Below are positions 1 to 64,000 of a DNA stretch of 64,000 nucleotides, piece after piece (the first letter of the stretch is position 1; each line of letters starts with the position of its first letter). The position numbers and the translations under genes were made by a program. The notes beneath the pieces are model-generated. The model was not told where the DNA came from, searched no databases, and saw nothing but the letters and a program-made list of their open reading frames with translations. Location of the stretch: positions 175,551-239,550 of the IMG/VR virus record IMGVR_UViG_3300033183_000491. One strand, written 5' to 3'.

Positions 1-1
1 T

Positions 2-2611
2 CGGAGTGATTAAACCAGCATTTGTAACAGGAATATATTCTAAATCATTAGGGATGTTTAAGCCTGACTTAAATTCAGAAATTGTAACTTTTTTATGTGT
101 AGTAGATTCACTATCTTTTAAAACAATTAAGTCGTTATCTGTTACACTATCATTTATTGAAAGCGGATTAAAATTCTCAATATCAAAACTATTTGCTGAT
201 TTTATATCAGAAAATGCAACTTTTTTAAGTAATGTAGATGAATCATCATATACCAAGAAAGTATCGTCATCAGATAAAGGGCCATCACTGTTTGGATCGT
301 TTGGATCTGAGTTGTAAAGAGTTTGTTCACTTATTGATTTTGAAGTTAACGAAGAAGATAATTTTTGTACGCCATTGTCATCAACTACGCTAAATCCAAC
401 TTGACCTATCGAATCAGTAATATCTGCTCTTATATAATTTTTTAATACAGATGCAGTGGATTTTGTTGTTAAACCATTTGGTGAATTAGCGCTAACATCT
501 CTTACAATAAATAAATCATCATCAGCAATTGAATTTAAAACTGTATCGATATCATCCGGGTTAATTGCATTTTCGTTCACTGAAGAAGCTATAATATCTC
601 CTGATATTTTACTAACAGGAATATCGGGAAGTCTAGCTACGTCAATTGTACCAGTAAGAAGAGTAGAATCTACATTTTTTATTTTTAGATAATTATTATC
701 AGGATCAACTTCGATTGATGTACCATCTGTTTTAACATCAAATACATTACCTGTTTTTGATAAAGCAGCCCCAGCTTCGGTTTGGCCTGCCGCAGAGAAT
801 TTTGCAAATAAGATATCGTCATTTCCAACTGTATCAGCTGTTTCAGGCGAAGTACATATAAACCCAGATTGAGCATAAGTGTCACCTTCTTCGACAAATA
901 CAAACTTGGCTGAGACTTCATCGTTTAATTCAAAATCACTAGACCTTACAGCAGCACCTGATGCTTGAACTATATAAATACCATTATCGCGAGGGTCATT
1001 TTGATCTCTAACTAAAATTCTATCACCTGTTGAAACATTAACACCATCAATCAAATCATTATTTTCAAGTTGGTCTGCAAGATTTATATTTGTTGTAGTT
1101 GCAAGCCTTACAGGTTGTAATACCTCTCTAAGACCTTGTACAACAAGATCAACATATTGTTTGTTTGCAGCGTCAGCATCATTTTGCGGTTGCTCTACAA
1201 GCGTTAAAGAGTTTAAAGATGCATCACCATTTGATTGAATATAATTTGTTAAATCAGGTAAATCAGCTGCTGTGATAAAGTCTGTAATTTCATCGTCTGT
1301 AACATAGTTGTCTAAACTAGATGAAGTTAAGAATCCCTGGTCTGAAACCCAGCCTTGAGTTGCAAAATATGCTGTTCTAGTGTCAATCTCTGATTGTGTT
1401 GGATCGTTAAACTTATATGTAAAAGTGAGTGGAATATTGTTGTTTGTAAAGAAAGTATCGTCAACATTTTCTATTCTTAAACTTTTTCCTCCTTGTGTTT
1501 CAAGACTTAGTTTTGTGTCTCCATTTGTGTTAGATGTAACTACTAAAACATTACCACTGTCAGTACTTTGCAATTTTAATTTTGCATTGTCTGCTGCAGA
1601 GTCAGATTTTGCAATCATTCTTAATTCATCTGCTGATGTTTTAATAGAGTGAGTACCAACTGAAAGATCTCCTCCTAGAACTGGTGCAGGATCATCTTCG
1701 ACTGCTTCTAATCCACCACTTCCTAGTTTAACCCATTTCATATTTGAAGTAGCAGTTCTAGAACTTCCATCTGTATGTGGAACTGTAAAGAATATCTTTT
1801 GAGTATTACTATCACCTTTTAATACAGCAACTCTTACTCCAGAAAAGTCACTCGTAGCAATTAAGTCATTTGCTCTAACTGCAGGACCTTCTGCTGCAGA
1901 AACGATGTAAATACCATTTTCAGAAGGTGTGGCCTGATCTTTGACTAGGACTCTGTCACCTGTTGTTAGAATCTGTCCATCAATCTCAATCCCGTTTACA
2001 AGTGCCGTTGTTAAATCAATCGGTTCTGTTGTTGCAAACTTAACATCTTCTAATGACGTAGTTACATTTTCATAGACCAAGCTCTCATTGACTAAAGTAC
2101 CAATTTGTAAATTTTTAGATGCATTATCAATTCTTAAGTTTGAACTACCAAGATTTAAACCATCGTTAAGGAGATAAAGATCACGAATTGGTAAACTAGA
2201 AAGACCAAGATCAAAATCGCTTACTCTAGGAACAAAGTGACCTTGATCATTTATGTACCACTTTTCATCACCTGATATTGAAAAAGATATTTTGTTCTCT
2301 AATGGGTCTGATGTCTTAATCGCTTCAACACTTGTCTGAGCACCTTCTTCACCTTCGAAAATTTTATCGACCTGAGATGATCCTGCTGAAGAAGAACTTA
2401 TTTTATAATGAATTCCTGATCCATCTTCAAAATTTTCTATGGTAATATTATCTCCAGAAACTAATAAAGGTGCACCAGATGTGTTATTCAGGGTATCAGT
2501 TTTCATTTCTTGGATTAATCCAAGAGTTGCATTAATTCCTGCCCATCTTCTTGTTGGAAGGCCTAATTTTCCTTCACTATCTTGTCTAGGTACTAAATTC
2601 TTAGTTGCCAT
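2..2611 (-). CDS. Large tail-fibre/virion structural protein, 3'-truncated by window edge (>=870 aa)
   Basis: Not in ORF track. Hand translation from ATG 2611 (AGGAG SD upstream) is open to the edge: MATKNLVPRQ...; two copies of a domain (ATT...IDG...TGDR(V/I)LV(K/R)DQ...NGIYIV) and a DAANKQYVD motif typical of phage fibre proteins. Confidence 0.8.
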   Translation of the reverse strand, partial: MATKNLVPRQDSEGKLGLPTRRWAGINATLGLIQEMKTDTLNNTSGAPLLVSGDNITIENFEDGSGIHYKISSSSAGSSQVDKIFEGEEGAQTSVEAIKTSDPLENKISFSISGDEKWYINDQGHFVPRVSDFDLGLSSLPIRDLYLLNDGLNLGSSNLRIDNASKNLQIGTLVNESLVYENVTTSLEDVKFATTEPIDLTTALVNGIEIDGQILTTGDRVLVKDQATPSENGIYIVSAAEGPAVRANDLIATSDFSGVRVAVLKGDSNTQKIFFTVPHTDGSSRTATSNMKWVKLGSGGLEAVEDDPAPVLGGDLSVGTHSIKTSADELRMIAKSDSAADNAKLKLQSTDSGNVLVVTSNTNGDTKLSLETQGGKSLRIENVDDTFFTNNNIPLTFTYKFNDPTQSEIDTRTAYFATQGWVSDQGFLTSSSLDNYVTDDEITDFITAADLPDLTNYIQSNGDASLNSLTLVEQPQNDADAANKQYVDLVVQGLREVLQPVRLATTTNINLADQLENNDLIDGVNVSTGDRILVRDQNDPRDNGIYIVQASGAAVRSSDFELNDEVSAKFVFVEEGDTYAQSGFICTSPETADTVGNDDILFAKFSAAGQTEAGAALSKTGNVFDVKTDGTSIEVDPDNNYLKIKNVDSTLLTGTIDVARLPDIPVSKISGDIIASSVNENAINPDDIDTVLNSIADDDLFIVRDVSANSPNGLTTKSTASVLKNYIRADITDSIGQVGFSVVDDNGVQKLSSSLTSKSISEQTLYNSDPNDPNSDGPLSDDDTFLVYDDSSTLLKKVAFSDIKSANSFDIENFNPLSINDSVTDNDLIVLKDSESTTHKKVTISEFKSGLNIPNDLEYIPVTNAGLITP

Positions 2612-2693
2612 ATTCTACAATCTCCTAGATATTTCTTTTAATACTAATTATGTATTAATGTTTGTTTAACTTAGATAATATCAAATAAATTTT

Positions 2694-3275
2694 TTAACTG
2701 TTTAAATTGTATCCATTAGGTGCGAATGGATTATAAAAATAAAATCCTGTGCCGTCTCTTCCTGTAGTGCCTAAAGCTGCACTTTGAGACGATCCTGTAG
2801 GTCCGCTAAAGTCGATTCTAAATGCATCTCCTCCACCTCGGTCACCTACCATTGCTTTAATAGGATAATAAACACCAGCACTTAAGCTAATCGATCCATC
2901 ACCATTGATTTCACCGTGTGCTCCTCCTGCATCACAAAGAGCATTATTTTTATTTAGGTCCCACTCTAGGCTTTTTGCATCATCACCAATCCATAAGTAT
3001 CCAGCATCGTCACATCTAATTCTAAATTCCCAAGTCCCTGTAACATCTGGTTTAAAAAGGCCGCAAACTACGTGTGTATCTAAGTCTGCTATAACAGACG
3101 ATCTGTTGATCTGAGTTAAAGCTCCTTCACCTGACCAAGAAGAGTCCAGGTTTCCTTCTAACCTGCTTGGATCATCATTTGTCCCGGGATGATCACCTGA
3201 AGTGTCTGCATTTATGTATGCATCAAACTTTCTAATATAAAGTCCACTTTTAAGTTGTTTTCTAAATATAAACAT
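2694..3275 (-). CDS. PA14/GLEYA-type carbohydrate-binding domain protein
   Basis: FKPDVTGTWEFRIRCDDAGYLWIG...HG...SLSAGVYYPIK matches the PA14 pattern; overlaps stop of upstream fibre gene. Confidence 0.75.
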   Translation of the reverse strand: MFIFRKQLKSGLYIRKFDAYINADTSGDHPGTNDDPSRLEGNLDSSWSGEGALTQINRSSVIADLDTHVVCGLFKPDVTGTWEFRIRCDDAGYLWIGDDAKSLEWDLNKNNALCDAGGAHGEINGDGSISLSAGVYYPIKAMVGDRGGGDAFRIDFSGPTGSSQSAALGTTGRDGTGFYFYNPFAPNGYNLNS

Positions 3276-6142
3276 TAGTTCCTCGTAAAGAATAAGTTAG
3301 CTCTTAACCCTTGCGCATTTGCAGGTGTAGCTGTTATAGCTAAAGTTAATGCATCACCTGCGTCACAAGAAGAATTAGAAACAGTTGTTGTTGAGCCAGA
3401 CGTTGTTGTTGTTCCTAAAGTTAAAGTAATCATAGACAAACTATCAGTTGTGTTTGTTAAAGTTACTGTTACATCACCAGAAGTTGTATGTTGGTCTAGA
3501 TATAATTCTAATTTAGAAACTGTAAGACCAAACGGACAATTAAATCTGAATGCATTCGTATCTGTTTGTAGATCAACCCCTGGAATACTCAATTCTGCAA
3601 CAATAACTTCTTCGGGTTTGTCCCAAGTTAAAGAAGAACCATTATACATTAAAAAGTCATTTGTTGAAGGAGCTTCGACAGAAGTATCTAATTTGTTTAG
3701 TTCATCTGCAGTAGATGTTACTAATGTACTTCCAAGAGTTAAGCCTTCGTCCACGCCGTTATGACGAGGTATAATCGTTATACAACCGTCAGCAGTTCCA
3801 TCAATTCTAAACCCTTCGTATCCACCACCATTTCCTCCACCTTGAACGTATATATTGAGTCGGCCTTCTTCAGCACCAACTGTAGTGTCAATCATTTGAG
3901 TTCTAATCTTTGAAAACTCATGAATTCCGCCACCGGCATTTTCTCCATAAAACTCTATAGTCCCTGCATATCCTGCGCCAGTTGAATAATTTTGAATTCT
4001 TAAAGTAGGACCTAAAGAGTTTGTATCACCATTTTCAGTCGATATAGTAAATCTAGGCTCAAAAGTCCCTGAGGCAGAAGATGGCATCGACATAGTTAAT
4101 CCTTCATCAGGACTATGTCTAAGATAAACGTCGCTGTCATTTCCAAATTTAATATAAGAACCGTCTCCTAAGTATAAATATTTCCACTCAGCATTGACAG
4201 CACCTAAATTATACGTATTAACTGCTGAAGGTAGTAGATGTCCTGTGATTCCAAACCCATTAGGATCTAAGTTGCCACCTAATTGAGGTGTTGTATCATC
4301 AACTAAGTCTGAGCTACCTGAAGAAGCTGTTGCAAAAGTTAGCTGGCCACTTCCATTTGTTTGTAAAACTTGTCCAGAAGTTCCATCGGACGTTGGAAAT
4401 GAATATGCATTATTAAATGTAATAATACCAGTTTCATCAATTTTGAGTCTGTTAGAAGTTGTACCGCCTGTTCCTGTATTAAATTCTAACGTACCACCAT
4501 AAGTTGAACCGCTTACTGTTGCACTTGATTTAATTACTGCACTTTCTAGAAAAGACGTTCCATTGTGGCCATACATTACAAATTTACCAAGCTCGTCTGC
4601 AGCAGAAACTGCAGTTGGTGTCGAAACTGTTCCCCTTGCTTTTTGTAATAAAACATCAGGACCATCTGCAGATGTATGATACTGGTCTATTCTCATTGAA
4701 CCTTCATATTGTACGTCTCCCACTAAGTGTAATGTTCTTGCGGGAGAACTAGTTCCAATACCTATACGATCATTTGTTGTATCTATCGTTAATAAATCTG
4801 TAGACAATACACTAGAACCATCACTATTAGCAACCAATATAGCATTATTAGTTAAAGTAGAAGGCATTGAGTAACCATCACCAACCAAAAAAGTTCCTGA
4901 TAAGTCTGGTAAAGTTAAAGTTCTGTTTGATGAAAGAGAGCTTTGGCCTTGAATTTGTATGTAGTTTGTTCCGTGTTTTTCGCCTGTTCCATCTTCATAT
5001 ATTCTTAAGGGATTATCATAATGAAAACCAACAGAGTTAACGTCAATCCACATACGTGCATTTTCTGGGTGTGCTCCAGTTCCACCAGATGCATCTGATG
5101 CACCTTTGTCTGGGAGTTCGAGATAAAAACCAACTCTTCTATTTGCAGCACCTGCTTGATCATCAATTGCCCCAAACCATTGTTCATACCATAATTGGCC
5201 TTGTCCGTATTGTCTTGTGTTAGAAGAGTACCAATTTGCAAACTTTACCTTTACAGTATCTTCATTGTAAGCAAAAAATTGCGACCCTGATCCTCCGAGA
5301 GATAGCCTATTAGATACTGTGATATTCTGTGATGTCAATAAACCATTACTATCAGCACCTCCAGTATTGTTCCAAGTTAGATTTGAACTTAAAGACACGC
5401 TAGAACTGTCACTATTAGATGTCAAGACAGCGTTATTAGTAAGTGTTGAAGGCAATTGATAGCTACTCTGTGTAGACTGATTCGATGCATTACCAATAAA
5501 GAATTTACCTTCATTTAAGTTAGGTGTAGCATTTGTTCTTCCCGCACCTCCAACCAAAACCTCACCATTATTCACATGAGCTTTTACAATTTTACCAATG
5601 TTTTGAATTAAGTTAGATCCTGTTGGTGCTGATGTTTGGAATCCTCCTGCAGTTGTAGAGCTTACATAAAGTGTGTCACCCTCACTATTCGCACCGTCTG
5701 TATCGATACCTTTAAATAAACCGCTGTAAACAACATATCCTTCAGCTTCAGCTGCAATATCGTTTTGAACAAAACCAAAAGCAGGCATTGTTGCAGAAGA
5801 ATTTGACTGCGCTAAAGAAACTTCTGGTTTATTACCACTATGTCCTGATATGTAAACTAATTGTCCTTTAGTTAAAGCAGTTGTAGTAGAAGGGTTTTTT
5901 ACCGGGAATGATAACGCTTTTGGCAAAGAGTCACCTTGTAAAAGAGCAATATCTCCATCTTCGTCAGGAAAGTTAATTGTTCTATCATCAGTAGGATCAG
6001 TAACTGTTAATTGTAATTCAAAATCGTTACTAGTTTCTCCTTCAAATGCTAGCCCACCTGAACCAATAACTATTCTATCAGTTGGTTTTAAGACCTTTTT
6101 TGATCCATTTTCATAATATACAAACTTATCAATATCTGCCAT
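3275..6142 (-). CDS. Tail fibre / adhesin-like protein (955 aa)
   Basis: G/S/T/N-rich; internal repeat PSTLTNNA(V/I)L x2; DDTTPQLGGNLD and GHLLP...YNLG...YLYL fibre modules. Confidence 0.75.
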   Translation of the reverse strand: MADIDKFVYYENGSKKVLKPTDRIVIGSGGLAFEGETSNDFELQLTVTDPTDDRTINFPDEDGDIALLQGDSLPKALSFPVKNPSTTTALTKGQLVYISGHSGNKPEVSLAQSNSSATMPAFGFVQNDIAAEAEGYVVYSGLFKGIDTDGANSEGDTLYVSSTTAGGFQTSAPTGSNLIQNIGKIVKAHVNNGEVLVGGAGRTNATPNLNEGKFFIGNASNQSTQSSYQLPSTLTNNAVLTSNSDSSSVSLSSNLTWNNTGGADSNGLLTSQNITVSNRLSLGGSGSQFFAYNEDTVKVKFANWYSSNTRQYGQGQLWYEQWFGAIDDQAGAANRRVGFYLELPDKGASDASGGTGAHPENARMWIDVNSVGFHYDNPLRIYEDGTGEKHGTNYIQIQGQSSLSSNRTLTLPDLSGTFLVGDGYSMPSTLTNNAILVANSDGSSVLSTDLLTIDTTNDRIGIGTSSPARTLHLVGDVQYEGSMRIDQYHTSADGPDVLLQKARGTVSTPTAVSAADELGKFVMYGHNGTSFLESAVIKSSATVSGSTYGGTLEFNTGTGGTTSNRLKIDETGIITFNNAYSFPTSDGTSGQVLQTNGSGQLTFATASSGSSDLVDDTTPQLGGNLDPNGFGITGHLLPSAVNTYNLGAVNAEWKYLYLGDGSYIKFGNDSDVYLRHSPDEGLTMSMPSSASGTFEPRFTISTENGDTNSLGPTLRIQNYSTGAGYAGTIEFYGENAGGGIHEFSKIRTQMIDTTVGAEEGRLNIYVQGGGNGGGYEGFRIDGTADGCITIIPRHNGVDEGLTLGSTLVTSTADELNKLDTSVEAPSTNDFLMYNGSSLTWDKPEEVIVAELSIPGVDLQTDTNAFRFNCPFGLTVSKLELYLDQHTTSGDVTVTLTNTTDSLSMITLTLGTTTTSGSTTTVSNSSCDAGDALTLAITATPANAQGLRANLFFTRN

Positions 6143-6164
6143 TTTAATTTATTCTTTCTATTTT

Positions 6165-6689
6165 CTATTCTGTTTGACAAGCGTTGACATACATGTCTTC
6201 ATCGATAGGCATAACGTTGCCTTCACTGTCAAATTCAAAATATCTGTCTGATGCTGTTTCTCTTATCGTCATAGTATATTGTATGTGTTCTAAAGTTCCT
6301 TCGTCATTAAAAGTATTAAGGTCTAAAGCAAACAATCCTGTTGTTCCATCTAGTATGTTTGTTGGAATAAGATTATTTTCATCTAAAGGATCAATTTGCC
6401 ACAAAGAATCTTCAGACCTATCGTTATAAAGATGTCCTCTTATGATAACATCTCCTCCAAATTCTACGACAGAATCTGGTAAGTTATTTTTCTTTCCACA
6501 GATTTTTCCGCTTACATAAAGATAAGTTGATTCGTCAACATTTTGAAGCATGCTTTCTGGAATAGATCCACGATCATCTAATGCTAATTCTGGAGTATTA
6601 GGATAGACAATTAATTTTGGCCCTGTTTCACCAGAACCAATTATCTTTGAGGTTTTAATTTGATTAGCTAAAAAGTCTCTTGCTGCCAT
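6165..6689 (-). CDS. Hypothetical protein (probably structural)
   Basis: 174 aa ORF co-oriented in tight operon. Confidence 0.6.
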   Translation of the reverse strand: MAARDFLANQIKTSKIIGSGETGPKLIVYPNTPELALDDRGSIPESMLQNVDESTYLYVSGKICGKKNNLPDSVVEFGGDVIIRGHLYNDRSEDSLWQIDPLDENNLIPTNILDGTTGLFALDLNTFNDEGTLEHIQYTMTIRETASDRYFEFDSEGNVMPIDEDMYVNACQTE

Positions 6690-6694
6690 AATAT

Positions 6695-6913
6695 TTACCT
6701 TGATATAACTATATAATGAACATTTATTTCACTATTACTGGATTTGTTTATTTTAAAATTATTTGTAGAAGTTTCTGATATGAAAATGTTTTCGCATGAA
6801 TCAGAAGTTATTTTTATTACTGGGATTTGATTATAATTACTAGTAAGATTTACTATTTTTTCACTTTCATTAGAAAGAATTGTAACTTTTCCAGTCTCAA
6901 ATTCAACTGCCAT
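6695..6913 (-). CDS. Small beta-rich hypothetical protein, paralog of 6916..7242
   Basis: ETGKVTI...YNQIPVIKIT...NIFIS...HYIVI resembles neighbour (YNSLPVIALT...NVFIT...HIHVY). Confidence 0.6.
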   Translation of the reverse strand: MAVEFETGKVTILSNESEKIVNLTSNYNQIPVIKITSDSCENIFISETSTNNFKINKSSNSEINVHYIVISR

Positions 6914-6915
6914 AA

Positions 6916-7242
6916 TTATTCTCCTTCATAAACATGGATATGAACTTTTCCCGTAAAGTTATTTGAACTTTCAACAGTAATACTAGAAGTAGTTAGAGAA
7001 GTAATAAACACGTTGACATTTTCATCTTCAGGTGTTAAAGCAATAACAGGAAGAGAATTATAATTTTCTGTAAAGAAATAATCCTCACTATAAGAGTTTA
7101 CAAAGTCTATCGTAGCAACTTCAACTTTGATACCTCCTGCATCTATAACTTCTTGAGTTGTTAGATATTGTTTATAAATTGGCTTGACACGAATAAGCGG
7201 ATAATTTTTTCTTAATCTATTTGCATCGAATAATTTAGACAT
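6916..7242 (-). CDS. Small beta-rich hypothetical protein
   Basis: 108 aa ORF; C-terminal part similar to 6695..6913. Confidence 0.6.
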   Translation of the reverse strand: MSKLFDANRLRKNYPLIRVKPIYKQYLTTQEVIDAGGIKVEVATIDFVNSYSEDYFFTENYNSLPVIALTPEDENVNVFITSLTTSSITVESSNNFTGKVHIHVYEGE

Positions 7243-7251
7243 TTTTATTCC

Positions 7252-8580
7252 TTAAAGTTTTGCTGCAACTATATTTGCAAGATCTGATCTATATCCCTTA
7301 GTGAAATTAATATGACCTGTTAAAGATTCTTCTTTTAATTTTTCAACTGTAAGAGTTAATCCATTCGATAATTTATTAATATAAGGTAAATCAACTTGTT
7401 CTATATCACCTAACAAAATTATTTTTGAATTTTTGCCTGTTCTAGTAATTACAGTTTTTAATTCATGGACAGTTGCATTTTGAGCTTCGTCAACAATCAT
7501 TACAGAGTCATTAAAACTTCTTCCTCTGATATGTGATAAAGGTGCTACGTCAATCTGACCTTTTTCCATCATCATTTCGAAATAAGAAAGATCTCCAAAT
7601 TGATTTCTAAAGTTATCTACAATTGGTGATAACCAAGGAGACATCTTTTCATTTAAGTCTCCGGGCAAGAAGCCAATATCTTTCCCTACTGTCTGAATAG
7701 GTCTTGTAAATATGATTCTTTTCTTTGAACCTTTTTCTATAAACTTTAATGCAGTCATTAAAGCTAAGTATGTCTTACCACTACCAGGAACGCCTGTTAG
7801 AGAAACTAAAGGTATATTTTCATCTAATAAAAGACTTAAAGCAAATATTTGTTCTTTATTTTTAGGTTCAATACCAGAATTTTTATATAACTCTTTTTTT
7901 CCGTCCAAAACAATCAAACGATCATCTTTTCTTATTAGAAGACATGATTGATTACTTCCGTTGTTAGATTTAAGAATTAAAAATTCATTTTCAGAAATGT
8001 CTATATTATAGTTTTCTTCAACAAGGTCTTCTTTTATCTTCAAATGATTACCAGAATAGGCTCTGTTTATAACATCTGGGTCAACTAATAGTTCAACATA
8101 CCCTTGGAATAAATTGTCTTTCTGCACAAATTCGTAATCTGCATAATAATCATCTGCTTCTATTCCTACAGAATCACATTTTACTCTTAGATTAATGTCT
8201 TTAGTAATTAAAACAACTTTATTACTTAAATTTTTAAAATAGTTTGCATTAGAAATTATTTTATTATCATTTTGGTTTTGATCTAATCCTTGTAAACCTG
8301 ACCAATCACATTCAGCATTTACTGTTATTGATATATCTTTATCTTCAACATATATTCCTGAATGTAGGCTTCCTAATTTTCTTAAATCGTCTAGATATCT
8401 ATTAAAAAATCTAGCATGTTCTCCTAAAATACCCTCTCTTGTTTTAAATTTATCTAGTTCTTCTAAAACAACTAAAGGTATTACTATATCATTTCCTTTC
8501 ATATTAAACAAAGAAAATTTGTCATAAAGTAAAACGCTAGTGTCAACAATAAAAGTTTTTCTAATATGTTTTTTACTCAT
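7252..8580 (-). CDS. phoH: PIN-domain PhoH-family ATPase
   Basis: N-terminal PIN (FIVDTSVLL), Walker A GVPGSGKT, RGRSF, DEAQN, GDIEQVD. Confidence 0.92.
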   Translation of the reverse strand: MSKKHIRKTFIVDTSVLLYDKFSLFNMKGNDIVIPLVVLEELDKFKTREGILGEHARFFNRYLDDLRKLGSLHSGIYVEDKDISITVNAECDWSGLQGLDQNQNDNKIISNANYFKNLSNKVVLITKDINLRVKCDSVGIEADDYYADYEFVQKDNLFQGYVELLVDPDVINRAYSGNHLKIKEDLVEENYNIDISENEFLILKSNNGSNQSCLLIRKDDRLIVLDGKKELYKNSGIEPKNKEQIFALSLLLDENIPLVSLTGVPGSGKTYLALMTALKFIEKGSKKRIIFTRPIQTVGKDIGFLPGDLNEKMSPWLSPIVDNFRNQFGDLSYFEMMMEKGQIDVAPLSHIRGRSFNDSVMIVDEAQNATVHELKTVITRTGKNSKIILLGDIEQVDLPYINKLSNGLTLTVEKLKEESLTGHINFTKGYRSDLANIVAAKL

Positions 8581-8652
8581 TATCTAGTAAAATCTTTCTT
8601 TTAAATCTATAATAAAATAAATATCAAATTTATTAGAAAGGTTTATTAAATA

Positions 8653-8916
8653 ATGAGTAATAATACAGATAGTTTAAATAATGTAACATGCTATAATGCA
8701 CATAAACTAAAAAACAAAAGCTGTAAAAATAAAAAATGCAGATACTGGCATGATCTAAACGATGATGACAATAACTGCATTTTAAACAAGGTAAATTCTG
8801 ATAAGGATTTTACTTTGCAAGAAATAGGCGATTTATTTGGTATTACTAGAATGAGAGTATGTCAAATCGAGAAAGGAATTCTCGATAAAATTAAAAAGAA
8901 CTTAACTCTTGCCTAG
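8653..8916 (+). CDS. Stand-alone sigma-70 region-4 HTH protein with Cys/His-rich N-terminus
   Basis: FTLQEIGDLFGITRMRVCQIEKGILDKIKK. Confidence 0.8.
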   Translation: MSNNTDSLNNVTCYNAHKLKNKSCKNKKCRYWHDLNDDDNNCILNKVNSDKDFTLQEIGDLFGITRMRVCQIEKGILDKIKKNLTLA

Positions 8917-9126
8917 AGTAAATTTAACAAAATCTCCAGTGAATCCTTTTAGGTGTCGGAGGCTTTTTCTAAGTCTAACTCCTGCAGCTTTGTTTCCTTT
9001 ATTAGCTTTCAAAGAATCTGATTCAATACTTTCTACTAAAAGTTTTAGATGATCAAAGTGATCACTAATAGACTCAAGAGTAATTTCTTCTGTTGTAACT
9101 TCATTTTCTGTAGTCTCTGTTGACAT
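8902..9126 (-). CDS. Histone H1-like (Hc1-family) small DNA-binding protein
   Basis: KANKGNKAAGVRLRKSL matches the GNKAAG.R.RK signature; AGGAG SD. Confidence 0.65.
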   Translation of the reverse strand: MSTETTENEVTTEEITLESISDHFDHLKLLVESIESDSLKANKGNKAAGVRLRKSLRHLKGFTGDFVKFTLGKS

Positions 9127-9135
9127 GTTTTCTCC

Positions 9136-9357
9136 TTAAATAATTAGATTTTCTTTTTTAATTTCAACGTTTTCTTCAGTAGGTCTTACTATCTTGTGGA
9201 TAGATCTCATCATTTCTGTGTTTTCTAACTCATATGATAGTATCTCAATAATTTTAATAATTTCTTTATCATTAACACCAAAATTAACAATTTCAGATGT
9301 AATATTTCTACATTTTTCGATTGATTTAATATCTTCAATTTTACTTGCATCTAACAT
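9136..9357 (-). CDS. Hypothetical protein
   Basis: 73 aa ORF, translationally coupled to upstream gene. Confidence 0.6.
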   Translation of the reverse strand: MLDASKIEDIKSIEKCRNITSEIVNFGVNDKEIIKIIEILSYELENTEMMRSIHKIVRPTEENVEIKKENLII

Positions 9358-9824
9358 TACAAATACCTTTGTGTAACTTCTTTTTTAAGTTTAAATTTTC
9401 CATCATTAAATTCTATGAGATTAATTACTATATTATTATCAATTTCATTTTTGTTTAATACTAAAATGCCACTTTCACCACTTTCGATCAAATATTCTGT
9501 TAATTCCCAGTCTGAAATGTGGCATTGATTTTTTTCTAAAAGACTAACTAAAGTATCTAAGTTATTAGACAATAAATTAAATTTTATATCTTCTTTTGTG
9601 TTTATAAGAGATACTAAACTCTCGTTTCCCCATTTAATTTCACTTTTACAAACTTCGGTAACAAAGTGAATAATGTTACAATTTTCACACATAACATATT
9701 TTTCTTCAACATTGTTATCATTCATTTTAGAAAAAACTGGGAATTTGTGATAAACTGGTTTTGTTTTATTTTTAAATAAAGAAAGTGTACATTGACACTC
9801 TATAAGATGTTTTATGTAATTCAT
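9357..9824 (-). CDS. Hypothetical protein, putative Zn-binding
   Basis: ECQC and CENC...H...C motifs; coupled ORF. Confidence 0.6.
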   Translation of the reverse strand: MNYIKHLIECQCTLSLFKNKTKPVYHKFPVFSKMNDNNVEEKYVMCENCNIIHFVTEVCKSEIKWGNESLVSLINTKEDIKFNLLSNNLDTLVSLLEKNQCHISDWELTEYLIESGESGILVLNKNEIDNNIVINLIEFNDGKFKLKKEVTQRYL

Positions 9825-11026
9825 AAATTTTCTCTTTTATTTTGTATGACAATATAACCAATAGAATCTAAAGTATTTTTTAATTTATTTCCTAATATTT
9901 TAGTAGACTCTATACATTTTTTAGAATATAAATTTTCTTTGTACTCTTTAAGACCATAGATAGCTAAATTGTTATAGCAGACGATTAAATATTTGATCTC
10001 TGTTAACATTTCTATGTTAGACCTAGGAATTAATATTTCAACTATGTTTGTGTTAATCCTAGACTTTCTCTTGAACAAATATTCTTTTAAGTCAGAATCA
10101 TTACAATTATTGATTTTTTTATTTATTTCTTCGTTTAATTCTTTGTTTGGATTAAATATTTCAATAGAATCTTGCTTAATCTTTAATAAACCTGAAGATG
10201 ATTTTTTAACTGAGTCTTTATAAATTCCGTCACCTGACTCTGCATTAATCATACTACAACCTAAAACTTTTGACAAGTCTTCTAGTTTAAAAGGATCTTC
10301 GTTTTCAAATTTTACAATATATGGTAAAACATATATGTTATTTCTTAAAATAATACTTTTAATTGCATTTGAAGCGTTATCTGACAAACCCCTGCAAAAA
10401 ACTATCAAAGATAAATTGTTATCTTTTGCTTTATCCATTAAAGGAATCAATTCAGATTCTCTTTCAATATATGCATCCATTACAGATATTAAAAAAGTTT
10501 GAGTTTTAGTTTTATTTTTACTAAAATATATTGAACTAAAATCCTTATGTATAGAAATGTCAAACACTGGATTTTTATTTTTTTTAACTGTAATATTGTT
10601 ATTATCTGAAGGATTGCAGATCAATGTTGCATTTGGTCCAGAAAATTCTAAAACATTTTTAAGTAACTCAAAACTTCTTTTTGATGTAGTTTGAGAAAAA
10701 TATTTGTAAACATTTTCTAAATTTTTTTCTACATCTTTAAAACCTTGAAATATATTTTCTTTCTTTAAGAACAAACCAACAATATAATTTGAAAGATAAT
10801 ACGATCCTCCAGGATATAATCTTTCTGATTTGATAAAATAGTTTAGTAAAATATCACAATATGGAAGATTTTTAAAATCTTTATTTGAAGAAATATATCT
10901 AAAGTAGCTGAATTTTGATTTATGAATTCTATTACTAGAAAGAATCCTCAACTTGTCATTAGAAAATTTATTATTTAAATTGTTAAGAAAAACAATAGTT
11001 TTTATCAAATTTTTATTTTCAATCAT
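9821..11026 (-). CDS. Divergent GroEL/chaperonin-like protein
   Basis: Apical-domain-like stretch (ELIPLMDKAK...LIVFCRG...LEDLSKVLG...KRKSRI); GDGTTT position appears as PGGSYY. Confidence 0.55.
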   Translation of the reverse strand: MIENKNLIKTIVFLNNLNNKFSNDKLRILSSNRIHKSKFSYFRYISSNKDFKNLPYCDILLNYFIKSERLYPGGSYYLSNYIVGLFLKKENIFQGFKDVEKNLENVYKYFSQTTSKRSFELLKNVLEFSGPNATLICNPSDNNNITVKKNKNPVFDISIHKDFSSIYFSKNKTKTQTFLISVMDAYIERESELIPLMDKAKDNNLSLIVFCRGLSDNASNAIKSIILRNNIYVLPYIVKFENEDPFKLEDLSKVLGCSMINAESGDGIYKDSVKKSSSGLLKIKQDSIEIFNPNKELNEEINKKINNCNDSDLKEYLFKRKSRINTNIVEILIPRSNIEMLTEIKYLIVCYNNLAIYGLKEYKENLYSKKCIESTKILGNKLKNTLDSIGYIVIQNKRENL

Positions 11027-11046
11027 AGAAATATTATAATATTATA

Positions 11047-11520
11047 TTATTTGATGTTTAATAAAGCCCAATCTAAAACTTCACTTAAATAATCAGGTAA
11101 CTTATTTTTTATAGTCAAAGAATTAGATTCCCAAATAAATCCTTTATGTTCTTTAAATAAAGTTTTTTCATTCGGCAATATTTTAATATTTTTATTTAAA
11201 TCAGGAATTCCTTGAATATCTTCAACATCTAGGATGTATTCTCCTATATACATAACTAATCCATCACTGAATGTTTTATTTATATTATCTAGACAAACGT
11301 AATTTTTATTTATCTTTAATGAAGATTCTTCTTCAGTCTCTCTTATCGCACATGAGTATGAGTCTTCATAAGGATCAATTGCTCCTTTTGGAAAATCATA
11401 CATATCATTATTGTCGATTAACAATAAAAACAATATATCGTTAGGTTTATCTAAAATAATATTTTTTCTATTATCAAAATAAATTACAAAACCTGCTCCA
11501 GTAATCTCTTTGTTTAACAT
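11047..11520 (-). CDS. Nudix hydrolase
   Basis: Nudix box PKGAIDPYEDSYSCAIRETEEES. Confidence 0.88.
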   Translation of the reverse strand: MLNKEITGAGFVIYFDNRKNIILDKPNDILFLLLIDNNDMYDFPKGAIDPYEDSYSCAIRETEEESSLKINKNYVCLDNINKTFSDGLVMYIGEYILDVEDIQGIPDLNKNIKILPNEKTLFKEHKGFIWESNSLTIKNKLPDYLSEVLDWALLNIK

Positions 11521-11527
11521 AATTTTC

Positions 11528-13162
11528 TCACGCTATTATATAACTTTCAATAAAATTCTTTGGGAGATAGTGTTTATTTTTAGAATAAACTCTTTCCCAG
11601 TCTTTATCAAGTATATATGTTATTGCTTCGTCATCTTCAGATCTTATACTTCTACCGACACTTTGAATAACAGTCCTTATAGTCTGAAGGTCATACCACC
11701 ATTTCCATTTTTTGATTTTTTTGCCAACAACTTTATCGCCTAAATATGGAAATGGTATCTTGCATAATATTTGAAATTTTGATAAATCGCCTTTTAAATT
11801 AACGCCTTCAGCCATAGAAGGTGATAATAATATAGTAGGTTCTTTTGAGTTAATATGCCTTTCTAATATTTTATCTCTATTTTCACCAAAAGCAATTAAA
11901 ATCCTTCTAGACTTTATTTTTTTCTTAAGAAACTCTGCGATTTTTATATTGTGAGTATGAATTATACCTTTATCTTTAGGGTGATTTTTTATTATTTCTT
12001 TTATCATAGAAACCATTACAGGTAAAGTTTTATCAATGTTTTTCATAGACATACTTCCTGATGGTGAATATATTATTGGACTTTTGTTCGGTTCAAAAGG
12101 AGATTCTTCTCTAACGAAAACTGTCTTTTCAGTAGGAAGCCCTAACGTTAGTGAGAAACCTTCGTGAGACAAAATAGTAGCTGACATGAAGATTACATAG
12201 TCTGCATATTTCATCAAATAGTCATGAGCATATTCAGCAACTTCAATAGGTTTAAAAATAAATTTTCTATAACTTCCGTTACTATTGTCTATATCAAAAA
12301 CCCAATTATCTTTATCATATAAATTAATAAAGTTTAATATTTTTTTCTCGTGTGAAACGAGCATATCATATCTTTTTGTTATTTTTGTAAACTCTTCTAA
12401 TTTTTGAGTAGACAATCCAAATTTTTCCATTTGAGAAGATATAAACTTAATCTTTTTACTAACTTCAGGATAATAAACATTTTTAATCCAAAGAAAAGTT
12501 TGAAACTGTGTCTTTAAACTTTTGTCTATTTTCATTTTCAAGATCTTTTCTGCAAAATATTCCGAGATTGATATTTCAACAAATCTTGAAAGTTCATTTT
12601 CTAAATTATGAGCCTCGTCAACAATTAAGACTCTTTTGTTAGGGATTTTTTGACTATAAGATTTTTCTGTTAAAAAATAACTAAAGTTTGTTATTCCTAG
12701 ATTCTTTTCCATAAAATCTTTTTTTTGCTTTTTATAACAACAGTCATATCCACAACTATTAAACTTTTTAGGTATACTTTTAGATCTTAATCCTGTCTGG
12801 ATTTCTTTACAAGAAGTATTTCTATCGACATTACATTTATAATTTGTCGAAGAATATAAAGAAACTAAACCTGTAGATTTTGAAAAATCGTCTTCATATT
12901 GTTTTTGGAGTATTTTCTGAGTAGTTAAAAAATAAGCACCGTTTTCATATTCTTTTTCATATTCAGAATTATTTATTAATGATTGCGCAATTGTTAATCC
13001 AATTGCAGATTTACCTACGCCTGTCCCACAATCAACTATTGCATATTTTTTTCCATTTTTAAAATCTTCTAAGACTTTATTGATTACATTAGTTTGCTGT
13101 TGTCTAGGCTCTTTATAAGGAAAATATTTTTTCCAATCATTTATATTAATAGAATTATTCAA
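11528..13162 (-). CDS. DinG/Rad3-family SF2 helicase
   Basis: Q motif EPRQQQ, GTGVGKS, four Cys (Fe-S-like), DEAH, EGVNLKGD, QSVGRSIRSEDD. Confidence 0.88.
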   Translation of the reverse strand: MNNSININDWKKYFPYKEPRQQQTNVINKVLEDFKNGKKYAIVDCGTGVGKSAIGLTIAQSLINNSEYEKEYENGAYFLTTQKILQKQYEDDFSKSTGLVSLYSSTNYKCNVDRNTSCKEIQTGLRSKSIPKKFNSCGYDCCYKKQKKDFMEKNLGITNFSYFLTEKSYSQKIPNKRVLIVDEAHNLENELSRFVEISISEYFAEKILKMKIDKSLKTQFQTFLWIKNVYYPEVSKKIKFISSQMEKFGLSTQKLEEFTKITKRYDMLVSHEKKILNFINLYDKDNWVFDIDNSNGSYRKFIFKPIEVAEYAHDYLMKYADYVIFMSATILSHEGFSLTLGLPTEKTVFVREESPFEPNKSPIIYSPSGSMSMKNIDKTLPVMVSMIKEIIKNHPKDKGIIHTHNIKIAEFLKKKIKSRRILIAFGENRDKILERHINSKEPTILLSPSMAEGVNLKGDLSKFQILCKIPFPYLGDKVVGKKIKKWKWWYDLQTIRTVIQSVGRSIRSEDDEAITYILDKDWERVYSKNKHYLPKNFIESYIIA

Positions 13163-13234
13163 TTATATTCCTATACTTTATACTTATATATTAAAACATT
13201 TTACATAACAAATTATAGGAAATTAATATTAAAT

Positions 13235-13690
13235 TTACATATTTTTAGTCAAAATTTGATTTATTATTATTCGACCATGTTCGGGAGAATCACAATATAT
13301 TGTTTCTGTAGTATTATTATCAAAATATAAAGTAACAATGTCAGATCCAGAAGATGTACACGTTCCTATTTCAGTATTAACAATATCATTAAAAGATAAT
13401 ACTTCAGATGGAGTTATGACTCCTGAGTTATCTCCTGATAGTTTGCTTGTTTTAGCAGTCTGTAAGTTTCTTCCTAAATTAGACTCTGATAATAGTAGAT
13501 CTTGATATAAATTAATAGATATTTCTTTAATATGTTTTTCTCTAAAGTATCTCTTATTTGAATTATAATATAAGTTCTCGACTATATTTTTTACATCTTT
13601 ATATGAAGAATTTTTGTCCAAATTATTTTTTAAATAATTTGATTCTGATATTGACAAATGTATCTTGCAGTTGTTATACTCTAAAAACAT
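13235..13690 (-). CDS. Hypothetical protein
   Basis: 151 aa ORF coupled to 13690..13953. Confidence 0.55.
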   Translation of the reverse strand: MFLEYNNCKIHLSISESNYLKNNLDKNSSYKDVKNIVENLYYNSNKRYFREKHIKEISINLYQDLLLSESNLGRNLQTAKTSKLSGDNSGVITPSEVLSFNDIVNTEIGTCTSSGSDIVTLYFDNNTTETIYCDSPEHGRIIINQILTKNM

Positions 13691-13953
13691 TATAATTTCT
13701 CTTCTTTATTATCATCTTTATCGAAAATATCTACAGCAGCATTAATATATTTATCTAACGCAGCTTGACCAAGAATATATCCTATTTGAATAATACCACT
13801 AGTTATAACAACTGTTAATAAAAATGTAAGTTCTTCGGGATCTAGTTTACTTTGGAGATGCATTAGCATATATAAAATAATTGCTTTCCAACCTAAATCA
13901 GCTATAATATATGCAATAAACTTTTTACTTTTTAAAGGAGTTTTATCTAACAT
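13690..13953 (-). CDS. Small two-TM membrane protein (holin-like size)
   Basis: Two hydrophobic segments, charged tail. Confidence 0.6.
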   Translation of the reverse strand: MLDKTPLKSKKFIAYIIADLGWKAIILYMLMHLQSKLDPEELTFLLTVVITSGIIQIGYILGQAALDKYINAAVDIFDKDDNKEEKL

Positions 13954-14021
13954 AGGAATATTTCTTTCTTTATCTTGTATTTATAAATATTTATTACATA
14001 TAGGATAATTAGCGTGATAAA

Positions 14022-14276
14022 ATGAAAACTAAAATACCAAAACTTTTCTTTGATAGTGATGAAACAATCGAATTTTCTCCTGAAGACATTGATTGGAATG
14101 ATGAGACAGTCTGTATTCTCTGTATGAGAAAAGTTTGTATTTGTACGATTCAAAAATGTCCGTGTGGAATATCTTCTGATCAATGTAATTGGCCAAGTGA
14201 TTTTTGCCCTTGTCAAAAATGTGACAATTTGCTTATAAATTGTCAATGTAAAATTTATATTAAGAAAGAAGATTAA
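14022..14276 (+). CDS. Cys-rich small protein (12 Cys) with acidic N-terminal half
   Basis: CILC..CIC..CPC..C..CPC..C..CQC; 2 nt upstream of cyclase gene. Confidence 0.65.
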   Translation: MKTKIPKLFFDSDETIEFSPEDIDWNDETVCILCMRKVCICTIQKCPCGISSDQCNWPSDFCPCQKCDNLLINCQCKIYIKKED

Positions 14277-14278
14277 TA

Positions 14279-15181
14279 ATGTCTATAAATAATGATAAAA
14301 ATAATATAGAAGACAATTTTTCAATTTCTAATAGACTTGATAAAAATACTGTTGAAGCATATATTGCAATTGTATTAACTGATATTATTGGTAGTACAAA
14401 GTTTGTTCAAAAGAATGGTGCAAGGGTCGCAGCAAAGTGGTTTGGAGCACATGATAAAGCTGTTATGAATTATATCGCAAGACATAACGGGCAACTAATA
14501 GATGCTTCTGATGGTCATTTAATGATGTTCGCTACAGTGGCTGATGCAATTGGTTTTGCTTTTGAATATAAAAAGTTTTTAAGACAAAAAAAATTTCCTT
14601 TTAGAAGTCGAGTAGGTATTCATTGGGATAAAATGCTTATTGTTAAATCTGAAGCTCATATGGTTAGAGCAGGAGGAAAAAGAATTAATCTGGAAGGTAT
14701 TGGAAAAAATATTGCTGCAAGGACAATGTCTATTTGTGGAGAAGAACAAATCCTTATGTCAAAAGAAGCTTATTTTCAATATAAGAAATTTGGACACAGA
14801 AGTAGATTCATTCCTGAAAGGGCACTATCAGCACTTGTTGGACTTTATTCATTTAAAGGTGTATTAGAGCCAGAAGCAATTTACGCAATTGGTCTCGTTC
14901 AAGCACAATTACAACCACCTCCAGATGGAGAAAAAGCTAAAAGAATAGGCGGGGCAAAAAAAATAAAGACTAGACTAAGAGATAAACAATTAAAAGAACT
15001 TTTCCTTTGGTTTTACAATAAACTTTTTATCGTAACTTTTATTTATCTTTTAATAAGTCTTATTCATATCTCGAGAAACTATCATGAAAACACTATTTTT
15101 TATAATTTGTTTGGCCTAGATTTAAGTAAAATTTTATATTATATTAATCAAATTATAAATATTGTTTTAGAATGTATTTAA
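14279..15181 (+). CDS. Class III nucleotide (adenylate/guanylate-type) cyclase with C-terminal hydrophobic segment
   Basis: LTDIIGST, ASDG, RVGIHWD, KNIAAR, QILMS; catalytic D, D, N, R present. Confidence 0.82.
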   Translation: MSINNDKNNIEDNFSISNRLDKNTVEAYIAIVLTDIIGSTKFVQKNGARVAAKWFGAHDKAVMNYIARHNGQLIDASDGHLMMFATVADAIGFAFEYKKFLRQKKFPFRSRVGIHWDKMLIVKSEAHMVRAGGKRINLEGIGKNIAARTMSICGEEQILMSKEAYFQYKKFGHRSRFIPERALSALVGLYSFKGVLEPEAIYAIGLVQAQLQPPPDGEKAKRIGGAKKIKTRLRDKQLKELFLWFYNKLFIVTFIYLLISLIHISRNYHENTIFYNLFGLDLSKILYYINQIINIVLECI

Positions 15182-15703
15182 AGGATATTGAGTTATTGTA
15201 CACTCAAAATAATCATGATTAGTAATGTTAGAATCAGTAAAAGGTGAACCTCCAGGGACGGCATAATAAGGACTACAGTCTCCTCCTGAGATTCTTATTT
15301 TTGATTCTAAGACTACATTGCAGAATTCTGTTCCAATACTTCCACCACCGTTGTCAAAATCTAAAAAAACTTTTCCGATTAAAGTAACTGAACCTGAACC
15401 TGAATTTTTATTTATCGAACAAGTTTTCCTATTCTTTGAATAAGCGAAAGAACTAGCGTTAGTATTGTTAGCAAAAGTAAATCTATATTTTGCAATGATA
15501 TGATAATCACCCTCAGAAAGACGACGATCATAATTTCCATTTGAAGAAAAAAGAGACTCGGGATCATTTAAAACTAAATTATCAGTAGTAGGATGTCTAG
15601 GAAACATCGTTTGAAAATATGTCAAAGCAAATCCAGTATTACTTGCTGATGTGTCCGTGTATATTCTTGCTACTTTTGGGCTCGAAGATTTTATATATGT
15701 CAT
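15167..15703 (-). CDS. Small beta-rich virion/fibre-tip-like protein (MTY class)
   Basis: Starts MTYIK, ends YPLNTF like 15717..16244. Confidence 0.6.
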   Translation of the reverse strand: MTYIKSSSPKVARIYTDTSASNTGFALTYFQTMFPRHPTTDNLVLNDPESLFSSNGNYDRRLSEGDYHIIAKYRFTFANNTNASSFAYSKNRKTCSINKNSGSGSVTLIGKVFLDFDNGGGSIGTEFCNVVLESKIRISGGDCSPYYAVPGGSPFTDSNITNHDYFECTITQYPLNTF

Positions 15704-15716
15704 TTTGATTTCTTTC

Positions 15717-16244
15717 TTAGAATGTATTTAAAGGATATCTTTTAGCATTAACTATATATTCATTAGTTGAAGACATATTACTGCCTCCAGTGCTGCTAGT
15801 GAATGGATGACTTGTAAACTTTATAGAGGCATTTGAGTTTGAAACTCTACACAGAAAATCTGCTGATATGTCTAAAACATTAACATTACCTGATCTATTT
15901 GCTCTAAATCTACCTGAACTTAGACTTGTCACAGTTCCTGTACCTGTATATCTTGCTGGATTTATATTAGTATTACTTATATAATTAGCTTGGCTAATAG
16001 GTTCTTGACTATAAGTTATTTTCCATCTTAAATTTATATCATAGTCTCCAACAGGTAAAGTCCAAGCATCTACTGCTATCGTACATAATCCTGTCGGATC
16101 ATCTAATGTAATATTAGGTGTGCTATAATCAAAATGTAGAATCCCACTTTGAAAAACCCAGTCTGCAGAATAAACAGGTTGAGCGTTTGTATAAAACTTA
16201 ATTAAGTCTGGAGAAGAGCTTGTCGTTTGAATAATATAAGTCAT
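15717..16244 (-). CDS. Small beta-rich virion/fibre-tip-like protein (MTY class)
   Basis: Starts MTYII, ends YPLNTF. Confidence 0.6.
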   Translation of the reverse strand: MTYIIQTTSSSPDLIKFYTNAQPVYSADWVFQSGILHFDYSTPNITLDDPTGLCTIAVDAWTLPVGDYDINLRWKITYSQEPISQANYISNTNINPARYTGTGTVTSLSSGRFRANRSGNVNVLDISADFLCRVSNSNASIKFTSHPFTSSTGGSNMSSTNEYIVNAKRYPLNTF

Positions 16245-16260
16245 TTTTCTTCTATTTCTC

Positions 16261-16617
16261 CTATTTTATATTTACAAGTATTAAATTTGAAGACAATCTA
16301 TCTTCTCCATTGTAACTATTAGGAGAAACTAATCCACAACTAGATGATTCGCTTACGTAAACACCTCCAGGTTCTACTGATAGGTGTCCTCCTGAATCTG
16401 GAATGTCTCTTGATGCTTTGGCTAAGCAAACTCCTGAAAATTGGATTTTTGACAAATATTTTTCTTGATTGTCTTCATCTTGAACTGGGTTTGTTACTAT
16501 TACTCCCCAAGGATGAGATTCACTAGAAGTTAAATGTCTCCAATTTCCATTTACAGGATCATATTCAACAATATCACCTAATTCAACAGTGTTTTCAACA
16601 TAACATTTTATAAACAT
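16261..16617 (-). CDS. Hypothetical structural protein, paralog of 20276..20626
   Basis: G.IVEY...W...FSG.C.A.A.R.IP..GG...V...G.(V/I)SP shared. Confidence 0.65.
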   Translation of the reverse strand: MFIKCYVENTVELGDIVEYDPVNGNWRHLTSSESHPWGVIVTNPVQDEDNQEKYLSKIQFSGVCLAKASRDIPDSGGHLSVEPGGVYVSESSSCGLVSPNSYNGEDRLSSNLILVNIK

Positions 16618-16632
16618 AAATATTCCTTTTAA

Positions 16633-17187
16633 TTATAGTTTTATAACTTTACAATAAGCAGTACCAGCATTAGAAGTAGGTTGTCCAACAGAGCCTGATA
16701 CATCTTGGACTCTAAAATAATATTCAGCTCCAACAGATTGGTTATCTATCACAGCATGTAATGTACTTGGATAATTTTCTCCAATTGTATCGATTCCATA
16801 ATAAGCCTTAGGGCCCATTGGATTATCTGAAGCGTCGACTATTTGTACAACAATATATTCAGAAGTATTGTTAATATCAAAATGAAAAACAACTTCTACG
16901 GAATAGTATCCTATCGAATTTAACTTTATTCCCATCGCGTAATTAGAATTACTTTTAATTGCACGCCCATCAGCATTTACCCATTCAAAAATACTCGAAT
17001 CAATATAGTCTATTGAATATATTCCTTTATGTATTTGAGCATTTTGGCCTACTGAAGCATTGTTTGACGTTGCACTGTGGATCATCCTTGTAGTCACGCC
17101 ACCTATACCATAAGTTGAAGAATAATTAATATTCCCAGAGTAATCTGGGTGATTATTAGTATTTATTTTTGTAACATTATGAGACAT
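16633..17187 (-). CDS. Fibre-tip-like protein (MSHN class)
   Basis: MSHNVTKIN..PD.SGNI N-terminus; similar to 20637..21278. Confidence 0.6.
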   Translation of the reverse strand: MSHNVTKINTNNHPDYSGNINYSSTYGIGGVTTRMIHSATSNNASVGQNAQIHKGIYSIDYIDSSIFEWVNADGRAIKSNSNYAMGIKLNSIGYYSVEVVFHFDINNTSEYIVVQIVDASDNPMGPKAYYGIDTIGENYPSTLHAVIDNQSVGAEYYFRVQDVSGSVGQPTSNAGTAYCKVIKL

Positions 17188-17190
17188 ACA

Positions 17191-17718
17191 CTATTCTACT
17201 TTCCAAATATAAATTGCAGAATATTCAGAAGGTTTTACACCTTGATTAGCTATAGAGTCAACTTGAGAAACTCCACCAATTCTAAAATCATAAGATGTTG
17301 TCGATGTCACATTGAGATATGCTGTACCCCACCCGTTAGACTGTTCAGAAGAAGCTGAAGATCCTACAGCACATCTTCCATATATTGTTGAAGAATTCAT
17401 TAAATCACATCTAACGTACCAAGACGAAGAAACTGACTCTAGATTTAATGACCATTGGACTATAAATTTACCCGCGGGAAATGTAATCGATGTACACCAA
17501 TTATTAACTGTTGTAAAACTTAATCCCGCTATAGTATTAACAGGGCTAGTATCATAAAAATAATAACTATCATTTAATGCTAATCCTGTAGCAGGACTAT
17601 TAGAATAGTTATTTGACTCTCCTCGTCCAAATACTGCAAAACTAGTCGAAGAAGGTATTTCAATATCACTTAAAATATCTGGAGATGAATTATTTACTTC
17701 TATTAAATTATGACTCAT
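17191..17718 (-). CDS. Fibre-tip-like protein (MSHN class), paralog of 21280..21948
   Basis: Start revised to MSHN ATG overlapping upstream TAA; C-terminus ANQGVKPSEYSAIYIWKV vs ANQGNKPSEFGLIYIEKV. Confidence 0.65.
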   Translation of the reverse strand: MSHNLIEVNNSSPDILSDIEIPSSTSFAVFGRGESNNYSNSPATGLALNDSYYFYDTSPVNTIAGLSFTTVNNWCTSITFPAGKFIVQWSLNLESVSSSWYVRCDLMNSSTIYGRCAVGSSASSEQSNGWGTAYLNVTSTTSYDFRIGGVSQVDSIANQGVKPSEYSAIYIWKVE

Positions 17719-18323
17719 TAGATAATCTCCCAATTAGTTCCAGTTGAAACAAGTGTGATAGCTGAATATTGAACATCGAGTACATAATCTGTAGTTGAAC
17801 CATCGATAGTTTGAGTTTGAGGGTCTATTGTGATCGTACCGTCACCCATATTCTTAATTCGAATCTCTTCCCCAGAACTTACCCCACTCGTTGGTAATGT
17901 AATAGTAAAAGTTCCTATACAAGAATAATGATAACCTGTTTGTGCGTTAGCAGGATCAGCTGTTATAGCACTATAAGTATATCCACCACCACCACCACCT
18001 GCATTTGCTGTTACATATGCCTGTGTCGCCAACTTATCAGCAGATTCACCTGATTTTGCAAAAGTGATATCACCATCACCATCAATGCCAACGTCTCCTC
18101 CGTCAAACTTGATACTGTTGTTGCTTAGATACAAGTGTCTAACTTTATTCTCTGCTTCACCGATATCGTAAGTTGAATTAGCAGCAGGAATTATATGGCC
18201 TTCGGAAGTAATATCCCATCGAGAAGAATTGTCAGTAGTAAAATTAATATTACCATCTGAGCCTGAGTCTAATATTATAACTTCTGAATCTTGGTTACTA
18301 ATTTTATTTTTTAAATATGTCAT
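17718..18323 (-). CDS. Short tail-fibre-like protein
   Basis: GHIIPAANSTYDIG...RHLYL module, ATQAYV, poly-G linker, T.TLP...G..I.IK...ID C-terminal module. Confidence 0.65.
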   Translation of the reverse strand: MTYLKNKISNQDSEVIILDSGSDGNINFTTDNSSRWDITSEGHIIPAANSTYDIGEAENKVRHLYLSNNSIKFDGGDVGIDGDGDITFAKSGESADKLATQAYVTANAGGGGGGYTYSAITADPANAQTGYHYSCIGTFTITLPTSGVSSGEEIRIKNMGDGTITIDPQTQTIDGSTTDYVLDVQYSAITLVSTGTNWEII

Positions 18324-18379
18324 TAAACAGTCCTATTTATTTAAAAGAGTTTAATATAATTATATTGAGGATGTAAATT

Positions 18380-18853
18380 ATGTCAAATAAAGAAGAAAAA
18401 ACACAAAAGCAGTTTACTCAAACTGAAAAGGCCAAAAGAGGGTGGTGGTTTAGCGTCGTTTTTATGGTACTTGTTATATGTTTAATAATGTTCCTTGCCT
18501 TCATTCCTTTACAACAGGACAATCGTGATATCATCGTGGGTATGATTGGTATGATTACTGGCGCGATATCATCAATGCTTTCAATAGCAGCAGGTCGTGA
18601 CCCTTCTGAAGTAGAAGAACTTAAAGACAAACTATCTTCAGCGAATGCTGATAGAGCGGCTTTGATTGGTAGATTAAGAGATTCTCAAATACAAATGCAA
18701 TTACTCAGAGAACAAATATTTGAATTGCAGTCTGCTGTAATCGATAAACTTTCAGTTTTTAAAGGACAGCACCCAATTAAAACAAAAGATGTAAGCCAAG
18801 TTGTTTTGCACGATGAAGTAGCTGAATGGCTTCCAAGAATAGAGGACAAATAA
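18380..18853 (+). CDS. Two-TM membrane protein with coiled-coil C-terminus
   Basis: Two hydrophobic helices then heptad-rich region; GAGGA SD. Confidence 0.65.
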   Translation: MSNKEEKTQKQFTQTEKAKRGWWFSVVFMVLVICLIMFLAFIPLQQDNRDIIVGMIGMITGAISSMLSIAAGRDPSEVEELKDKLSSANADRAALIGRLRDSQIQMQLLREQIFELQSAVIDKLSVFKGQHPIKTKDVSQVVLHDEVAEWLPRIEDK

Positions 18854-18854
18854 T

Positions 18855-19268
18855 ATGACTTATATAAAAAAAGAGGCTAGGGAGGTTTCTCCTTTCGATG
18901 TCGGAAAAATAACAGGAACTACAAATGCAACGTTTAACACTTTTAACGTTGACTGGTTGAGCTTAAATGGAAACAATATAATCTCTAACGATAGTGATTC
19001 GTTTTATAGTGAAGCAAATTTTTCTCCAGATAACAACCAATATGGGATTGCTAGGATTGTTTATGATGGAAATACTACAAATCTCCATTTAATGGGTCAA
19101 AATCTGCCTGAAAGTTCTAACACTGGCGCAGGAACGCGGGTAAGAAGTGACGATGTTGCAATTCATTATAGTAATACACACTGGCCTAAGTATGACAATA
19201 ATACAGCTATTTCTTTATCACAAGATATTTCTAGAGCTAATTTAAAAATAATAAGGACTGATATCTAA
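18855..19268 (+). CDS. MTY-class small structural-like protein
   Basis: Starts MTYIKK; coupled ORF. Confidence 0.6.
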   Translation: MTYIKKEAREVSPFDVGKITGTTNATFNTFNVDWLSLNGNNIISNDSDSFYSEANFSPDNNQYGIARIVYDGNTTNLHLMGQNLPESSNTGAGTRVRSDDVAIHYSNTHWPKYDNNTAISLSQDISRANLKIIRTDI

Positions 19269-19768
19269 TGACATTTATTAAAGAAAAATAATACAAAATA
19301 GCAAAAGGCGACTTAAACGTTTATTATAACGCGTCAGCAACAATTGGTCAAGATCAACCTGTTTCTTGGGCGAATTTAGATTCCAATTTTAGTAATAACT
19401 TTTCTATGACAAAAAATGGAGGTCAATTTAATATACCTAACGACAATAAAACATATGTTCTAGAAGCAACATTGACAAACAATACACATTTAGCAGACCC
19501 AAGTAATTTTTCTTCTTATATGACCTATCAATGGTATGATGTAACTAATTCTCAATACGTTGGTATAAAAGGCTATATCGCAGGATCATATAATATTAAT
19601 GAGGGTAGAATTTCAGGTACGGTTGCTGATGAGAAAGCGCTGTTTGTAACAAACCAAAATAATACTTATGAATTAAGAATATTATCTGCAGTAGGAGTAA
19701 GTGATGTCGATGAAACAGACACAGGTGGATACTCTGGAAGAGCAAGATGCTGTATATGGAGGTTTTAA
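19268..19768 (+). pseudogene. MTY-class gene interrupted by in-frame TAA at codon 8 (19289-19291)
   Basis: ATG 19268 overlaps upstream stop and reads MTFIKEK*YKIAKG... in the same frame as track ORF 19406..19768. Confidence 0.5.
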
Positions 19769-19769
19769 C

Positions 19770-20201
19770 ATGACACATATAATTAAAGAATATAAACCAA
19801 TGCAAATTGTATTTATAAAAACAAACAATTCGGGAAATTTAACTTTAAATAGTAATATTAACTTTGATACATCTGCTATTTACAACAACACTTCAGGAAC
19901 AACTATTAATTCTGATAATATTGTATTGTCATCCGGTCACTATCTTATTGAATGTTGTCTAGGTATAAGCAACTCAAATAATATATCTAATTACGCCAAT
20001 TGGAATATTACAGTTGATAATGTTGAACAAGATACAAAAGGTTCTTCAACACAAAATAATAAATCAGGAATTGACGGGTCAATTGCTGCTATTTCATTTA
20101 CAGGAACAAAAACGATAAGAGTAAAAATAACAGATTTAGGTGGAACATGTTCTATCAACAATGACTTTTCTTATATTTTAATTAAAAAAGTAAAGTTTTA
20201 A
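19770..20201 (+). CDS. MTY-class protein, C1q/TNF-like beta-sandwich appearance
   Basis: Start revised to MTHIIKE (GGAGG SD); LSSGHYLIE pattern. Confidence 0.6.
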   Translation: MTHIIKEYKPMQIVFIKTNNSGNLTLNSNINFDTSAIYNNTSGTTINSDNIVLSSGHYLIECCLGISNSNNISNYANWNITVDNVEQDTKGSSTQNNKSGIDGSIAAISFTGTKTIRVKITDLGGTCSINNDFSYILIKKVKF

Positions 20202-20275
20202 ATATTTAGTTGATTTTTAATATCTTTTGTAGTAGAATTAAACAGTAATCTCTTGTTAAATTAATAAATAAATTA

Positions 20276-20626
20276 TTATCTAATATTTAAAAGAACTAGA
20301 TCATTTGCAATTCTATTATTTTGACCTCTCCCGATAGGAGAAATAAATCCAACACTATTAACACTATTGTCAACAAAGACTTTACCATTTAAAACAGCCA
20401 TGTTTCCTCCACCACTAGGTATTTCCCTGTCAGCAATTGCAAAACAACTACCAGAAAATCTAACTTTACCCCACCACTCAAGAGTAACAACATCCTGTTC
20501 AGAACTTTCAACAACACCTATTCTTTCAACAGAAGACGATGACTTTTCCCAATAACTATTTAAATCATTATATTCTACAATTGTTCCTATATCATATTCT
20601 TCTTTTAATTTAACTACAACAAACAT
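20276..20626 (-). CDS. Hypothetical structural protein, paralog of 16261..16617
   Basis: Alignable by eye over full length. Confidence 0.65.
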   Translation of the reverse strand: MFVVVKLKEEYDIGTIVEYNDLNSYWEKSSSSVERIGVVESSEQDVVTLEWWGKVRFSGSCFAIADREIPSGGGNMAVLNGKVFVDNSVNSVGFISPIGRGQNNRIANDLVLLNIR

Positions 20627-20636
20627 TGTATCTCCT

Positions 20637-21278
20637 TTAATATACTTTTATTACTAATGACTCTTGAAAATGGTGGCCACTTCCGGCTAGAAATGCTTGA
20701 GTCGACCCATTTAAATATCTAAGTTTAATGCTTATGTCAATATCATTTCCATCACCAACATATCTTCCAAACAATGTATCAGAATATCCTTGTCCAATAA
20801 CCATCGCAGGTGGCCCTATTGGGTTTGATCCTGCAATTATTTGTGCTTCTATAATTGCAGAAGTATATGCATATGGTGAAATTGATGCTTCAATTATAAC
20901 AGTTTTGTCTAAAAAATATTGACCGCTTAATGTAATAGACTTAAACCAATTAGAATTTGAAACAGGTACATTTGACCCTGAAGCGTCTACATATGTCAAG
21001 TTATTTGATTTATAATATTCTTTGGGTTTATATATAATATAATTGTCATCCTGTTCATACCAATAAAGGCTTACATTATAATTATATAATGGATATATAG
21101 AATAAACGCCTTCAGGATCCAAAGAACTACCACTCACAGTACTCCAATTACTTTGCTGTTTTACTAAAAACTGATTATCTACAGGATTAGATATAGTAAT
21201 TAAGTCTTCAAGACTAATATCTATATTGTTACTTTGATCTTGGTTTATTCCATTGATTTTAGTTGTTTTATACGTCAT
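20637..21278 (-). CDS. Fibre-tip-like protein
   Basis: TKING...SNNIDISL N-terminus; GP.A...G...TL.G C-terminal similarity to 16633..17187. Confidence 0.6.
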   Translation of the reverse strand: MTYKTTKINGINQDQSNNIDISLEDLITISNPVDNQFLVKQQSNWSTVSGSSLDPEGVYSIYPLYNYNVSLYWYEQDDNYIIYKPKEYYKSNNLTYVDASGSNVPVSNSNWFKSITLSGQYFLDKTVIIEASISPYAYTSAIIEAQIIAGSNPIGPPAMVIGQGYSDTLFGRYVGDGNDIDISIKLRYLNGSTQAFLAGSGHHFQESLVIKVY

Positions 21279-21279
21279 C

Positions 21280-21948
21280 TTAGCTAACTTTTTCTATATA
21301 AATCAAACCAAACTCACTTGGTTTATTTCCTTGGTTTGCAACACTATTTAATCCAGAAGAGCCTCCCATGTAAAATCTGAATTGTGTGTTATTACTTGTA
21401 ACATTGTACATACCAATTCCTGTACTGTTAGACGGTCCAAATGTTGAAGTTCTTAAGTCACCAACAACACCATAACTTGTTACGTTTGTAGTATTGACAT
21501 AAGTAGCTATTCGATATGTAGCATATCCACTAGAACTAAAATCGAATTGAGTCTGACATCTGAATATGTATTTGCCTATTGGCAGTTCAATATTTTGAAC
21601 CCAATCATTTTCATTTGAATTAGCATTCCCAGATGTAACATTGATAACAGCACCTGTTATTGTATTTATCGGGTTGTCATCCCAGATATATACAATGCTA
21701 TTGCTACTTAAAGACGTTGATGGACTATTTGAGTAATCATTTTGCTTTCCTCCAATCCATATATGTTGAATCGTCCCAGAAGTCTGGTTAGCTGCCTCCC
21801 AAGAATTTGTTGACTGGTTGTATTTTACAATCTGTCCATCTGATGCATTTTCTAAATCTACATTTGACAAATCACTTGCAGACATTGATATGTTGCCAGA
21901 AGCATCAGGTTTTGAACTCGAGTTAATTTTAATATTATTATGACTCAT
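21280..21948 (-). CDS. Fibre-tip-like protein (MSHN class)
   Basis: MSHNNIKIN..KPDASGNI; DGQIVKYN...WEA fibre repeat. Confidence 0.65.
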   Translation of the reverse strand: MSHNNIKINSSSKPDASGNISMSASDLSNVDLENASDGQIVKYNQSTNSWEAANQTSGTIQHIWIGGKQNDYSNSPSTSLSSNSIVYIWDDNPINTITGAVINVTSGNANSNENDWVQNIELPIGKYIFRCQTQFDFSSSGYATYRIATYVNTTNVTSYGVVGDLRTSTFGPSNSTGIGMYNVTSNNTQFRFYMGGSSGLNSVANQGNKPSEFGLIYIEKVS

Positions 21949-22119
21949 TTATTTTTCCTATTAACAATAAATAATACTATGAAATGTTAATCTAAAATAG
22001 AAGAACAACTCAATGTAAATTCTCCTATTTATAACCTATTATTATAAATATCTTCATTATAGATATAAGTCATATATATGAGTTTTTTAAATCAAACTTT
22101 AGCTCTAAAAAGATAATAT

Positions 22120-23577
22120 TTATCCAAAAGTTTTAATAACCGGGTCATAAGCTGTTGGTGCACCCGGTTGGTCCATAACTGCTTTTCTACCTGAACTTGG
22201 AGATTCTTTTTCTTTTGCTTTCTTTTTCGAAAGAGCATATTTTAAAGTTTTTACCATAAAATGAACATGTTGCCAAATATTTTTATAAAACCTATTCAAA
22301 TCTACGTCTTCTAAATTAACAGGATTGCCTTCAGAATCTATGTCAATATCTTTTATCACAACAGACCTAAACGAAGGTTTAACTTCAGATCTACTTAATT
22401 CTTCTTTTACAAACTCATTATATCCGTTTGAAAAAATCTTTCTTAATTCGATTTTAGCTTTCTCTTTATCAGACGATTCATCAGACTCAATATACGAATT
22501 TAGTTTTTTACTAACTTCTGTCGGTGTGTTTGACCATCTATACCAATTACTCATTAACATTCCAGTAAACATATTTGGTTCAAATTTTAAATGATAAATT
22601 AAACTATCTAACATTTCTTCGAACTGTTTTTTATTATAATCAAAGTAATACAAAGGATCACCTGATGCTTGAACATAATCTAAATCTCTTTTGACACCAG
22701 CAGTAGATTCATCGTCATATAAACTAAAATCTCCTGAAGATCCTTGGTCTCTTATTATCTTTTTAGCCTCCTCTTCAGAAAATGTTACACTATAACCCAT
22801 TCTTTCCAAACAGCCTGTCCAATTTAAATCATTAAATTTTCTTCTAAATAAATTATGTATAGAATCTCTATCGTGAATATTTTTAATATCAAGTCCTACT
22901 TCGACTAATCCAAATCTAAAAAATGAATTTCTTAGCTTTAAAATAATTTCTTTAGAAGTAAACATATACTCACCTTCAGTATTGTATTTTACTTTAAAGT
23001 CATTTTTCCCAATATCAGATGATCTTGTAGGATATTGGTCTCCTCTTTGAAGGCTTCGACTATATTCGCTTTGGCTATACATACTGAAATTTGCCTGAAC
23101 GTGAGAAGCTAACAAATAAAAGACAGGGACAATAAATGGTTTGTTGTCATCATCTGAGATATTAACACTTATAATTCCTTGTTTAGATTTATTCATTTTT
23201 TCATTAACATAATCAATGTTTTCTTGACCGTCTGGAGTATCGCCAGGTCTAAATTTTCTAAACAGATAATCTTCTAAACTTTCATTATATTTAACGATGA
23301 AAGGATCTTCACTGTTACTTTTCTTGATGGTTGCTGAATAGTATTTACATTCATAAATGTTTTTATTAGGGTCGTCTCTTAAGTCATTCAACACACCCAA
23401 AATTACAGGAGAATGATTATTTTCATCTAAATTAATATTTTGAGGAATTTCTTTAAAATCGCTGCTTGTCTGTTTTTTTACATTAGTTTTTCTAGAAGAA
23501 GACGATCTTCCTCCAAATCTGCCTCTAGATCTACCTATTTCAAGTAGAAATTCTTTTACATATAATTCTAAACTCAT
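22120..23577 (-). CDS. Hypothetical protein (485 aa) with N-terminal LE.Y.KE.LLE motif
   Basis: Long ORF, AAGGA SD. Confidence 0.7.
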   Translation of the reverse strand: MSLELYVKEFLLEIGRSRGRFGGRSSSSRKTNVKKQTSSDFKEIPQNINLDENNHSPVILGVLNDLRDDPNKNIYECKYYSATIKKSNSEDPFIVKYNESLEDYLFRKFRPGDTPDGQENIDYVNEKMNKSKQGIISVNISDDDNKPFIVPVFYLLASHVQANFSMYSQSEYSRSLQRGDQYPTRSSDIGKNDFKVKYNTEGEYMFTSKEIILKLRNSFFRFGLVEVGLDIKNIHDRDSIHNLFRRKFNDLNWTGCLERMGYSVTFSEEEAKKIIRDQGSSGDFSLYDDESTAGVKRDLDYVQASGDPLYYFDYNKKQFEEMLDSLIYHLKFEPNMFTGMLMSNWYRWSNTPTEVSKKLNSYIESDESSDKEKAKIELRKIFSNGYNEFVKEELSRSEVKPSFRSVVIKDIDIDSEGNPVNLEDVDLNRFYKNIWQHVHFMVKTLKYALSKKKAKEKESPSSGRKAVMDQPGAPTAYDPVIKTFG

Positions 23578-23603
23578 TTTGAATCCTTGTTAAATATTTT
23601 ATA

Positions 23604-23897
23604 TTAATTATTCCACCAGTCATCAAAAGATCCCCAAGAAATTTTTTCATAATAACTTTCTGGAATACTTCCTACACAATCATAACTAAACCATTCACCT
23701 TCAAGGCGATACTTTTTAAGTCTTTCATGTAAATAATTTTCTTTCCACCCTTCACCTTTAAATTCAGCTATTAATTTTAGCTTATTAGGGTTTCCCGTTT
23801 GAAGCTGTTTTAATCTTTTTTGGGGATCTTTAGATCTACCTATTTTTATCATTCCTGTTACATCTGATTGTATTATGTATAAACTATCATTTTTCAT
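23604..23897 (-). CDS. T5orf172/MUG113-type GIY-YIG-like protein
   Basis: LYIIQ..MIKIGRSKDPQKRLKQLQTGNP...E..LH.......EGEWF. Confidence 0.8.
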   Translation of the reverse strand: MKNDSLYIIQSDVTGMIKIGRSKDPQKRLKQLQTGNPNKLKLIAEFKGEGWKENYLHERLKKYRLEGEWFSYDCVGSIPESYYEKISWGSFDDWWNN

Positions 23898-23957
23898 ATA
23901 TTAACTAATCCTATATATTTATCTTAAAATATATTATATAAAATTAAAGGAATCTAC

Positions 23958-25358
23958 ATGATTATAATAGCAGAAAATAAAAAGAACCACTATTTAATAA
24001 AAGAGTTTTTGTCTGAAGTTGTCTTTCTAAACGAAAATGATAATAAAGTATTAGGTTGGAAACCTGTCACAGACTCTGATATTTTTGACGCTATTACTAG
24101 TTCAAATAAAACTAATAATTTAGATAAAAAAACTTTTGCTGAAGATGATATTGCATCTGACACAATGATTACTAATTTTATTGAAAAAGCGCCAGAATAT
24201 TCTGGTATCTCTAAATACATTAAAAAAGGAATTATTACTTTAGGTGCTCTCGGACTCCTCTGGTCAGCTCATAAAATATCTTCAAATAATACAACACCTG
24301 ACCCTAAACCTAGTCAATCTCGTGAATTAGAATCTAACAAATTAGAAAATGAAGCATTAATTCATATTTCTAATAATTCTAATGCTAACAATGTTGACAT
24401 AGAAAATATTAAAAAGGTAATAAAGTCTAAACCTCAATCTGAAAGTGGAGAAATAGAACCAGAGAAAAAAGACGAAAAAGAGATATCTTTAAGTAAATTT
24501 AAACAATCATGTAAAGAAAGAATTAAAAAGTTCGAAGGATTTAAACCATTTCCATATCAGGATATGAAGGGAGTCTCAATTGGGTATGGAACACAGTTCA
24601 TTTTGTCAGGTGATGCAGGAAATCTAGAAGAAAGTTGGAAAGATTTAATCTACAAAAAGCTAGGCTATTCTGATAGCGAGATAGAATCTTTAAAATCAGA
24701 TAAAAAATATAAAAAGTCTATTGACAAAGATTTAAATTCTTATAAAGAAAGTCAGCAAAACTTAATTAAAAAATTAAAATCTAAGAGAGACAAAATTATT
24801 AATCCTTACAAAGGAAACAAAAAACCTAAAGGATGGAAGCCAAAATATAGGTTCCCTAAGTCTGAAAGGAAAAGGCTTTCAAGAATAATATCAAACATCC
24901 AATCTAGAATCGATGCTTCTAACAACAGAGGAATTATCACAACTTCTGAAGCAGAATCACTTCTTGTTAAAGATATCGAATTATCAATTAAAAAAGCTCA
25001 AAAAGATTTTGGAAATACATTTTTTAATATGGAAGAAGAAGTACAACTAGTTTTAATTGATTTATATTATAATATGGGACTTTATTTCTTAAATACAACA
25101 TATAAAAATCTTAAAAAAGCTTTAAATGAATATAAAAGTGAACTAGAAGGTGATAATAATAAAGAAAAAATAATTGAATTAATAGAAAAAATTAAAAATC
25201 AAATAAGTCCTAGTAATGCACCATTATATCACGAACAAAATTCTAAAAGAGCTAAAGCTAATAATAGCCTATTAGAAGATTCAATAGAAAATCTGAAGGA
25301 TTCTTTAAAAATAGAATCTTATTCGCTTAAAAGCTCTTTTAAACACTTGTTTTCATGA
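23958..25358 (+). CDS. T4-type (GH24-like) lysozyme with long N-terminal extension and internal insertion
   Basis: IKKFEGFKPFPYQDMKGVSIGYGT ... EAESLLVKDI ... LIDLYYNMG. Confidence 0.78.
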   Translation: MIIIAENKKNHYLIKEFLSEVVFLNENDNKVLGWKPVTDSDIFDAITSSNKTNNLDKKTFAEDDIASDTMITNFIEKAPEYSGISKYIKKGIITLGALGLLWSAHKISSNNTTPDPKPSQSRELESNKLENEALIHISNNSNANNVDIENIKKVIKSKPQSESGEIEPEKKDEKEISLSKFKQSCKERIKKFEGFKPFPYQDMKGVSIGYGTQFILSGDAGNLEESWKDLIYKKLGYSDSEIESLKSDKKYKKSIDKDLNSYKESQQNLIKKLKSKRDKIINPYKGNKKPKGWKPKYRFPKSERKRLSRIISNIQSRIDASNNRGIITTSEAESLLVKDIELSIKKAQKDFGNTFFNMEEEVQLVLIDLYYNMGLYFLNTTYKNLKKALNEYKSELEGDNNKEKIIELIEKIKNQISPSNAPLYHEQNSKRAKANNSLLEDSIENLKDSLKIESYSLKSSFKHLFS

Positions 25359-25371
25359 AAGGAAGTCAAAC

Positions 25372-26127
25372 ATGAAAAATTTATTACTAGTATTTATTAT
25401 TTTATTTTCAAATGTATCTTATGGACAAGTCAATATCGAATCTGTAAGAGATACTGCTAAAAAAGACAAACCTTTTTGGGGAGAAGTCAAAGGAGGTCTT
25501 GAAATCCAAAAAGGAAACGTAAATGTTTTTTCTTACGATTTGGATATACTAACTCACTTCCAAAAAGAAAACCATCATATATTTCTTCAGGGGAAAACTT
25601 CAAGAGGTAAACAAAACGATAAAGCCTTTAAAAACTCTTCTTTTTCTCATTTAAGATGGACTTGGATGACTTGGAAATTTTTAGGACCTGAATTATTCAC
25701 GCAACTTCAACATGATGAATTTAAATCTTTAAAAATAAGGCAACTTAATGGGTTTGGATTAAGATCAGAATTTTTTCATTACGAAAATTTTGTTTTAAGT
25801 CTAGGTTCAGGTCTAATGTCAGATTACGAAAAAATTACGTTTGGAAAGACTTCTTTAAATTTACGAAGTACTTCATATCTTTCTTTACTTAAAACATTTG
25901 AAAAGAATAAAAAGAATTTAATTCTGTTAACACTTTATTATCAACCTTTAATAACTAATGCAAATGACTACAGAGTTAATCTAGAAGCAAACGTGAGATC
26001 AATTTTAATATCTTCATGGAACATATCAATAGACAATTCAATTAATTATTTATATGATACAAGACCACCTGAAGGTGTTGAGACAAATGACTTAGTTGTT
26101 AAAACTAACTTGGTTTATGAATGGTAA
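25372..26127 (+). CDS. DUF481/YdiY-like outer-membrane beta-barrel protein
   Basis: Signal peptide, amphipathic strands, LELFTQLQHDEF...RQLNGFG, C-terminal aromatic (LVYEW). Confidence 0.7.
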   Translation: MKNLLLVFIILFSNVSYGQVNIESVRDTAKKDKPFWGEVKGGLEIQKGNVNVFSYDLDILTHFQKENHHIFLQGKTSRGKQNDKAFKNSSFSHLRWTWMTWKFLGPELFTQLQHDEFKSLKIRQLNGFGLRSEFFHYENFVLSLGSGLMSDYEKITFGKTSLNLRSTSYLSLLKTFEKNKKNLILLTLYYQPLITNANDYRVNLEANVRSILISSWNISIDNSINYLYDTRPPEGVETNDLVVKTNLVYEW

Positions 26128-26133
26128 TATTTT

Positions 26134-26376
26134 TTATTGATTTTCTATGTAACCAAGTATATCTTTACAACTATTTAGTTTTTTAATTTCATCTAATGAA
26201 GCATCACCACAATTTTTAATATAATCAAATGCTCCTCTATGAAGTCCCATACAATCTGTTAAAATATCTTTTATTTGACTACATTCAGTAGTTACAATAA
26301 CTTCTTTCTTTTTTTCTACACAAGACATAGAAAATGCAAAAAAGAAAGAAAAACAAATTAAAATTTTTTTTAACAT
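26134..26376 (-). CDS. Putative lipoprotein
   Basis: Hydrophobic leader ending FSMSC; further Cys residues. Confidence 0.55.
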   Translation of the reverse strand: MLKKILICFSFFFAFSMSCVEKKKEVIVTTECSQIKDILTDCMGLHRGAFDYIKNCGDASLDEIKKLNSCKDILGYIENQ

Positions 26377-26378
26377 TT

Positions 26379-27335
26379 TTATTTCCTAACGTTTTTTGAA
26401 GAAAAATCTTTCCAAGATTCTAGATATTCTTTTTCCTTGTCTTCGTAGAACTCATACCAAGTCTGATTTTCTGGTTTAACATATTTAGGATCTTTTACTT
26501 TTTCAATATCCTTCAGATCCCTTTCTGCTTTTTTTCTTGATTTTACAGCATCAGAATCTTCTTCTCTTATTGTATAATCGAGAATCTTAATATCTTTTGG
26601 ACTAGGATTACTTGAGTTAACTATTCCAATATTTCCTGCATGAATATCATCTAACTTTGTATAAGCAAATATTTTTGCTATAGCATTATAATCTTCATAA
26701 AATTCAACTTCTTCAAAAGGCTTAACGTGAAAATAACCTTCTACTTGATCATAAAATTTCTTTTTTGTTACAGCTGGACCATCTGATTCTCTATAACTAA
26801 ATTCAAACAAAAGCTCAAGTATTTTCCTCGACAACTGATAATCACTCACTTCGTCGTCTAACATATTCGTAATTGTAGGAAAAATCTTTGATAATTCAAC
26901 TTTACCAACTGAATCTTCTAATGTTATAACTTTTTGACATATTAACCAAAGAGGCTTTTCGCTAATTTTATCATAATCATAAACTTCTACAAATATATCA
27001 CGTGGACCTTTACCATGCGCACCTTTAGAAACTTCTATTTCAAATTGATTAGTGTCAACAGCATTCTCGTTATTACTAACTTTTAAGACCCAATCTTCAT
27101 TAGGAATACTATACGCTGTTCTTTCTACACCTGATCCTAGTTTTTTTAAATTATAACTTTTAAGCTTGTAATAAAATAAATCAGGTAACCAAGTAAAACT
27201 ATATCCACTATTTATTCTTTCTTCAATATGTTTATTTAAATCTTTAACTAAATTTTCCAATGTTGTTGGATTAAAAGATTCAGTTAAATAAGATTTCCAA
27301 TTTTCAACTAAAAGTTTAAAATCTTTATTTTTCAT
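26379..27335 (-). CDS. Protein-kinase-like fold protein
   Basis: KLGSGVER, VLKVS..E, DIHAGN, ILDY. Confidence 0.7.
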   Translation of the reverse strand: MKNKDFKLLVENWKSYLTESFNPTTLENLVKDLNKHIEERINSGYSFTWLPDLFYYKLKSYNLKKLGSGVERTAYSIPNEDWVLKVSNNENAVDTNQFEIEVSKGAHGKGPRDIFVEVYDYDKISEKPLWLICQKVITLEDSVGKVELSKIFPTITNMLDDEVSDYQLSRKILELLFEFSYRESDGPAVTKKKFYDQVEGYFHVKPFEEVEFYEDYNAIAKIFAYTKLDDIHAGNIGIVNSSNPSPKDIKILDYTIREEDSDAVKSRKKAERDLKDIEKVKDPKYVKPENQTWYEFYEDKEKEYLESWKDFSSKNVRK

Positions 27336-27528
27336 TTTTTATTTCCTATAATTAGACTTGTAATTTATAATATTCTAATTATAATCATTAATATGAATTA
27401 TATAATAACATATGAAGAATTAACTTGTATTAATATCCTAATCAGAACTGTTCAAGAAGCTATTAATAGAAATTCATTTGACGAGGATGAAATTGAGTAT
27501 ATCTACAAACTCGTAGATAAATTAACTT

Positions 27529-28167
27529 CTAGTCATTGTGAGAATTGTTAACCACATCTTTTTGGACTTTGTCTACACCTTCAGTATTAATATTTATATT
27601 TTGATTAGATATTGATTTCAATTTATTTAAGAACACATCCGTTTCTTTTTCTTTTAAATAAATTGAACCCATTAAAGTTCCTGCTCTGTCTATAAACTCT
27701 TTAGGTAAAACTGATATTGTTGCTATACTTCTCTTTTTATTCTTTTCAGATAATTCCTCAACCTTGTCTAAATCTTTTCTTAGACTTTTAACATTATTAA
27801 TATTCACAGTCAGTTTTGTATTAATTGAATGAATTGAGCTTGATAAATTCTTGTCACTTTTAATTAACTCAATTTTTAAATCTTCAATGCTTTTTTTAAT
27901 TTGTTCAAGTCTATCTACATTAGACTTTAATTTTGAATTAAAATCTTCTAATGATTTATCTAAATTGTCATTTAAAACTTGAACTTTATCTTCTAAAACT
28001 TTTTCTTTAGGAGACTCTTCTTTAGGTTTAGATTCACTTTTAGAATTAATCAATGCAGTCCCAAGGGAAGTTATTGAAGTTATAACAGCTAAGATAACTG
28101 CTAACCATATATTTTTATCACTTCTTCCAGATACGTCTGATGTAATATTGTCTTCGTTTCCTGACAT
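27529..28167 (-). CDS. Single-TM coiled-coil protein
   Basis: N-terminal TM then heptad repeats; GAGGA SD. Confidence 0.65.
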   Translation of the reverse strand: MSGNEDNITSDVSGRSDKNIWLAVILAVITSITSLGTALINSKSESKPKEESPKEKVLEDKVQVLNDNLDKSLEDFNSKLKSNVDRLEQIKKSIEDLKIELIKSDKNLSSSIHSINTKLTVNINNVKSLRKDLDKVEELSEKNKKRSIATISVLPKEFIDRAGTLMGSIYLKEKETDVFLNKLKSISNQNININTEGVDKVQKDVVNNSHND

Positions 28168-28183
28168 AATTCCTCTTTAAGAT

Positions 28184-29062
28184 TTAAATCCATGCTAAAA
28201 TATATATAAATCCATCCTGAAGTTTGTGATTTTCTATTTCTGACTCAAATCTACTTAAAGTAGAGTTTTTGTGAACATTTTCATAACATTCTTTAAAAAA
28301 ATCTCTTAAATCATCATCTGACAAGTAACTATAACTTCCTATATTATCAAAATCAATACTATCTGCATCTTCCTTAGAAGACATTTCTGTCAAACAATAA
28401 GAATATATACTTGACCACACATCATCTTCACCAAGTTCAGGCGTAAATCCTATTCGTTTAAAAAATCTATAAACAGAAGTTATATAGTTATTAAGTAAAA
28501 CTCTTGACTTTCCAGCTATCTTCTCAACATTATGGCGTCTAACACCATCCTTATCAGCTTCTGAATGATGTATGTCATGAATCATCCAATTCATTTGATT
28601 CTTCAAAGAAAGAACTTGATTTTTTACTTGTTCTTCTTTATCAAATCCAAAAGGGTTTCCAAATAACTTCTCAGGAAGATCTCCTGCTTGTGGAGGAACA
28701 CACAAAATTGGTTTATTATCTTTTAAATTACAATTACTAAAATTAAAATTATGTAAGTGTTTTAAAAGTTGAATAACTTTATTATTCTTTTTTAGCACTA
28801 ATAATGGCCATCTTTTACTTGTCATAATATTAGAATATGCTACATCTTCAAGATCTTTCCCGCGATACTCTTTATCTGATATGACAACTTTTTCTATTTC
28901 AGAACGAAGTTCATCAATATTAAATAAACCTTTAAAAATTTGCTTTAAACTTGTCTTGTCAAAATCAGCAATTACTAAATCATAATCAAAAGGCTTTTTA
29001 AAAAAATCAGGAAAATTTCTTTCAAATAATAAAACTTCTTTTATATAGTTTTCTAATATCAT
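28184..29062 (-). CDS. Hypothetical protein with MILENYIKEVLLFE N-terminus
   Basis: 292 aa ORF. Confidence 0.65.
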   Translation of the reverse strand: MILENYIKEVLLFERNFPDFFKKPFDYDLVIADFDKTSLKQIFKGLFNIDELRSEIEKVVISDKEYRGKDLEDVAYSNIMTSKRWPLLVLKKNNKVIQLLKHLHNFNFSNCNLKDNKPILCVPPQAGDLPEKLFGNPFGFDKEEQVKNQVLSLKNQMNWMIHDIHHSEADKDGVRRHNVEKIAGKSRVLLNNYITSVYRFFKRIGFTPELGEDDVWSSIYSYCLTEMSSKEDADSIDFDNIGSYSYLSDDDLRDFFKECYENVHKNSTLSRFESEIENHKLQDGFIYILAWI

Positions 29063-29811
29063 GATTAATCCAGATTAAAAGATAAATTAAAATTTTTGTT
29101 TTTGTTTAAGAGTTTAATAATACTCAAATCATCTTTAAAGAAAGCATAGGAAAGAGAAATTTCGACATCCTTCCAATTTATTTCTTTATCACTCTTACTC
29201 AAATAATCTAAAGAAGACATTTGTTTTAAATCGTCTTCTTCGAAATCAGGAGTCATTTGACTCATTTCAATACCCGGATCTTCTTTTGCGCTTTTAATAG
29301 ATTTTTGATCAATATCCATTTTAACAGAATGTAAATTAGATTCAATTTTCGATCTTTCTAAAAATTTATCCCAAACTCTTTTAGCATCTTGAGAAACTGT
29401 TCTTCTATCTGAAAGAAGTGCTCCTGGTTGCATTAACAAACTAGAAATTACTTCTAAACCTATTTCATAAACTAAAGGACCAAACCCTTTTTCTGCTCTT
29501 GAATTTCCTACTTGATATGCCCTTCTTTTTTTAGAAAGCTTCACACCTTTTTCATCAACACCTACAACCCACTTTCGTGTCTCTTTTCCTTTTCTTTCTA
29601 ATCTATCAGCTAACATAAAATTAATATAAGCTACATTGTTTCCTTTAATATTAATTCTAACTGAAAATCCAGACGATCCACTTATACTCTCAACCAGTAT
29701 GTCAACAACCTCTCCCGATTTGCTCAATCTATTAATTATATTTGCTATTTTATTGTTAACAACAACATTTTCAAATAATAAAACTTCTTTTATATAGTTT
29801 TCTAATATCAT
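29020..29811 (-). repeat. 43-bp identical direct repeat at 29020-29062 and 29769-29811
   Basis: TTTCAAATAATAAAACTTCTTTTATATAGTTTTCTAATATCAT at both 5' gene ends. Confidence 0.9.
29065..29811 (-). CDS. GNAT-like hypothetical protein with MILENYIKEVLLFE N-terminus
   Basis: SRAEKGFGPLVYE...LLSD...SQDAKRVW resembles acetyltransferase motifs A/B. Confidence 0.55.
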   Translation of the reverse strand: MILENYIKEVLLFENVVVNNKIANIINRLSKSGEVVDILVESISGSSGFSVRINIKGNNVAYINFMLADRLERKGKETRKWVVGVDEKGVKLSKKRRAYQVGNSRAEKGFGPLVYEIGLEVISSLLMQPGALLSDRRTVSQDAKRVWDKFLERSKIESNLHSVKMDIDQKSIKSAKEDPGIEMSQMTPDFEEDDLKQMSSLDYLSKSDKEINWKDVEISLSYAFFKDDLSIIKLLNKNKNFNLSFNLD

Positions 29812-31100
29812 ATTTTTACTCTGCTTTAATTTTTATCTACTAAACTATATATTCTAATCAATATAGCAAATTTATTAAAACAGAGCAAAATTAAAAACTT
29901 GAATTCAAACAATCTCTTTCTTTATTTTATTATATAAAATTAATTCGCTCACACACGTAAACCCTTTCAAACCATCAAATCGTTATCCAAATTAATCTCA
30001 GATTACTCTTTAATACCCAACACCATAAAACATATATAAATCTCTCAAACACTCTTCTCACACAATTCTCAAATCAATCACACCCAATGCGACGCCCTCT
30101 CAAGCGCCGCTCGCTCTATCGCCACTCGCTCTACCTTAACTCCATCAACACTCTTCATAAGGATTTGTTCAACACTAAATCATTACACAGTTTAATCTAC
30201 AATCACTCTTTTTAATCTTTTTAATTAAACACACATAAATCACAAAAACACTCTTCTCACGCAAATCTCGATTCAAATTCAACACAAATCACACAAAAGT
30301 CTCGACCTCACCCTCACCCTTCAGCAAACTCAAAAACTTTTCCAAATTTTTCTCCGGAAATTTTTTCACTTTTTCAACTTTTTACTTTTCAACTCTCAAA
30401 TACTTTTTTACCCCAAACGTCTCACGTTTCTCACACTTTTCAACACTTCTTCTCACAATCAACACTTAACACTCTCTCTCTCACACACATACACACATAT
30501 ACCACATGTATTCACTTATACTACATCTTTGGTATGAAAAGTTATCTCCGGAAAAATGTGGGAAGCGGACTTGGCCGGGCCCCAAATATACACCCAGAGA
30601 GTTATCGCTGGGGGCCTTCTGAGGGGGGCCCAGAAGGGGCGTCTTAGAGCGCCGGGGCGTAGGGATATACACGTGGCGATTGGCGATGGGGATATGGACT
30701 GTACGTGTATATTTGAAATGGATGGATTATAATAAACCATAAGGAAGGGGATTGGAACAACGGATTCCAAAGGATGGTAAGGCCAAGGCCTCCAGGACCT
30801 ACCCCGGATAAAACTGAAAGTTTGAATGACCAAAGGATCCTATTAAAAGGTGTATATTATTAATCGGTGGATTATAATAAACCATAAGGATTAAACATTG
30901 GTTTAAAACTTCAGGTCTTTGAAAACACAGGAAAACGGTTGGTTTGGGGATTGGAATGACTCTGGTCCTCGGTGTGAGAAAACCAACTGATAAAAGGCAA
31001 GTCATATTAGGTGTATATATAAATACCTTAGGTTATAATATGACCATAAGGCAAATTGGTTTTTGGCCTTAACCCCTTGGATAATGAAAGGAGGAGCTCG
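29812..31100. other. Long non-coding divergence region, strongly C/A-skewed then a GC-rich block; candidate origin/terminus region
   Basis: Gene orientation flips here; no credible ORF; repeats ACACT(T)CTTCTCAC and TCTCCGGAAAA. Confidence 0.55.
30705..31051 (+). promoter_or_regulatory. Three tandem copies of the promoter motif at the head of the right arm
   Basis: 30705-30744, 30850-30889, 31011-31051. Confidence 0.85.
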
Positions 31101-31175
31101 GTGATAGAATTGATCCCTATCATGTTAGGACTATTATTCCTCTCGATACCAATCTCGTTGATAATATATTGGTAA
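31101..31175 (+). CDS. 24-aa hydrophobic peptide
   Basis: GTG start with AGGAGG SD: MIELIPIMLGLLFLSIPISLIIYW. Confidence 0.5.
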   Translation: MIELIPIMLGLLFLSIPISLIIYW

Positions 31176-31247
31176 GTGTAATCTCTAAACAATCCTGTTA
31201 TAATAACTCGTACCTTCCATACATTTCTAAATACAAAAGGAGTTCTT

Positions 31248-31829
31248 ATGAACATTGACAATCCAACACTCATCCAACAGCTCTTCCAAGAATTCGTCTC
31301 CAATGGGGGAAAGCCTCAGATCACATCTTTCCGGACACACCTCGAAGGTCTTATGAAGAATGAGATTAAACCACTTTGTGGCTCATCACGACGCCTCGCT
31401 CCCGGAGCTCATGACTGGAGGGACGAACTTAATGCAAGGTTTGGAGGACGAGGGGCTAAGTGGCAATTTGTCTCTCTCGAGGAAATTGCTCCCACTCTTG
31501 ACGGGTTCGACGAGGAAGGCATCGATACGACTGAATACCGGATGTGGACCCAGTCGCAAGGAAAAGCTTGGATTCGTTACCTTAAGCCTCGCATCGTCAA
31601 TGGTCAGAATGTGGCGGCATTTACGGTCCATACACTGGGGTCAACGATCTTCCAGCCTCACCAACTCCACTTTATCCCGGTCGATCGTTTGGATGAGACC
31701 ATCACTCCTCTCGGGGGAACACCATTCTCCCACAAACTCGAGGAATCCATCACAATCTCTGATGAGGACCCTGTCGTCGAGGATACACTGGAGGATACCG
31801 AGGTTGACGATGATGACCTCATCGGGTAA
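31248..31829 (+). CDS. Early paralog family member 1 (GRGAKW / GKAWIR family)
   Basis: AAGGAG SD; near full-length similarity to 34587..35219. Confidence 0.8.
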   Translation: MNIDNPTLIQQLFQEFVSNGGKPQITSFRTHLEGLMKNEIKPLCGSSRRLAPGAHDWRDELNARFGGRGAKWQFVSLEEIAPTLDGFDEEGIDTTEYRMWTQSQGKAWIRYLKPRIVNGQNVAAFTVHTLGSTIFQPHQLHFIPVDRLDETITPLGGTPFSHKLEESITISDEDPVVEDTLEDTEVDDDDLIG

Positions 31830-31992
31830 GGGGTAGGAGGGGATTGGGAGGATTATCTCTCGATCGTACAAATCACTCAGACGGCGATATAATCGTTCGA
31901 TGAGTGTAACATTAAATGATCTAGTCTATAATATAGATGTAGGTCAATCGTTGAAACATTCACTCTCTCATTCAGTCTGAAAGGACAAACTC

Positions 31993-32493
31993 ATGGAAAC
32001 GATCTTCGACAAATACACAGAGATTCGCAATTACGCTGACTTCGCTCATTCGATCTACAAGATGAAAGGATTCTGCCCTGAATACCGTGAGGCTCGAAAG
32101 CCCGTCAAAGAGATCGTTGACTCTCTCGATCCTGCCCTCATTGAGAGGTTCAGGAAGGCTCAACGATGGGTCGATCAAAACCACCCACTCGTTGGCTGCA
32201 ACTCGACCTGGTCAAATTGCAAGTCGAAGGAGGACATCATGCTTGATTACCTCGGACTCAGCGAATTCCGTGTCGATCGTCTGAGAAAAGACGAAGAGTT
32301 CAAGAAGTCCGATGTTTCGTCGAAACAGATGATCGTTGATGGCTTTAGGTATTACGAGGCTCTCCTCGACAAAGAGAGGGACATCCTTTCAGCTGGTGAC
32401 GTTGACATCTCGCACACTGACCGGATGGAGGAGGCGATCAGGACAATGCTTCTTTCGTTGAGTGACTACGACGACAACCTTGACGCTCTTTGA
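31993..32493 (+). CDS. Hypothetical protein
   Basis: Promoter 31904, AAGGA SD. Confidence 0.7.
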   Translation: METIFDKYTEIRNYADFAHSIYKMKGFCPEYREARKPVKEIVDSLDPALIERFRKAQRWVDQNHPLVGCNSTWSNCKSKEDIMLDYLGLSEFRVDRLRKDEEFKKSDVSSKQMIVDGFRYYEALLDKERDILSAGDVDISHTDRMEEAIRTMLLSLSDYDDNLDAL

Positions 32494-32728
32494 GAAAAGG
32501 ATTCTGAATGTTTCTTCTAGTCGTTACAATCTTCACATTCGTTTGCTACACTTATCTTCGCATGCTTTGGCTTATGACTAAGCTTCTCCCGATCACTCTC
32601 AAGACGATGTACTTCATCTGAGCTTGACTCGATCATCACACCTCTCGATTCGTCAACTTTTCAAAAGTGTAAATTGACTTAGTCATTGATATAATCAACA
32701 AAAACATTTAAACAAACGAGGAAAACAC

Positions 32729-33028
32729 TTGAATCACACAGTTTTAACACTCATCACATCTTTCTGTCTTTCATCTCTTGCATACCACGCATCACAGGAT
32801 CAAGTTGAGATCTTGGAGTTTGACCCAATCGTTATTACTGCTCAGCACTCGACGATTGTCTTTGAAGAGACAGAGATTCGATCTGATGGTGACGCTGAAG
32901 GGATTGATTGGGATCACAATGAAGAGTTCTGGTGCGCAACGCATCCTGATGAATGTCTCATCGATACAAATCTTCAGGGAGGCGACGATGATGACGACGA
33001 TGACTCTGACGAAGAGTTTGGTTGCTAA
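32729..33028 (+). CDS. Secreted/membrane-anchored acidic protein
   Basis: TTG start, hydrophobic leader, poly-Asp tail. Confidence 0.6.
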   Translation: MNHTVLTLITSFCLSSLAYHASQDQVEILEFDPIVITAQHSTIVFEETEIRSDGDAEGIDWDHNEEFWCATHPDECLIDTNLQGGDDDDDDDSDEEFGC

Positions 33029-33113
33029 GACTTAAATTGGTTTGTGTACTTTATTTCGGACACTGATATAATAAAACGTACGGTTAATCTTCACACACTC
33101 AAAGGACATTCAA

Positions 33114-33488
33114 ATGAGAAACAACAAAAAGATCTGGACAAGAGAAGAGATCAATCAGATGATTATGCTTAATGATCACGCCGTTGAGAGAGCAATCGTT
33201 CGACTATATAAGGCACAGACTCAAGATGAAACTCTTCAGTCCAGATCAAAGCATCGCAATGGTCGAGGTTTCAACGCAGCTCACGCAAAATCTGGGACTC
33301 TCATCGCTCAGTGGATCTTGGGTCTTGATGGCAAGAATCGTCAAAGATACGAGCCTAAGAGTCTTCTACACCCAAGATGTTCAAAGCTTCTTGGTCCACG
33401 CATCAACTGTTTCAATGTGATCGCTAAAGCTAGGAAGATCGCGCTCATCCATTCATCACAACTCGTTGAGATTGCTAACAATCGTTAA
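33114..33488 (+). CDS. Hypothetical phage protein
   Basis: ND.AVERAIVRLY..QT.DE...NGRGFN; promoter 33044. Confidence 0.7.
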   Translation: MRNNKKIWTREEINQMIMLNDHAVERAIVRLYKAQTQDETLQSRSKHRNGRGFNAAHAKSGTLIAQWILGLDGKNRQRYEPKSLLHPRCSKLLGPRINCFNVIAKARKIALIHSSQLVEIANNR

Positions 33489-33501
33489 GAAAGAGGTTAT
33501 C

Positions 33502-33597
33502 ATGCTAACACTCACAGATTATGCGGCTTATGGGGGAATCATTTTAGCTTGCATCCTTGCTCTTGCCTTTATCTACGTTTTCATCGTTGAGATGTAG
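33502..33597 (+). CDS. 31-aa TM peptide
   Basis: GAGG SD; MLTLTDYAAYGGIILACILALAFIYVFIVEM. Confidence 0.55.
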   Translation: MLTLTDYAAYGGIILACILALAFIYVFIVEM

Positions 33598-33697
33598 TAA
33601 TCATAGAATTCATCGGTTTGATAGTGTATATTGAATCGTTGAATAGTATAATAACTCATCAATCATATTAATCTAATCAAACAAAGGAATCATTCAG

Positions 33698-33913
33698 ATG
33701 GATGTTAACACAAAGCCTAGAAAGCAAAGACGACGTCTAACAGATAAACCAGCTCACACAGTTTGGTCTGAAAAGCTTGACAAAGGAGGATACATTATCT
33801 TTGCAGGGATTCGAGGAACAGACGCTAAGACTATCGCTGGAGGAGCAACAAGTGAGGAAACTCTTGAGTACAACATGAGGAAAGCAAAGCTCAAGTTTGG
33901 TCTCAAACTCTAG
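33698..33913 (+). CDS. Basic hypothetical protein
   Basis: Promoter 33624, AAGGA SD. Confidence 0.65.
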   Translation: MDVNTKPRKQRRRLTDKPAHTVWSEKLDKGGYIIFAGIRGTDAKTIAGGATSEETLEYNMRKAKLKFGLKL

Positions 33914-34032
33914 GATGCTCGAGGTTTATACCTCATGCTTCGTCAATTTTCCAAAGTGTATATTTAGATATCCTATATTATAATAAACCACAAGGTCCAT
34001 TAAACTTAACTTCTTCATCTAAAGGACACAAT

Positions 34033-34254
34033 ATGAATAATATTACTAAAGACCAATACCTCAGTCTTCTTCAAGGAGACTTTCCTTCATCACTCGACGA
34101 GGACCTCAAGATGGACATTCCTCAAGATGGTGCAATTCTTCTCGTCGAGGAAGATGGTCAATACTACTTTGATGGAATTGAACTTAATGAACTAAGCGAT
34201 GAGGAGATTGAGGAATCTAAAGGATACGGCAAGATTGTCTACATTAAGATCTAA
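34033..34254 (+). CDS. Acidic hypothetical protein
   Basis: Promoter 33956, AAGGA SD. Confidence 0.65.
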   Translation: MNNITKDQYLSLLQGDFPSSLDEDLKMDIPQDGAILLVEEDGQYYFDGIELNELSDEEIEESKGYGKIVYIKI

Positions 34255-34338
34255 TAAATAAAGTGTATATGTGGTTTAGGAGGTTTATAATAAACCATAA
34301 GGTCCATTTAATAAACTTCTTCATCTAAGGGATATTAT

Positions 34339-34404
34339 TTTGAACAAAGTAAAAGCTCGCAAATCTATCCATTTGAACAAAGTAAAAGCTCGCAAATCTA
34401 TCCA
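34339..34404 (+). repeat. Perfect 33-bp tandem duplication
   Basis: TTTGAACAAAGTAAAAGCTCGCAAATCTATCCA x2. Confidence 0.95.
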
Positions 34405-34516
34405 AAAGCTACTTGACAAAGCTAAGAAAGCTCAGGCTTCTGGTAATCATAAAGAATCACTTCAACTTTTAGAAGATGCACATCAACTAAGCTTATGGAT
34501 TAAAGATAGAGGATAA
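34340..34516 (+). CDS. 58-aa basic protein with duplicated N-terminus
   Basis: TTG start after promoter 34263; MNKVKARKSIHLNKVKARKSIQ... Confidence 0.55.
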   Translation: MNKVKARKSIHLNKVKARKSIQKLLDKAKKAQASGNHKESLQLLEDAHQLSLWIKDRG

Positions 34517-34586
34517 TCAATAAAGTGTAACTTTCAAACTTTATTGGTATAATAACTCATCACCCCTTAAATAAAAGGACAACGCA

Positions 34587-35219
34587 ATGACTAACTCAAA
34601 CATTCAATCAGACAATCAAAACGAGGAGATCAACATGTCAACAATTCAAACACTTTTTCAAGAATATCTATCTGATGGCGGCAAACCACAGGTCACATCC
34701 TTTAGGGTTCACATCGAGGCTCTCATCAAGAAAGAGATTAAACCACTTTGTGGAAGATCCGGAAAGTCTGTTGGTGATAATGATTGGAGGACTCAACTCA
34801 TTGAACGCTTCAAGGGACGAGGAGCAAAATGGCAATTTGTCTCTCTCGAAGAGATTGCTCCCACTCTTGATCGGTTTGACACAGAAGGGGTTGATACAGA
34901 AGATTACAGACAATGGACTCAATCTCAAGGAAAAGCTTGGATTAGGTTTATGGCTCCCCGATTAAATAATGGAGTTAAGTCTGCTGCTTTTACAGTTCAC
35001 ACTCTTGGTTCAACAATCTATCAGCCACACCAGGTCCATTACATTGAGCTTGATAGATTGGATGAAGTTATTACACCACTTGATTCAACACCACATGCAT
35101 TAAAACTCGAGGAATCTATTCAACCAGATGAAGATCAGATGACAGACATTCAGACTGAGCTTGGACAAGAGGTTTATCCGGCTGAAATGGATTGTCTAGA
35201 TGATGATCTAGGTCTATAA
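34587..35219 (+). CDS. Early paralog family member 2
   Basis: FKGRGAKWQFVSLEEIAPTLD...QGKAWIRF; promoter 34525. Confidence 0.8.
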   Translation: MTNSNIQSDNQNEEINMSTIQTLFQEYLSDGGKPQVTSFRVHIEALIKKEIKPLCGRSGKSVGDNDWRTQLIERFKGRGAKWQFVSLEEIAPTLDRFDTEGVDTEDYRQWTQSQGKAWIRFMAPRLNNGVKSAAFTVHTLGSTIYQPHQVHYIELDRLDEVITPLDSTPHALKLEESIQPDEDQMTDIQTELGQEVYPAEMDCLDDDLGL

Positions 35220-35402
35220 AGGACTTGGGGATAATCTTCTAATCTCTTTAACTCTTCACCCTCAAAGATGACTTGATGTTGCCACCCTTGGCAGCGTCAA
35301 CTCGATAAGTGTATATTTTCTCAACATTGAGTATAATATATTATAAGGCATTTACCTTTAACATTCAATCAAAACATTCAGTCAATCGATAAGGAGAATA
35401 AT

Positions 35403-35693
35403 ATGTCAAGTAAAAACATGATCGAGGTACAATGGGAGTTTGACATCGTCACAGACGAAGAGCTTCAGCGACGACTTGGATTAACAGAAGGAGAGGTTTA
35501 CGAGATCATCGATGAAGATGATGGTGCGGAGAGGTTGAACATGATGTGTGCCCAAGAGATGGAAGTTCCGGTTTACATTAACCTTGATCTTTTCTTTGAT
35601 GATCCAAGATCAGTTGACGAAGACGAGATTACAGAAACTCTTTCAGATGAATATGGTTGGTTGGTCGATAGCTGGGAGTGGTCAAACGATTAA
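35403..35693 (+). CDS. Highly acidic hypothetical protein
   Basis: AAGGAG SD; promoter 35309; LSDEYGWLV tail. Confidence 0.7.
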   Translation: MSSKNMIEVQWEFDIVTDEELQRRLGLTEGEVYEIIDEDDGAERLNMMCAQEMEVPVYINLDLFFDDPRSVDEDEITETLSDEYGWLVDSWEWSND

Positions 35694-35800
35694 TCATTCT
35701 TATATTATCAAATGTGTATATAAGATTATGTCTGTTTATAATAAACCATAAGGTCCATTTAATCTATCCAATAACCTTTAAAAGAGAAAACAGAGATCAA

Positions 35801-36031
35801 ATGAGTGATTCTAAATATCTTAATATCTATAATGAGTGGAAGACCAGAGCAATTAAGGAAGGATTCACATTCAATCAGTTTTGGGAACATTATAATCTTT
35901 ACATTGACCCGATGAATGCACAGCCTGAAGAATGTGCAATTGCTGCCAAACTTTCTTATAGATCACTTATTGAGACAAGAAATGCAGAAACACAATTAAA
36001 CAGACAGTTGGAGACAGCACAATGGATCTAA
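35801..36031 (+). CDS. Hypothetical protein
   Basis: Start revised to ATG downstream of promoter 35714. Confidence 0.6.
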   Translation: MSDSKYLNIYNEWKTRAIKEGFTFNQFWEHYNLYIDPMNAQPEECAIAAKLSYRSLIETRNAETQLNRQLETAQWI

Positions 36032-36252
36032 TCAAATATCTTAAAGAGTTTTTATATGGAGTTGCTGCAGTTTCTGTTGTCTTTGCTTCAGCAGTCATTG
36101 CTTTAACAATCTTTATGTTCCCATTCATATTCTGTGCACTTGTTGAATACGAGACAGGAATGACTTGGCTTGGAATAACTTTTATCTTGCCGTCATATGC
36201 ATGCATGTATGTTATCGCACGACACTTTAATCTAATCGAATTCGAAGACTAA
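36022..36252 (+). CDS. Two-TM membrane protein
   Basis: Two hydrophobic segments. Confidence 0.6.
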   Translation: MDLIKYLKEFLYGVAAVSVVFASAVIALTIFMFPFIFCALVEYETGMTWLGITFILPSYACMYVIARHFNLIEFED

Positions 36253-36275
36253 TCAAATCACAAACGAGGTTCTAA

Positions 36276-36572
36276 ATGAATGATCAAGACATCACCTTTA
36301 AAACAAACTCTGATGGATCAATCCTTGCTTGGCCAGCTCCAACAGGTCCGGCAACAGAAGTTAATCGGCCTCTTGAAGAAAGATTACAATATTATTCAGC
36401 AACTCACACACTCAAAGTCGATCACAGTTTATTTGTCCCGAAGAAAGAAACTGTCGAACTAATCTTAGAAGCTTGGGATGAAGCTCAATGTAATCTCGTT
36501 GTCGATGAAGATTCTTATTATGAATATCCTATCGATCCTTCTTGGACTTACTCCGACATTTATTCATATTAA
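36276..36572 (+). CDS. Hypothetical protein
   Basis: GAGG SD. Confidence 0.6.
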   Translation: MNDQDITFKTNSDGSILAWPAPTGPATEVNRPLEERLQYYSATHTLKVDHSLFVPKKETVELILEAWDEAQCNLVVDEDSYYEYPIDPSWTYSDIYSY

Positions 36573-36594
36573 TAAATAACACGAGGTATATAAC

Positions 36595-36771
36595 ATGTTA
36601 TCACCGCTTGAATTTGAATTTTGGCAAGCAGCTATTCCTCCTATTTGTATGTTGACAATCCCGATCATGATTACGTCTGGAGCTTCTGTTTGGAGAGCTT
36701 TTCTTACTTCATCAGTTGTTTATCTTATTATTGTTCTAGTTGTTGCTTGCGACATCCAATCTTTTAACTAA
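36595..36771 (+). CDS. 58-aa membrane protein
   Basis: GAGG SD; hydrophobic; below track cutoff. Confidence 0.55.
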   Translation: MLSPLEFEFWQAAIPPICMLTIPIMITSGASVWRAFLTSSVVYLIIVLVVACDIQSFN

Positions 36772-37005
36772 CTTTTAGTTGTTTTGCCCCTCACACGTCT
36801 CGTCTCATCATCAGGGCTTCTGGAAACGATTTGAACTACTTTCCGCGAGATCTTTTTCTAGTTTTTTTCTTCTACTTTTTTTGTGATTCATTTCTTATTA
36901 AGATTGAGAATCACAGATAATCTATAATGTGTATATTTCCTCAATGTTGAGTATAATATATCATAAGGCATTTGAATTTACAACTTAATCTTTAAAAGGA
37001 TAATA

Positions 37006-37170
37006 ATGAAAGCTTCAACTATTTACAATATTTCTTCAACAATTTGTTTTATTCTTTCTCTTTACTTCTTTTATCAGGTCTCGCCTTTATATGCTCTCAT
37101 CATGTCAATCATTCTCCTCGCCTCAGAAGTTATGGTTTGTTATAAAACTCAAAATGTGTATTTAGATTAA
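37006..37170 (+). CDS. 54-aa two-TM protein
   Basis: Promoter 36929, AAGGA SD. Confidence 0.55.
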   Translation: MKASTIYNISSTICFILSLYFFYQVSPLYALIMSIILLASEVMVCYKTQNVYLD

Positions 37171-37248
37171 CTCTGTTTTATAATATTATATCAATCCATT
37201 AAAACCTATTAACCAACACCAAAACATTAAACAGAAAGAAAACTGCTT

Positions 37249-37617
37249 ATGTCTATCAATATCAATAATAATCCTCAAAGATATTTCTCCATTGATTACA
37301 GATCTTGTCCTTCAGGTGTTGGAACAATCATTGATCCAGATGGTCAAACTCTTGTTACTTCTCCAGATTCAGGCCCAGAAACAATTGAGGAAGCTTACAA
37401 TATCTTTGGTGATTATTACAACTTTGTCATCCACATCAACAAAAGCTTCGGTGAAGATCCCCAATCAGCTCATAAAGATCTCCAAAAGGTTTTAACTAAG
37501 TCTAATATTTCTCATGTTCACGATTTAGAACTCGCTTATGAATATCCTGATAAACACACTAACGGATTCTTTGAAACTAATACTTGGTCTTCTATCATCA
37601 ACAATATGATTAACTGA
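37249..37617 (+). CDS. Hypothetical protein
   Basis: Promoter 37156. Confidence 0.65.
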   Translation: MSININNNPQRYFSIDYRSCPSGVGTIIDPDGQTLVTSPDSGPETIEEAYNIFGDYYNFVIHINKSFGEDPQSAHKDLQKVLTKSNISHVHDLELAYEYPDKHTNGFFETNTWSSIINNMIN

Positions 37618-37632
37618 AAGGGGTATTACACC

Positions 37633-37725
37633 ATGCACATTTCAGAACTATCTAATAGTGAACTCATTACAGCTTGCGCTATTTCTATGTTTTTTCTCTG
37701 GTATCTCATCAGAGCTCTTGAATAA
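37633..37725 (+). CDS. 30-aa TM peptide ending WYLIRALE
   Basis: Paralog of 41688..41774. Confidence 0.65.
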   Translation: MHISELSNSELITACAISMFFLWYLIRALE

Positions 37726-37919
37726 ATCTTACTTGACCTACACACCCCATCGCATCATCATGAGTTCTAGATCTGACGATTTTAACTACTTTTCCGTAGA
37801 TCTCGAGTCAAAAAAAGTTTTATATATTTTTTAGTGTAAATATGAAATATTAGAGTTATAATAAACCATAATCCAATATATCAATCAAACAATCTCTCAA
37901 TCTAAATAAAGGATTCAAA

Positions 37920-38249
37920 ATGGATAACAATAAACAAACAGCTGCAGAAATCTTGTTCGATACAATCAAATCTTTTTCTCATCTCAATCAAATCACTCAA
38001 TTCGCCCTTGGTCAAGGATGGGATCCAGATTTTGTTGAAGACGAAGATTCAGAAACATACTCTACAAATATGGAACTAGAAGTTCTTATGTCTGAAATTG
38101 ATGGGGCTCGTCACATCGCAAATCTATCTCGAAGACCTTCTCGACAACTCAAAATCTTACTGATCGATAAATATAATGTGGTTGCTGATACCATTCACAA
38201 CACAATCTATTCAGACGATTCTTGTCCTTCTCACACCATCAAATACTAA
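37920..38249 (+). CDS. Hypothetical protein
   Basis: Promoter 37834, AAGGA SD. Confidence 0.65.
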   Translation: MDNNKQTAAEILFDTIKSFSHLNQITQFALGQGWDPDFVEDEDSETYSTNMELEVLMSEIDGARHIANLSRRPSRQLKILLIDKYNVVADTIHNTIYSDDSCPSHTIKY

Positions 38250-38358
38250 TCACAATGACTCGATTAACATACCTATCGGGTCATCAACTCGGATGTGTAA
38301 ATAAGATATCTCTTGATTATAATATAACATAATCACCTTCAATCACAAAGGATTCACA

Positions 38359-38724
38359 TTGAACAATCAAATCACTCTAAGTCAATGGAATACATTAATC
38401 AACACAATCAAAGAATCTCCCTCAACAAAAGCTGAACATCCAGAAGTTCTCTACATCCAAGAAGAATCTTTCGGCCAAAACACTCGTCATTCAGTCTACG
38501 ATAACTTTGATCGCCACTATATTCCAGGTCTTGATCTCGTTATATCTCCAAACTCAAACATAGGAACACTCACTGTTTATAACGGCTCAGAACAAGCTAG
38601 AGCTCCTATCTCTTTCGATGATGCTCTCCAGATTGCTCAAAACTTCTTCAACGAATATGGAGGACATATGGCTGAACAGATTGTTTGCGACTGGGTCATG
38701 GATGGTAACGACTCGGTCTTTTAA
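38359..38724 (+). CDS. Hypothetical protein
   Basis: Promoter 38295, AAGGA SD, TTG start. Confidence 0.65.
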   Translation: MNNQITLSQWNTLINTIKESPSTKAEHPEVLYIQEESFGQNTRHSVYDNFDRHYIPGLDLVISPNSNIGTLTVYNGSEQARAPISFDDALQIAQNFFNEYGGHMAEQIVCDWVMDGNDSVF

Positions 38725-38817
38725 CAAAGTTTCTCTACGAATCATTATAAAACTTTTTATCTACTCTTCCGTAGATCTTATTCTAAAAAATATTCTCCCA
38801 AAAAGGACTCTCGCAAA

Positions 38818-39147
38818 ATGAGCATTCTAAATAACGAAGTTACAACTCTACGACAAATCAAAAACGGTACTAGAGCTTTCCACTGCCTTCGCACTAACTC
38901 AATCTACACGTCTCATTCAAACGGATATGTTCGAAGAGAAGTTAATGCTTATACAAAGCAAAGAAAACAATATCAGCTCAATCCTAAGAAAAGCATCAAA
39001 AGATTCTACACAGTAAACGAAACCACTCAAAGTTATAACACTACAACACGAATCATGGTTATGAATGAATCAGATCGATTGGCTATTATCGAAAGACTCG
39101 CTGAAAAATATGAAGGCTATCGTGGCAATTCAAGTTATAGAGGTTAA
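38818..39147 (+). CDS. Hypothetical protein, paralog of 51367..51762
   Basis: QIKNGT..F....IYTSHSNGYVRR. Confidence 0.65.
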   Translation: MSILNNEVTTLRQIKNGTRAFHCLRTNSIYTSHSNGYVRREVNAYTKQRKQYQLNPKKSIKRFYTVNETTQSYNTTTRIMVMNESDRLAIIERLAEKYEGYRGNSSYRG

Positions 39148-39434
39148 ACTCTTACTTGGTATGCATACCCTTTGGATCATATAGATTTTCATTACAAAGC
39201 TTTTTGACTGCTCGCCCGTAGATCTCGAGTCAATAAAAAAATATCTTAAATCTAAGACGAGACAGAGGCAAAATCGCGTCGCCTCTAGAGTAGTGTAAGA
39301 AAAGAATGACGAGAATGGCGTCAGTAATGTTTTTATTTGTAGTATGATAGTTTCCTTAGAAAACGTGAAAAGTTAAAAACTGGTGTATTTTAAGCCACTT
39401 GAGAAGTATATTTGAGAGAGGGAGAGAATAGAAG

Positions 39435-40061
39435 ATGTATATGAGGTGTGAAAACATGAATTTTACGCAGAAGATGTTTGACGAGTTAGATATATGTGAT
39501 TTGAATTATGCGAAGTTTATAGGTTGTGATTTTAAGGGATTGAAGATTGAGTTAGGAGATGTTTATTTATCTGCGATGACGTTTGAGAATTGTGATATGA
39601 GGGAGTGTGTATTGCAGATGAATGTGGCGAATTTATCGTTTAGTGGTTGTGATTTGAGTGGGAGTAGGTTTGAAGATTCTGGTGTGATGGTTATGTATTT
39701 TGAAGAAGCAAATTGTGAGGGAGTGGATTTTAGGGGGATAGATTATGATTTAGAAGAAGCTTTGGGAGAGTGTTTGAATGGATATAATCATGATCCGCGT
39801 GTGTTGTTTAATGGAGCGAATTTGAGGGGAGCGTTGTTTGATGGATTGAGATTGAATCATGGACAGTTTGAGGGAGCTGATTTGGAAGGGGCTAGTTTTA
39901 GGGGGTGTGATTTGAGTTCTGTTGAGCCTTTGGAGTATGAGCAAGAAAATACATATTTTGATTATTCTGCTGGCACAAGTTTTTTCTTTGCGAGTGTGAA
40001 GGGGGTGGATTTTGAGGGAGCAAATTTGGAGGGAGTGTTGGGATTGGAAGAAGAAATTTGA
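39435..40061 (+). CDS. Pentapeptide-repeat protein
   Basis: ANLRG/ALFDG/ADLEG/ASFRG/CDLSS repeats. Confidence 0.88.
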   Translation: MYMRCENMNFTQKMFDELDICDLNYAKFIGCDFKGLKIELGDVYLSAMTFENCDMRECVLQMNVANLSFSGCDLSGSRFEDSGVMVMYFEEANCEGVDFRGIDYDLEEALGECLNGYNHDPRVLFNGANLRGALFDGLRLNHGQFEGADLEGASFRGCDLSSVEPLEYEQENTYFDYSAGTSFFFASVKGVDFEGANLEGVLGLEEEI

Positions 40062-40148
40062 GTGTAAATAGGATTGGTTTGAGGGAATAATATATTATAA
40101 GGTTTATTTGATTATTTATTGATTTGTTTTGGATTGGGAGAGATCAGC

Positions 40149-40430
40149 ATGAAATATATTAAGAATCTAAGAAATATTGAAGTGGCTAAAACGTGGGGAA
40201 ACTTAAGTCCATCGCATATGTATGAAGAGTGTATCTCTTATGAGAATCATGAAGGAACATTTAAGGTATATTCAGATGGGACTGTTTATTCATATAGATT
40301 ATTGATTGGAGAAGTTAAAAACTCTGAATGGATAGTATATGATTATACAGCACCCGGAAAAAGGTTTTATTCTAATACAACTTCAAGACATGTCGGGTTA
40401 TTAAAAAAATGGGCATCAAGAATTGTTTAA
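40149..40430 (+). CDS. Hypothetical phage protein
   Basis: YSYRLLIG...YSNTTSRHV; start revised. Confidence 0.6.
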   Translation: MKYIKNLRNIEVAKTWGNLSPSHMYEECISYENHEGTFKVYSDGTVYSYRLLIGEVKNSEWIVYDYTAPGKRFYSNTTSRHVGLLKKWASRIV

Positions 40431-40501
40431 GTGTATATAATCTATAAATAAAGCATAATACTTCACAAGGTATATTTAAATAACTCGTCAAAAAGGAAAC
40501 A

Positions 40502-40714
40502 ATGAAAATGACCAAATATTTCTTGAGAGGATTAGATGATGACGTTGGAGCTCTTTCATTGGTGATGGGGACTCAAATGGCATGTGCTGGTTTGGTAATC
40601 CCGAGTGAGTTAGGGATGAATCCTAATTCTGTTTGGGTAGGGATATCATCATTAAGTTTGTTTGTATTGACTATTTATGTTATTGGCTTTATGGTAGAGA
40701 AGAAAAAGCTATGA
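40502..40714 (+). CDS. Membrane protein
   Basis: Hydrophobic segments; AAGGA SD. Confidence 0.55.
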   Translation: MKMTKYFLRGLDDDVGALSLVMGTQMACAGLVIPSELGMNPNSVWVGISSLSLFVLTIYVIGFMVEKKKL

Positions 40715-40959
40715 ATAAGGAAACGGTTATAATGAGAACAATGTTAGACAAGATTTTTAATATTGAAGTTGAAGGTGATATCTTAAAGAAGCTTCCAGCA
40801 TGTTTTAAGTATGATAATAAAAGATGGGATTATACTATTAAGTCTGAAGATAGAGATCATGCAAAATCTTTTGCTTTGAAACTTCAATCAACAAAAACTT
40901 TTGAAGTCATTTATCTTGAGAAGAGTGATTGTTGGCTAGTAAGATTTATTAGACATTAA
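40711..40959 (+). CDS. Hypothetical protein
   Basis: Coupled ATGA start. Confidence 0.55.
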   Translation: MNKETVIMRTMLDKIFNIEVEGDILKKLPACFKYDNKRWDYTIKSEDRDHAKSFALKLQSTKTFEVIYLEKSDCWLVRFIRH

Positions 40960-41029
40960 GATATAAATGTGTATTTAGAAAACTTTGGTATTATAATAAA
41001 CCATACCCCATATTAAAAAGGACTTTCCA

Positions 41030-41338
41030 ATGAAAAAATATTTTATCTCCCTCCTATTGTTAAGCCTCGCTTTCTCTGGATGTAATAATCATATTAATCT
41101 GGAAGAAAAAGAATCTGATTCACAAGATATTGATTATTATGCAATCTTTTGTAAGCATCCTCTTGGACACGTTATGAAACACATTGTGACTAAAAAGGAA
41201 TGGAAGATGTCATTTGGATGGAGATCAGGTGTTTACAATTTCAGAGATGTTCAAGGTGTTTATCATGAAAACAGAGGTCATTGTTACTCTAATGATAGAG
41301 ATATCTTTGATATAAATGGTAATCTTAAGTCTAAGTAA
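41030..41338 (+). CDS. Putative lipoprotein
   Basis: MKKYFISLLLLSLAFSGC lipobox; promoter 40969. Confidence 0.7.
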   Translation: MKKYFISLLLLSLAFSGCNNHINLEEKESDSQDIDYYAIFCKHPLGHVMKHIVTKKEWKMSFGWRSGVYNFRDVQGVYHENRGHCYSNDRDIFDINGNLKSK

Positions 41339-41362
41339 TAATAACATTTAAAGGAAATAATA

Positions 41363-41677
41363 ATGAACTCACTGTATAATATGGATAGTGATAATCTTTC
41401 AAATCTTATTAAGTCATCAACAAGTGGAAATAATCTTCTTGAGAATCTAAAGTCAACTCCACAATCTTTGGAGAGCAATTCAAATGTTTATAATCTAATT
41501 TGTAATATTGAAAAATATTTTGAAGAAACAAATTCTACAGTTTTGCAGATTCTAAGAAGTCATACAGGTGTAGATGAATTTGAAACATTTAGAGATATTA
41601 AAACTATTGAAGAAGTAAATGATCTTTTAGATCAAGGGTGCGAAGTTTATATGTTACCAAAGAACGATATTCTATGA
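41363..41677 (+). CDS. Hypothetical protein
   Basis: AAGGA SD. Confidence 0.6.
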   Translation: MNSLYNMDSDNLSNLIKSSTSGNNLLENLKSTPQSLESNSNVYNLICNIEKYFEETNSTVLQILRSHTGVDEFETFRDIKTIEEVNDLLDQGCEVYMLPKNDIL

Positions 41678-41687
41678 GGAGTTTATA

Positions 41688-41774
41688 ATGTCAAATGTCC
41701 CAACAAGCGATCTTATTTTCGGAAGTCTTCTTTGTATGTTTATGTTATGGTATCTTATTAGAGCTCTAGAGTAG
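41688..41774 (+). CDS. 28-aa TM peptide ending WYLIRALE
   Basis: GAGGAG SD; paralog of 37633..37725. Confidence 0.65.
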   Translation: MSNVPTSDLIFGSLLCMFMLWYLIRALE

Positions 41775-42055
41775 ATTTATGTCAAACATGTTTTTCTGTA
41801 TCTTAACTCTATGCCAGATAAGTTTTATATATGTTTTAATATCTTTTCCTGACATAGCGTTTAAAGCTTTTCTAATCTTATTGTGTACTTTCGCAATAAT
41901 AGTTGGAAGAGATTTATATCTATTTATTAATAATATTTTTAAATAGTAAAGATTGAAATGTTGTGGAATGAATATGTGTAAATAAAACATTCTTTGGATA
42001 TAATATTTCATAAGGTCCAATATTCATTTCGACTTTCCTTTTAAAGGATCAAACT

Positions 42056-42370
42056 ATGTACAAAACAACTTTAAAGCTAACATATGATTTCGGGATTCAT
42101 CTTAAGGATTTTTATGTCCCTGTTAAAGATGTTATGTTAGATGAGATTATTGATCTAGAAAATAAACTTAATGTTGATACATCTAATATTTCTGATGAGG
42201 CATTAAGTGAAATGCTTGTAGATTTTCTAAATCTTCCTAGGACATTTGATATCAGCATTGAAGATGAACATCTTCTTGAAGACTATCATTATATTTATGA
42301 CTTGTATTTAGGTAATGTTTGTAATGGGTTTGCTCCAAAATATGAAGATATGAACAAGGACATGTTATAA
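42056..42370 (+). CDS. Acidic hypothetical protein
   Basis: Promoter 41976, AAGGA SD. Confidence 0.65.
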   Translation: MYKTTLKLTYDFGIHLKDFYVPVKDVMLDEIIDLENKLNVDTSNISDEALSEMLVDFLNLPRTFDISIEDEHLLEDYHYIYDLYLGNVCNGFAPKYEDMNKDML

Positions 42371-42371
42371 A

Positions 42372-42758
42372 ATGAATAAAGAAACGAATATTATTATTAA
42401 GTTTGACACTAGTCCAAGTCCATGGAGTACTAATTACCAAGAGATAGAATTTTCTCGTGACAAAATAGAAACCATTGCTGATGAACTAATAAATGAATGT
42501 TCAGGTAAAGACTATACAGCATCTTATGCATATGGAAAACATGTATCTAAAGTTATTGAAATTCATTGGGATAATACATGTGGATCTGTTATACCTCTTT
42601 ATAAAGCACTAATTCAGGTTTTGAAAGAAAAGAGAGAACCTAAAGAGAATTGGTATGGAGGAGCAACATCAGCTATTAGATGTTTACAGACAAGAATAGC
42701 TTATGCTACACCCGGATTCGTGGAAGCAAAAAGATACAGAGAATTATATGGTGATTAA
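42372..42758 (+). CDS. Hypothetical protein
   Basis: Tightly packed ORF. Confidence 0.6.
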   Translation: MNKETNIIIKFDTSPSPWSTNYQEIEFSRDKIETIADELINECSGKDYTASYAYGKHVSKVIEIHWDNTCGSVIPLYKALIQVLKEKREPKENWYGGATSAIRCLQTRIAYATPGFVEAKRYRELYGD

Positions 42759-42759
42759 A

Positions 42760-43014
42760 ATGTATACGTTAAGTAAAGAACATTTAAACTTTATTGTAAG
42801 AGTTTCTATACTGTTATCTAATTCAAATAAGTTTAATAAGAACTGGAACTTTTCTGTTAGAAGATACTTAGATGGTTTCCAGTTTAATTGGACTTGTGGT
42901 AGACACAGTTTAATGTGGAGATCATCTGGATGGGATGAGGATCATTTAGAATATTATTCTGGAAGTGATACAACAGATATTATCTTGATAAGCGAGCTTG
43001 ATCATGTCAAATAA
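42760..43014 (+). CDS. Hypothetical protein
   Basis: Start revised to ATG after upstream stop. Confidence 0.55.
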   Translation: MYTLSKEHLNFIVRVSILLSNSNKFNKNWNFSVRRYLDGFQFNWTCGRHSLMWRSSGWDEDHLEYYSGSDTTDIILISELDHVK

Positions 43015-43201
43015 TTTAGTAATCTTATTTGTTAGTTTTTGGGGGTCATTGTTTTTTCTTTCTCTTGGTGTTATGAATAGCTTGATTGATGTTTCGAGAA
43101 CAGATATAATTGATGATTTTCTGATAGTTTTATTATGTATCTTTACTAGCTATGAATTAGCTAAAAGACTAGCTTTAAGATTAACGAAAGATGAATCATA
43201 A
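43004..43201 (+). CDS. Two-TM membrane protein
   Basis: Hydrophobic; coupled. Confidence 0.55.
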   Translation: MSNNLVILFVSFWGSLFFLSLGVMNSLIDVSRTDIIDDFLIVLLCIFTSYELAKRLALRLTKDES

Positions 43202-43297
43202 GTGTAATATTATTATTCTAATATTATAATAAATCATAAGGAATGATTAATAAAACATCCTTTAAAACAAGCAAAAATCTTTATCGGAGAACATATA

Positions 43298-43462
43298 ATG
43301 GAAACTATCATTATACCCCCAGAGTTTGTAATCTTATTTTTTATCCCAATTGCTGGTTTTTTCTATATTGCTAGTAAAACTTTAAAGTTCTGGCCTCCAT
43401 TTACTTTCTACATTGTAACACAAATCTTGTTAGCTACTTTTGCAAGGTATATGTTTGGCTAA
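43298..43462 (+). CDS. 54-aa membrane protein
   Basis: GGAGA SD; promoter 43202; coupled to next ORF (TAATG). Confidence 0.55.
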   Translation: METIIIPPEFVILFFIPIAGFFYIASKTLKFWPPFTFYIVTQILLATFARYMFG

Positions 43463-43644
43463 TGATTAAAGTTGGAGATCTTGTATTAAAAGACAATAAA
43501 GATATTTGGCTTATAATCTATGCATTTAACAAAGGAAATGAGTATATGTTTAAATATCTTAAGGATAACAAGGTAAATATTATTCATATAAGATCATCAA
43601 AAAACTTAAGTGAATATAAAGATATGAGAATTATTAATGTTTGA
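43462..43644 (+). CDS. Small SH3/KOW-like protein
   Basis: MIKVGDLV start. Confidence 0.5.
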   Translation: MIKVGDLVLKDNKDIWLIIYAFNKGNEYMFKYLKDNKVNIIHIRSSKNLSEYKDMRIINV

Positions 43645-44041
43645 CGATTTTGAAATAAGAGAACTAGGGTTCTCAGATGATGGAGAAGATATTATGACAA
43701 GAGAAAAATCTACTAAATTAATTTCACTTGTTCAAGAAGGTGTTCTTGACGCTGAGTCTGTATTACAGAATATGATTGATTGGTTATCTGAAAGAGATGT
43801 TGCTAATTTTTTCGAAGATGAATATAGCGAGTTTGACGAAGAAGATGAAGAAAGTGATTACTTTAGTTATACAGACTCGTCTATAGATGGTGTTTATATC
43901 GAACCTCCTCGTAATTATTGTCTTGAATGTGGAGATGATTACGAAGTATTTTCTCATACATGCGAAAATAACGAGAATGATTTACAAACTTTAGGTTGTA
44001 AAATCCATGATGATAAATGTGAATTCTGCGACAAAGATTGA
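43637..44041 (+). CDS. Very acidic protein with C-terminal Cys motifs
   Basis: EDEYSEFDEEDEESD; CLEC, HTC, CEFC. Confidence 0.65.
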   Translation: MFDDFEIRELGFSDDGEDIMTREKSTKLISLVQEGVLDAESVLQNMIDWLSERDVANFFEDEYSEFDEEDEESDYFSYTDSSIDGVYIEPPRNYCLECGDDYEVFSHTCENNENDLQTLGCKIHDDKCEFCDKD

Positions 44042-44123
44042 TAATGTGTAAATAAAACATTCTTTGGATATAATAAATCACAAGGTCCATCAAACAAACA
44101 CTCATTTCATTATAAGGACAAAA

Positions 44124-45296
44124 ATGAATATTTCAGATTATACAAAAGAGTTTTCTAATCTAACAAATCTGGTTTCAGAGATTACTTCAGTTATCAAGAC
44201 TCGCGAAGACAAAAGCAATTTATGGGCTTCTTTTAAAAGAGAAAACGAAGACAAAATTAAGAATCTCCTTGGGATTACTAATAATGATATTGATAACCCA
44301 TGTAATCTTATTAACTTTGATATTGATGACGACAAACAACTACTTCTTCTAAACTATACATCTCAAGCTCATAATGTTTTACATGCTTATGATGATGGTT
44401 GGTCTAACGAACTTAAGCTTTGTAGAGGATTGGTTTTTTCTTTTTCCGATGGCGTTTCATTAGTGAGCCGAGGATTCGAAAAGTTCTTTAATGCAAACGA
44501 GTTAAAAGAAAACACATATGAAAGTTTATTATCCAATCATGATAATAAAAAGACATATATTGCTTACGAAAAGGTTGATGGTCATATGATTGAATATTTT
44601 GAATATGATAATCAACTTTGTGCAACAACAAGAGGAAAGTTTAATACTAGTTCTTCGTTAGAGTCACTAAGTTTAATGTCATACAAAGAATGGAATTTAG
44701 CAAAAGGATATTATAAACTTTGTGGACATGACCTTATGTCTATTGTAACAGAGCTAGTAACACCTTCAACAGAAGTCCTGGTTAACTATGAAGGACAAGA
44801 GAGTATATATCTTCTATCAGCTTATGATAAATCAGGAAATAAAATAGATCAAACTTTACTTAAAAACTTAGTGTTCGTAATTAAAAATGCAAAGATACCT
44901 AAATCTAAAAGATTCACACTGTCAGGTATGTTCATAGAAGTTGCAAGAAGAGATATTGATAATAATGAAGGATGGGTTCTTAATTTAAATGGAACTCTAT
45001 TGAAATTCAAATACAATAACTATATTGGTCTTATGGTAAGTAAAAAGATATGTTATAAATACCTTATGCAACGAATATTAACTAATACAACTGAAAAGAT
45101 GTTCTCTACGCTTGATGATGACAACATGAAGATTGTTGATGTGTTAAAGAAAAATATCAACATTAAAGTTATTGAATGTAAAAAAGAAGAATCTTATAAA
45201 CCATTATATAGTCTTTGGTCAGATGAAGAAGGAAGTTTAAACTATTTCAGACTTGTATGTAGAAAATTTTACAAAGAGTTTATTTTATCTATTTGA
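44124..45296 (+). CDS. RNA ligase, T4 Rnl1-like
   Basis: CRGLVF, SRGFEKFFN, motif I EKVDG, ATTRG, EGWVL...KFK; start revised to ATG after AAGGA and promoter 44046. Confidence 0.85.
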   Translation: MNISDYTKEFSNLTNLVSEITSVIKTREDKSNLWASFKRENEDKIKNLLGITNNDIDNPCNLINFDIDDDKQLLLLNYTSQAHNVLHAYDDGWSNELKLCRGLVFSFSDGVSLVSRGFEKFFNANELKENTYESLLSNHDNKKTYIAYEKVDGHMIEYFEYDNQLCATTRGKFNTSSSLESLSLMSYKEWNLAKGYYKLCGHDLMSIVTELVTPSTEVLVNYEGQESIYLLSAYDKSGNKIDQTLLKNLVFVIKNAKIPKSKRFTLSGMFIEVARRDIDNNEGWVLNLNGTLLKFKYNNYIGLMVSKKICYKYLMQRILTNTTEKMFSTLDDDNMKIVDVLKKNINIKVIECKKEESYKPLYSLWSDEEGSLNYFRLVCRKFYKEFILSI

Positions 45297-45314
45297 TTAA
45301 AGGAAAACAATATA

Positions 45315-45470
45315 ATGTTAGTATCTAAAATTACTGCAGGTGATGTTTCTCGGATTACTAAATTAGACCCAGAAGACATTGGGAGATATGGAGTATGGCA
45401 TAAAGGTTTAATCATTTACGTTTCTAATAGTAAAGACAAATGTAATAAATTGATTAAAGAAATATCATAA
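45315..45470 (+). CDS. 51-aa hypothetical protein
   Basis: AAGGA SD. Confidence 0.5.
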   Translation: MLVSKITAGDVSRITKLDPEDIGRYGVWHKGLIIYVSNSKDKCNKLIKEIS

Positions 45471-45557
45471 AGATTAAAATGTGTATTTAATCAAAATTTG
45501 GTTTATAATAAATCATAAGGTCCCATAAATAAATCTTCATTCATAAGGATTCAAACA

Positions 45558-45728
45558 ATGGAAAATTTCCTAGCACCAAGTTTTTTCATCCCCACGTTTT
45601 TAAGCATTCTTATTTTAATGTTAGTTGTAACTATAATGTTTAACGGGAGAGTTACTTTATTAAAATCTTTTATTTATGCAGCATGTATTTATATGCTTTT
45701 CATCATTAATAGTATTCCACGACTTTAA
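45558..45728 (+). CDS. 56-aa two-TM protein
   Basis: Promoter 45481, AAGGA SD. Confidence 0.55.
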   Translation: MENFLAPSFFIPTFLSILILMLVVTIMFNGRVTLLKSFIYAACIYMLFIINSIPRL

Positions 45729-45746
45729 TATACAAGGGGTATTCAA

Positions 45747-46445
45747 ATGAACAAAGGATTCCAGTACGAGAATAAAATCTTAAATCTTATGAAATCTATT
45801 AATTTGGTTCCTGAAGAATTTGTTAATAGACAGCCTGCAGGTTCAGATAGTACACAACCTGACTTGATTTTAAATCTAAAAGGTAAAAATGTTAATGTTG
45901 AAATTAAAGAAAATATTCGAGCTCAAGCTGGTGGAACATCTATCAGGTATATAGATGGTAGTTTTTCTCTTGTCAAATCAAATGAAGATGTATGTGAAGA
46001 TGAAATATATAATGTCTTATACGAAAAGAAAAATCATATAGACAATCTTATTGAATTTCATAAATCATCAAGTATTCCTTTTGCAACTACAAAAGACTTA
46101 TGGATAAAGTCTGTGGAGAAAAACTTGTTGAAGAATATTAATACAAAGATTGAATCTAAATCTGAAGTTATTGAAAATCATTATGTTAATAAAGATACAT
46201 ACTATATCCACATTGGAGGAAAAGGTCTTTATTACATGAAAGATGATATTCTAAATCTAGGTGTTCCAAGGCTTAAATCTAAAGTTCGATTAGAAATAAG
46301 AGCTACAAGGAACGGGTCTAGATTGAACAAACAAGGTGTTAGGATATGTAATGCTACTCTTCGAATGCAATCAAGAATTCTAGAATTAGAAAAAAGTCCT
46401 TATTCTTTAGAAAACATTTCGTCTATTACAAGTTTAGCATCTTGA
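45747..46445 (+). CDS. PD-(D/E)XK restriction-endonuclease-like protein
   Basis: GFQYE(N)KI...QPDLIL...NVEIK. Confidence 0.72.
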   Translation: MNKGFQYENKILNLMKSINLVPEEFVNRQPAGSDSTQPDLILNLKGKNVNVEIKENIRAQAGGTSIRYIDGSFSLVKSNEDVCEDEIYNVLYEKKNHIDNLIEFHKSSSIPFATTKDLWIKSVEKNLLKNINTKIESKSEVIENHYVNKDTYYIHIGGKGLYYMKDDILNLGVPRLKSKVRLEIRATRNGSRLNKQGVRICNATLRMQSRILELEKSPYSLENISSITSLAS

Positions 46446-46544
46446 TCAAAAAGGTTAAGATTGATATTGTGTAAATAAAATATTTTTTACATATAATAAA
46501 CCACAAGGTTCAACAAATAAACATTCATTCAAAAAGGTTTTAAA

Positions 46545-47267
46545 ATGGATAATCATCAAGAAAACTTAAACTCAACTGATATTTTGGTTTCTTCTTTAAT
46601 CAATCACTTTAATGACAACAAACAAGGATTTACTTCTTATAGATTTCTTATTGACAAAATCTTGAAAGAAAACATTAAACCTTTGACAAAGGGAAAATCT
46701 AATATTAAAACAGACAGTGGATGGCGGTCTGACCTTATGGAAAGGTTTAGTGGAAGAGGAGCTAAATGGGTCTTTGTAAGCCTACAAGACATTGAACCTA
46801 CGTTAAAATCACTTGAAGATTCTGGTATTAATTGTGACTTCTATAGAAAACATATTAATATAATTGGAAAAGCTTGGATTAGATTTATTGGTCCTCGTAT
46901 TAATAATGGAGTTAACAGCGCCTCATTTGAGGTAAGAACAGAAGGTTCGACAATTATCAGTTCCAACCAAGTCCATTATATTCCAGTTGAATCATTAGAC
47001 GATACAATTGAAATGTTAAATACAACTCCTAAGTCACTTAAGCTAGAAGAAGATTCAGCTCCAATGCCTAAGACATCTAAACCAAAGAAAAAGTCTCCAA
47101 AACCAAAGAAACAAAATCTTTTAGAGACATTAGGAAATGAAATCAATGAAGAGCTTCAAGAAGTTGAATTAAATATTCCACCACAAAATGATGATCCGGA
47201 TGATTGGGAAGCCTTTCTCGCTTCTGAAGGTTTAATCGACGATGATTTTATGAATGATGATATCTAA
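46545..47267 (+). CDS. Early paralog family member 3
   Basis: FSGRGAKWVFVSL...GKAWIRF; Lys/Pro linker and acidic tail; promoter 46469. Confidence 0.8.
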   Translation: MDNHQENLNSTDILVSSLINHFNDNKQGFTSYRFLIDKILKENIKPLTKGKSNIKTDSGWRSDLMERFSGRGAKWVFVSLQDIEPTLKSLEDSGINCDFYRKHINIIGKAWIRFIGPRINNGVNSASFEVRTEGSTIISSNQVHYIPVESLDDTIEMLNTTPKSLKLEEDSAPMPKTSKPKKKSPKPKKQNLLETLGNEINEELQEVELNIPPQNDDPDDWEAFLASEGLIDDDFMNDDI

Positions 47268-47333
47268 TATACAATAACAATACTTGCATAGCATACATCT
47301 CGCATCGTCAAAATATTGTTATGCAAGTAATAT

Positions 47334-47406
47334 CCTCCTATAGCTCAGCGGTTAGAGCAGCACTCTTATAAGGTGAAGGTCCCCAGTTCAATCCTGGGTA
47401 GGAGGA
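47334..47406 (+). tRNA. tRNA-Ile(TAT)
   Basis: Acceptor CCTCCTA/TAGGAGG, D arm GCTC/GAGC, loop CTTATAA, TTCAATC T loop; no encoded CCA. Confidence 0.85.
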
Positions 47407-47440
47407 CTTTAACATTTTAAACTTATACAAGGATATTATC

Positions 47441-47635
47441 ATGACACACGCTACATACACAACCTTCAACAATCAGACTGATGTTTTCGTTTCATTCTCA
47501 GCAGTTTCTCATGTTATCAATGACAAAGAATCAGGATGTTGGATTTGGTTTCACAGTGGAAAATGCATTCATGTAACAGAGAGCATGTCTGAAGTTACTG
47601 ACGACATGGTAGATTATTTCTCAACTAGAAAGTAA
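47441..47635 (+). CDS. Hypothetical protein
   Basis: AAGGA SD. Confidence 0.6.
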   Translation: MTHATYTTFNNQTDVFVSFSAVSHVINDKESGCWIWFHSGKCIHVTESMSEVTDDMVDYFSTRK

Positions 47636-47639
47636 TTAA

Positions 47640-47945
47640 ATGAATCTAACGGTTAAAGAATCATTCTTATTAAGACAAGGATTTGGAAAAAGTAATATTT
47701 TCTTTCCTGAGAATTCTAGAATTAAGTTTATTAAAGAAACTTATAGTTTTTATCACTCTTATTATAAGTCGCACAGTTATAAAATTCTAATTCATTTTAA
47801 AACAATTCCGATTGAATTAGATCTTCAAAAGAAGACTGATAGGGAAACTTACGAAGTTATGAAATGTAATCTTATTCATAAAAACTTGAGTCAAATAACT
47901 TGGAATGATTTATTTAATGAGGAATGTCCATTAAGTGTAACTTAA
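47640..47945 (+). CDS. Hypothetical protein
   Basis: Packed ORF. Confidence 0.55.
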   Translation: MNLTVKESFLLRQGFGKSNIFFPENSRIKFIKETYSFYHSYYKSHSYKILIHFKTIPIELDLQKKTDRETYEVMKCNLIHKNLSQITWNDLFNEECPLSVT

Positions 47946-48005
47946 TAAAATTTGTATTATAATATTTAAAACATCATTCAATCATATATTCATAAGAGTT
48001 AAATC

Positions 48006-48170
48006 ATGAAAAATGAAGATATATCAAGTATACTATATCTTGTTACTTTTGTAACTTTAGTTTTTTCCTTAATTTATCTTATTACTTTGTTTCCAACATA
48101 TTTTTCAGGTTTTTTCTTTGGAATAGTATCATATTCTTTGCTTGATGCATTCAATAAAAAAGACTTGTAA
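48006..48170 (+). CDS. 54-aa membrane protein
   Basis: Promoter 47935; hydrophobic. Confidence 0.5.
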   Translation: MKNEDISSILYLVTFVTLVFSLIYLITLFPTYFSGFFFGIVSYSLLDAFNKKDL

Positions 48171-48196
48171 AAGATATTCTATTATAGGCGGTTATT

Positions 48197-48394
48197 ATGG
48201 AAAAATATTTTTCTTATGTAGGTACACATTCTCTTGAAGAAGCAAAACAGAATAATACTGTAAATATAATATTTCATTTGTCTTCAAGAGAAATTGCTAT
48301 TAAAAGATGTGATAGAACATGGAAAGACAAAGAATATTCTCTATATACCTTTGAAAACTTTCAAAACAACTCAACATTTACTAAGATTATATAA
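48197..48394 (+). CDS. Hypothetical protein
   Basis: Packed ORF. Confidence 0.55.
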   Translation: MEKYFSYVGTHSLEEAKQNNTVNIIFHLSSREIAIKRCDRTWKDKEYSLYTFENFQNNSTFTKII

Positions 48395-48403
48395 GGATTT
48401 TAT

Positions 48404-48688
48404 ATGGATTATTATGACTTTGCAGAAACAGCTGCTGTAATTGAAAAAGAACTTGGTATTAGAATGCATTTAGATATTGTGTTTAATAATCAGTTATTAA
48501 ATAAATACTTTAACTATTCTTATAATAAAAAAGAAGACATTTTAACTATTAATTTTGAATTAGATGAAGGCAGCGCGACTATGAACATATATGAATTATA
48601 TTCAGAAGAAGTCGATGATTTTGATTATGATTTTAATGATGTTCTTAAGAAACATATAGAGAATCTAGGTAGAACATGGACAGAGTAA
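48404..48688 (+). CDS. Acidic hypothetical protein
   Basis: AAGGA SD. Confidence 0.6.
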   Translation: MDYYDFAETAAVIEKELGIRMHLDIVFNNQLLNKYFNYSYNKKEDILTINFELDEGSATMNIYELYSEEVDDFDYDFNDVLKKHIENLGRTWTE

Positions 48689-48945
48689 TCTTTATGTTTA
48701 AAGAAAAGGTTTATGCAAGAATAGTTACAGATTTTCAAGATCAAAACATCGACATTGATCAAACAAATGAATATACTATGTATGAACTTCACAGGTCAAT
48801 GAAAGATCTTAAAAAATACTCGGAAGTTTTTATTAACCCTAGCAATCCAAAACAACTGATAGCGACATCAAAAGGACGTCTTCTTTCAATAGAAATCTTG
48901 TCAGAAATAACTTGGTTTGATTTAGATTATTATTATGGACAATAA
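48676..48945 (+). CDS. Hypothetical protein
   Basis: Packed ORF; start uncertain. Confidence 0.55.
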   Translation: MDRVIFMFKEKVYARIVTDFQDQNIDIDQTNEYTMYELHRSMKDLKKYSEVFINPSNPKQLIATSKGRLLSIEILSEITWFDLDYYYGQ

Positions 48946-49048
48946 ATGAACTGTTATTATGATTATTTTATTAATGCTTGTGTCTGTGAACAGCAAGTAG
49001 AAAATATTCCCCTTTCAGAATTATTTCTTTTTGTTATTGAGATTTTTA

Positions 49049-49345
49049 ATGTATAAACTTATATTGTTTCTTTCTATGACGTTTTTTTTGTTTTATGGCT
49101 GCACTGATGCTGAACTCACAAAGTTTACAACATTAGGTCAAAAAGCAGAAATTATTTGTCGAAGTGGTGGTATAATATCTTTTCATGGTATCTCAACTGG
49201 TAAAGTATTAAATGAAAAAAACAGCGATGGATATTATGCTAAATGGGAAATAATCCAAGCCCCAGATTACAAACATTCAAAAGCTGGAGATTTTAGAACA
49301 GCAACACTTTCAAGTGATTGTAATATTATTTATATCGAAGACTAA
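49049..49345 (+). CDS. Putative lipoprotein
   Basis: Leader ending FFLFYGC; CTDA..K...LG..A.I.C.SGG pattern. Confidence 0.65.
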   Translation: MYKLILFLSMTFFLFYGCTDAELTKFTTLGQKAEIICRSGGIISFHGISTGKVLNEKNSDGYYAKWEIIQAPDYKHSKAGDFRTATLSSDCNIIYIED

Positions 49346-49369
49346 AACATGAAAACGGGAGTAATTTAA

Positions 49370-49738
49370 TTGACTATTAAGAACATTCTTTTTATCCTTA
49401 CTGTAATATTAATTGGTTGTGAAGCAGAACAAAAAAGTATTAGTAACGTTGATTTCTTGTTAGATTCTGGTTATCAAAACCTAGAATGCAAATTAAAATA
49501 CAATATCGAAGATAATACATACGAATCTTTAGCAGAAGTAATCCCAAAATCTAATAAACTTGAAATGCTTTTAGCAAGATGTATAAATGATAAATGCGAT
49601 TATTTTTCATTAGAATCAAAAATAATGCCTGCAAAGATTTTATGTCAAAAGTTCTATTCGAACAATAAAACTGAATATGATTTTAATCAAATTGTTCTTA
49701 CTTATAACACTGAATATTTTAAAGATATTAAAGAATAA
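49370..49738 (+). CDS. Putative lipoprotein
   Basis: Leader ending VILIGC; GGGAG SD. Confidence 0.6.
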   Translation: MTIKNILFILTVILIGCEAEQKSISNVDFLLDSGYQNLECKLKYNIEDNTYESLAEVIPKSNKLEMLLARCINDKCDYFSLESKIMPAKILCQKFYSNNKTEYDFNQIVLTYNTEYFKDIKE

Positions 49739-49812
49739 TTTGTGTAAATATAAGTTTTATAAGTTATAATAATATATAATAAATACTTTCTTAAAATTTA
49801 AAGGAGAATATA

Positions 49813-50004
49813 ATGAATATTCCATATATTAGCTTAATGCTTCTTTATCTAATTCCAATTAGTGCAATGCTCGTAATTAATTCTTCGAAAGATATTAAAG
49901 ATATCTCTAAGAGAGTTAAAGAGGGAGATTACCTTGTAATTGTAGAAAAATGTGCTGCTCCTATTTTGTCATTAGGAATTATGTCTTCTTTTTATCTATA
50001 TTAA
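49813..50004 (+). CDS. Small membrane protein
   Basis: Promoter 49742, AAGGAG SD. Confidence 0.6.
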   Translation: MNIPYISLMLLYLIPISAMLVINSSKDIKDISKRVKEGDYLVIVEKCAAPILSLGIMSSFYLY

Positions 50005-50008
50005 AACT

Positions 50009-50296
50009 ATGATGAAAAATATTATTGATTATGATCTTGGAGATATTTCTATAAAGAAAGTTTCAAATGGATGGATCTTACTGGAAGGTTCTCCCCTTGA
50101 AGAAGGAAAAGTTATTTTTTCTGCATATGAATCTAAAGAAGCTTATGAGATTAATAAATCTGACTCCACTGAAGATGCTAAATCTCTTAAAAGGCTTCTA
50201 GAAGATGTCTTTTCAGGGTATTTAAGATCTAAACATTACGGTGGTCTAGAAATCAAATTCCATGAAAGTGGATATGAAATCGAAGATCAAGAATAA
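50009..50296 (+). CDS. Hypothetical protein
   Basis: ISIKKVSNGWIL motif. Confidence 0.6.
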   Translation: MMKNIIDYDLGDISIKKVSNGWILLEGSPLEEGKVIFSAYESKEAYEINKSDSTEDAKSLKRLLEDVFSGYLRSKHYGGLEIKFHESGYEIEDQE

Positions 50297-50397
50297 AAAT
50301 TCAAAAGATTAATAAAAATTAATTTGTGTAAATTTAAACCAATTAGGTTATAATAAACCATAAGGTAAATATTAAAAAACATTTTATAGGATAAATA

Positions 50398-50559
50398 ATG
50401 ACTACGCACATTTCATTGTTTCAATTTGGATGCGAAATTTTTGGTTACGATAATGCTATGAAAATGAACTCTAATAAATTAAGATCATATTATGATGATT
50501 GGAAAACTACAACATATTCTATTAAACAATACAAAGCTCTACTAAACACGAGAGGATAA
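50398..50559 (+). CDS. 53-aa hypothetical protein
   Basis: Promoter 50326, AGGA SD. Confidence 0.5.
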   Translation: MTTHISLFQFGCEIFGYDNAMKMNSNKLRSYYDDWKTTTYSIKQYKALLNTRG

Positions 50560-50564
50560 TTAAA

Positions 50565-50951
50565 ATGTCTAATTTTCAAACTTATATTTATGATTACCTA
50601 AATGAGAAGCTAGGAAGCGACAACGGCACTTCTGAAAAATGGTGGAGTTGGAAGCATGGTATTTTATACCCTAACACTAAAAATATTGATATTGATTTAG
50701 AAAAAAACTTGCTTAATAACAATGTAGTTGTTGGGTTTAATTTTGATACTACACTTTGCAATCAAAAAGATATATCAAGGTTTTTAAAGTCACTAAATGT
50801 AAACTATAAAGACGATACTGATAGTAGGAATAAAAATAATAACTTGAGACTAAAAGTTTGTTTTTCAAATGAAAATACTGATGTTAATCGATTTATATTT
50901 AAATCGATCATGAGGTATTCTTTTATTAATAAAAACATTAGTATTAACTGA
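50565..50951 (+). CDS. Hypothetical protein
   Basis: GAGGA SD. Confidence 0.6.
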   Translation: MSNFQTYIYDYLNEKLGSDNGTSEKWWSWKHGILYPNTKNIDIDLEKNLLNNNVVVGFNFDTTLCNQKDISRFLKSLNVNYKDDTDSRNKNNNLRLKVCFSNENTDVNRFIFKSIMRYSFINKNISIN

Positions 50952-50954
50952 TCT

Positions 50955-51263
50955 ATGAAAGAAGAGCATTTGTTATTATTTTCTAAATATAAAAGTGAAT
51001 ATTCAAATCAATTATCGAAAATACTCTTAGCTGATGAAGATGATCTTTTTTTCTTAGATAAAAAAATAGACTCAGACTTATATAAAAGGTTTATTAAAAC
51101 ATCAACAAGTTCAGGAAGTTTATCTTTTAAAATTGAGAAAAGTAATTATAAAATAAAACTAATGTCTATATTTGGGATACCTTATTTACTTGACGAAAAC
51201 AATGGTTGCAATCATATTGTAATCAAAAAATTTGATCTATCAAGAGTTCCTAATAATCTCTGA
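50955..51263 (+). CDS. Hypothetical protein
   Basis: Packed ORF. Confidence 0.55.
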   Translation: MKEEHLLLFSKYKSEYSNQLSKILLADEDDLFFLDKKIDSDLYKRFIKTSTSSGSLSFKIEKSNYKIKLMSIFGIPYLLDENNGCNHIVIKKFDLSRVPNNL

Positions 51264-51366
51264 TAGATTTAGAATCAATATTTCTATATTGACTTTTACT
51301 TAGTTCTATTATTATATAATGGTTCTAAGTTACCCAAACTATTTTATCTATTTGAAAGGACATACA

Positions 51367-51762
51367 ATGGGAAACATGATGTTTGACACTAACCGCTTTA
51401 TCGAGAACACTTCAGTCAATCAAATGAAAAACGGAACAATTCAGTTTATGGATACATATAATCCAGGAGTATATTATACAGCACATAGGAATGGAACAGT
51501 AAACCGAGTTATTAAGACAAACGAAACAGTTATCACACACGATGGAACTAATACAACTCAACAAAATGTAAGAATGAAGACTGAGTATAATCGAATTAAC
51601 TATCGCCCTTCTAGTAATAGAAACGATTTTGTTCGTCTATATCGACTTTCAGATCAACTAGGAAGAATCCAAGAAGTTGCTGCATATTATCAACCAAGAA
51701 ATAATAAAACAATGAATGTTTCAAAATCTGATTCACAAACTATTATTACAACTCCTCGTTAA
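51367..51762 (+). CDS. Hypothetical protein, paralog of 38818..39147
   Basis: QMKNGTIQF...YYTAHRNGTVNR; start revised to ATG after AAGGA. Confidence 0.65.
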   Translation: MGNMMFDTNRFIENTSVNQMKNGTIQFMDTYNPGVYYTAHRNGTVNRVIKTNETVITHDGTNTTQQNVRMKTEYNRINYRPSSNRNDFVRLYRLSDQLGRIQEVAAYYQPRNNKTMNVSKSDSQTIITTPR

Positions 51763-51844
51763 TTTTGTTTAACATCTAATACATAAATAATATAATACAT
51801 AATGAACTTCTTTTGATAAACATATATTTTAAGAAGTTCACTAT

Positions 51845-51917
51845 GGGCCTTTGTTGTAATGGTTAGCATCGCACTCTCATAAAGTGTTTGGTCTGGGTTC
51901 AAGTCCCAGGGGGCCTA
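51845..51917 (+). tRNA. tRNA with CAT anticodon (Ile2 or Met)
   Basis: Anticodon arm GCACT-CTCATAA-AGTGT, T arm CTGGG-TTCAAGT-CCCAG; acceptor has several G:U pairs; no CCA. Confidence 0.75.
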
Positions 51918-52226
51918 CTAGTTTATTTTTTTGCCGCTAAAACTTTTGTCTTTAGTCTTAGAGAAAATATATCCTCCTCTTTCATAATCACGATTATTAC
52001 TCTTGTCTGAGATTAATTCTTCAACGCTTTCAGGGAGTTCTCCGTAACTATGATCATATTCTATGATATCAATATTTAATTCTGGGAAAATTTCTCCTGA
52101 TGTATTTAAAGAATGAATATTTTGAAAGGCGTCTTTTGTAAGTTGACTTTGATACTTTTCATTGATGAAGTTATTATTCCATTCTGTTAATAACTCTTTA
52201 AACTCTCTTCTATTTAATTTGCCCAT
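51918..52226 (-). CDS. Hypothetical protein (lone minus-strand gene in the right arm)
   Basis: FKELLTEWNNNFINE N-terminal motif like left-arm proteins; AAGG SD. Confidence 0.55.
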   Translation of the reverse strand: MGKLNRREFKELLTEWNNNFINEKYQSQLTKDAFQNIHSLNTSGEIFPELNIDIIEYDHSYGELPESVEELISDKSNNRDYERGGYIFSKTKDKSFSGKKIN

Positions 52227-52303
52227 TGAATAAACCTTTTAATTTTTTATGTGTAAATTAATTATTAACTTATTATAATAATAAAAAAAAGTTAGGATAT
52301 AAA

Positions 52304-53599
52304 TTGTCAAATAAAAAAAACGATTATAGAATTAAAAACATTGATCTAGCAAATTGGGGTCTTAAAGAAGTTAAGATTGCTGAAAAAGATATGCCAGGCC
52401 TTATGTCATTAAGAGAAAAATATTCTGGAACAAAACCTTTAACTGGAGCTAGAATATCTGGATGTTTGCATATGACAATTCAGACAGCAGTTTTAATTGA
52501 TACTTTAGTTGAACTTGGTGCTGATGTGAGATGGATGACATGTAATATTTATAGCACTCAAGATCATGCAGCTGCTTATATTGCGAACAAGGGAATTCCT
52601 GTTTTTGCATGGAAAGGAATGTCTGAGTCTGAATATGATGAATGTTTAAATGATGTTATTTGGTTTGGAGACCAAGGACCAAATATGATCTTAGATGACG
52701 GTGGAGACTTAACTAAATTTATTATTGAAGAACACCCTGAATTAATAAATGAGATTAGAGGAATCTCTGAAGAAACAACAACTGGAGTTCTTAGACTTAG
52801 AGAATATGAACAACAAGGAAAACTTCCAGTTCCAGCAATTAACGTCAATGATTCTGTAACAAAATCAAAATTTGATAACAAATATGGATGTAAAGAAAGT
52901 TGCGTTGATGCTATTAGAAGAGCAACTGATACTATGATGGCTGGTAAAGTTGCAGTTGTTGCAGGATATGGTGATGTTGGTAAAGGATCAGCAGCCTCTT
53001 TAGCATCTTCAGGATGTAGAGTTATTGTGACAGAAATCGATCCTATTTGTGCTCTTCAAGCTGTTATGGATGGATTTAAAGTAACTACAATGGAAGAAGC
53101 TGTTAAAGATGCAGATATTATTGTTACAGCAACAGGAAACTTTAATGTAGTTAATGAAAAACATTTTAAACTAATGAAAGATAATTCTATTGTCTGTAAT
53201 ATTGGTCACTTTGACAATGAGATTGATGTTAAATGGTTAACGAAAAACACTGAAGAAGTTAATATAAAACCTCAGGTAGACATGTATAACTTTGATAATA
53301 AGTCAATTATTCTTCTTGCTAAAGGAAGATTAGTTAATCTAGGTTGTGCAACAGGTCATCCAAGTTTTGTAATGTCTGCATCTTTTACAAATCAGGTTCT
53401 TGCTCAAATTGAATTATGGTCTAAATCGTCTTTCTATGAGAATAAAGTTTATGTTCTTCCAAAAATTCTTGATGAAGAAGTTGCAAGACTTCACTTAGAA
53501 AAAGTTGGAGCAAAGTTAGAATCATTAGACAAAAACCAAGCTAAATATATTAATGTTAATGTTGAAGGTCCTTTTAAAACAGAAGATTATAGGTATTAA
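52304..53599 (+). CDS. ahcY: Adenosylhomocysteinase (SAH hydrolase)
   Basis: [86 protein letters not shown]-terminal YRY. Confidence 0.97.
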
Positions 53600-53989
53600 A
53601 TGAGATTTATAATAGACGAAGTTATTTCTGAAAATTATTCTCCACGAAAAATTAAAGAAATGAAAAGTAATCTTGTAGATATTTTTACAGAAATCCACAA
53701 GATAAAAGATTGGAAATGGGAAATTTCTGAAGAAACAATGCAAATATGTATTAGAACAGGAAGATCTTATCAAGATAACTCTCAAGATACTGACCCTACT
53801 ATATGGATTGCATTAATCTGGGCAAATAAAAAAGGGTCAACTAGGTCACCAGAATGTGACAGAGAAATATTTATTTCTAAAGCAACAGCAAATAAATCTT
53901 CTGATTTACAAAATGTATATACATATCATTCGTACTCAGATCTTATCCAAAAATACAATTCAGGTAATTTAAAAAATATTATAAAATAA
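53600..53989 (+). CDS. Hypothetical protein
   Basis: Starts immediately after the ahcY stop. Confidence 0.6.
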   Translation: MRFIIDEVISENYSPRKIKEMKSNLVDIFTEIHKIKDWKWEISEETMQICIRTGRSYQDNSQDTDPTIWIALIWANKKGSTRSPECDREIFISKATANKSSDLQNVYTYHSYSDLIQKYNSGNLKNIIK

Positions 53990-54083
53990 TTTTATACATT
54001 CCTCATTTCGATTATATAATAAAAACATAATTCCTAATGAGGAATATTTAAACAATCTTTTAAATTTAAGAATATAACAATAT

Positions 54084-54156
54084 GCTGGTGTAGCTCAGTT
54101 GGTAGAGCTGGCGATTTGTAATCGTCAGGTCGGGGGTTCGAGTCCCTCCTCCAGCA
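54084..54156 (+). tRNA. tRNA-Thr(TGT)
   Basis: Cloverleaf; loop TTTGTAA; TTCGAGT; no CCA. Confidence 0.9.
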
Positions 54157-54203
54157 CTCCCGTAATTTAACAATTACACACAGACACAGAAAGAAGTTTT
54201 ATT

Positions 54204-54407
54204 ATAGGTGATTCAAACAAAAATGGTTATGAGATTCGTGAAAGCTTACTTGGTATGGCAGTTGGAATTCTTCAAGAAAAAAATAACACATTAAGAGAAA
54301 ATGAATATCTAAAGCCTGAAGGTCAGAGAGACGAAATTCAACCTTATACTGTCGATGAAGTTCTTAAGACTGCAGAAACTCTTTATCAGTTTGTTTCGAA
54401 AAAGTAA
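54204..54407 (+). CDS. Small phage protein with apparent ATA start
   Basis: (I)GDSNKNGYEIRESLLGMA...EVLKTAETLYQFVSKK; no in-frame ATG/GTG/TTG before the conserved-looking NGYEIR. Confidence 0.55.
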   Translation: MGDSNKNGYEIRESLLGMAVGILQEKNNTLRENEYLKPEGQRDEIQPYTVDEVLKTAETLYQFVSKK

Positions 54408-54457
54408 TATTAATTAATACTATAATATGAGCATTCATTGTTCATATTATATAATAG

Positions 54458-54529
54458 GCACTAATAGCTCAGTGGTAGAGCAAGCGGCTGTTAACCGCTC
54501 GGTCCTAGGTTCAAATCCTAGTTGGTGCG
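54458..54529 (+). tRNA. tRNA-Asn(GTT)
   Basis: GCACTAA/TTGGTGC; loop CTGTTAA; no CCA. Confidence 0.92.
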
Positions 54530-54532
54530 TAA

Positions 54533-54614
54533 GCCATCATGGCGGAATAGGTAGACGCAGGAGACTTAAAATCTCCCGCCTTAGGGCGTGCCGGTTCGAT
54601 CCCGGCTGATGGTA
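54533..54614 (+). tRNA. tRNA-Leu(TAA)
   Basis: GCCATCA/TGATGGT; loop CTTAAAA; long variable arm; no CCA. Confidence 0.92.
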
Positions 54615-54617
54615 TTT

Positions 54618-54690
54618 GGATTGTTAGCTCAGTTGGTAGAGCACCGGACTCTTAATCCGTCGGTCCTGGGTTCGAGCCCCAGACAATCCA
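54618..54690 (+). tRNA. tRNA-Lys(CTT)
   Basis: GGATTGT/ACAATCC; loop CTCTTAA; discriminator A then TTC (no CCA). Confidence 0.92.
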
Positions 54691-54694
54691 TTCA

Positions 54695-54766
54695 GCACTC
54701 GTAGCTCAGCGGAAGAGCAGTGGCCTTCTAAGCCATTGGTCGTAAGTTCAAATCTTACCGAGTGTA
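54695..54766 (+). tRNA. tRNA-Arg(TCT)
   Basis: GCACTCG/CGAGTGT; loop CTTCTAA; no CCA. Confidence 0.92.
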
Positions 54767-54799
54767 CTTTTAAATTAATTCAAAAGACAAGACTTTAAC

Positions 54800-55012
54800 A
54801 TGAATAATTTTAAAAAAGTAAAAAAATATAATCTTGTTAAAATAGTAGGTAGAAATTTTCTTCCTTTTAAAGAAAAACCTTATTATTTAGTTTTAGAAAA
54901 AAAAGAGTACGATTCTATGTATAATTTTTTATTATTTTCATGCGAAGGTAAAAAATTGTGGATTAAATTTGAAAAGAAAAATCCTTTTGGTGGAATTGAT
55001 ATTTTATCTTAA
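54800..55012 (+). CDS. Small hypothetical protein (SH3-like)
   Basis: 70 aa ORF after tRNAs. Confidence 0.5.
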   Translation: MNNFKKVKKYNLVKIVGRNFLPFKEKPYYLVLEKKEYDSMYNFLLFSCEGKKLWIKFEKKNPFGGIDILS

Positions 55013-55149
55013 AAAAAGAAAGATTAATTATGAATCACCTTACTTCATACTTTAATAAGATAAAATCAAATTAAGATTTAAAATGTGTAAATTAAAAGTT
55101 TATTAATTATTATAACTTATAATAAATAACATTAATTTAAAGGTATAAA

Positions 55150-55518
55150 ATGAAACTTCCAAATAGTGCTTTAGAATTAGCAATGTCACAAGCAATGAAA
55201 TCTCCTATGCAACATATGCATGGTGCAGTTATTTGGAAAAAAGGAAAAATCATTGGAGCAGGATACAATTATCATTTAAGTGCACCAAGTCCTAATAATA
55301 GACAAGTTTCAATTCATTCAGAGAAAGATTGCTTAAATGGTCTAAGGGGAGATCAGATTTATGGAGCTGATATGTTAGCTGTTAGGGTAACAAAATCTGG
55401 ACACTTATCATCTGGTGCACCTTGTAAAGGATGTAGAAAACTTTTAAGAAGAAAAGGAATAAGAAAAGTTTTTTGGTTTGATGATGATGGAGAATTATCT
55501 TATACAAGACTTAATTAA
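55150..55518 (+). CDS. Zn-dependent cytidine/dCMP-deaminase-fold protein
   Basis: HGAVIWKKGKIIGAGYN, SIHSE, APCKGC. Confidence 0.82.
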   Translation: MKLPNSALELAMSQAMKSPMQHMHGAVIWKKGKIIGAGYNYHLSAPSPNNRQVSIHSEKDCLNGLRGDQIYGADMLAVRVTKSGHLSSGAPCKGCRKLLRRKGIRKVFWFDDDGELSYTRLN

Positions 55519-55572
55519 AATATACCTTGAAATAAACATTAAAATAACTCTGTTATCATTTAAGGCAGAAAC

Positions 55573-56532
55573 ATGAATAAACACATTAATAGAATAAAAC
55601 TTCCCTCTCAAATGCAAACTGTGATCAATGATATATTAACTTATACTAACACTAATATTTTCTTAGAAGATCAAGATTCATGGATAGCAGGAGGATTTGC
55701 TAGAATAATTAGTAATTGTTTAAATAAGAAGGCAGAGGAATCTTTTATAGATATTTGTCATTATTTTGATGAATTCGGTGATATAGATATTTTTTCAAAT
55801 AGTATTCAAAAAATTAATCATATTTCAAGTGAAGTAAAAGATAGAATAGAATTAGAACATAAATCTTTTGGAAACAAATTTAATTATTTGATGATGAATA
55901 ATATTTCTTCTAATTACTATAATTTACCTTATACTTTTAATTACGAAAATTCTTTAGCTGACTATGTAAGAGATAAAAAATTATCTGCAGTTGAAAGTAC
56001 TCATATAAACTCAAGTACGATTAAAACTCAAATTGTAGAGAAATTTATCTTTAAAGACATTAAAGAATGTTTTGATAACTTCGATATGTCTAATTCAAAA
56101 TTAGCAATTAAACTCGAGAATAAAGACTATTATTTATATTATACTGAAGATGCAGAATTCTATAACAGGAAAAATATCATAAATTTTGAAAGAGTTTCTT
56201 CACCTTACTTACCTTCTAGGCTTTGGAAATATAGCAAAAAATATGGATTCAATGTTGTTAATGACGAAAAGTTTAGATTGATTATTAAAGATTATCTTTA
56301 TAAATCTTTATCACATAACTGGCCAGATGTTTTTAATGATAAATATTGTCAAGAAGAAATGGTTAAAAGGCTTCATCGAATTACAAGACTAGAAGATCAA
56401 GATTTATGTCTTTTCTTAGGAATGTTTCAAACTGATATTATTGAAAGGCAAAAAGGACCATATGGTTTTTATACAACAGTTATAGGGTCTGAAGACTGGG
56501 CTTCAAGTGAAATCAAAGAAAGAAAACCTTAA
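55573..56532 (+). CDS. Nucleotidyltransferase (poly(A) polymerase/CCA-adding head-like)
   Basis: WIAGGFAR...GDIDIF. Confidence 0.65.
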   Translation: MNKHINRIKLPSQMQTVINDILTYTNTNIFLEDQDSWIAGGFARIISNCLNKKAEESFIDICHYFDEFGDIDIFSNSIQKINHISSEVKDRIELEHKSFGNKFNYLMMNNISSNYYNLPYTFNYENSLADYVRDKKLSAVESTHINSSTIKTQIVEKFIFKDIKECFDNFDMSNSKLAIKLENKDYYLYYTEDAEFYNRKNIINFERVSSPYLPSRLWKYSKKYGFNVVNDEKFRLIIKDYLYKSLSHNWPDVFNDKYCQEEMVKRLHRITRLEDQDLCLFLGMFQTDIIERQKGPYGFYTTVIGSEDWASSEIKERKP

Positions 56533-56746
56533 AGAATCAGATTTAATTTATTGGTATGATATCTGGAAATCTAAAGTAGAATTAGGTGTCATTACAAAAA
56601 AGAAATTTGATTACTTAGAAGTATTAAGCAATAATTCTTTACAAGTATTAAAAATAAAATATGACAATGTAGAAAAAGCATCTTGTTGCTTATCAGAGGA
56701 AGATTTTAAACTTCGCCATTTTTTAAGAAAGTTTTATAATGAGTAA
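56507..56746 (+). CDS. Small hypothetical protein
   Basis: Overlapping packed ORF. Confidence 0.5.
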   Translation: MKSKKENLKESDLIYWYDIWKSKVELGVITKKKFDYLEVLSNNSLQVLKIKYDNVEKASCCLSEEDFKLRHFLRKFYNE

Positions 56747-56936
56747 AAAATCTAAAGAAAAAGAAAAAGTCAAATTACTCAAGTGTCCTTATTGCAAAAA
56801 GATGAAGGTATCATTTCATTTTCATATATGCAAATTAACAATGCAAGAATATTACGGATGTTCAGAATGTGACAACTGGTGCACAAAATGTTCAACAGAT
56901 TGGAAAGATGGAAAACCAGTACCTAAAAAAGAATAA
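56739..56936 (+). CDS. Zn-ribbon protein
   Basis: CPYC...HIC...CSEC..WCTKC. Confidence 0.6.
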   Translation: MSKKSKEKEKVKLLKCPYCKKMKVSFHFHICKLTMQEYYGCSECDNWCTKCSTDWKDGKPVPKKE

Positions 56937-57114
56937 ACTTTACATATGGGATGATGAAAATGGAGAATCAAAAGTAATACTTCTCTTAGAGAATGTTGAC
57001 AAAACAAAATTTTCATGTATGTATAGTAATGTTAAAATATTAATTGATGATTATATAAAGACAGTTTGCTTATATGATCTTTATGAAACAAAAGGATTAA
57101 ATTATAATGTATAG
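56869..57114 (+). CDS. Small hypothetical protein
   Basis: Start uncertain. Confidence 0.45.
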   Translation: MTTGAQNVQQIGKMENQYLKKNKLYIWDDENGESKVILLLENVDKTKFSCMYSNVKILIDDYIKTVCLYDLYETKGLNYNV

Positions 57115-57520
57115 TGTAGTTGCTGGGATTGTTCATCCTCCGTTAGGAAAAGAATTAAATTTTGAATCTTATGAATTTTTTGATATTTCCGAGTCTGAGT
57201 CTGGAACTCATATTTTTAGTAATCTAATGAAAGAAGTATTAGACAACAATAAGCCAAATAATATTGTTCAAATTTTTGAAGATTTCTTTAAATCTAGAGC
57301 AATCGAATTAAATGATATAAATAAACATTATCAAAATATATTAAATGCATTCATCGAATATCATAAATGGTATTCAGGAAATAAATCATCAGCAGTAAAT
57401 TTTTATTTAGTTAAAAGAGACTTAAATGAAAATAAAGTAGTAGATGTAATTAAAACTTGGAAAGTCTATCGTGAAACAAAAACATATTATAAATCTAGAA
57501 ATAAAAAGAAAAAAGTGTAA
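57107..57520 (+). CDS. Hypothetical protein
   Basis: Packed ORF. Confidence 0.55.
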   Translation: MYSVVAGIVHPPLGKELNFESYEFFDISESESGTHIFSNLMKEVLDNNKPNNIVQIFEDFFKSRAIELNDINKHYQNILNAFIEYHKWYSGNKSSAVNFYLVKRDLNENKVVDVIKTWKVYRETKTYYKSRNKKKKV

Positions 57521-57561
57521 TTTTTTATTATTGAATTTATAATATCTAAAAAGGAGATTTA

Positions 57562-57843
57562 ATGATCAATCTACAAAAAATTTATTTTGATGGTCAAGGA
57601 TACGCAAACGCTTCTAAAAATCTAGATCCTTATTTTTCTAACGAAGAATATGTTGAAGCATCTAGATATAATTTTACACCTGTCGAAAGTATTGAGTTTA
57701 TTAATAACTCTTTTTGTAATATTACTTTGTATGATGGAAAAAAGTTTGAAGGAATCAGTATAAGTCATTTGTATACAGATATTTCTTCTAATAATTCTTT
57801 AAAAGAAGAATCAGACTTTTTAAGCCCATGTAGACTTAATTAA
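57562..57843 (+). CDS. Hypothetical protein
   Basis: Promoter 57515, AAGGAG SD. Confidence 0.6.
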   Translation: MINLQKIYFDGQGYANASKNLDPYFSNEEYVEASRYNFTPVESIEFINNSFCNITLYDGKKFEGISISHLYTDISSNNSLKEESDFLSPCRLN

Positions 57844-58037
57844 TGAATGAAACATGGATACCAGTTATTGTAGACTATATCTACACAAAAAAAGGTAAAA
57901 AAGAAAATTTATTTGCACATGCAAAACGTATAGAAAACCCTAATAACTTTAATAGAACTTATTATCAAGTTATAATACCAGAACTTGATTATATGATTTC
58001 ATCAATAGTAATTGAAAAGATTAAAAAATTTTTATGA
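57843..58037 (+). CDS. Hypothetical protein
   Basis: TAATG coupling. Confidence 0.5.
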   Translation: MNETWIPVIVDYIYTKKGKKENLFAHAKRIENPNNFNRTYYQVIIPELDYMISSIVIEKIKKFL

Positions 58038-58151
58038 GCGAAAACAATCTAAAACTAATGTCGTTATTATTTTTCTGTTTAACATTTATTCCTGTAGCAT
58101 TTGTTTTCACAGGAACATTTATTACTCTAGTGTTAAGTTTATTTAATTAAT

Positions 58152-58391
58152 ATGAAAAACGAAGATATAAAAATATTCTTTAAAAGAATTAAGTATTTAA
58201 GGCTTACATCTGAAGAGAGAACAAGAATGTTAAATAAGATTCAAGTTAGAGGATGTAATAAGAAAAACAAGATAATGACTTATAAAGAATTCACCAGTCT
58301 TTTAAAGAACAATAAAGGAAGGATTAATTCTCTTGTTTTAGGTCCTAAATGGAACAGGTTAGTTTTTGTAGATATTAATATAAAGGTTTAA
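58152..58391 (+). CDS. Basic hypothetical protein
   Basis: 79 aa ORF. Confidence 0.5.
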   Translation: MKNEDIKIFFKRIKYLRLTSEERTRMLNKIQVRGCNKKNKIMTYKEFTSLLKNNKGRINSLVLGPKWNRLVFVDINIKV

Positions 58392-58392
58392 T

Positions 58393-58671
58393 ATGGACAA
58401 CAAAGAAGAATACGATGATTCTATTGAAGAAATAATCAAAGAATCTATGGATAACAATCCTATAATGATTATTTCAGTTGACAAAGATGGATCTGTTGCT
58501 TTAATGACAACAGGTAATATAACAAAAATACAAAATGATGTTTGTACTAAAATGCTTATAACAGTCGGAAGTCATTCAATAGTATTATCAGTTGTTTTAT
58601 GGTTAGAAATCGTTTTTGAAAAATTTCTATACAATTGCTCAGAATTCATTAAAAATTTTAAGTCTCATTAG
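58393..58671 (+). CDS. Hypothetical protein
   Basis: AAGG SD. Confidence 0.55.
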   Translation: MDNKEEYDDSIEEIIKESMDNNPIMIISVDKDGSVALMTTGNITKIQNDVCTKMLITVGSHSIVLSVVLWLEIVFEKFLYNCSEFIKNFKSH

Positions 58672-58717
58672 TGTAATTAATAATTTATTAGTTTATAATA
58701 AGGTATAAGGAGAGATT

Positions 58718-59275
58718 ATGTCGAAAAATTCATTTAAAAAAGAAATCCGTGAAAGATATAATGGACGTGGCAATGCTTGGGTTAGAGTAGAAAAAGATAC
58801 TCCATCATATTCTAAAATAATCGATAATCTTGTTAGTATTGGGCAAGAAAAATCAGAATATGTAAATCACATTGAAAGAGAAGGTTATGCTTGGATAAGA
58901 TTTCTAAAACCAGAAGGGACTTCAGAAAATCCTGAATGTAAATTTGAAATTAGATATAGAGGTTCAAAAGAAATTCATCTAGATTCATTTATAAACTTTA
59001 GCGATGAAATCTCAAGGCAATTTAAGTTTCTTGGTAATACTCCTTTTAAGCTTCAACTTGAAACTGAGCCTGACAAGCGGAAATCTAAAGTTATAAATAA
59101 AAACTCTTTAGGAAAGACAAAGACTCAAGACAAAAAAGAAGAGACATTATCTATTAACGAAGAAAAAGAAATAAAGATTATTAAAGAAGCTGCCTTAACA
59201 CAAGCTTCTAGTGAAGAACTTGAAGAGTGGTATGAATTCTTAAAAATAAATAACCTTTACGAAGAAAATGTTTAA
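58718..59275 (+). CDS. Early paralog family member 4 (most divergent)
   Basis: YNGRGNAWVRV...GYAWIRF...FEIRYRGS...LGNTPFKLQLE; promoter 58671. Confidence 0.72.
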   Translation: MSKNSFKKEIRERYNGRGNAWVRVEKDTPSYSKIIDNLVSIGQEKSEYVNHIEREGYAWIRFLKPEGTSENPECKFEIRYRGSKEIHLDSFINFSDEISRQFKFLGNTPFKLQLETEPDKRKSKVINKNSLGKTKTQDKKEETLSINEEKEIKIIKEAALTQASSEELEEWYEFLKINNLYEENV

Positions 59276-59536
59276 TGATTTTATTTTTCTTATGGTTAAC
59301 ATTAGTAATTCTATTTACAGAACATGATCAATCGTATTTTAAAACTCTAGCAATAATAACAACAAACTTTATCTTTTTTATATGTTCGATTTAATTATCA
59401 TTACAATTTTCGTTTTAATTTTTAGCTATCTTCATAGCTTTCATAACAATAGAAAAAGAAGTGATATATACTTTATTTTTCTAATCACAGAAATAACTTT
59501 AATTTACAGCTATCTTAGCATTAAGTAAGGAAAACA

Positions 59537-59872
59537 ATGAGTACAAAATGGGGTGAAGTTAGAAATGGAGATTCTGTATATTTCAAAGGAAAAACAGGAA
59601 CAGGATCAGTTGTTAAAACAAAAAGTCATGGAAGATATTTCATGCCAGCGAAAGTTGGAATGAGAATTAAAGGTGAAATTAAACCAATTATTAAAGATGA
59701 AAGATTTGTTTATTCAGGGTCAAAAGTCCAATCATACGAAGGAACTGATAGGATTGTTAAATGCTTAATCACAAGAGTATCAGACAATACAATCGTAGCT
59801 ATTAGTGAAAAACAATTTATGAGATACTTTTATAAAACTAATCAAAGTAATCTTGGAGGACCAAATATTTAA
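59537..59872 (+). CDS. Hypothetical protein
   Basis: AAGGA SD. Confidence 0.6.
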   Translation: MSTKWGEVRNGDSVYFKGKTGTGSVVKTKSHGRYFMPAKVGMRIKGEIKPIIKDERFVYSGSKVQSYEGTDRIVKCLITRVSDNTIVAISEKQFMRYFYKTNQSNLGGPNI

Positions 59873-60145
59873 ATGAATAATGATCTTGTGAAATATTTCT
59901 ATTTAACTTGCTTAGTTATTTTTTTTAACATGTCATGTGTTCCAAAAAACCAGTATGACATTCTCTTGAAAGAAAAAAGAGATCTTGAAGAGAGAATTGA
60001 TTATCACAGAACAGTTCAAAGAGAATATGACAATCTAGATTTTAAATATAGAAATCTTATGTTTGATTTAGATATCTGTAATAACAAGATAAGATCTTTA
60101 GATACAAAACTTATTGAATGTTTAAATACGAAAGAATGTAAATAA
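59873..60145 (+). CDS. Putative lipoprotein with coiled coil
   Basis: FNMSCVPK..Y pattern. Confidence 0.55.
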   Translation: MNNDLVKYFYLTCLVIFFNMSCVPKNQYDILLKEKRDLEERIDYHRTVQREYDNLDFKYRNLMFDLDICNNKIRSLDTKLIECLNTKECK

Positions 60146-60415
60146 TTGGATAATTCTGATATTAAACCAGGTGATATGTTATGGGTAACTTTAAAAGGAC
60201 CTGATCAAAATTATGGTTATGGGGAAGTTATTGAAGTCTGGAAAGATGATGAATCAGGAGAAATTTATTATGATTTTCATTGCTTAGTAAATGGTGGTCA
60301 AAGAGTAGGTTGCGTTTCTAATATTATTGAGAAACCTAATATGAGAATGGAGAGTAAATTACTTCAATCAAGAAAAGAATACAAAGAAGTAATGAAAGAA
60401 AAATATAAGTTTTAG
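60146..60415 (+). CDS. SH3-like hypothetical protein
   Basis: IKPGDMLWV...YGEVIEV. Confidence 0.55.
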   Translation: MDNSDIKPGDMLWVTLKGPDQNYGYGEVIEVWKDDESGEIYYDFHCLVNGGQRVGCVSNIIEKPNMRMESKLLQSRKEYKEVMKEKYKF

Positions 60416-60474
60416 AATTCTTTTTCAGATTTATTAATATACTATTATAACTTACAATCTTCGAGGAATAGAAA

Positions 60475-60759
60475 ATGACAAAATGTAAAAGATGCACATC
60501 ATGTACAGCAGGTATTATGTGTCAATGTGGAAAATCAAAAGATATGAAAAATTCAAACGTAGATCACCCTACACACTATTTAAAAGATTCTGGTCATGAA
60601 GTTATTGACGTCATTAAGGCATGGAAATTAAATTTTCATTTAGGAAATGCAATTAAATATATTGCTCGTGCAGGGTTGAAAAACCCAGACAAGAAAATAG
60701 AAGATTTAGAAAAAGCAATCTGGTATATTAAAGACGAAATAAATTCAAGCAAAAACTAA
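60475..60759 (+). CDS. DUF3310-family protein (putative nucleotide kinase)
   Basis: VDHPTHY...GNAIKYIARAG.K...EDLEKAIWYI. Confidence 0.88.
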   Translation: MTKCKRCTSCTAGIMCQCGKSKDMKNSNVDHPTHYLKDSGHEVIDVIKAWKLNFHLGNAIKYIARAGLKNPDKKIEDLEKAIWYIKDEINSSKN

Positions 60760-60805
60760 TATTTAGTCTCTTACACATATATAAAAGTAAACGTAGGAGA
60801 CGAAA

Positions 60806-61021
60806 ATGATAGTTATTAAAAAAATAATATGGGACTTTTCAGGTACAGAGTTTGAGGATTGTGATTATGAAGAATCAAGGAAAATTGCAGTCTTGCCTAA
60901 AAAACTTAAAATCAAAGAAGAAGATTTAGATTCAGACGCAGAAATCGAAGATGTTATTGAATTCTTAGAAGAAACTTACAACTTTTCTGTCGAGTCAATA
61001 ATAACAGACCAAGATGACTAA
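60806..61021 (+). CDS. Acidic hypothetical protein
   Basis: AGGAG SD; resembles 35403..35693. Confidence 0.6.
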   Translation: MIVIKKIIWDFSGTEFEDCDYEESRKIAVLPKKLKIKEEDLDSDAEIEDVIEFLEETYNFSVESIITDQDD

Positions 61022-61068
61022 TGTGTATTTAAATTTATTTTTGATTATAATATCCTATAGGAGATATT

Positions 61069-61617
61069 ATGAAAGAAAAAATAAAAGAAAAATTCTCTGG
61101 TGTTAAACATAAATGGATATATTATCACATTGATTCTCAAAACTTTCACGTGATATTAAATAAAATTTCAGCTGCAGTCCACAATAAAGAAATAAATAGT
61201 AAATCTGCTATTAATCTTATTAAATGTTTTAAGCATCAAGAGAAAGTTTTCTTAAAGTTTATTAAGACTGTTGGAAGGAAAAACTTTTCATGTGAATGTC
61301 AAATTATAGACAAAGAAAACAACAAACTAACTATATCACTTGATCCTAAAACGTTATTAGACTCTTATAATTTAGATGGAACTCCTAAGTCTTTAAAACT
61401 TTATAAAACTAACGAAAAATCTAAAAACAACTGGAAAAAACCAGATGATGGATTTAATGATCCTATATCATATCCTAATGTTGAAGAAGAGTTAACAGAA
61501 CTAGGATACAAAATGTATAAAGACTGGACTGAAGAGGTTGCATCTTCAGGTCTTAGTAGTATTGATTATTATAGAAAAATTTGTGGGACAGACAAATATT
61601 ATCCAAGGAGTAAATAA
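61069..61617 (+). CDS. Hypothetical protein
   Basis: Promoter 61023, AGGAG SD. Confidence 0.65.
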   Translation: MKEKIKEKFSGVKHKWIYYHIDSQNFHVILNKISAAVHNKEINSKSAINLIKCFKHQEKVFLKFIKTVGRKNFSCECQIIDKENNKLTISLDPKTLLDSYNLDGTPKSLKLYKTNEKSKNNWKKPDDGFNDPISYPNVEEELTELGYKMYKDWTEEVASSGLSSIDYYRKICGTDKYYPRSK

Positions 61618-61808
61618 TGGCTATTTGCAATAAATGCTACAATGAATATTCAGACAAGAGAAAAAACTTAGGATATAAAATCTGTCTTGAATGTGGTGAT
61701 AAAAAAGCTCAAATTGAAATTAATAAAAAATCTAACTATATTGCACCTCTCTATAATAAAGGATCATATCAATATATTGGAACAATTGATACGTTAAAAA
61801 ACATTTAA
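61617..61808 (+). CDS. Small Zn-finger protein
   Basis: CNKC...CLECGD...YNKGSYQY. Confidence 0.65.
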   Translation: MAICNKCYNEYSDKRKNLGYKICLECGDKKAQIEINKKSNYIAPLYNKGSYQYIGTIDTLKNI

Positions 61809-61845
61809 ATTTAATATTTATCATAGAATTTAAAAGAGATATAAA

Positions 61846-62322
61846 ATGTCTAGAAACTGGAAAACAGGTAAAAGAGAAATCATAAACTTCAGTGATATTT
61901 GTAATATCCTTGAAGAAGTATCAAAATCAAAAAATCATAAAATTATAATTGGTTCTGATAGTGTTAAACTTGGATATGATTTTATTTTTACAAAGGCAAT
62001 ATGTATTCTTAATAAAGACTTCTATGATAGAAGATATTTTTATTTTAGAGACAAAATAAAAGATGATTCTTATTTAGACTTATCTAAAAGACTATTAAAA
62101 GAAACATCTGATTCTTTAGACCTAGCAATTAAATTAAAAGATAAATTTAATAATGCAAACATAGAAATCCATGCGGATGTTAATCCTGACTCAAAACATA
62201 TGTCTTCTAAATATAAAAACATGATATCAGGGTATATACAAGGTTGTGGATTCGAAGTAAAGGTTAAACCTAATTCTTTTGTTGCATCATCTATTGCAGA
62301 CCAACATACAAGAAAAAGATAG
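61846..62322 (+). CDS. RNase H-like YkuK/DUF458-family protein
   Basis: IIIGSDS, EIHADVN, KVKPNSFVASSIAD. Confidence 0.8.
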   Translation: MSRNWKTGKREIINFSDICNILEEVSKSKNHKIIIGSDSVKLGYDFIFTKAICILNKDFYDRRYFYFRDKIKDDSYLDLSKRLLKETSDSLDLAIKLKDKFNNANIEIHADVNPDSKHMSSKYKNMISGYIQGCGFEVKVKPNSFVASSIADQHTRKR

Positions 62323-62547
62323 ATGAATCATTTTATTATCGAAGTTAAAGATACAGATTATGTCTTGGGCTTCGATATATATGATCCAAAAAAATGTATA
62401 GTAAATTATAAAATTAAATCAGGGTTTTATCTAGCATTCTATCACGATCTAGATATATTTGATATTGAAGAAGATTTAATCTATTTTCTATATGACAAAA
62501 AAGTTTTAATGATTAGAAAAAGCTTAGCTAATTTACTAGCAATTTAA
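62323..62547 (+). CDS. Hypothetical protein
   Basis: Abuts upstream stop. Confidence 0.5.
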   Translation: MNHFIIEVKDTDYVLGFDIYDPKKCIVNYKIKSGFYLAFYHDLDIFDIEEDLIYFLYDKKVLMIRKSLANLLAI

Positions 62548-62590
62548 AAAGAGATCAAGCCTACTTATAATATCTATATGGAGGTTTAAT

Positions 62591-62842
62591 ATGACGAAAT
62601 TAGTTTTTACGTTTTCTAATGATAATACTTTATTTGATGTTGGAAATAATAATAAAATAATTGTAATCGAGAATATTTCCAATGATTATAAAGAAGAAAT
62701 ATATGATATATTCGAACAGAATATCTTGACTTATGAAGAAATTAAAAATCTAGTTGAAAGCTGGGGTGGTAATATAGAAATGTATCTCTTAAACCAGCTT
62801 ATAAGTTTTTATAAAAAAAGTGAAGATAAGGGGTGTTCATAA
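62591..62842 (+). CDS. Hypothetical protein
   Basis: GGAGG SD. Confidence 0.6.
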   Translation: MTKLVFTFSNDNTLFDVGNNNKIIVIENISNDYKEEIYDIFEQNILTYEEIKNLVESWGGNIEMYLLNQLISFYKKSEDKGCS

Positions 62843-62890
62843 TAAAATTTGTGTCTAAATTATACATAACATAAATTTAAAGGAGAAATT

Positions 62891-63256
62891 ATGTCAATCA
62901 CAAATTTAGACACAGTTGTTAATTCTTTCTTAAGAGACTTTGATATGTATAATAAAAATACCAGCTCTTTATATACATATAAAATTTATGCAAAAGACAA
63001 TGATATTATCTTTAAATGCTTAGCACCAGGAATGTCTAAAGAAGATTTTGACATTTCTTTTGACAGCAAAAAATTATTTATTAAATCTCAGAAAGATTCT
63101 GGAGACAAAGACTTTAAAACTTCTTTTAATGAGTCTATTAATCTCTATAAAAAAATAGATGTAGATAATAGTTATGCCGATTTATCTAAAGGGATTCTCA
63201 CTATTACTATGCCTTTAGATAAGTCAATACATAAAAAGAAAATATCTTTTAGATAA
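62891..63256 (+). CDS. Small heat-shock protein (Hsp20/alpha-crystallin)
   Basis: LAPGMSKEDFDISF...LFIKS...ADLSKGILTITMP. Confidence 0.85.
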   Translation: MSITNLDTVVNSFLRDFDMYNKNTSSLYTYKIYAKDNDIIFKCLAPGMSKEDFDISFDSKKLFIKSQKDSGDKDFKTSFNESINLYKKIDVDNSYADLSKGILTITMPLDKSIHKKKISFR

Positions 63257-63274
63257 TATAAATTATTCTTAAAT

Positions 63275-63303
63275 AAAAAAACCAGCTTAAAGCTGGTTTT
63301 TTT
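63275..63303. terminator. Bidirectional intrinsic terminator
   Basis: A7-CCAGCT-TAA-AGCTGG-T7 between convergent genes. Confidence 0.85.
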
Positions 63304-63326
63304 GTATCTAAATTTAGATATATTTA

Positions 63327-63557
63327 TTATCTTGAACTATATAAAACCTCATGACCTTCAGTTATTTCTATTGATTCTATATTGTCTTCTAAAGATCCTA
63401 CATAACCTATACCATCTATATAAAGTTCGCAATCAGATGAATATAGCTTTGCTCCATATTTATCTAATAAAACTCTTAGATCACTTAAAAAATTAGTAAT
63501 CTTGTCGCTAGATGATGATCCTAGAACTACAACTTCTTCTTTAAACCCTGATGTCAT
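63327..63557 (-). CDS. Hypothetical protein
   Basis: Start revised to MTSGF (AAAGG SD). Confidence 0.55.
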   Translation of the reverse strand: MTSGFKEEVVVLGSSSSDKITNFLSDLRVLLDKYGAKLYSSDCELYIDGIGYVGSLEDNIESIEITEGHEVLYSSR

Positions 63558-64000
63558 TGTTACCTTTCTTTCTTGTTTTATAAATATTGACAAATTCCTG
63601 GAATTGTAAAAGCAATAAAATATGCAACAGCTAAATAAATTGGTGCATTTGTTTGATTGTTGTTTATCATAATAAACTCCTTTTTTGTGATGTAATTATA
63701 TCTAAAAAAGTCATTTATTATATAAAATTTATATTATTATTAGACATTGACAAAATATTGTTATCAATAAGGATTTTAAACCACTTAAGATTATCAGACG
63801 TAATATAGTCACATTCACACAGAACAATACAGACTTTCCCTTTCCAAGATCCATTATTTATTATTCCTAATCTATTAGCTGACTTGAGTTTCATACGTCT
63901 TGTTTCGTCAATCTCAGTCTAGACACTAAACGAATATAATAGCGATTATGACAATTATAAACACCCAAAATAAATTCTCTCTTCTATTTTGATCACAACC

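What the first reader, a model, noticed from the sequence alone, without database searches (positions are those of the whole stretch)
52251..53599. Intact adenosylhomocysteinase under a phage early-type promoter
Seen: a full-length AhcY with all recognisable catalytic and NAD-binding motifs, in the short form lacking the ~40-aa insert after DDGGD. It has phage-like AT-rich codons and a GTGTAA-N17-TATAAT promoter at 52251, so it is integrated into the phage regulon. Established: AhcY removes SAH, the product inhibitor of SAM-dependent methyltransferases; phages such as T3 instead destroy SAM. Inference: this phage boosts methyl flux for DNA/RNA modification (anti-restriction or tRNA maturation). 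In my recollection ahcY is an uncommon phage auxiliary gene.
Basis: partly seen in the sequence, partly recalled or inferred. Interest (0 to 1): 0.65.

Follow-up and report, generated by a model that had tools for sequence, protein, structure and literature searches.

The report
Jumbo-phage SAH hydrolase gene (ahcY)
A complete 240-kb T4-like jumbo phage carries an intact, selection-maintained S-adenosylhomocysteine hydrolase gene under one of its own recurring promoters. The gene is inherited across a whole lineage of such phages, some of which carry the rest of the methyl cycle beside it.

Summary
Window 52304-53599 (+) encodes a 431-aa short-form adenosylhomocysteinase. It scores 616 bits against NCBIfam TIGR00936 (cut-off 498), is about 69% identical to solved Bacteroidota enzymes, and keeps every catalytic and NAD motif.

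The GTGTAA-N17-TATAAT site at 52251 belongs to a real promoter family. There are 16 copies in the window (0.09 expected by chance) and 26 in the genome. All are co-oriented with genes, and none lies in the structural block.

The contig is a complete 239.5-kb T4-like phage, not a chimera. Codon use is phage-like and dN/dS is 0.06-0.10.

ahcY is nearly absent from sequenced isolates: 4 of 50,697 GenBank phage records, none of this lineage. It is nevertheless conserved across an uncultured jumbo-phage lineage (TerL 55-87% identical). There its protein forms its own clade, apart from every named cellular sequence I sampled. In relatives it sits beside a QueF-like gene, and in some inside a contiguous metK-queF-like-metH-ahcY cassette.

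This phage keeps only ahcY. I found one generic class-I methyltransferase and no DNA methyltransferase of the families tested. The methyl-cycle reading is therefore supported, and the anti-restriction DNA-methylation reading is not. Viral ahcY has so far only been catalogued, so this is a new member of a known kind.

The parts
52251..52279 (+). Phage promoter. It has a -35-like GTGTAA (52251-56), a 17-nt spacer and a -10 TATAAT (52274-79), ending 24 nt before the ahcY start.
   Evidence: Read directly. It belongs to a family of 16 sites in the window (0.09 expected) and 26 in the genome, all co-oriented with genes. The same promoter and leader are kept in relatives L132 and L133. Only 4 of 63 positions differ in L133, although the synonymous divergence of ahcY is about 1.15.
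52294..52297 (+). Shine-Dalgarno-like AGGA, 6 nt before the TTG start.
   Evidence: It is identical in L132 and L133.
52304..53599 (+). ahcY: a 431-aa short-form S-adenosyl-L-homocysteine hydrolase with a TTG start.
   Evidence: dN/dS is 0.06-0.10 against three phage relatives. It is syntenic in IMG/VR contig L014.
53600..53989 (+). 129-aa ORF of unknown function. Its ATG directly follows the ahcY stop codon, so it is probably co-transcribed.
   Evidence: no Pfam family. Homologues occur in L014 (67% identical, not adjacent to ahcY there) and in L132.
51918..52226 (-). Truncated remnant (96 aa plus a new tail) of a reverse-strand gene that is 312 aa in a near-identical strain. It occupies the slot where relatives carry a queF-like gene.
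   Evidence: It has no Pfam family, and there is no residual similarity to queF.
51845..51918 (+). tRNA-Met(CAT), the upstream boundary of the ahcY slot. It is conserved in L014.
54084..54157 (+). tRNA-Thr(TGT), downstream of the ahcY unit. It is conserved in L014.
54458..54767 (+). tRNA cluster Asn-Leu-Lys-Arg. Together with tRNA-Ile at 47334-47407, all seven tRNAs of the genome flank ahcY.

Best explanation
The gene is a working, phage-encoded S-adenosylhomocysteine hydrolase. It has been inherited vertically within a lineage of uncultured T4-like jumbo phages.

It is transcribed from its own copy of the phage's commonest promoter type. That type serves the small-ORF/tRNA block and the replication and nucleotide-metabolism genes, but not the structural genes.

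In the infected cell the enzyme splits SAH into adenosine and homocysteine. This lowers the SAH/SAM ratio and keeps SAM-dependent methyltransferases, host or phage, from product inhibition. It also returns homocysteine to methionine and SAM regeneration.

Relatives encode more of the same cycle: a QueF-like protein, and in some MetK and MetH, next to ahcY. This phage keeps only the SAH-removing step.

Shown: gene integrity, family membership, purifying selection, recurrence and conservation of the promoter, phage origin of the contig, lineage-wide conservation, and linkage to metK/metH in relatives.

Inferred: enzymatic activity, early timing, direction of flux, and which methylation reaction benefits.
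For: Identity and integrity.

Selection: dN/dS is 0.063 (20 synonymous and 5 non-synonymous differences against L132), 0.085 and 0.10.

Phage genome:
- It has direct terminal repeats and CheckV rates it 100% complete.
- It carries a T4-type major head protein, portal, TerL, baseplate and tail genes, and prohead protease.
- Composition and codon use match the rest of the genome.

Synteny and kinship:
- 34 genes of this genome have counterparts in the 21-kb locus L014.
- ahcY-bearing IMG/VR contigs have TerL 55-87% identical to this phage's.
- TerL and AhcY pairwise identities co-vary, r = 0.92 over 15 non-independent pairs.

Separate clade:
- A branch with 99% SH-aLRT support separates two groups. 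One holds the window, all TerL-verified kin and the proteins with phage-like contexts. The other holds 27 named cellular genomes (FastTree gives the same split).
- The best AhcY identity in 401 evenly drawn Bacteroidota genomes is 71%.

Methyl-cycle linkage in relatives:
- metK, queF-like, metH and ahcY are contiguous in L030 and L126. The order is ahcY-metK-queF-like-metH in L123.
- A queF-like gene lies directly upstream of ahcY in L014, L016, L019, L038, L121, L125 and L133.
- metK lies next to ahcY in L031-L037.
- Sources.

Promoter. One copy precedes the phage's own sigma-70-family gene. That argues the class is read before the phage sigma factor exists.
Against: - No activity, transcript or metabolite data exist.
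- This phage lacks MetK, MetH and the QueF-like gene. It has only one detectable methyltransferase, so the methylation that benefits is unidentified.
- SAH hydrolysis is thermodynamically unfavourable and needs removal of its products by host enzymes (established knowledge).
- The host is unknown.
- The trees are unrooted.
Cellular members of the 'phage' clade therefore cannot be excluded.
Confidence: 0.7

Rival explanations
1. AhcY is there to sustain heavy phage-directed DNA or RNA methylation, either as anti-restriction protection or for maturation of the seven phage tRNAs.
For: - SAH is a general methyltransferase inhibitor (established knowledge).
- ahcY lies in the middle of the genome's only tRNA island.
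- Some relatives carry MT-A70 or other methyltransferase-like genes within a few kb of ahcY.
- The phage has one class-I methyltransferase, 94% identical in its closest relative.
Against: - No DNA methyltransferase of the N6_N4, C5, D12, Dam, MT-A70 or N6_Mtase families was found, and no FtsJ. The MT-A70 model rang in no control genome, so that one result is uninformative.
- No further methyltransferase turned up among 102 more ORFs scanned with Pfam. In one batch only 25 of 49 families were displayed.
- The class-I enzyme reaches no specific NCBIfam cut-off.
- It was not found in G002, G003 or G015, which all carry ahcY.
Confidence: 0.12
2. This is a salvage reading. The useful products are adenosine, for the adenine nucleotides of a 71% A+T genome, and homocysteine, for methionine. 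Relief of methyltransferase inhibition would be secondary.
For: - The phage invests in adenine nucleotide supply. It has a contiguous operon of a GMP-reductase/IMPDH-family gene, PurA and a PurB-like lyase at G000 10040-13631.
- It also carries thymidine kinase, a nucleoside deoxyribosyltransferase, ribonucleotide reductase and ThyX.
- A relative has IMPDH and Thy1 close to ahcY.
Against: - Flux through SAH is bounded by methylation flux. It is tiny next to the purine demand of replicating a 240-kb genome (inference from established metabolism).
- No adenosine kinase or deaminase was noticed.
- Linkage in relatives is to metK and metH, not to purine genes.
Confidence: 0.1
3. The enzyme runs in the synthetic direction. 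It would build SAH from adenosine and homocysteine to shut down host methyltransferases, a functional analogue of phage SAM-destroying enzymes.
For: The equilibrium of the reaction favours SAH synthesis (established knowledge).
Against: Co-location with SAM synthetase and methionine synthase in relatives makes sense only for a forward cycle. No supporting data exist.
Confidence: 0.04
4. This is an artefact or passenger reading: recently captured host DNA, or a chimeric assembly, with no role in the phage.
For: The nearest named cellular homologues are Bacteroidota, and the nearest cultured phage by TerL infects Flavobacterium.
Against: - The same gene sits in the same slot in independent assemblies.
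- GC3 and codon use are phage-like.
- dN/dS is 0.06-0.10.
- It has a conserved promoter of its own.
- The best cellular identity is only about 71%.
Confidence: 0.02

Closest known systems
Cellular short-form adenosylhomocysteinase of Bacteroidota (solved examples 6gbn and 6aph)
   Same: - Same two-domain fold family and length class.
- The same catalytic, NAD-binding and C-terminal tail motifs.
- End-to-end alignment at E = 1e-198 and 2e-190, and 67-71% identity to genome sequences.
   Different: - It is encoded by a phage, has phage codon use and is driven by a phage promoter.
- It belongs to a separate, well-supported clade that held no named cellular genome among those sampled.
Viral ahcY 'auxiliary metabolic genes' catalogued from IMG/VR (Kieft et al. 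preprint, doi 10.1101/2021.01.05.425418)
   Same: The same gene family on uncultivated aquatic viral contigs. It is listed among organosulfur and methionine-cycle auxiliary genes.
   Different: That survey only lists the gene. Here there is a complete genome, a promoter, selection statistics, a lineage-wide phylogeny and the gene neighbourhood (queF-like, metK, metH).
Phage-encoded SAM synthetase (metK) auxiliary genes
   Same: Another step of the same cycle carried by phages. In relatives of this phage metK lies in the same cassette as ahcY.
   Different: This phage has no metK.
Phage T3 SAM-degrading enzyme (SAMase)
   Same: A phage enzyme acting on the SAM/SAH pool early in infection (established knowledge).
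   Different: The logic is opposite. T3 removes the methyl donor, whereas AhcY removes the inhibitory product and so favours methylation. The proteins are unrelated.
T4-type early promoters read by the host sigma-70 holoenzyme
   Same: - A perfect TATAAT -10 element.
- An upstream hexamer 16-18 nt away.
- Many copies before small early-region ORFs and nucleotide-metabolism genes, and absence from structural genes.
   Different: The upstream hexamer GTGTAA matches TTGACA at only 3 of 6 positions. Neither the sigma factor that reads it nor its timing is known. The phage also encodes a sigma-70-family protein of its own.

Membership tests
Adenosylhomocysteinase (AhcY/SAHH) | Substrate-binding AdoHcyase domain plus an inserted NAD-binding domain | tested here: met
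   PF05221 at 3.3e-128 and PF00670 at 2e-76, covering the full profile length.
Adenosylhomocysteinase (AhcY/SAHH) | Score above the curated equivalog threshold | tested here: met
   TIGR00936 scores 616.2 bits against a cut-off of 497.6.
Adenosylhomocysteinase (AhcY/SAHH) | Catalytic residues. The human numbering is recalled from memory: His55, Asp131, Glu156, Lys186, Asp190, His301, His353. | tested here: met
   Every motif block that holds them is intact and aligns without gaps to 6gbn and 6aph. The residue numbering itself was not checked against a human sequence here.
Adenosylhomocysteinase (AhcY/SAHH) | NAD site: a GxGxxG loop, an acidic residue after the second strand, and the C-terminal Lys/Tyr tail from the neighbouring subunit | tested here: met
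   GYGDVGKG at 221, TEIDP at 243, K425 and Y429 in the tail.
Adenosylhomocysteinase (AhcY/SAHH) | NAD-dependent reversible hydrolysis of SAH | not testable with these tools
   This needs an enzyme assay.
Short-form AhcY (no ~40-aa insertion in the substrate-binding domain) | Length of about 430 aa and a gap-free alignment through the DDGGD-EETTTG region with short-form structures | tested here: met
   The protein is 431 aa. It aligns end to end with chains of 431-445 aa. Most chains of 464-498 aa align in pieces, with the best stretch starting near residue 146.
Virus-encoded auxiliary metabolic gene | Lies inside a bona fide viral genome, with viral genes on both sides and no sign of host flank | tested here: met
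   The record is 239.5 kb with terminal repeats. It has T4-type hallmark genes and synteny with L014, L132 and L133. GC3 and codon use are phage-like.
Virus-encoded auxiliary metabolic gene | Maintained by purifying selection in the viral lineage | tested here: met
   dN/dS is 0.063, 0.085 and 0.10.
Sigma-70-type phage early promoter | Two hexamers 16-18 nt apart, recurrent, co-oriented with genes and close to their starts | tested here: met
   There are 16 sites in the window against 0.09 expected and 26 in the genome. Most lie 18-60 nt before a start codon. The motif is also present in L014, L132 and L133.
Sigma-70-type phage early promoter | Recognised by the unmodified host holoenzyme and active early in infection | not testable with these tools
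   There are only indirect hints. No site lies in the structural block, and one site precedes the phage sigma gene. The -35-like hexamer matches TTGACA at 3 of 6 positions.
Complete phage-borne methyl cycle (metK + metH + ahcY) | All three genes present in the genome | tested here: not met
   No MetK or MetH was found in this genome. The full set is present in relatives L030, L123 and L126.

The most novel reading that the evidence does not exclude
ahcY here is the last-retained piece of a phage-borne activated-methyl-cycle module that is ancestral to a lineage of aquatic T4-like jumbo phages.

In its fullest form the module reads metK, queF-like, metH, ahcY. Its QueF-like T-fold protein keeps the NADPH-type motif and the substrate-binding Glu, but carries an invariant Gly in place of the catalytic Cys.

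That protein would then be a new enzyme of the module rather than a preQ1 synthase. One possibility is a pterin or folate reductase that feeds methionine synthase. These phages would then run their own methyl cycle during infection.
Probability: 0.3. Interest if true: 0.7.

Novelty: new member of a known kind. Interest (0 to 1): 0.45.

Why it matters
Phages are known to attack the methyl-donor pool, as SAM-degrading enzymes do, or to carry single methionine-cycle genes.

Here the opposite strategy, keeping the cycle running by clearing SAH, is fixed across a whole lineage of large uncultured phages. It has its own conserved promoter, and in some members it extends to a contiguous metK-metH-ahcY cassette.

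That gives a concrete, assayable handle on how jumbo phages manage one-carbon and SAM metabolism in the infected cell. It also flags a QueF-like protein of unknown chemistry that travels with the module.

For this particular window the result is more modest. It is a well-documented, functional auxiliary gene whose beneficiary methylation is still unknown.

Tried and rejected
- **Chimera or recent host capture.** Rejected on synteny, codon use, selection, and a best cellular identity of only about 71%.
- **DNA methyltransferase partner.** Six-frame searches with PF01555, PF00145, PF02086, PF05869, PF05063, PF02384 and PF01728 found nothing in the genome. PF05063 also rang in no control genome, so that one negative is weak.
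- **Radical SAM, MetK, MetH and QueF in this genome.** None was found, and there is no queF remnant upstream of ahcY.
- **PurA-like gene as PurZ (2-aminoadenine genomes).** Rejected. It matches canonical PurA at 1e-61, against 5e-11 for the solved PurZ chains (6fm1, 6fko) and 1e-19 for a chain titled PurA-like (7vf6).
- **Generic sigma-70 consensus scan around the gene.** It gave no more hits than shuffled sequence (27 against 22.8 +/- 4.8) and missed the real motif. No terminator-like site was found.
- **** failed on a coordinate slip and was repeated correctly. **** failed on a handle format and was redone through.
- **Literature.** Searches linking phage AhcY with QueF, 7-deazaguanine or jumbo phages found nothing relevant.
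- **Not attempted:** structure prediction (the protein is about 69% identical to solved enzymes), complex prediction (no binding claim is made), and the large representative-protein search (not needed).

Full report
**What is there**

The window is the last 64 kb (175551-239550) of a 239,550-bp IMG/VR virus record. The record has direct terminal repeats and CheckV rates it 100% complete. Its G+C content is 29.3%.

The ORF at 52304-53599 (+) is uninterrupted and encodes 431 aa.
- It matches both AhcY Pfam domains over their full length (3e-128 and 2e-76).
- It passes the NCBIfam equivalog TIGR00936 at 616 bits, against a cut-off of 498.
- It aligns end to end with solved short-form enzymes of Bacteroidota: 6gbn at 1e-198 and 6aph at 2e-190.
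- Every block that carries catalytic or NAD-binding residues is intact, including the C-terminal Lys/Tyr tail.
- Most solved chains of 464-498 aa align only in pieces, with the best stretch starting near residue 146.

The start codon is TTG.
- An in-frame stop lies inside the promoter, at 52259-61.
- The next in-frame ATG would delete conserved sequence.
- An AGGA lies 6 nt upstream.
- Two relatives use the same TTG and leader.

**The promoter**

GTGTAA-N17-TATAAT is at 52251-52279, as reported.
- The pattern GTGTAA-N16-18-TATAAT occurs 16 times in the window, all on the + strand between 31176 and 58671. Dinucleotide shuffles predict 0.09.
- Genome-wide there are 26 copies, and every one is co-oriented with the local genes. 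Most end 18-60 nt before a start codon.
- They lie only in two regions. One is the minus-strand replication and nucleotide-metabolism block (6.6-77 kb). The other is the plus-strand small-ORF/tRNA block (206.7-234.2 kb). None lies in the structural block at 77-205 kb.
- One copy precedes thyX. Another precedes the phage's own sigma-70-family gene at G000 25962-26711. The second case suggests that the class is read before the phage sigma factor is made. That is an inference.
- The motif recurs in relatives L014, L132 and L133.
- In L133 the 63-nt ahcY leader differs at only 4 positions, although synonymous divergence within ahcY is about 1.15. The regulatory region is therefore itself conserved.
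- A generic sigma-70 consensus scan does not pick up this family and finds no excess over shuffles.

**It is a phage gene, not host DNA**

- The genome encodes a T4-type major head protein, portal, large terminase, baseplate wedge, gp25, gp19, gp15, prohead protease, gp32 and a RecA/UvsX-like protein.
- The nearest cultured phage by TerL is a Flavobacterium myovirus, at 38.6% identity.
- ahcY has 32.2% GC and 15.3% GC3. Phage genes average 29.5 +/- 4.3% and 17.2 +/- 3.6%. Its RSCU correlation with the rest of the genome is 0.954.
- 34 genes of this genome have counterparts in L014, a 21-kb locus from a 211-kb IMG/VR contig. The order tRNA-Met, ahcY, tRNA-Thr is kept there.
- dN/dS is 0.063 against a 98%-identical strain (20 synonymous and 5 non-synonymous differences). 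It is 0.085 and 0.10 against two more distant relatives.

**How common it is**

- Among 50,697 GenBank phage records only 4 give a tblastn match. The best is 53.5% identical, and none belongs to this lineage.
- In IMG/VR a search limited to close relatives returned 25 contigs.
- Five of those contigs have a TerL 55-87% identical to this phage's. Three more share its structural genes.
- TerL and AhcY pairwise identities co-vary, r = 0.92 over 15 non-independent pairs. The two closest pairs are the same for both proteins.
- In a FastTree of 225 sequences and an IQ-TREE of 71, a branch with 99% support separates two groups. One holds all named cellular genomes, mostly Bacteroidota, plus some IMG/VR contigs. 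The other holds the window, all TerL-verified kin and every metagenome protein whose context I inspected.
- Those contexts are phage-like in five of six look-ups and ambiguous in one.
- In 401 Bacteroidota genomes drawn evenly across the phylum, the best identity is 71%.

Three caveats apply.
- The trees are unrooted.
- Many members of the clade are short metagenome contigs that I did not inspect.

Viral ahcY has been listed before, among organosulfur and methionine-cycle auxiliary genes in IMG/VR (also mentioned). I found no paper that goes beyond listing it.

**Neighbourhood in relatives**

- In L014, L016, L019, L038, L121, L125 and L133 a QueF-like gene lies directly upstream of ahcY.
- In L030 (a 273-kb phage, TerL 61%) and in L126 the order is metK, queF-like, metH, ahcY, all contiguous. 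In L123 the order is ahcY, metK, queF-like, metH.
- A separate set of small viral contigs has metK next to ahcY.
- ahcY is thus the constant element of a variable methyl-cycle module.

In this window the queF slot is different. It holds the 96-aa remnant of a reverse-strand gene that is 312 aa in a near-identical strain. That strain has 1.7 kb more sequence here.

**Methyltransferase content**

- Six-frame family searches of the whole genome found no N6_N4, C5, D12, Dam, MT-A70, N6_Mtase or FtsJ methyltransferase. They also found no radical-SAM enzyme and no MetK. MT-A70 rang in none of the control genomes either, so that negative is weak.
- One class-I methyltransferase exists at G000 62881-63645 (-), beside thyX. 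It reaches no specific NCBIfam cut-off.
- It is 94% identical in the closest relative but was not found in the more distant ahcY-bearing phages.
- Pfam scans of 102 further ORFs showed no other methyltransferase. In one batch only 25 of 49 families were displayed.
It does not exclude an unrecognised enzyme.

**Most likely mechanism**

The enzyme hydrolyses SAH in the infected cell. This lowers product inhibition of SAM-dependent methyltransferases and returns homocysteine to the methionine and SAM cycle. The host's own MetH/MetE and MetK would complete the cycle here, whereas phage copies do so in some relatives.

The linkage to metK and metH in kin is the strongest argument for this direction and purpose. 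Enzymatic activity, timing and the beneficiary reaction are all inferred.

I rate the rivals lower. They are adenosine and homocysteine salvage, reverse-direction SAH synthesis, and a passenger gene. The salvage idea gains a little from the phage's GMP-reductase-family/PurA/PurB-like operon. It is limited by the small flux through SAH.

**Verdict**

The specific DNA/RNA-modification purpose is not supported, and 'uncommon' does not hold within this lineage.

It is a new, unusually well-documented member of a known kind of auxiliary gene. The more novel lead lies in the relatives: the methyl-cycle cassette and its QueF-like protein lacking the catalytic cysteine.

Noticed in passing
L030:6080-6484, L014:9612-9977, L121:7595-8011, L126:2057-2509 and six more (alignment A1): The QueF-like proteins that travel with phage ahcY are 54-64% identical to the L014 copy. 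They only just pass the preQ1-synthase model (87-94 bits against a cut-off of 86.9). They have an invariant Gly where B. subtilis QueF has its catalytic Cys55. They keep the ELKSLKEY motif and the substrate-binding Glu. They are probably not nitrile reductases.
   Followed up: partly
L030:5104-11323; L126:1072-7305; L123:8001-14292: Contiguous metK, queF-like, metH and ahcY cassettes occur on phage or phage-like contigs, so these encode a complete activated methyl cycle. L030 belongs to a 273-kb phage with TerL 61% identical to this one.
   Followed up: partly
G000 10040-13631 (-), outside the window (locus L004): There is an operon of a GMP-reductase/IMPDH-family protein, adenylosuccinate synthetase and a PurB-like lyase. 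This is a guanine-to-adenine nucleotide conversion route in a 71% A+T phage. The PurA is canonical, not the PurZ of 2-aminoadenine phages.
   Followed up: partly
G000 67387-70418 (-), locus L007:10387-13418: The large subunit of ribonucleotide reductase is split into two ORFs that carry intein-splicing halves. A GIY-YIG endonuclease ORF lies between them.
   Followed up: no
G000 25962-26711 (-), locus L005:6965-7711: The phage encodes a sigma-70-family protein with regions 1.2, 2 and 3. It is preceded by a GTGTAA-type promoter at 26774. No region 4 was detected at E <= 1e-5.
   Followed up: partly
window 51918-52226 (-) and locus L132:1001-2721: A near-identical strain (98% nt) has 1.7 kb more sequence between tRNA-Met and ahcY. 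It holds a 293-aa ORF and the full 312-aa version of the reverse gene that is truncated here. The junction shows an overlap of about 11 bp.
   Followed up: yes
window 47334-54767: All seven tRNA genes of the genome lie within 7.5 kb around ahcY: Ile-TAT, Met, Thr, Asn, Leu-TAA, Lys-CTT and Arg-TCT.
   Followed up: partly
window 30001-34000: G+C rises to about 42% here, against 25-30% on either side. This is the point where the minus-strand block meets the plus-strand block, and cumulative GC skew bottoms out nearby. The region holds four GTGTAA promoters and ORFs without a Pfam family. Two of these ORFs (31248-31829 and 34587-35219) form a three-member paralogue family with 46545-47267.
   Followed up: no
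window 39435-40061 (+); window 44064-45296 (+); window 55150-55518 (+); window 61846-62322 (+); window 7252-8580 (-): Other recognisable genes in the window are a pentapeptide-repeat protein, a T4 RNA-ligase-1-like protein, a dCMP/cytidine-deaminase-like protein, an RNase-H-like protein and PhoH.
   Followed up: no
G000 62881-63645 (-), locus L007:5881-6645: The only detectable methyltransferase is 94% identical between this phage and its 211-kb relative. That is more conserved than TerL (87%) or AhcY (85%). It was not found in more distant kin, and its substrate is unknown.
   Followed up: partly
L052 (contig of a single-cell alphaproteobacterial assembly, AG-915-O07): Its short-form AhcY groups with small IMG/VR contigs that carry metK next to ahcY (L031-L037). 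The contig may therefore be a phage captured in a single-cell genome, which would give a possible host link for that other phage group.
   Followed up: no
G000, batch (1-44 kb): The phage also encodes a GroEL-type chaperonin, an Fe/Mn superoxide dismutase, a UvdE UV endonuclease, thymidine kinase and an ATP-dependent DNA ligase.
   Followed up: no
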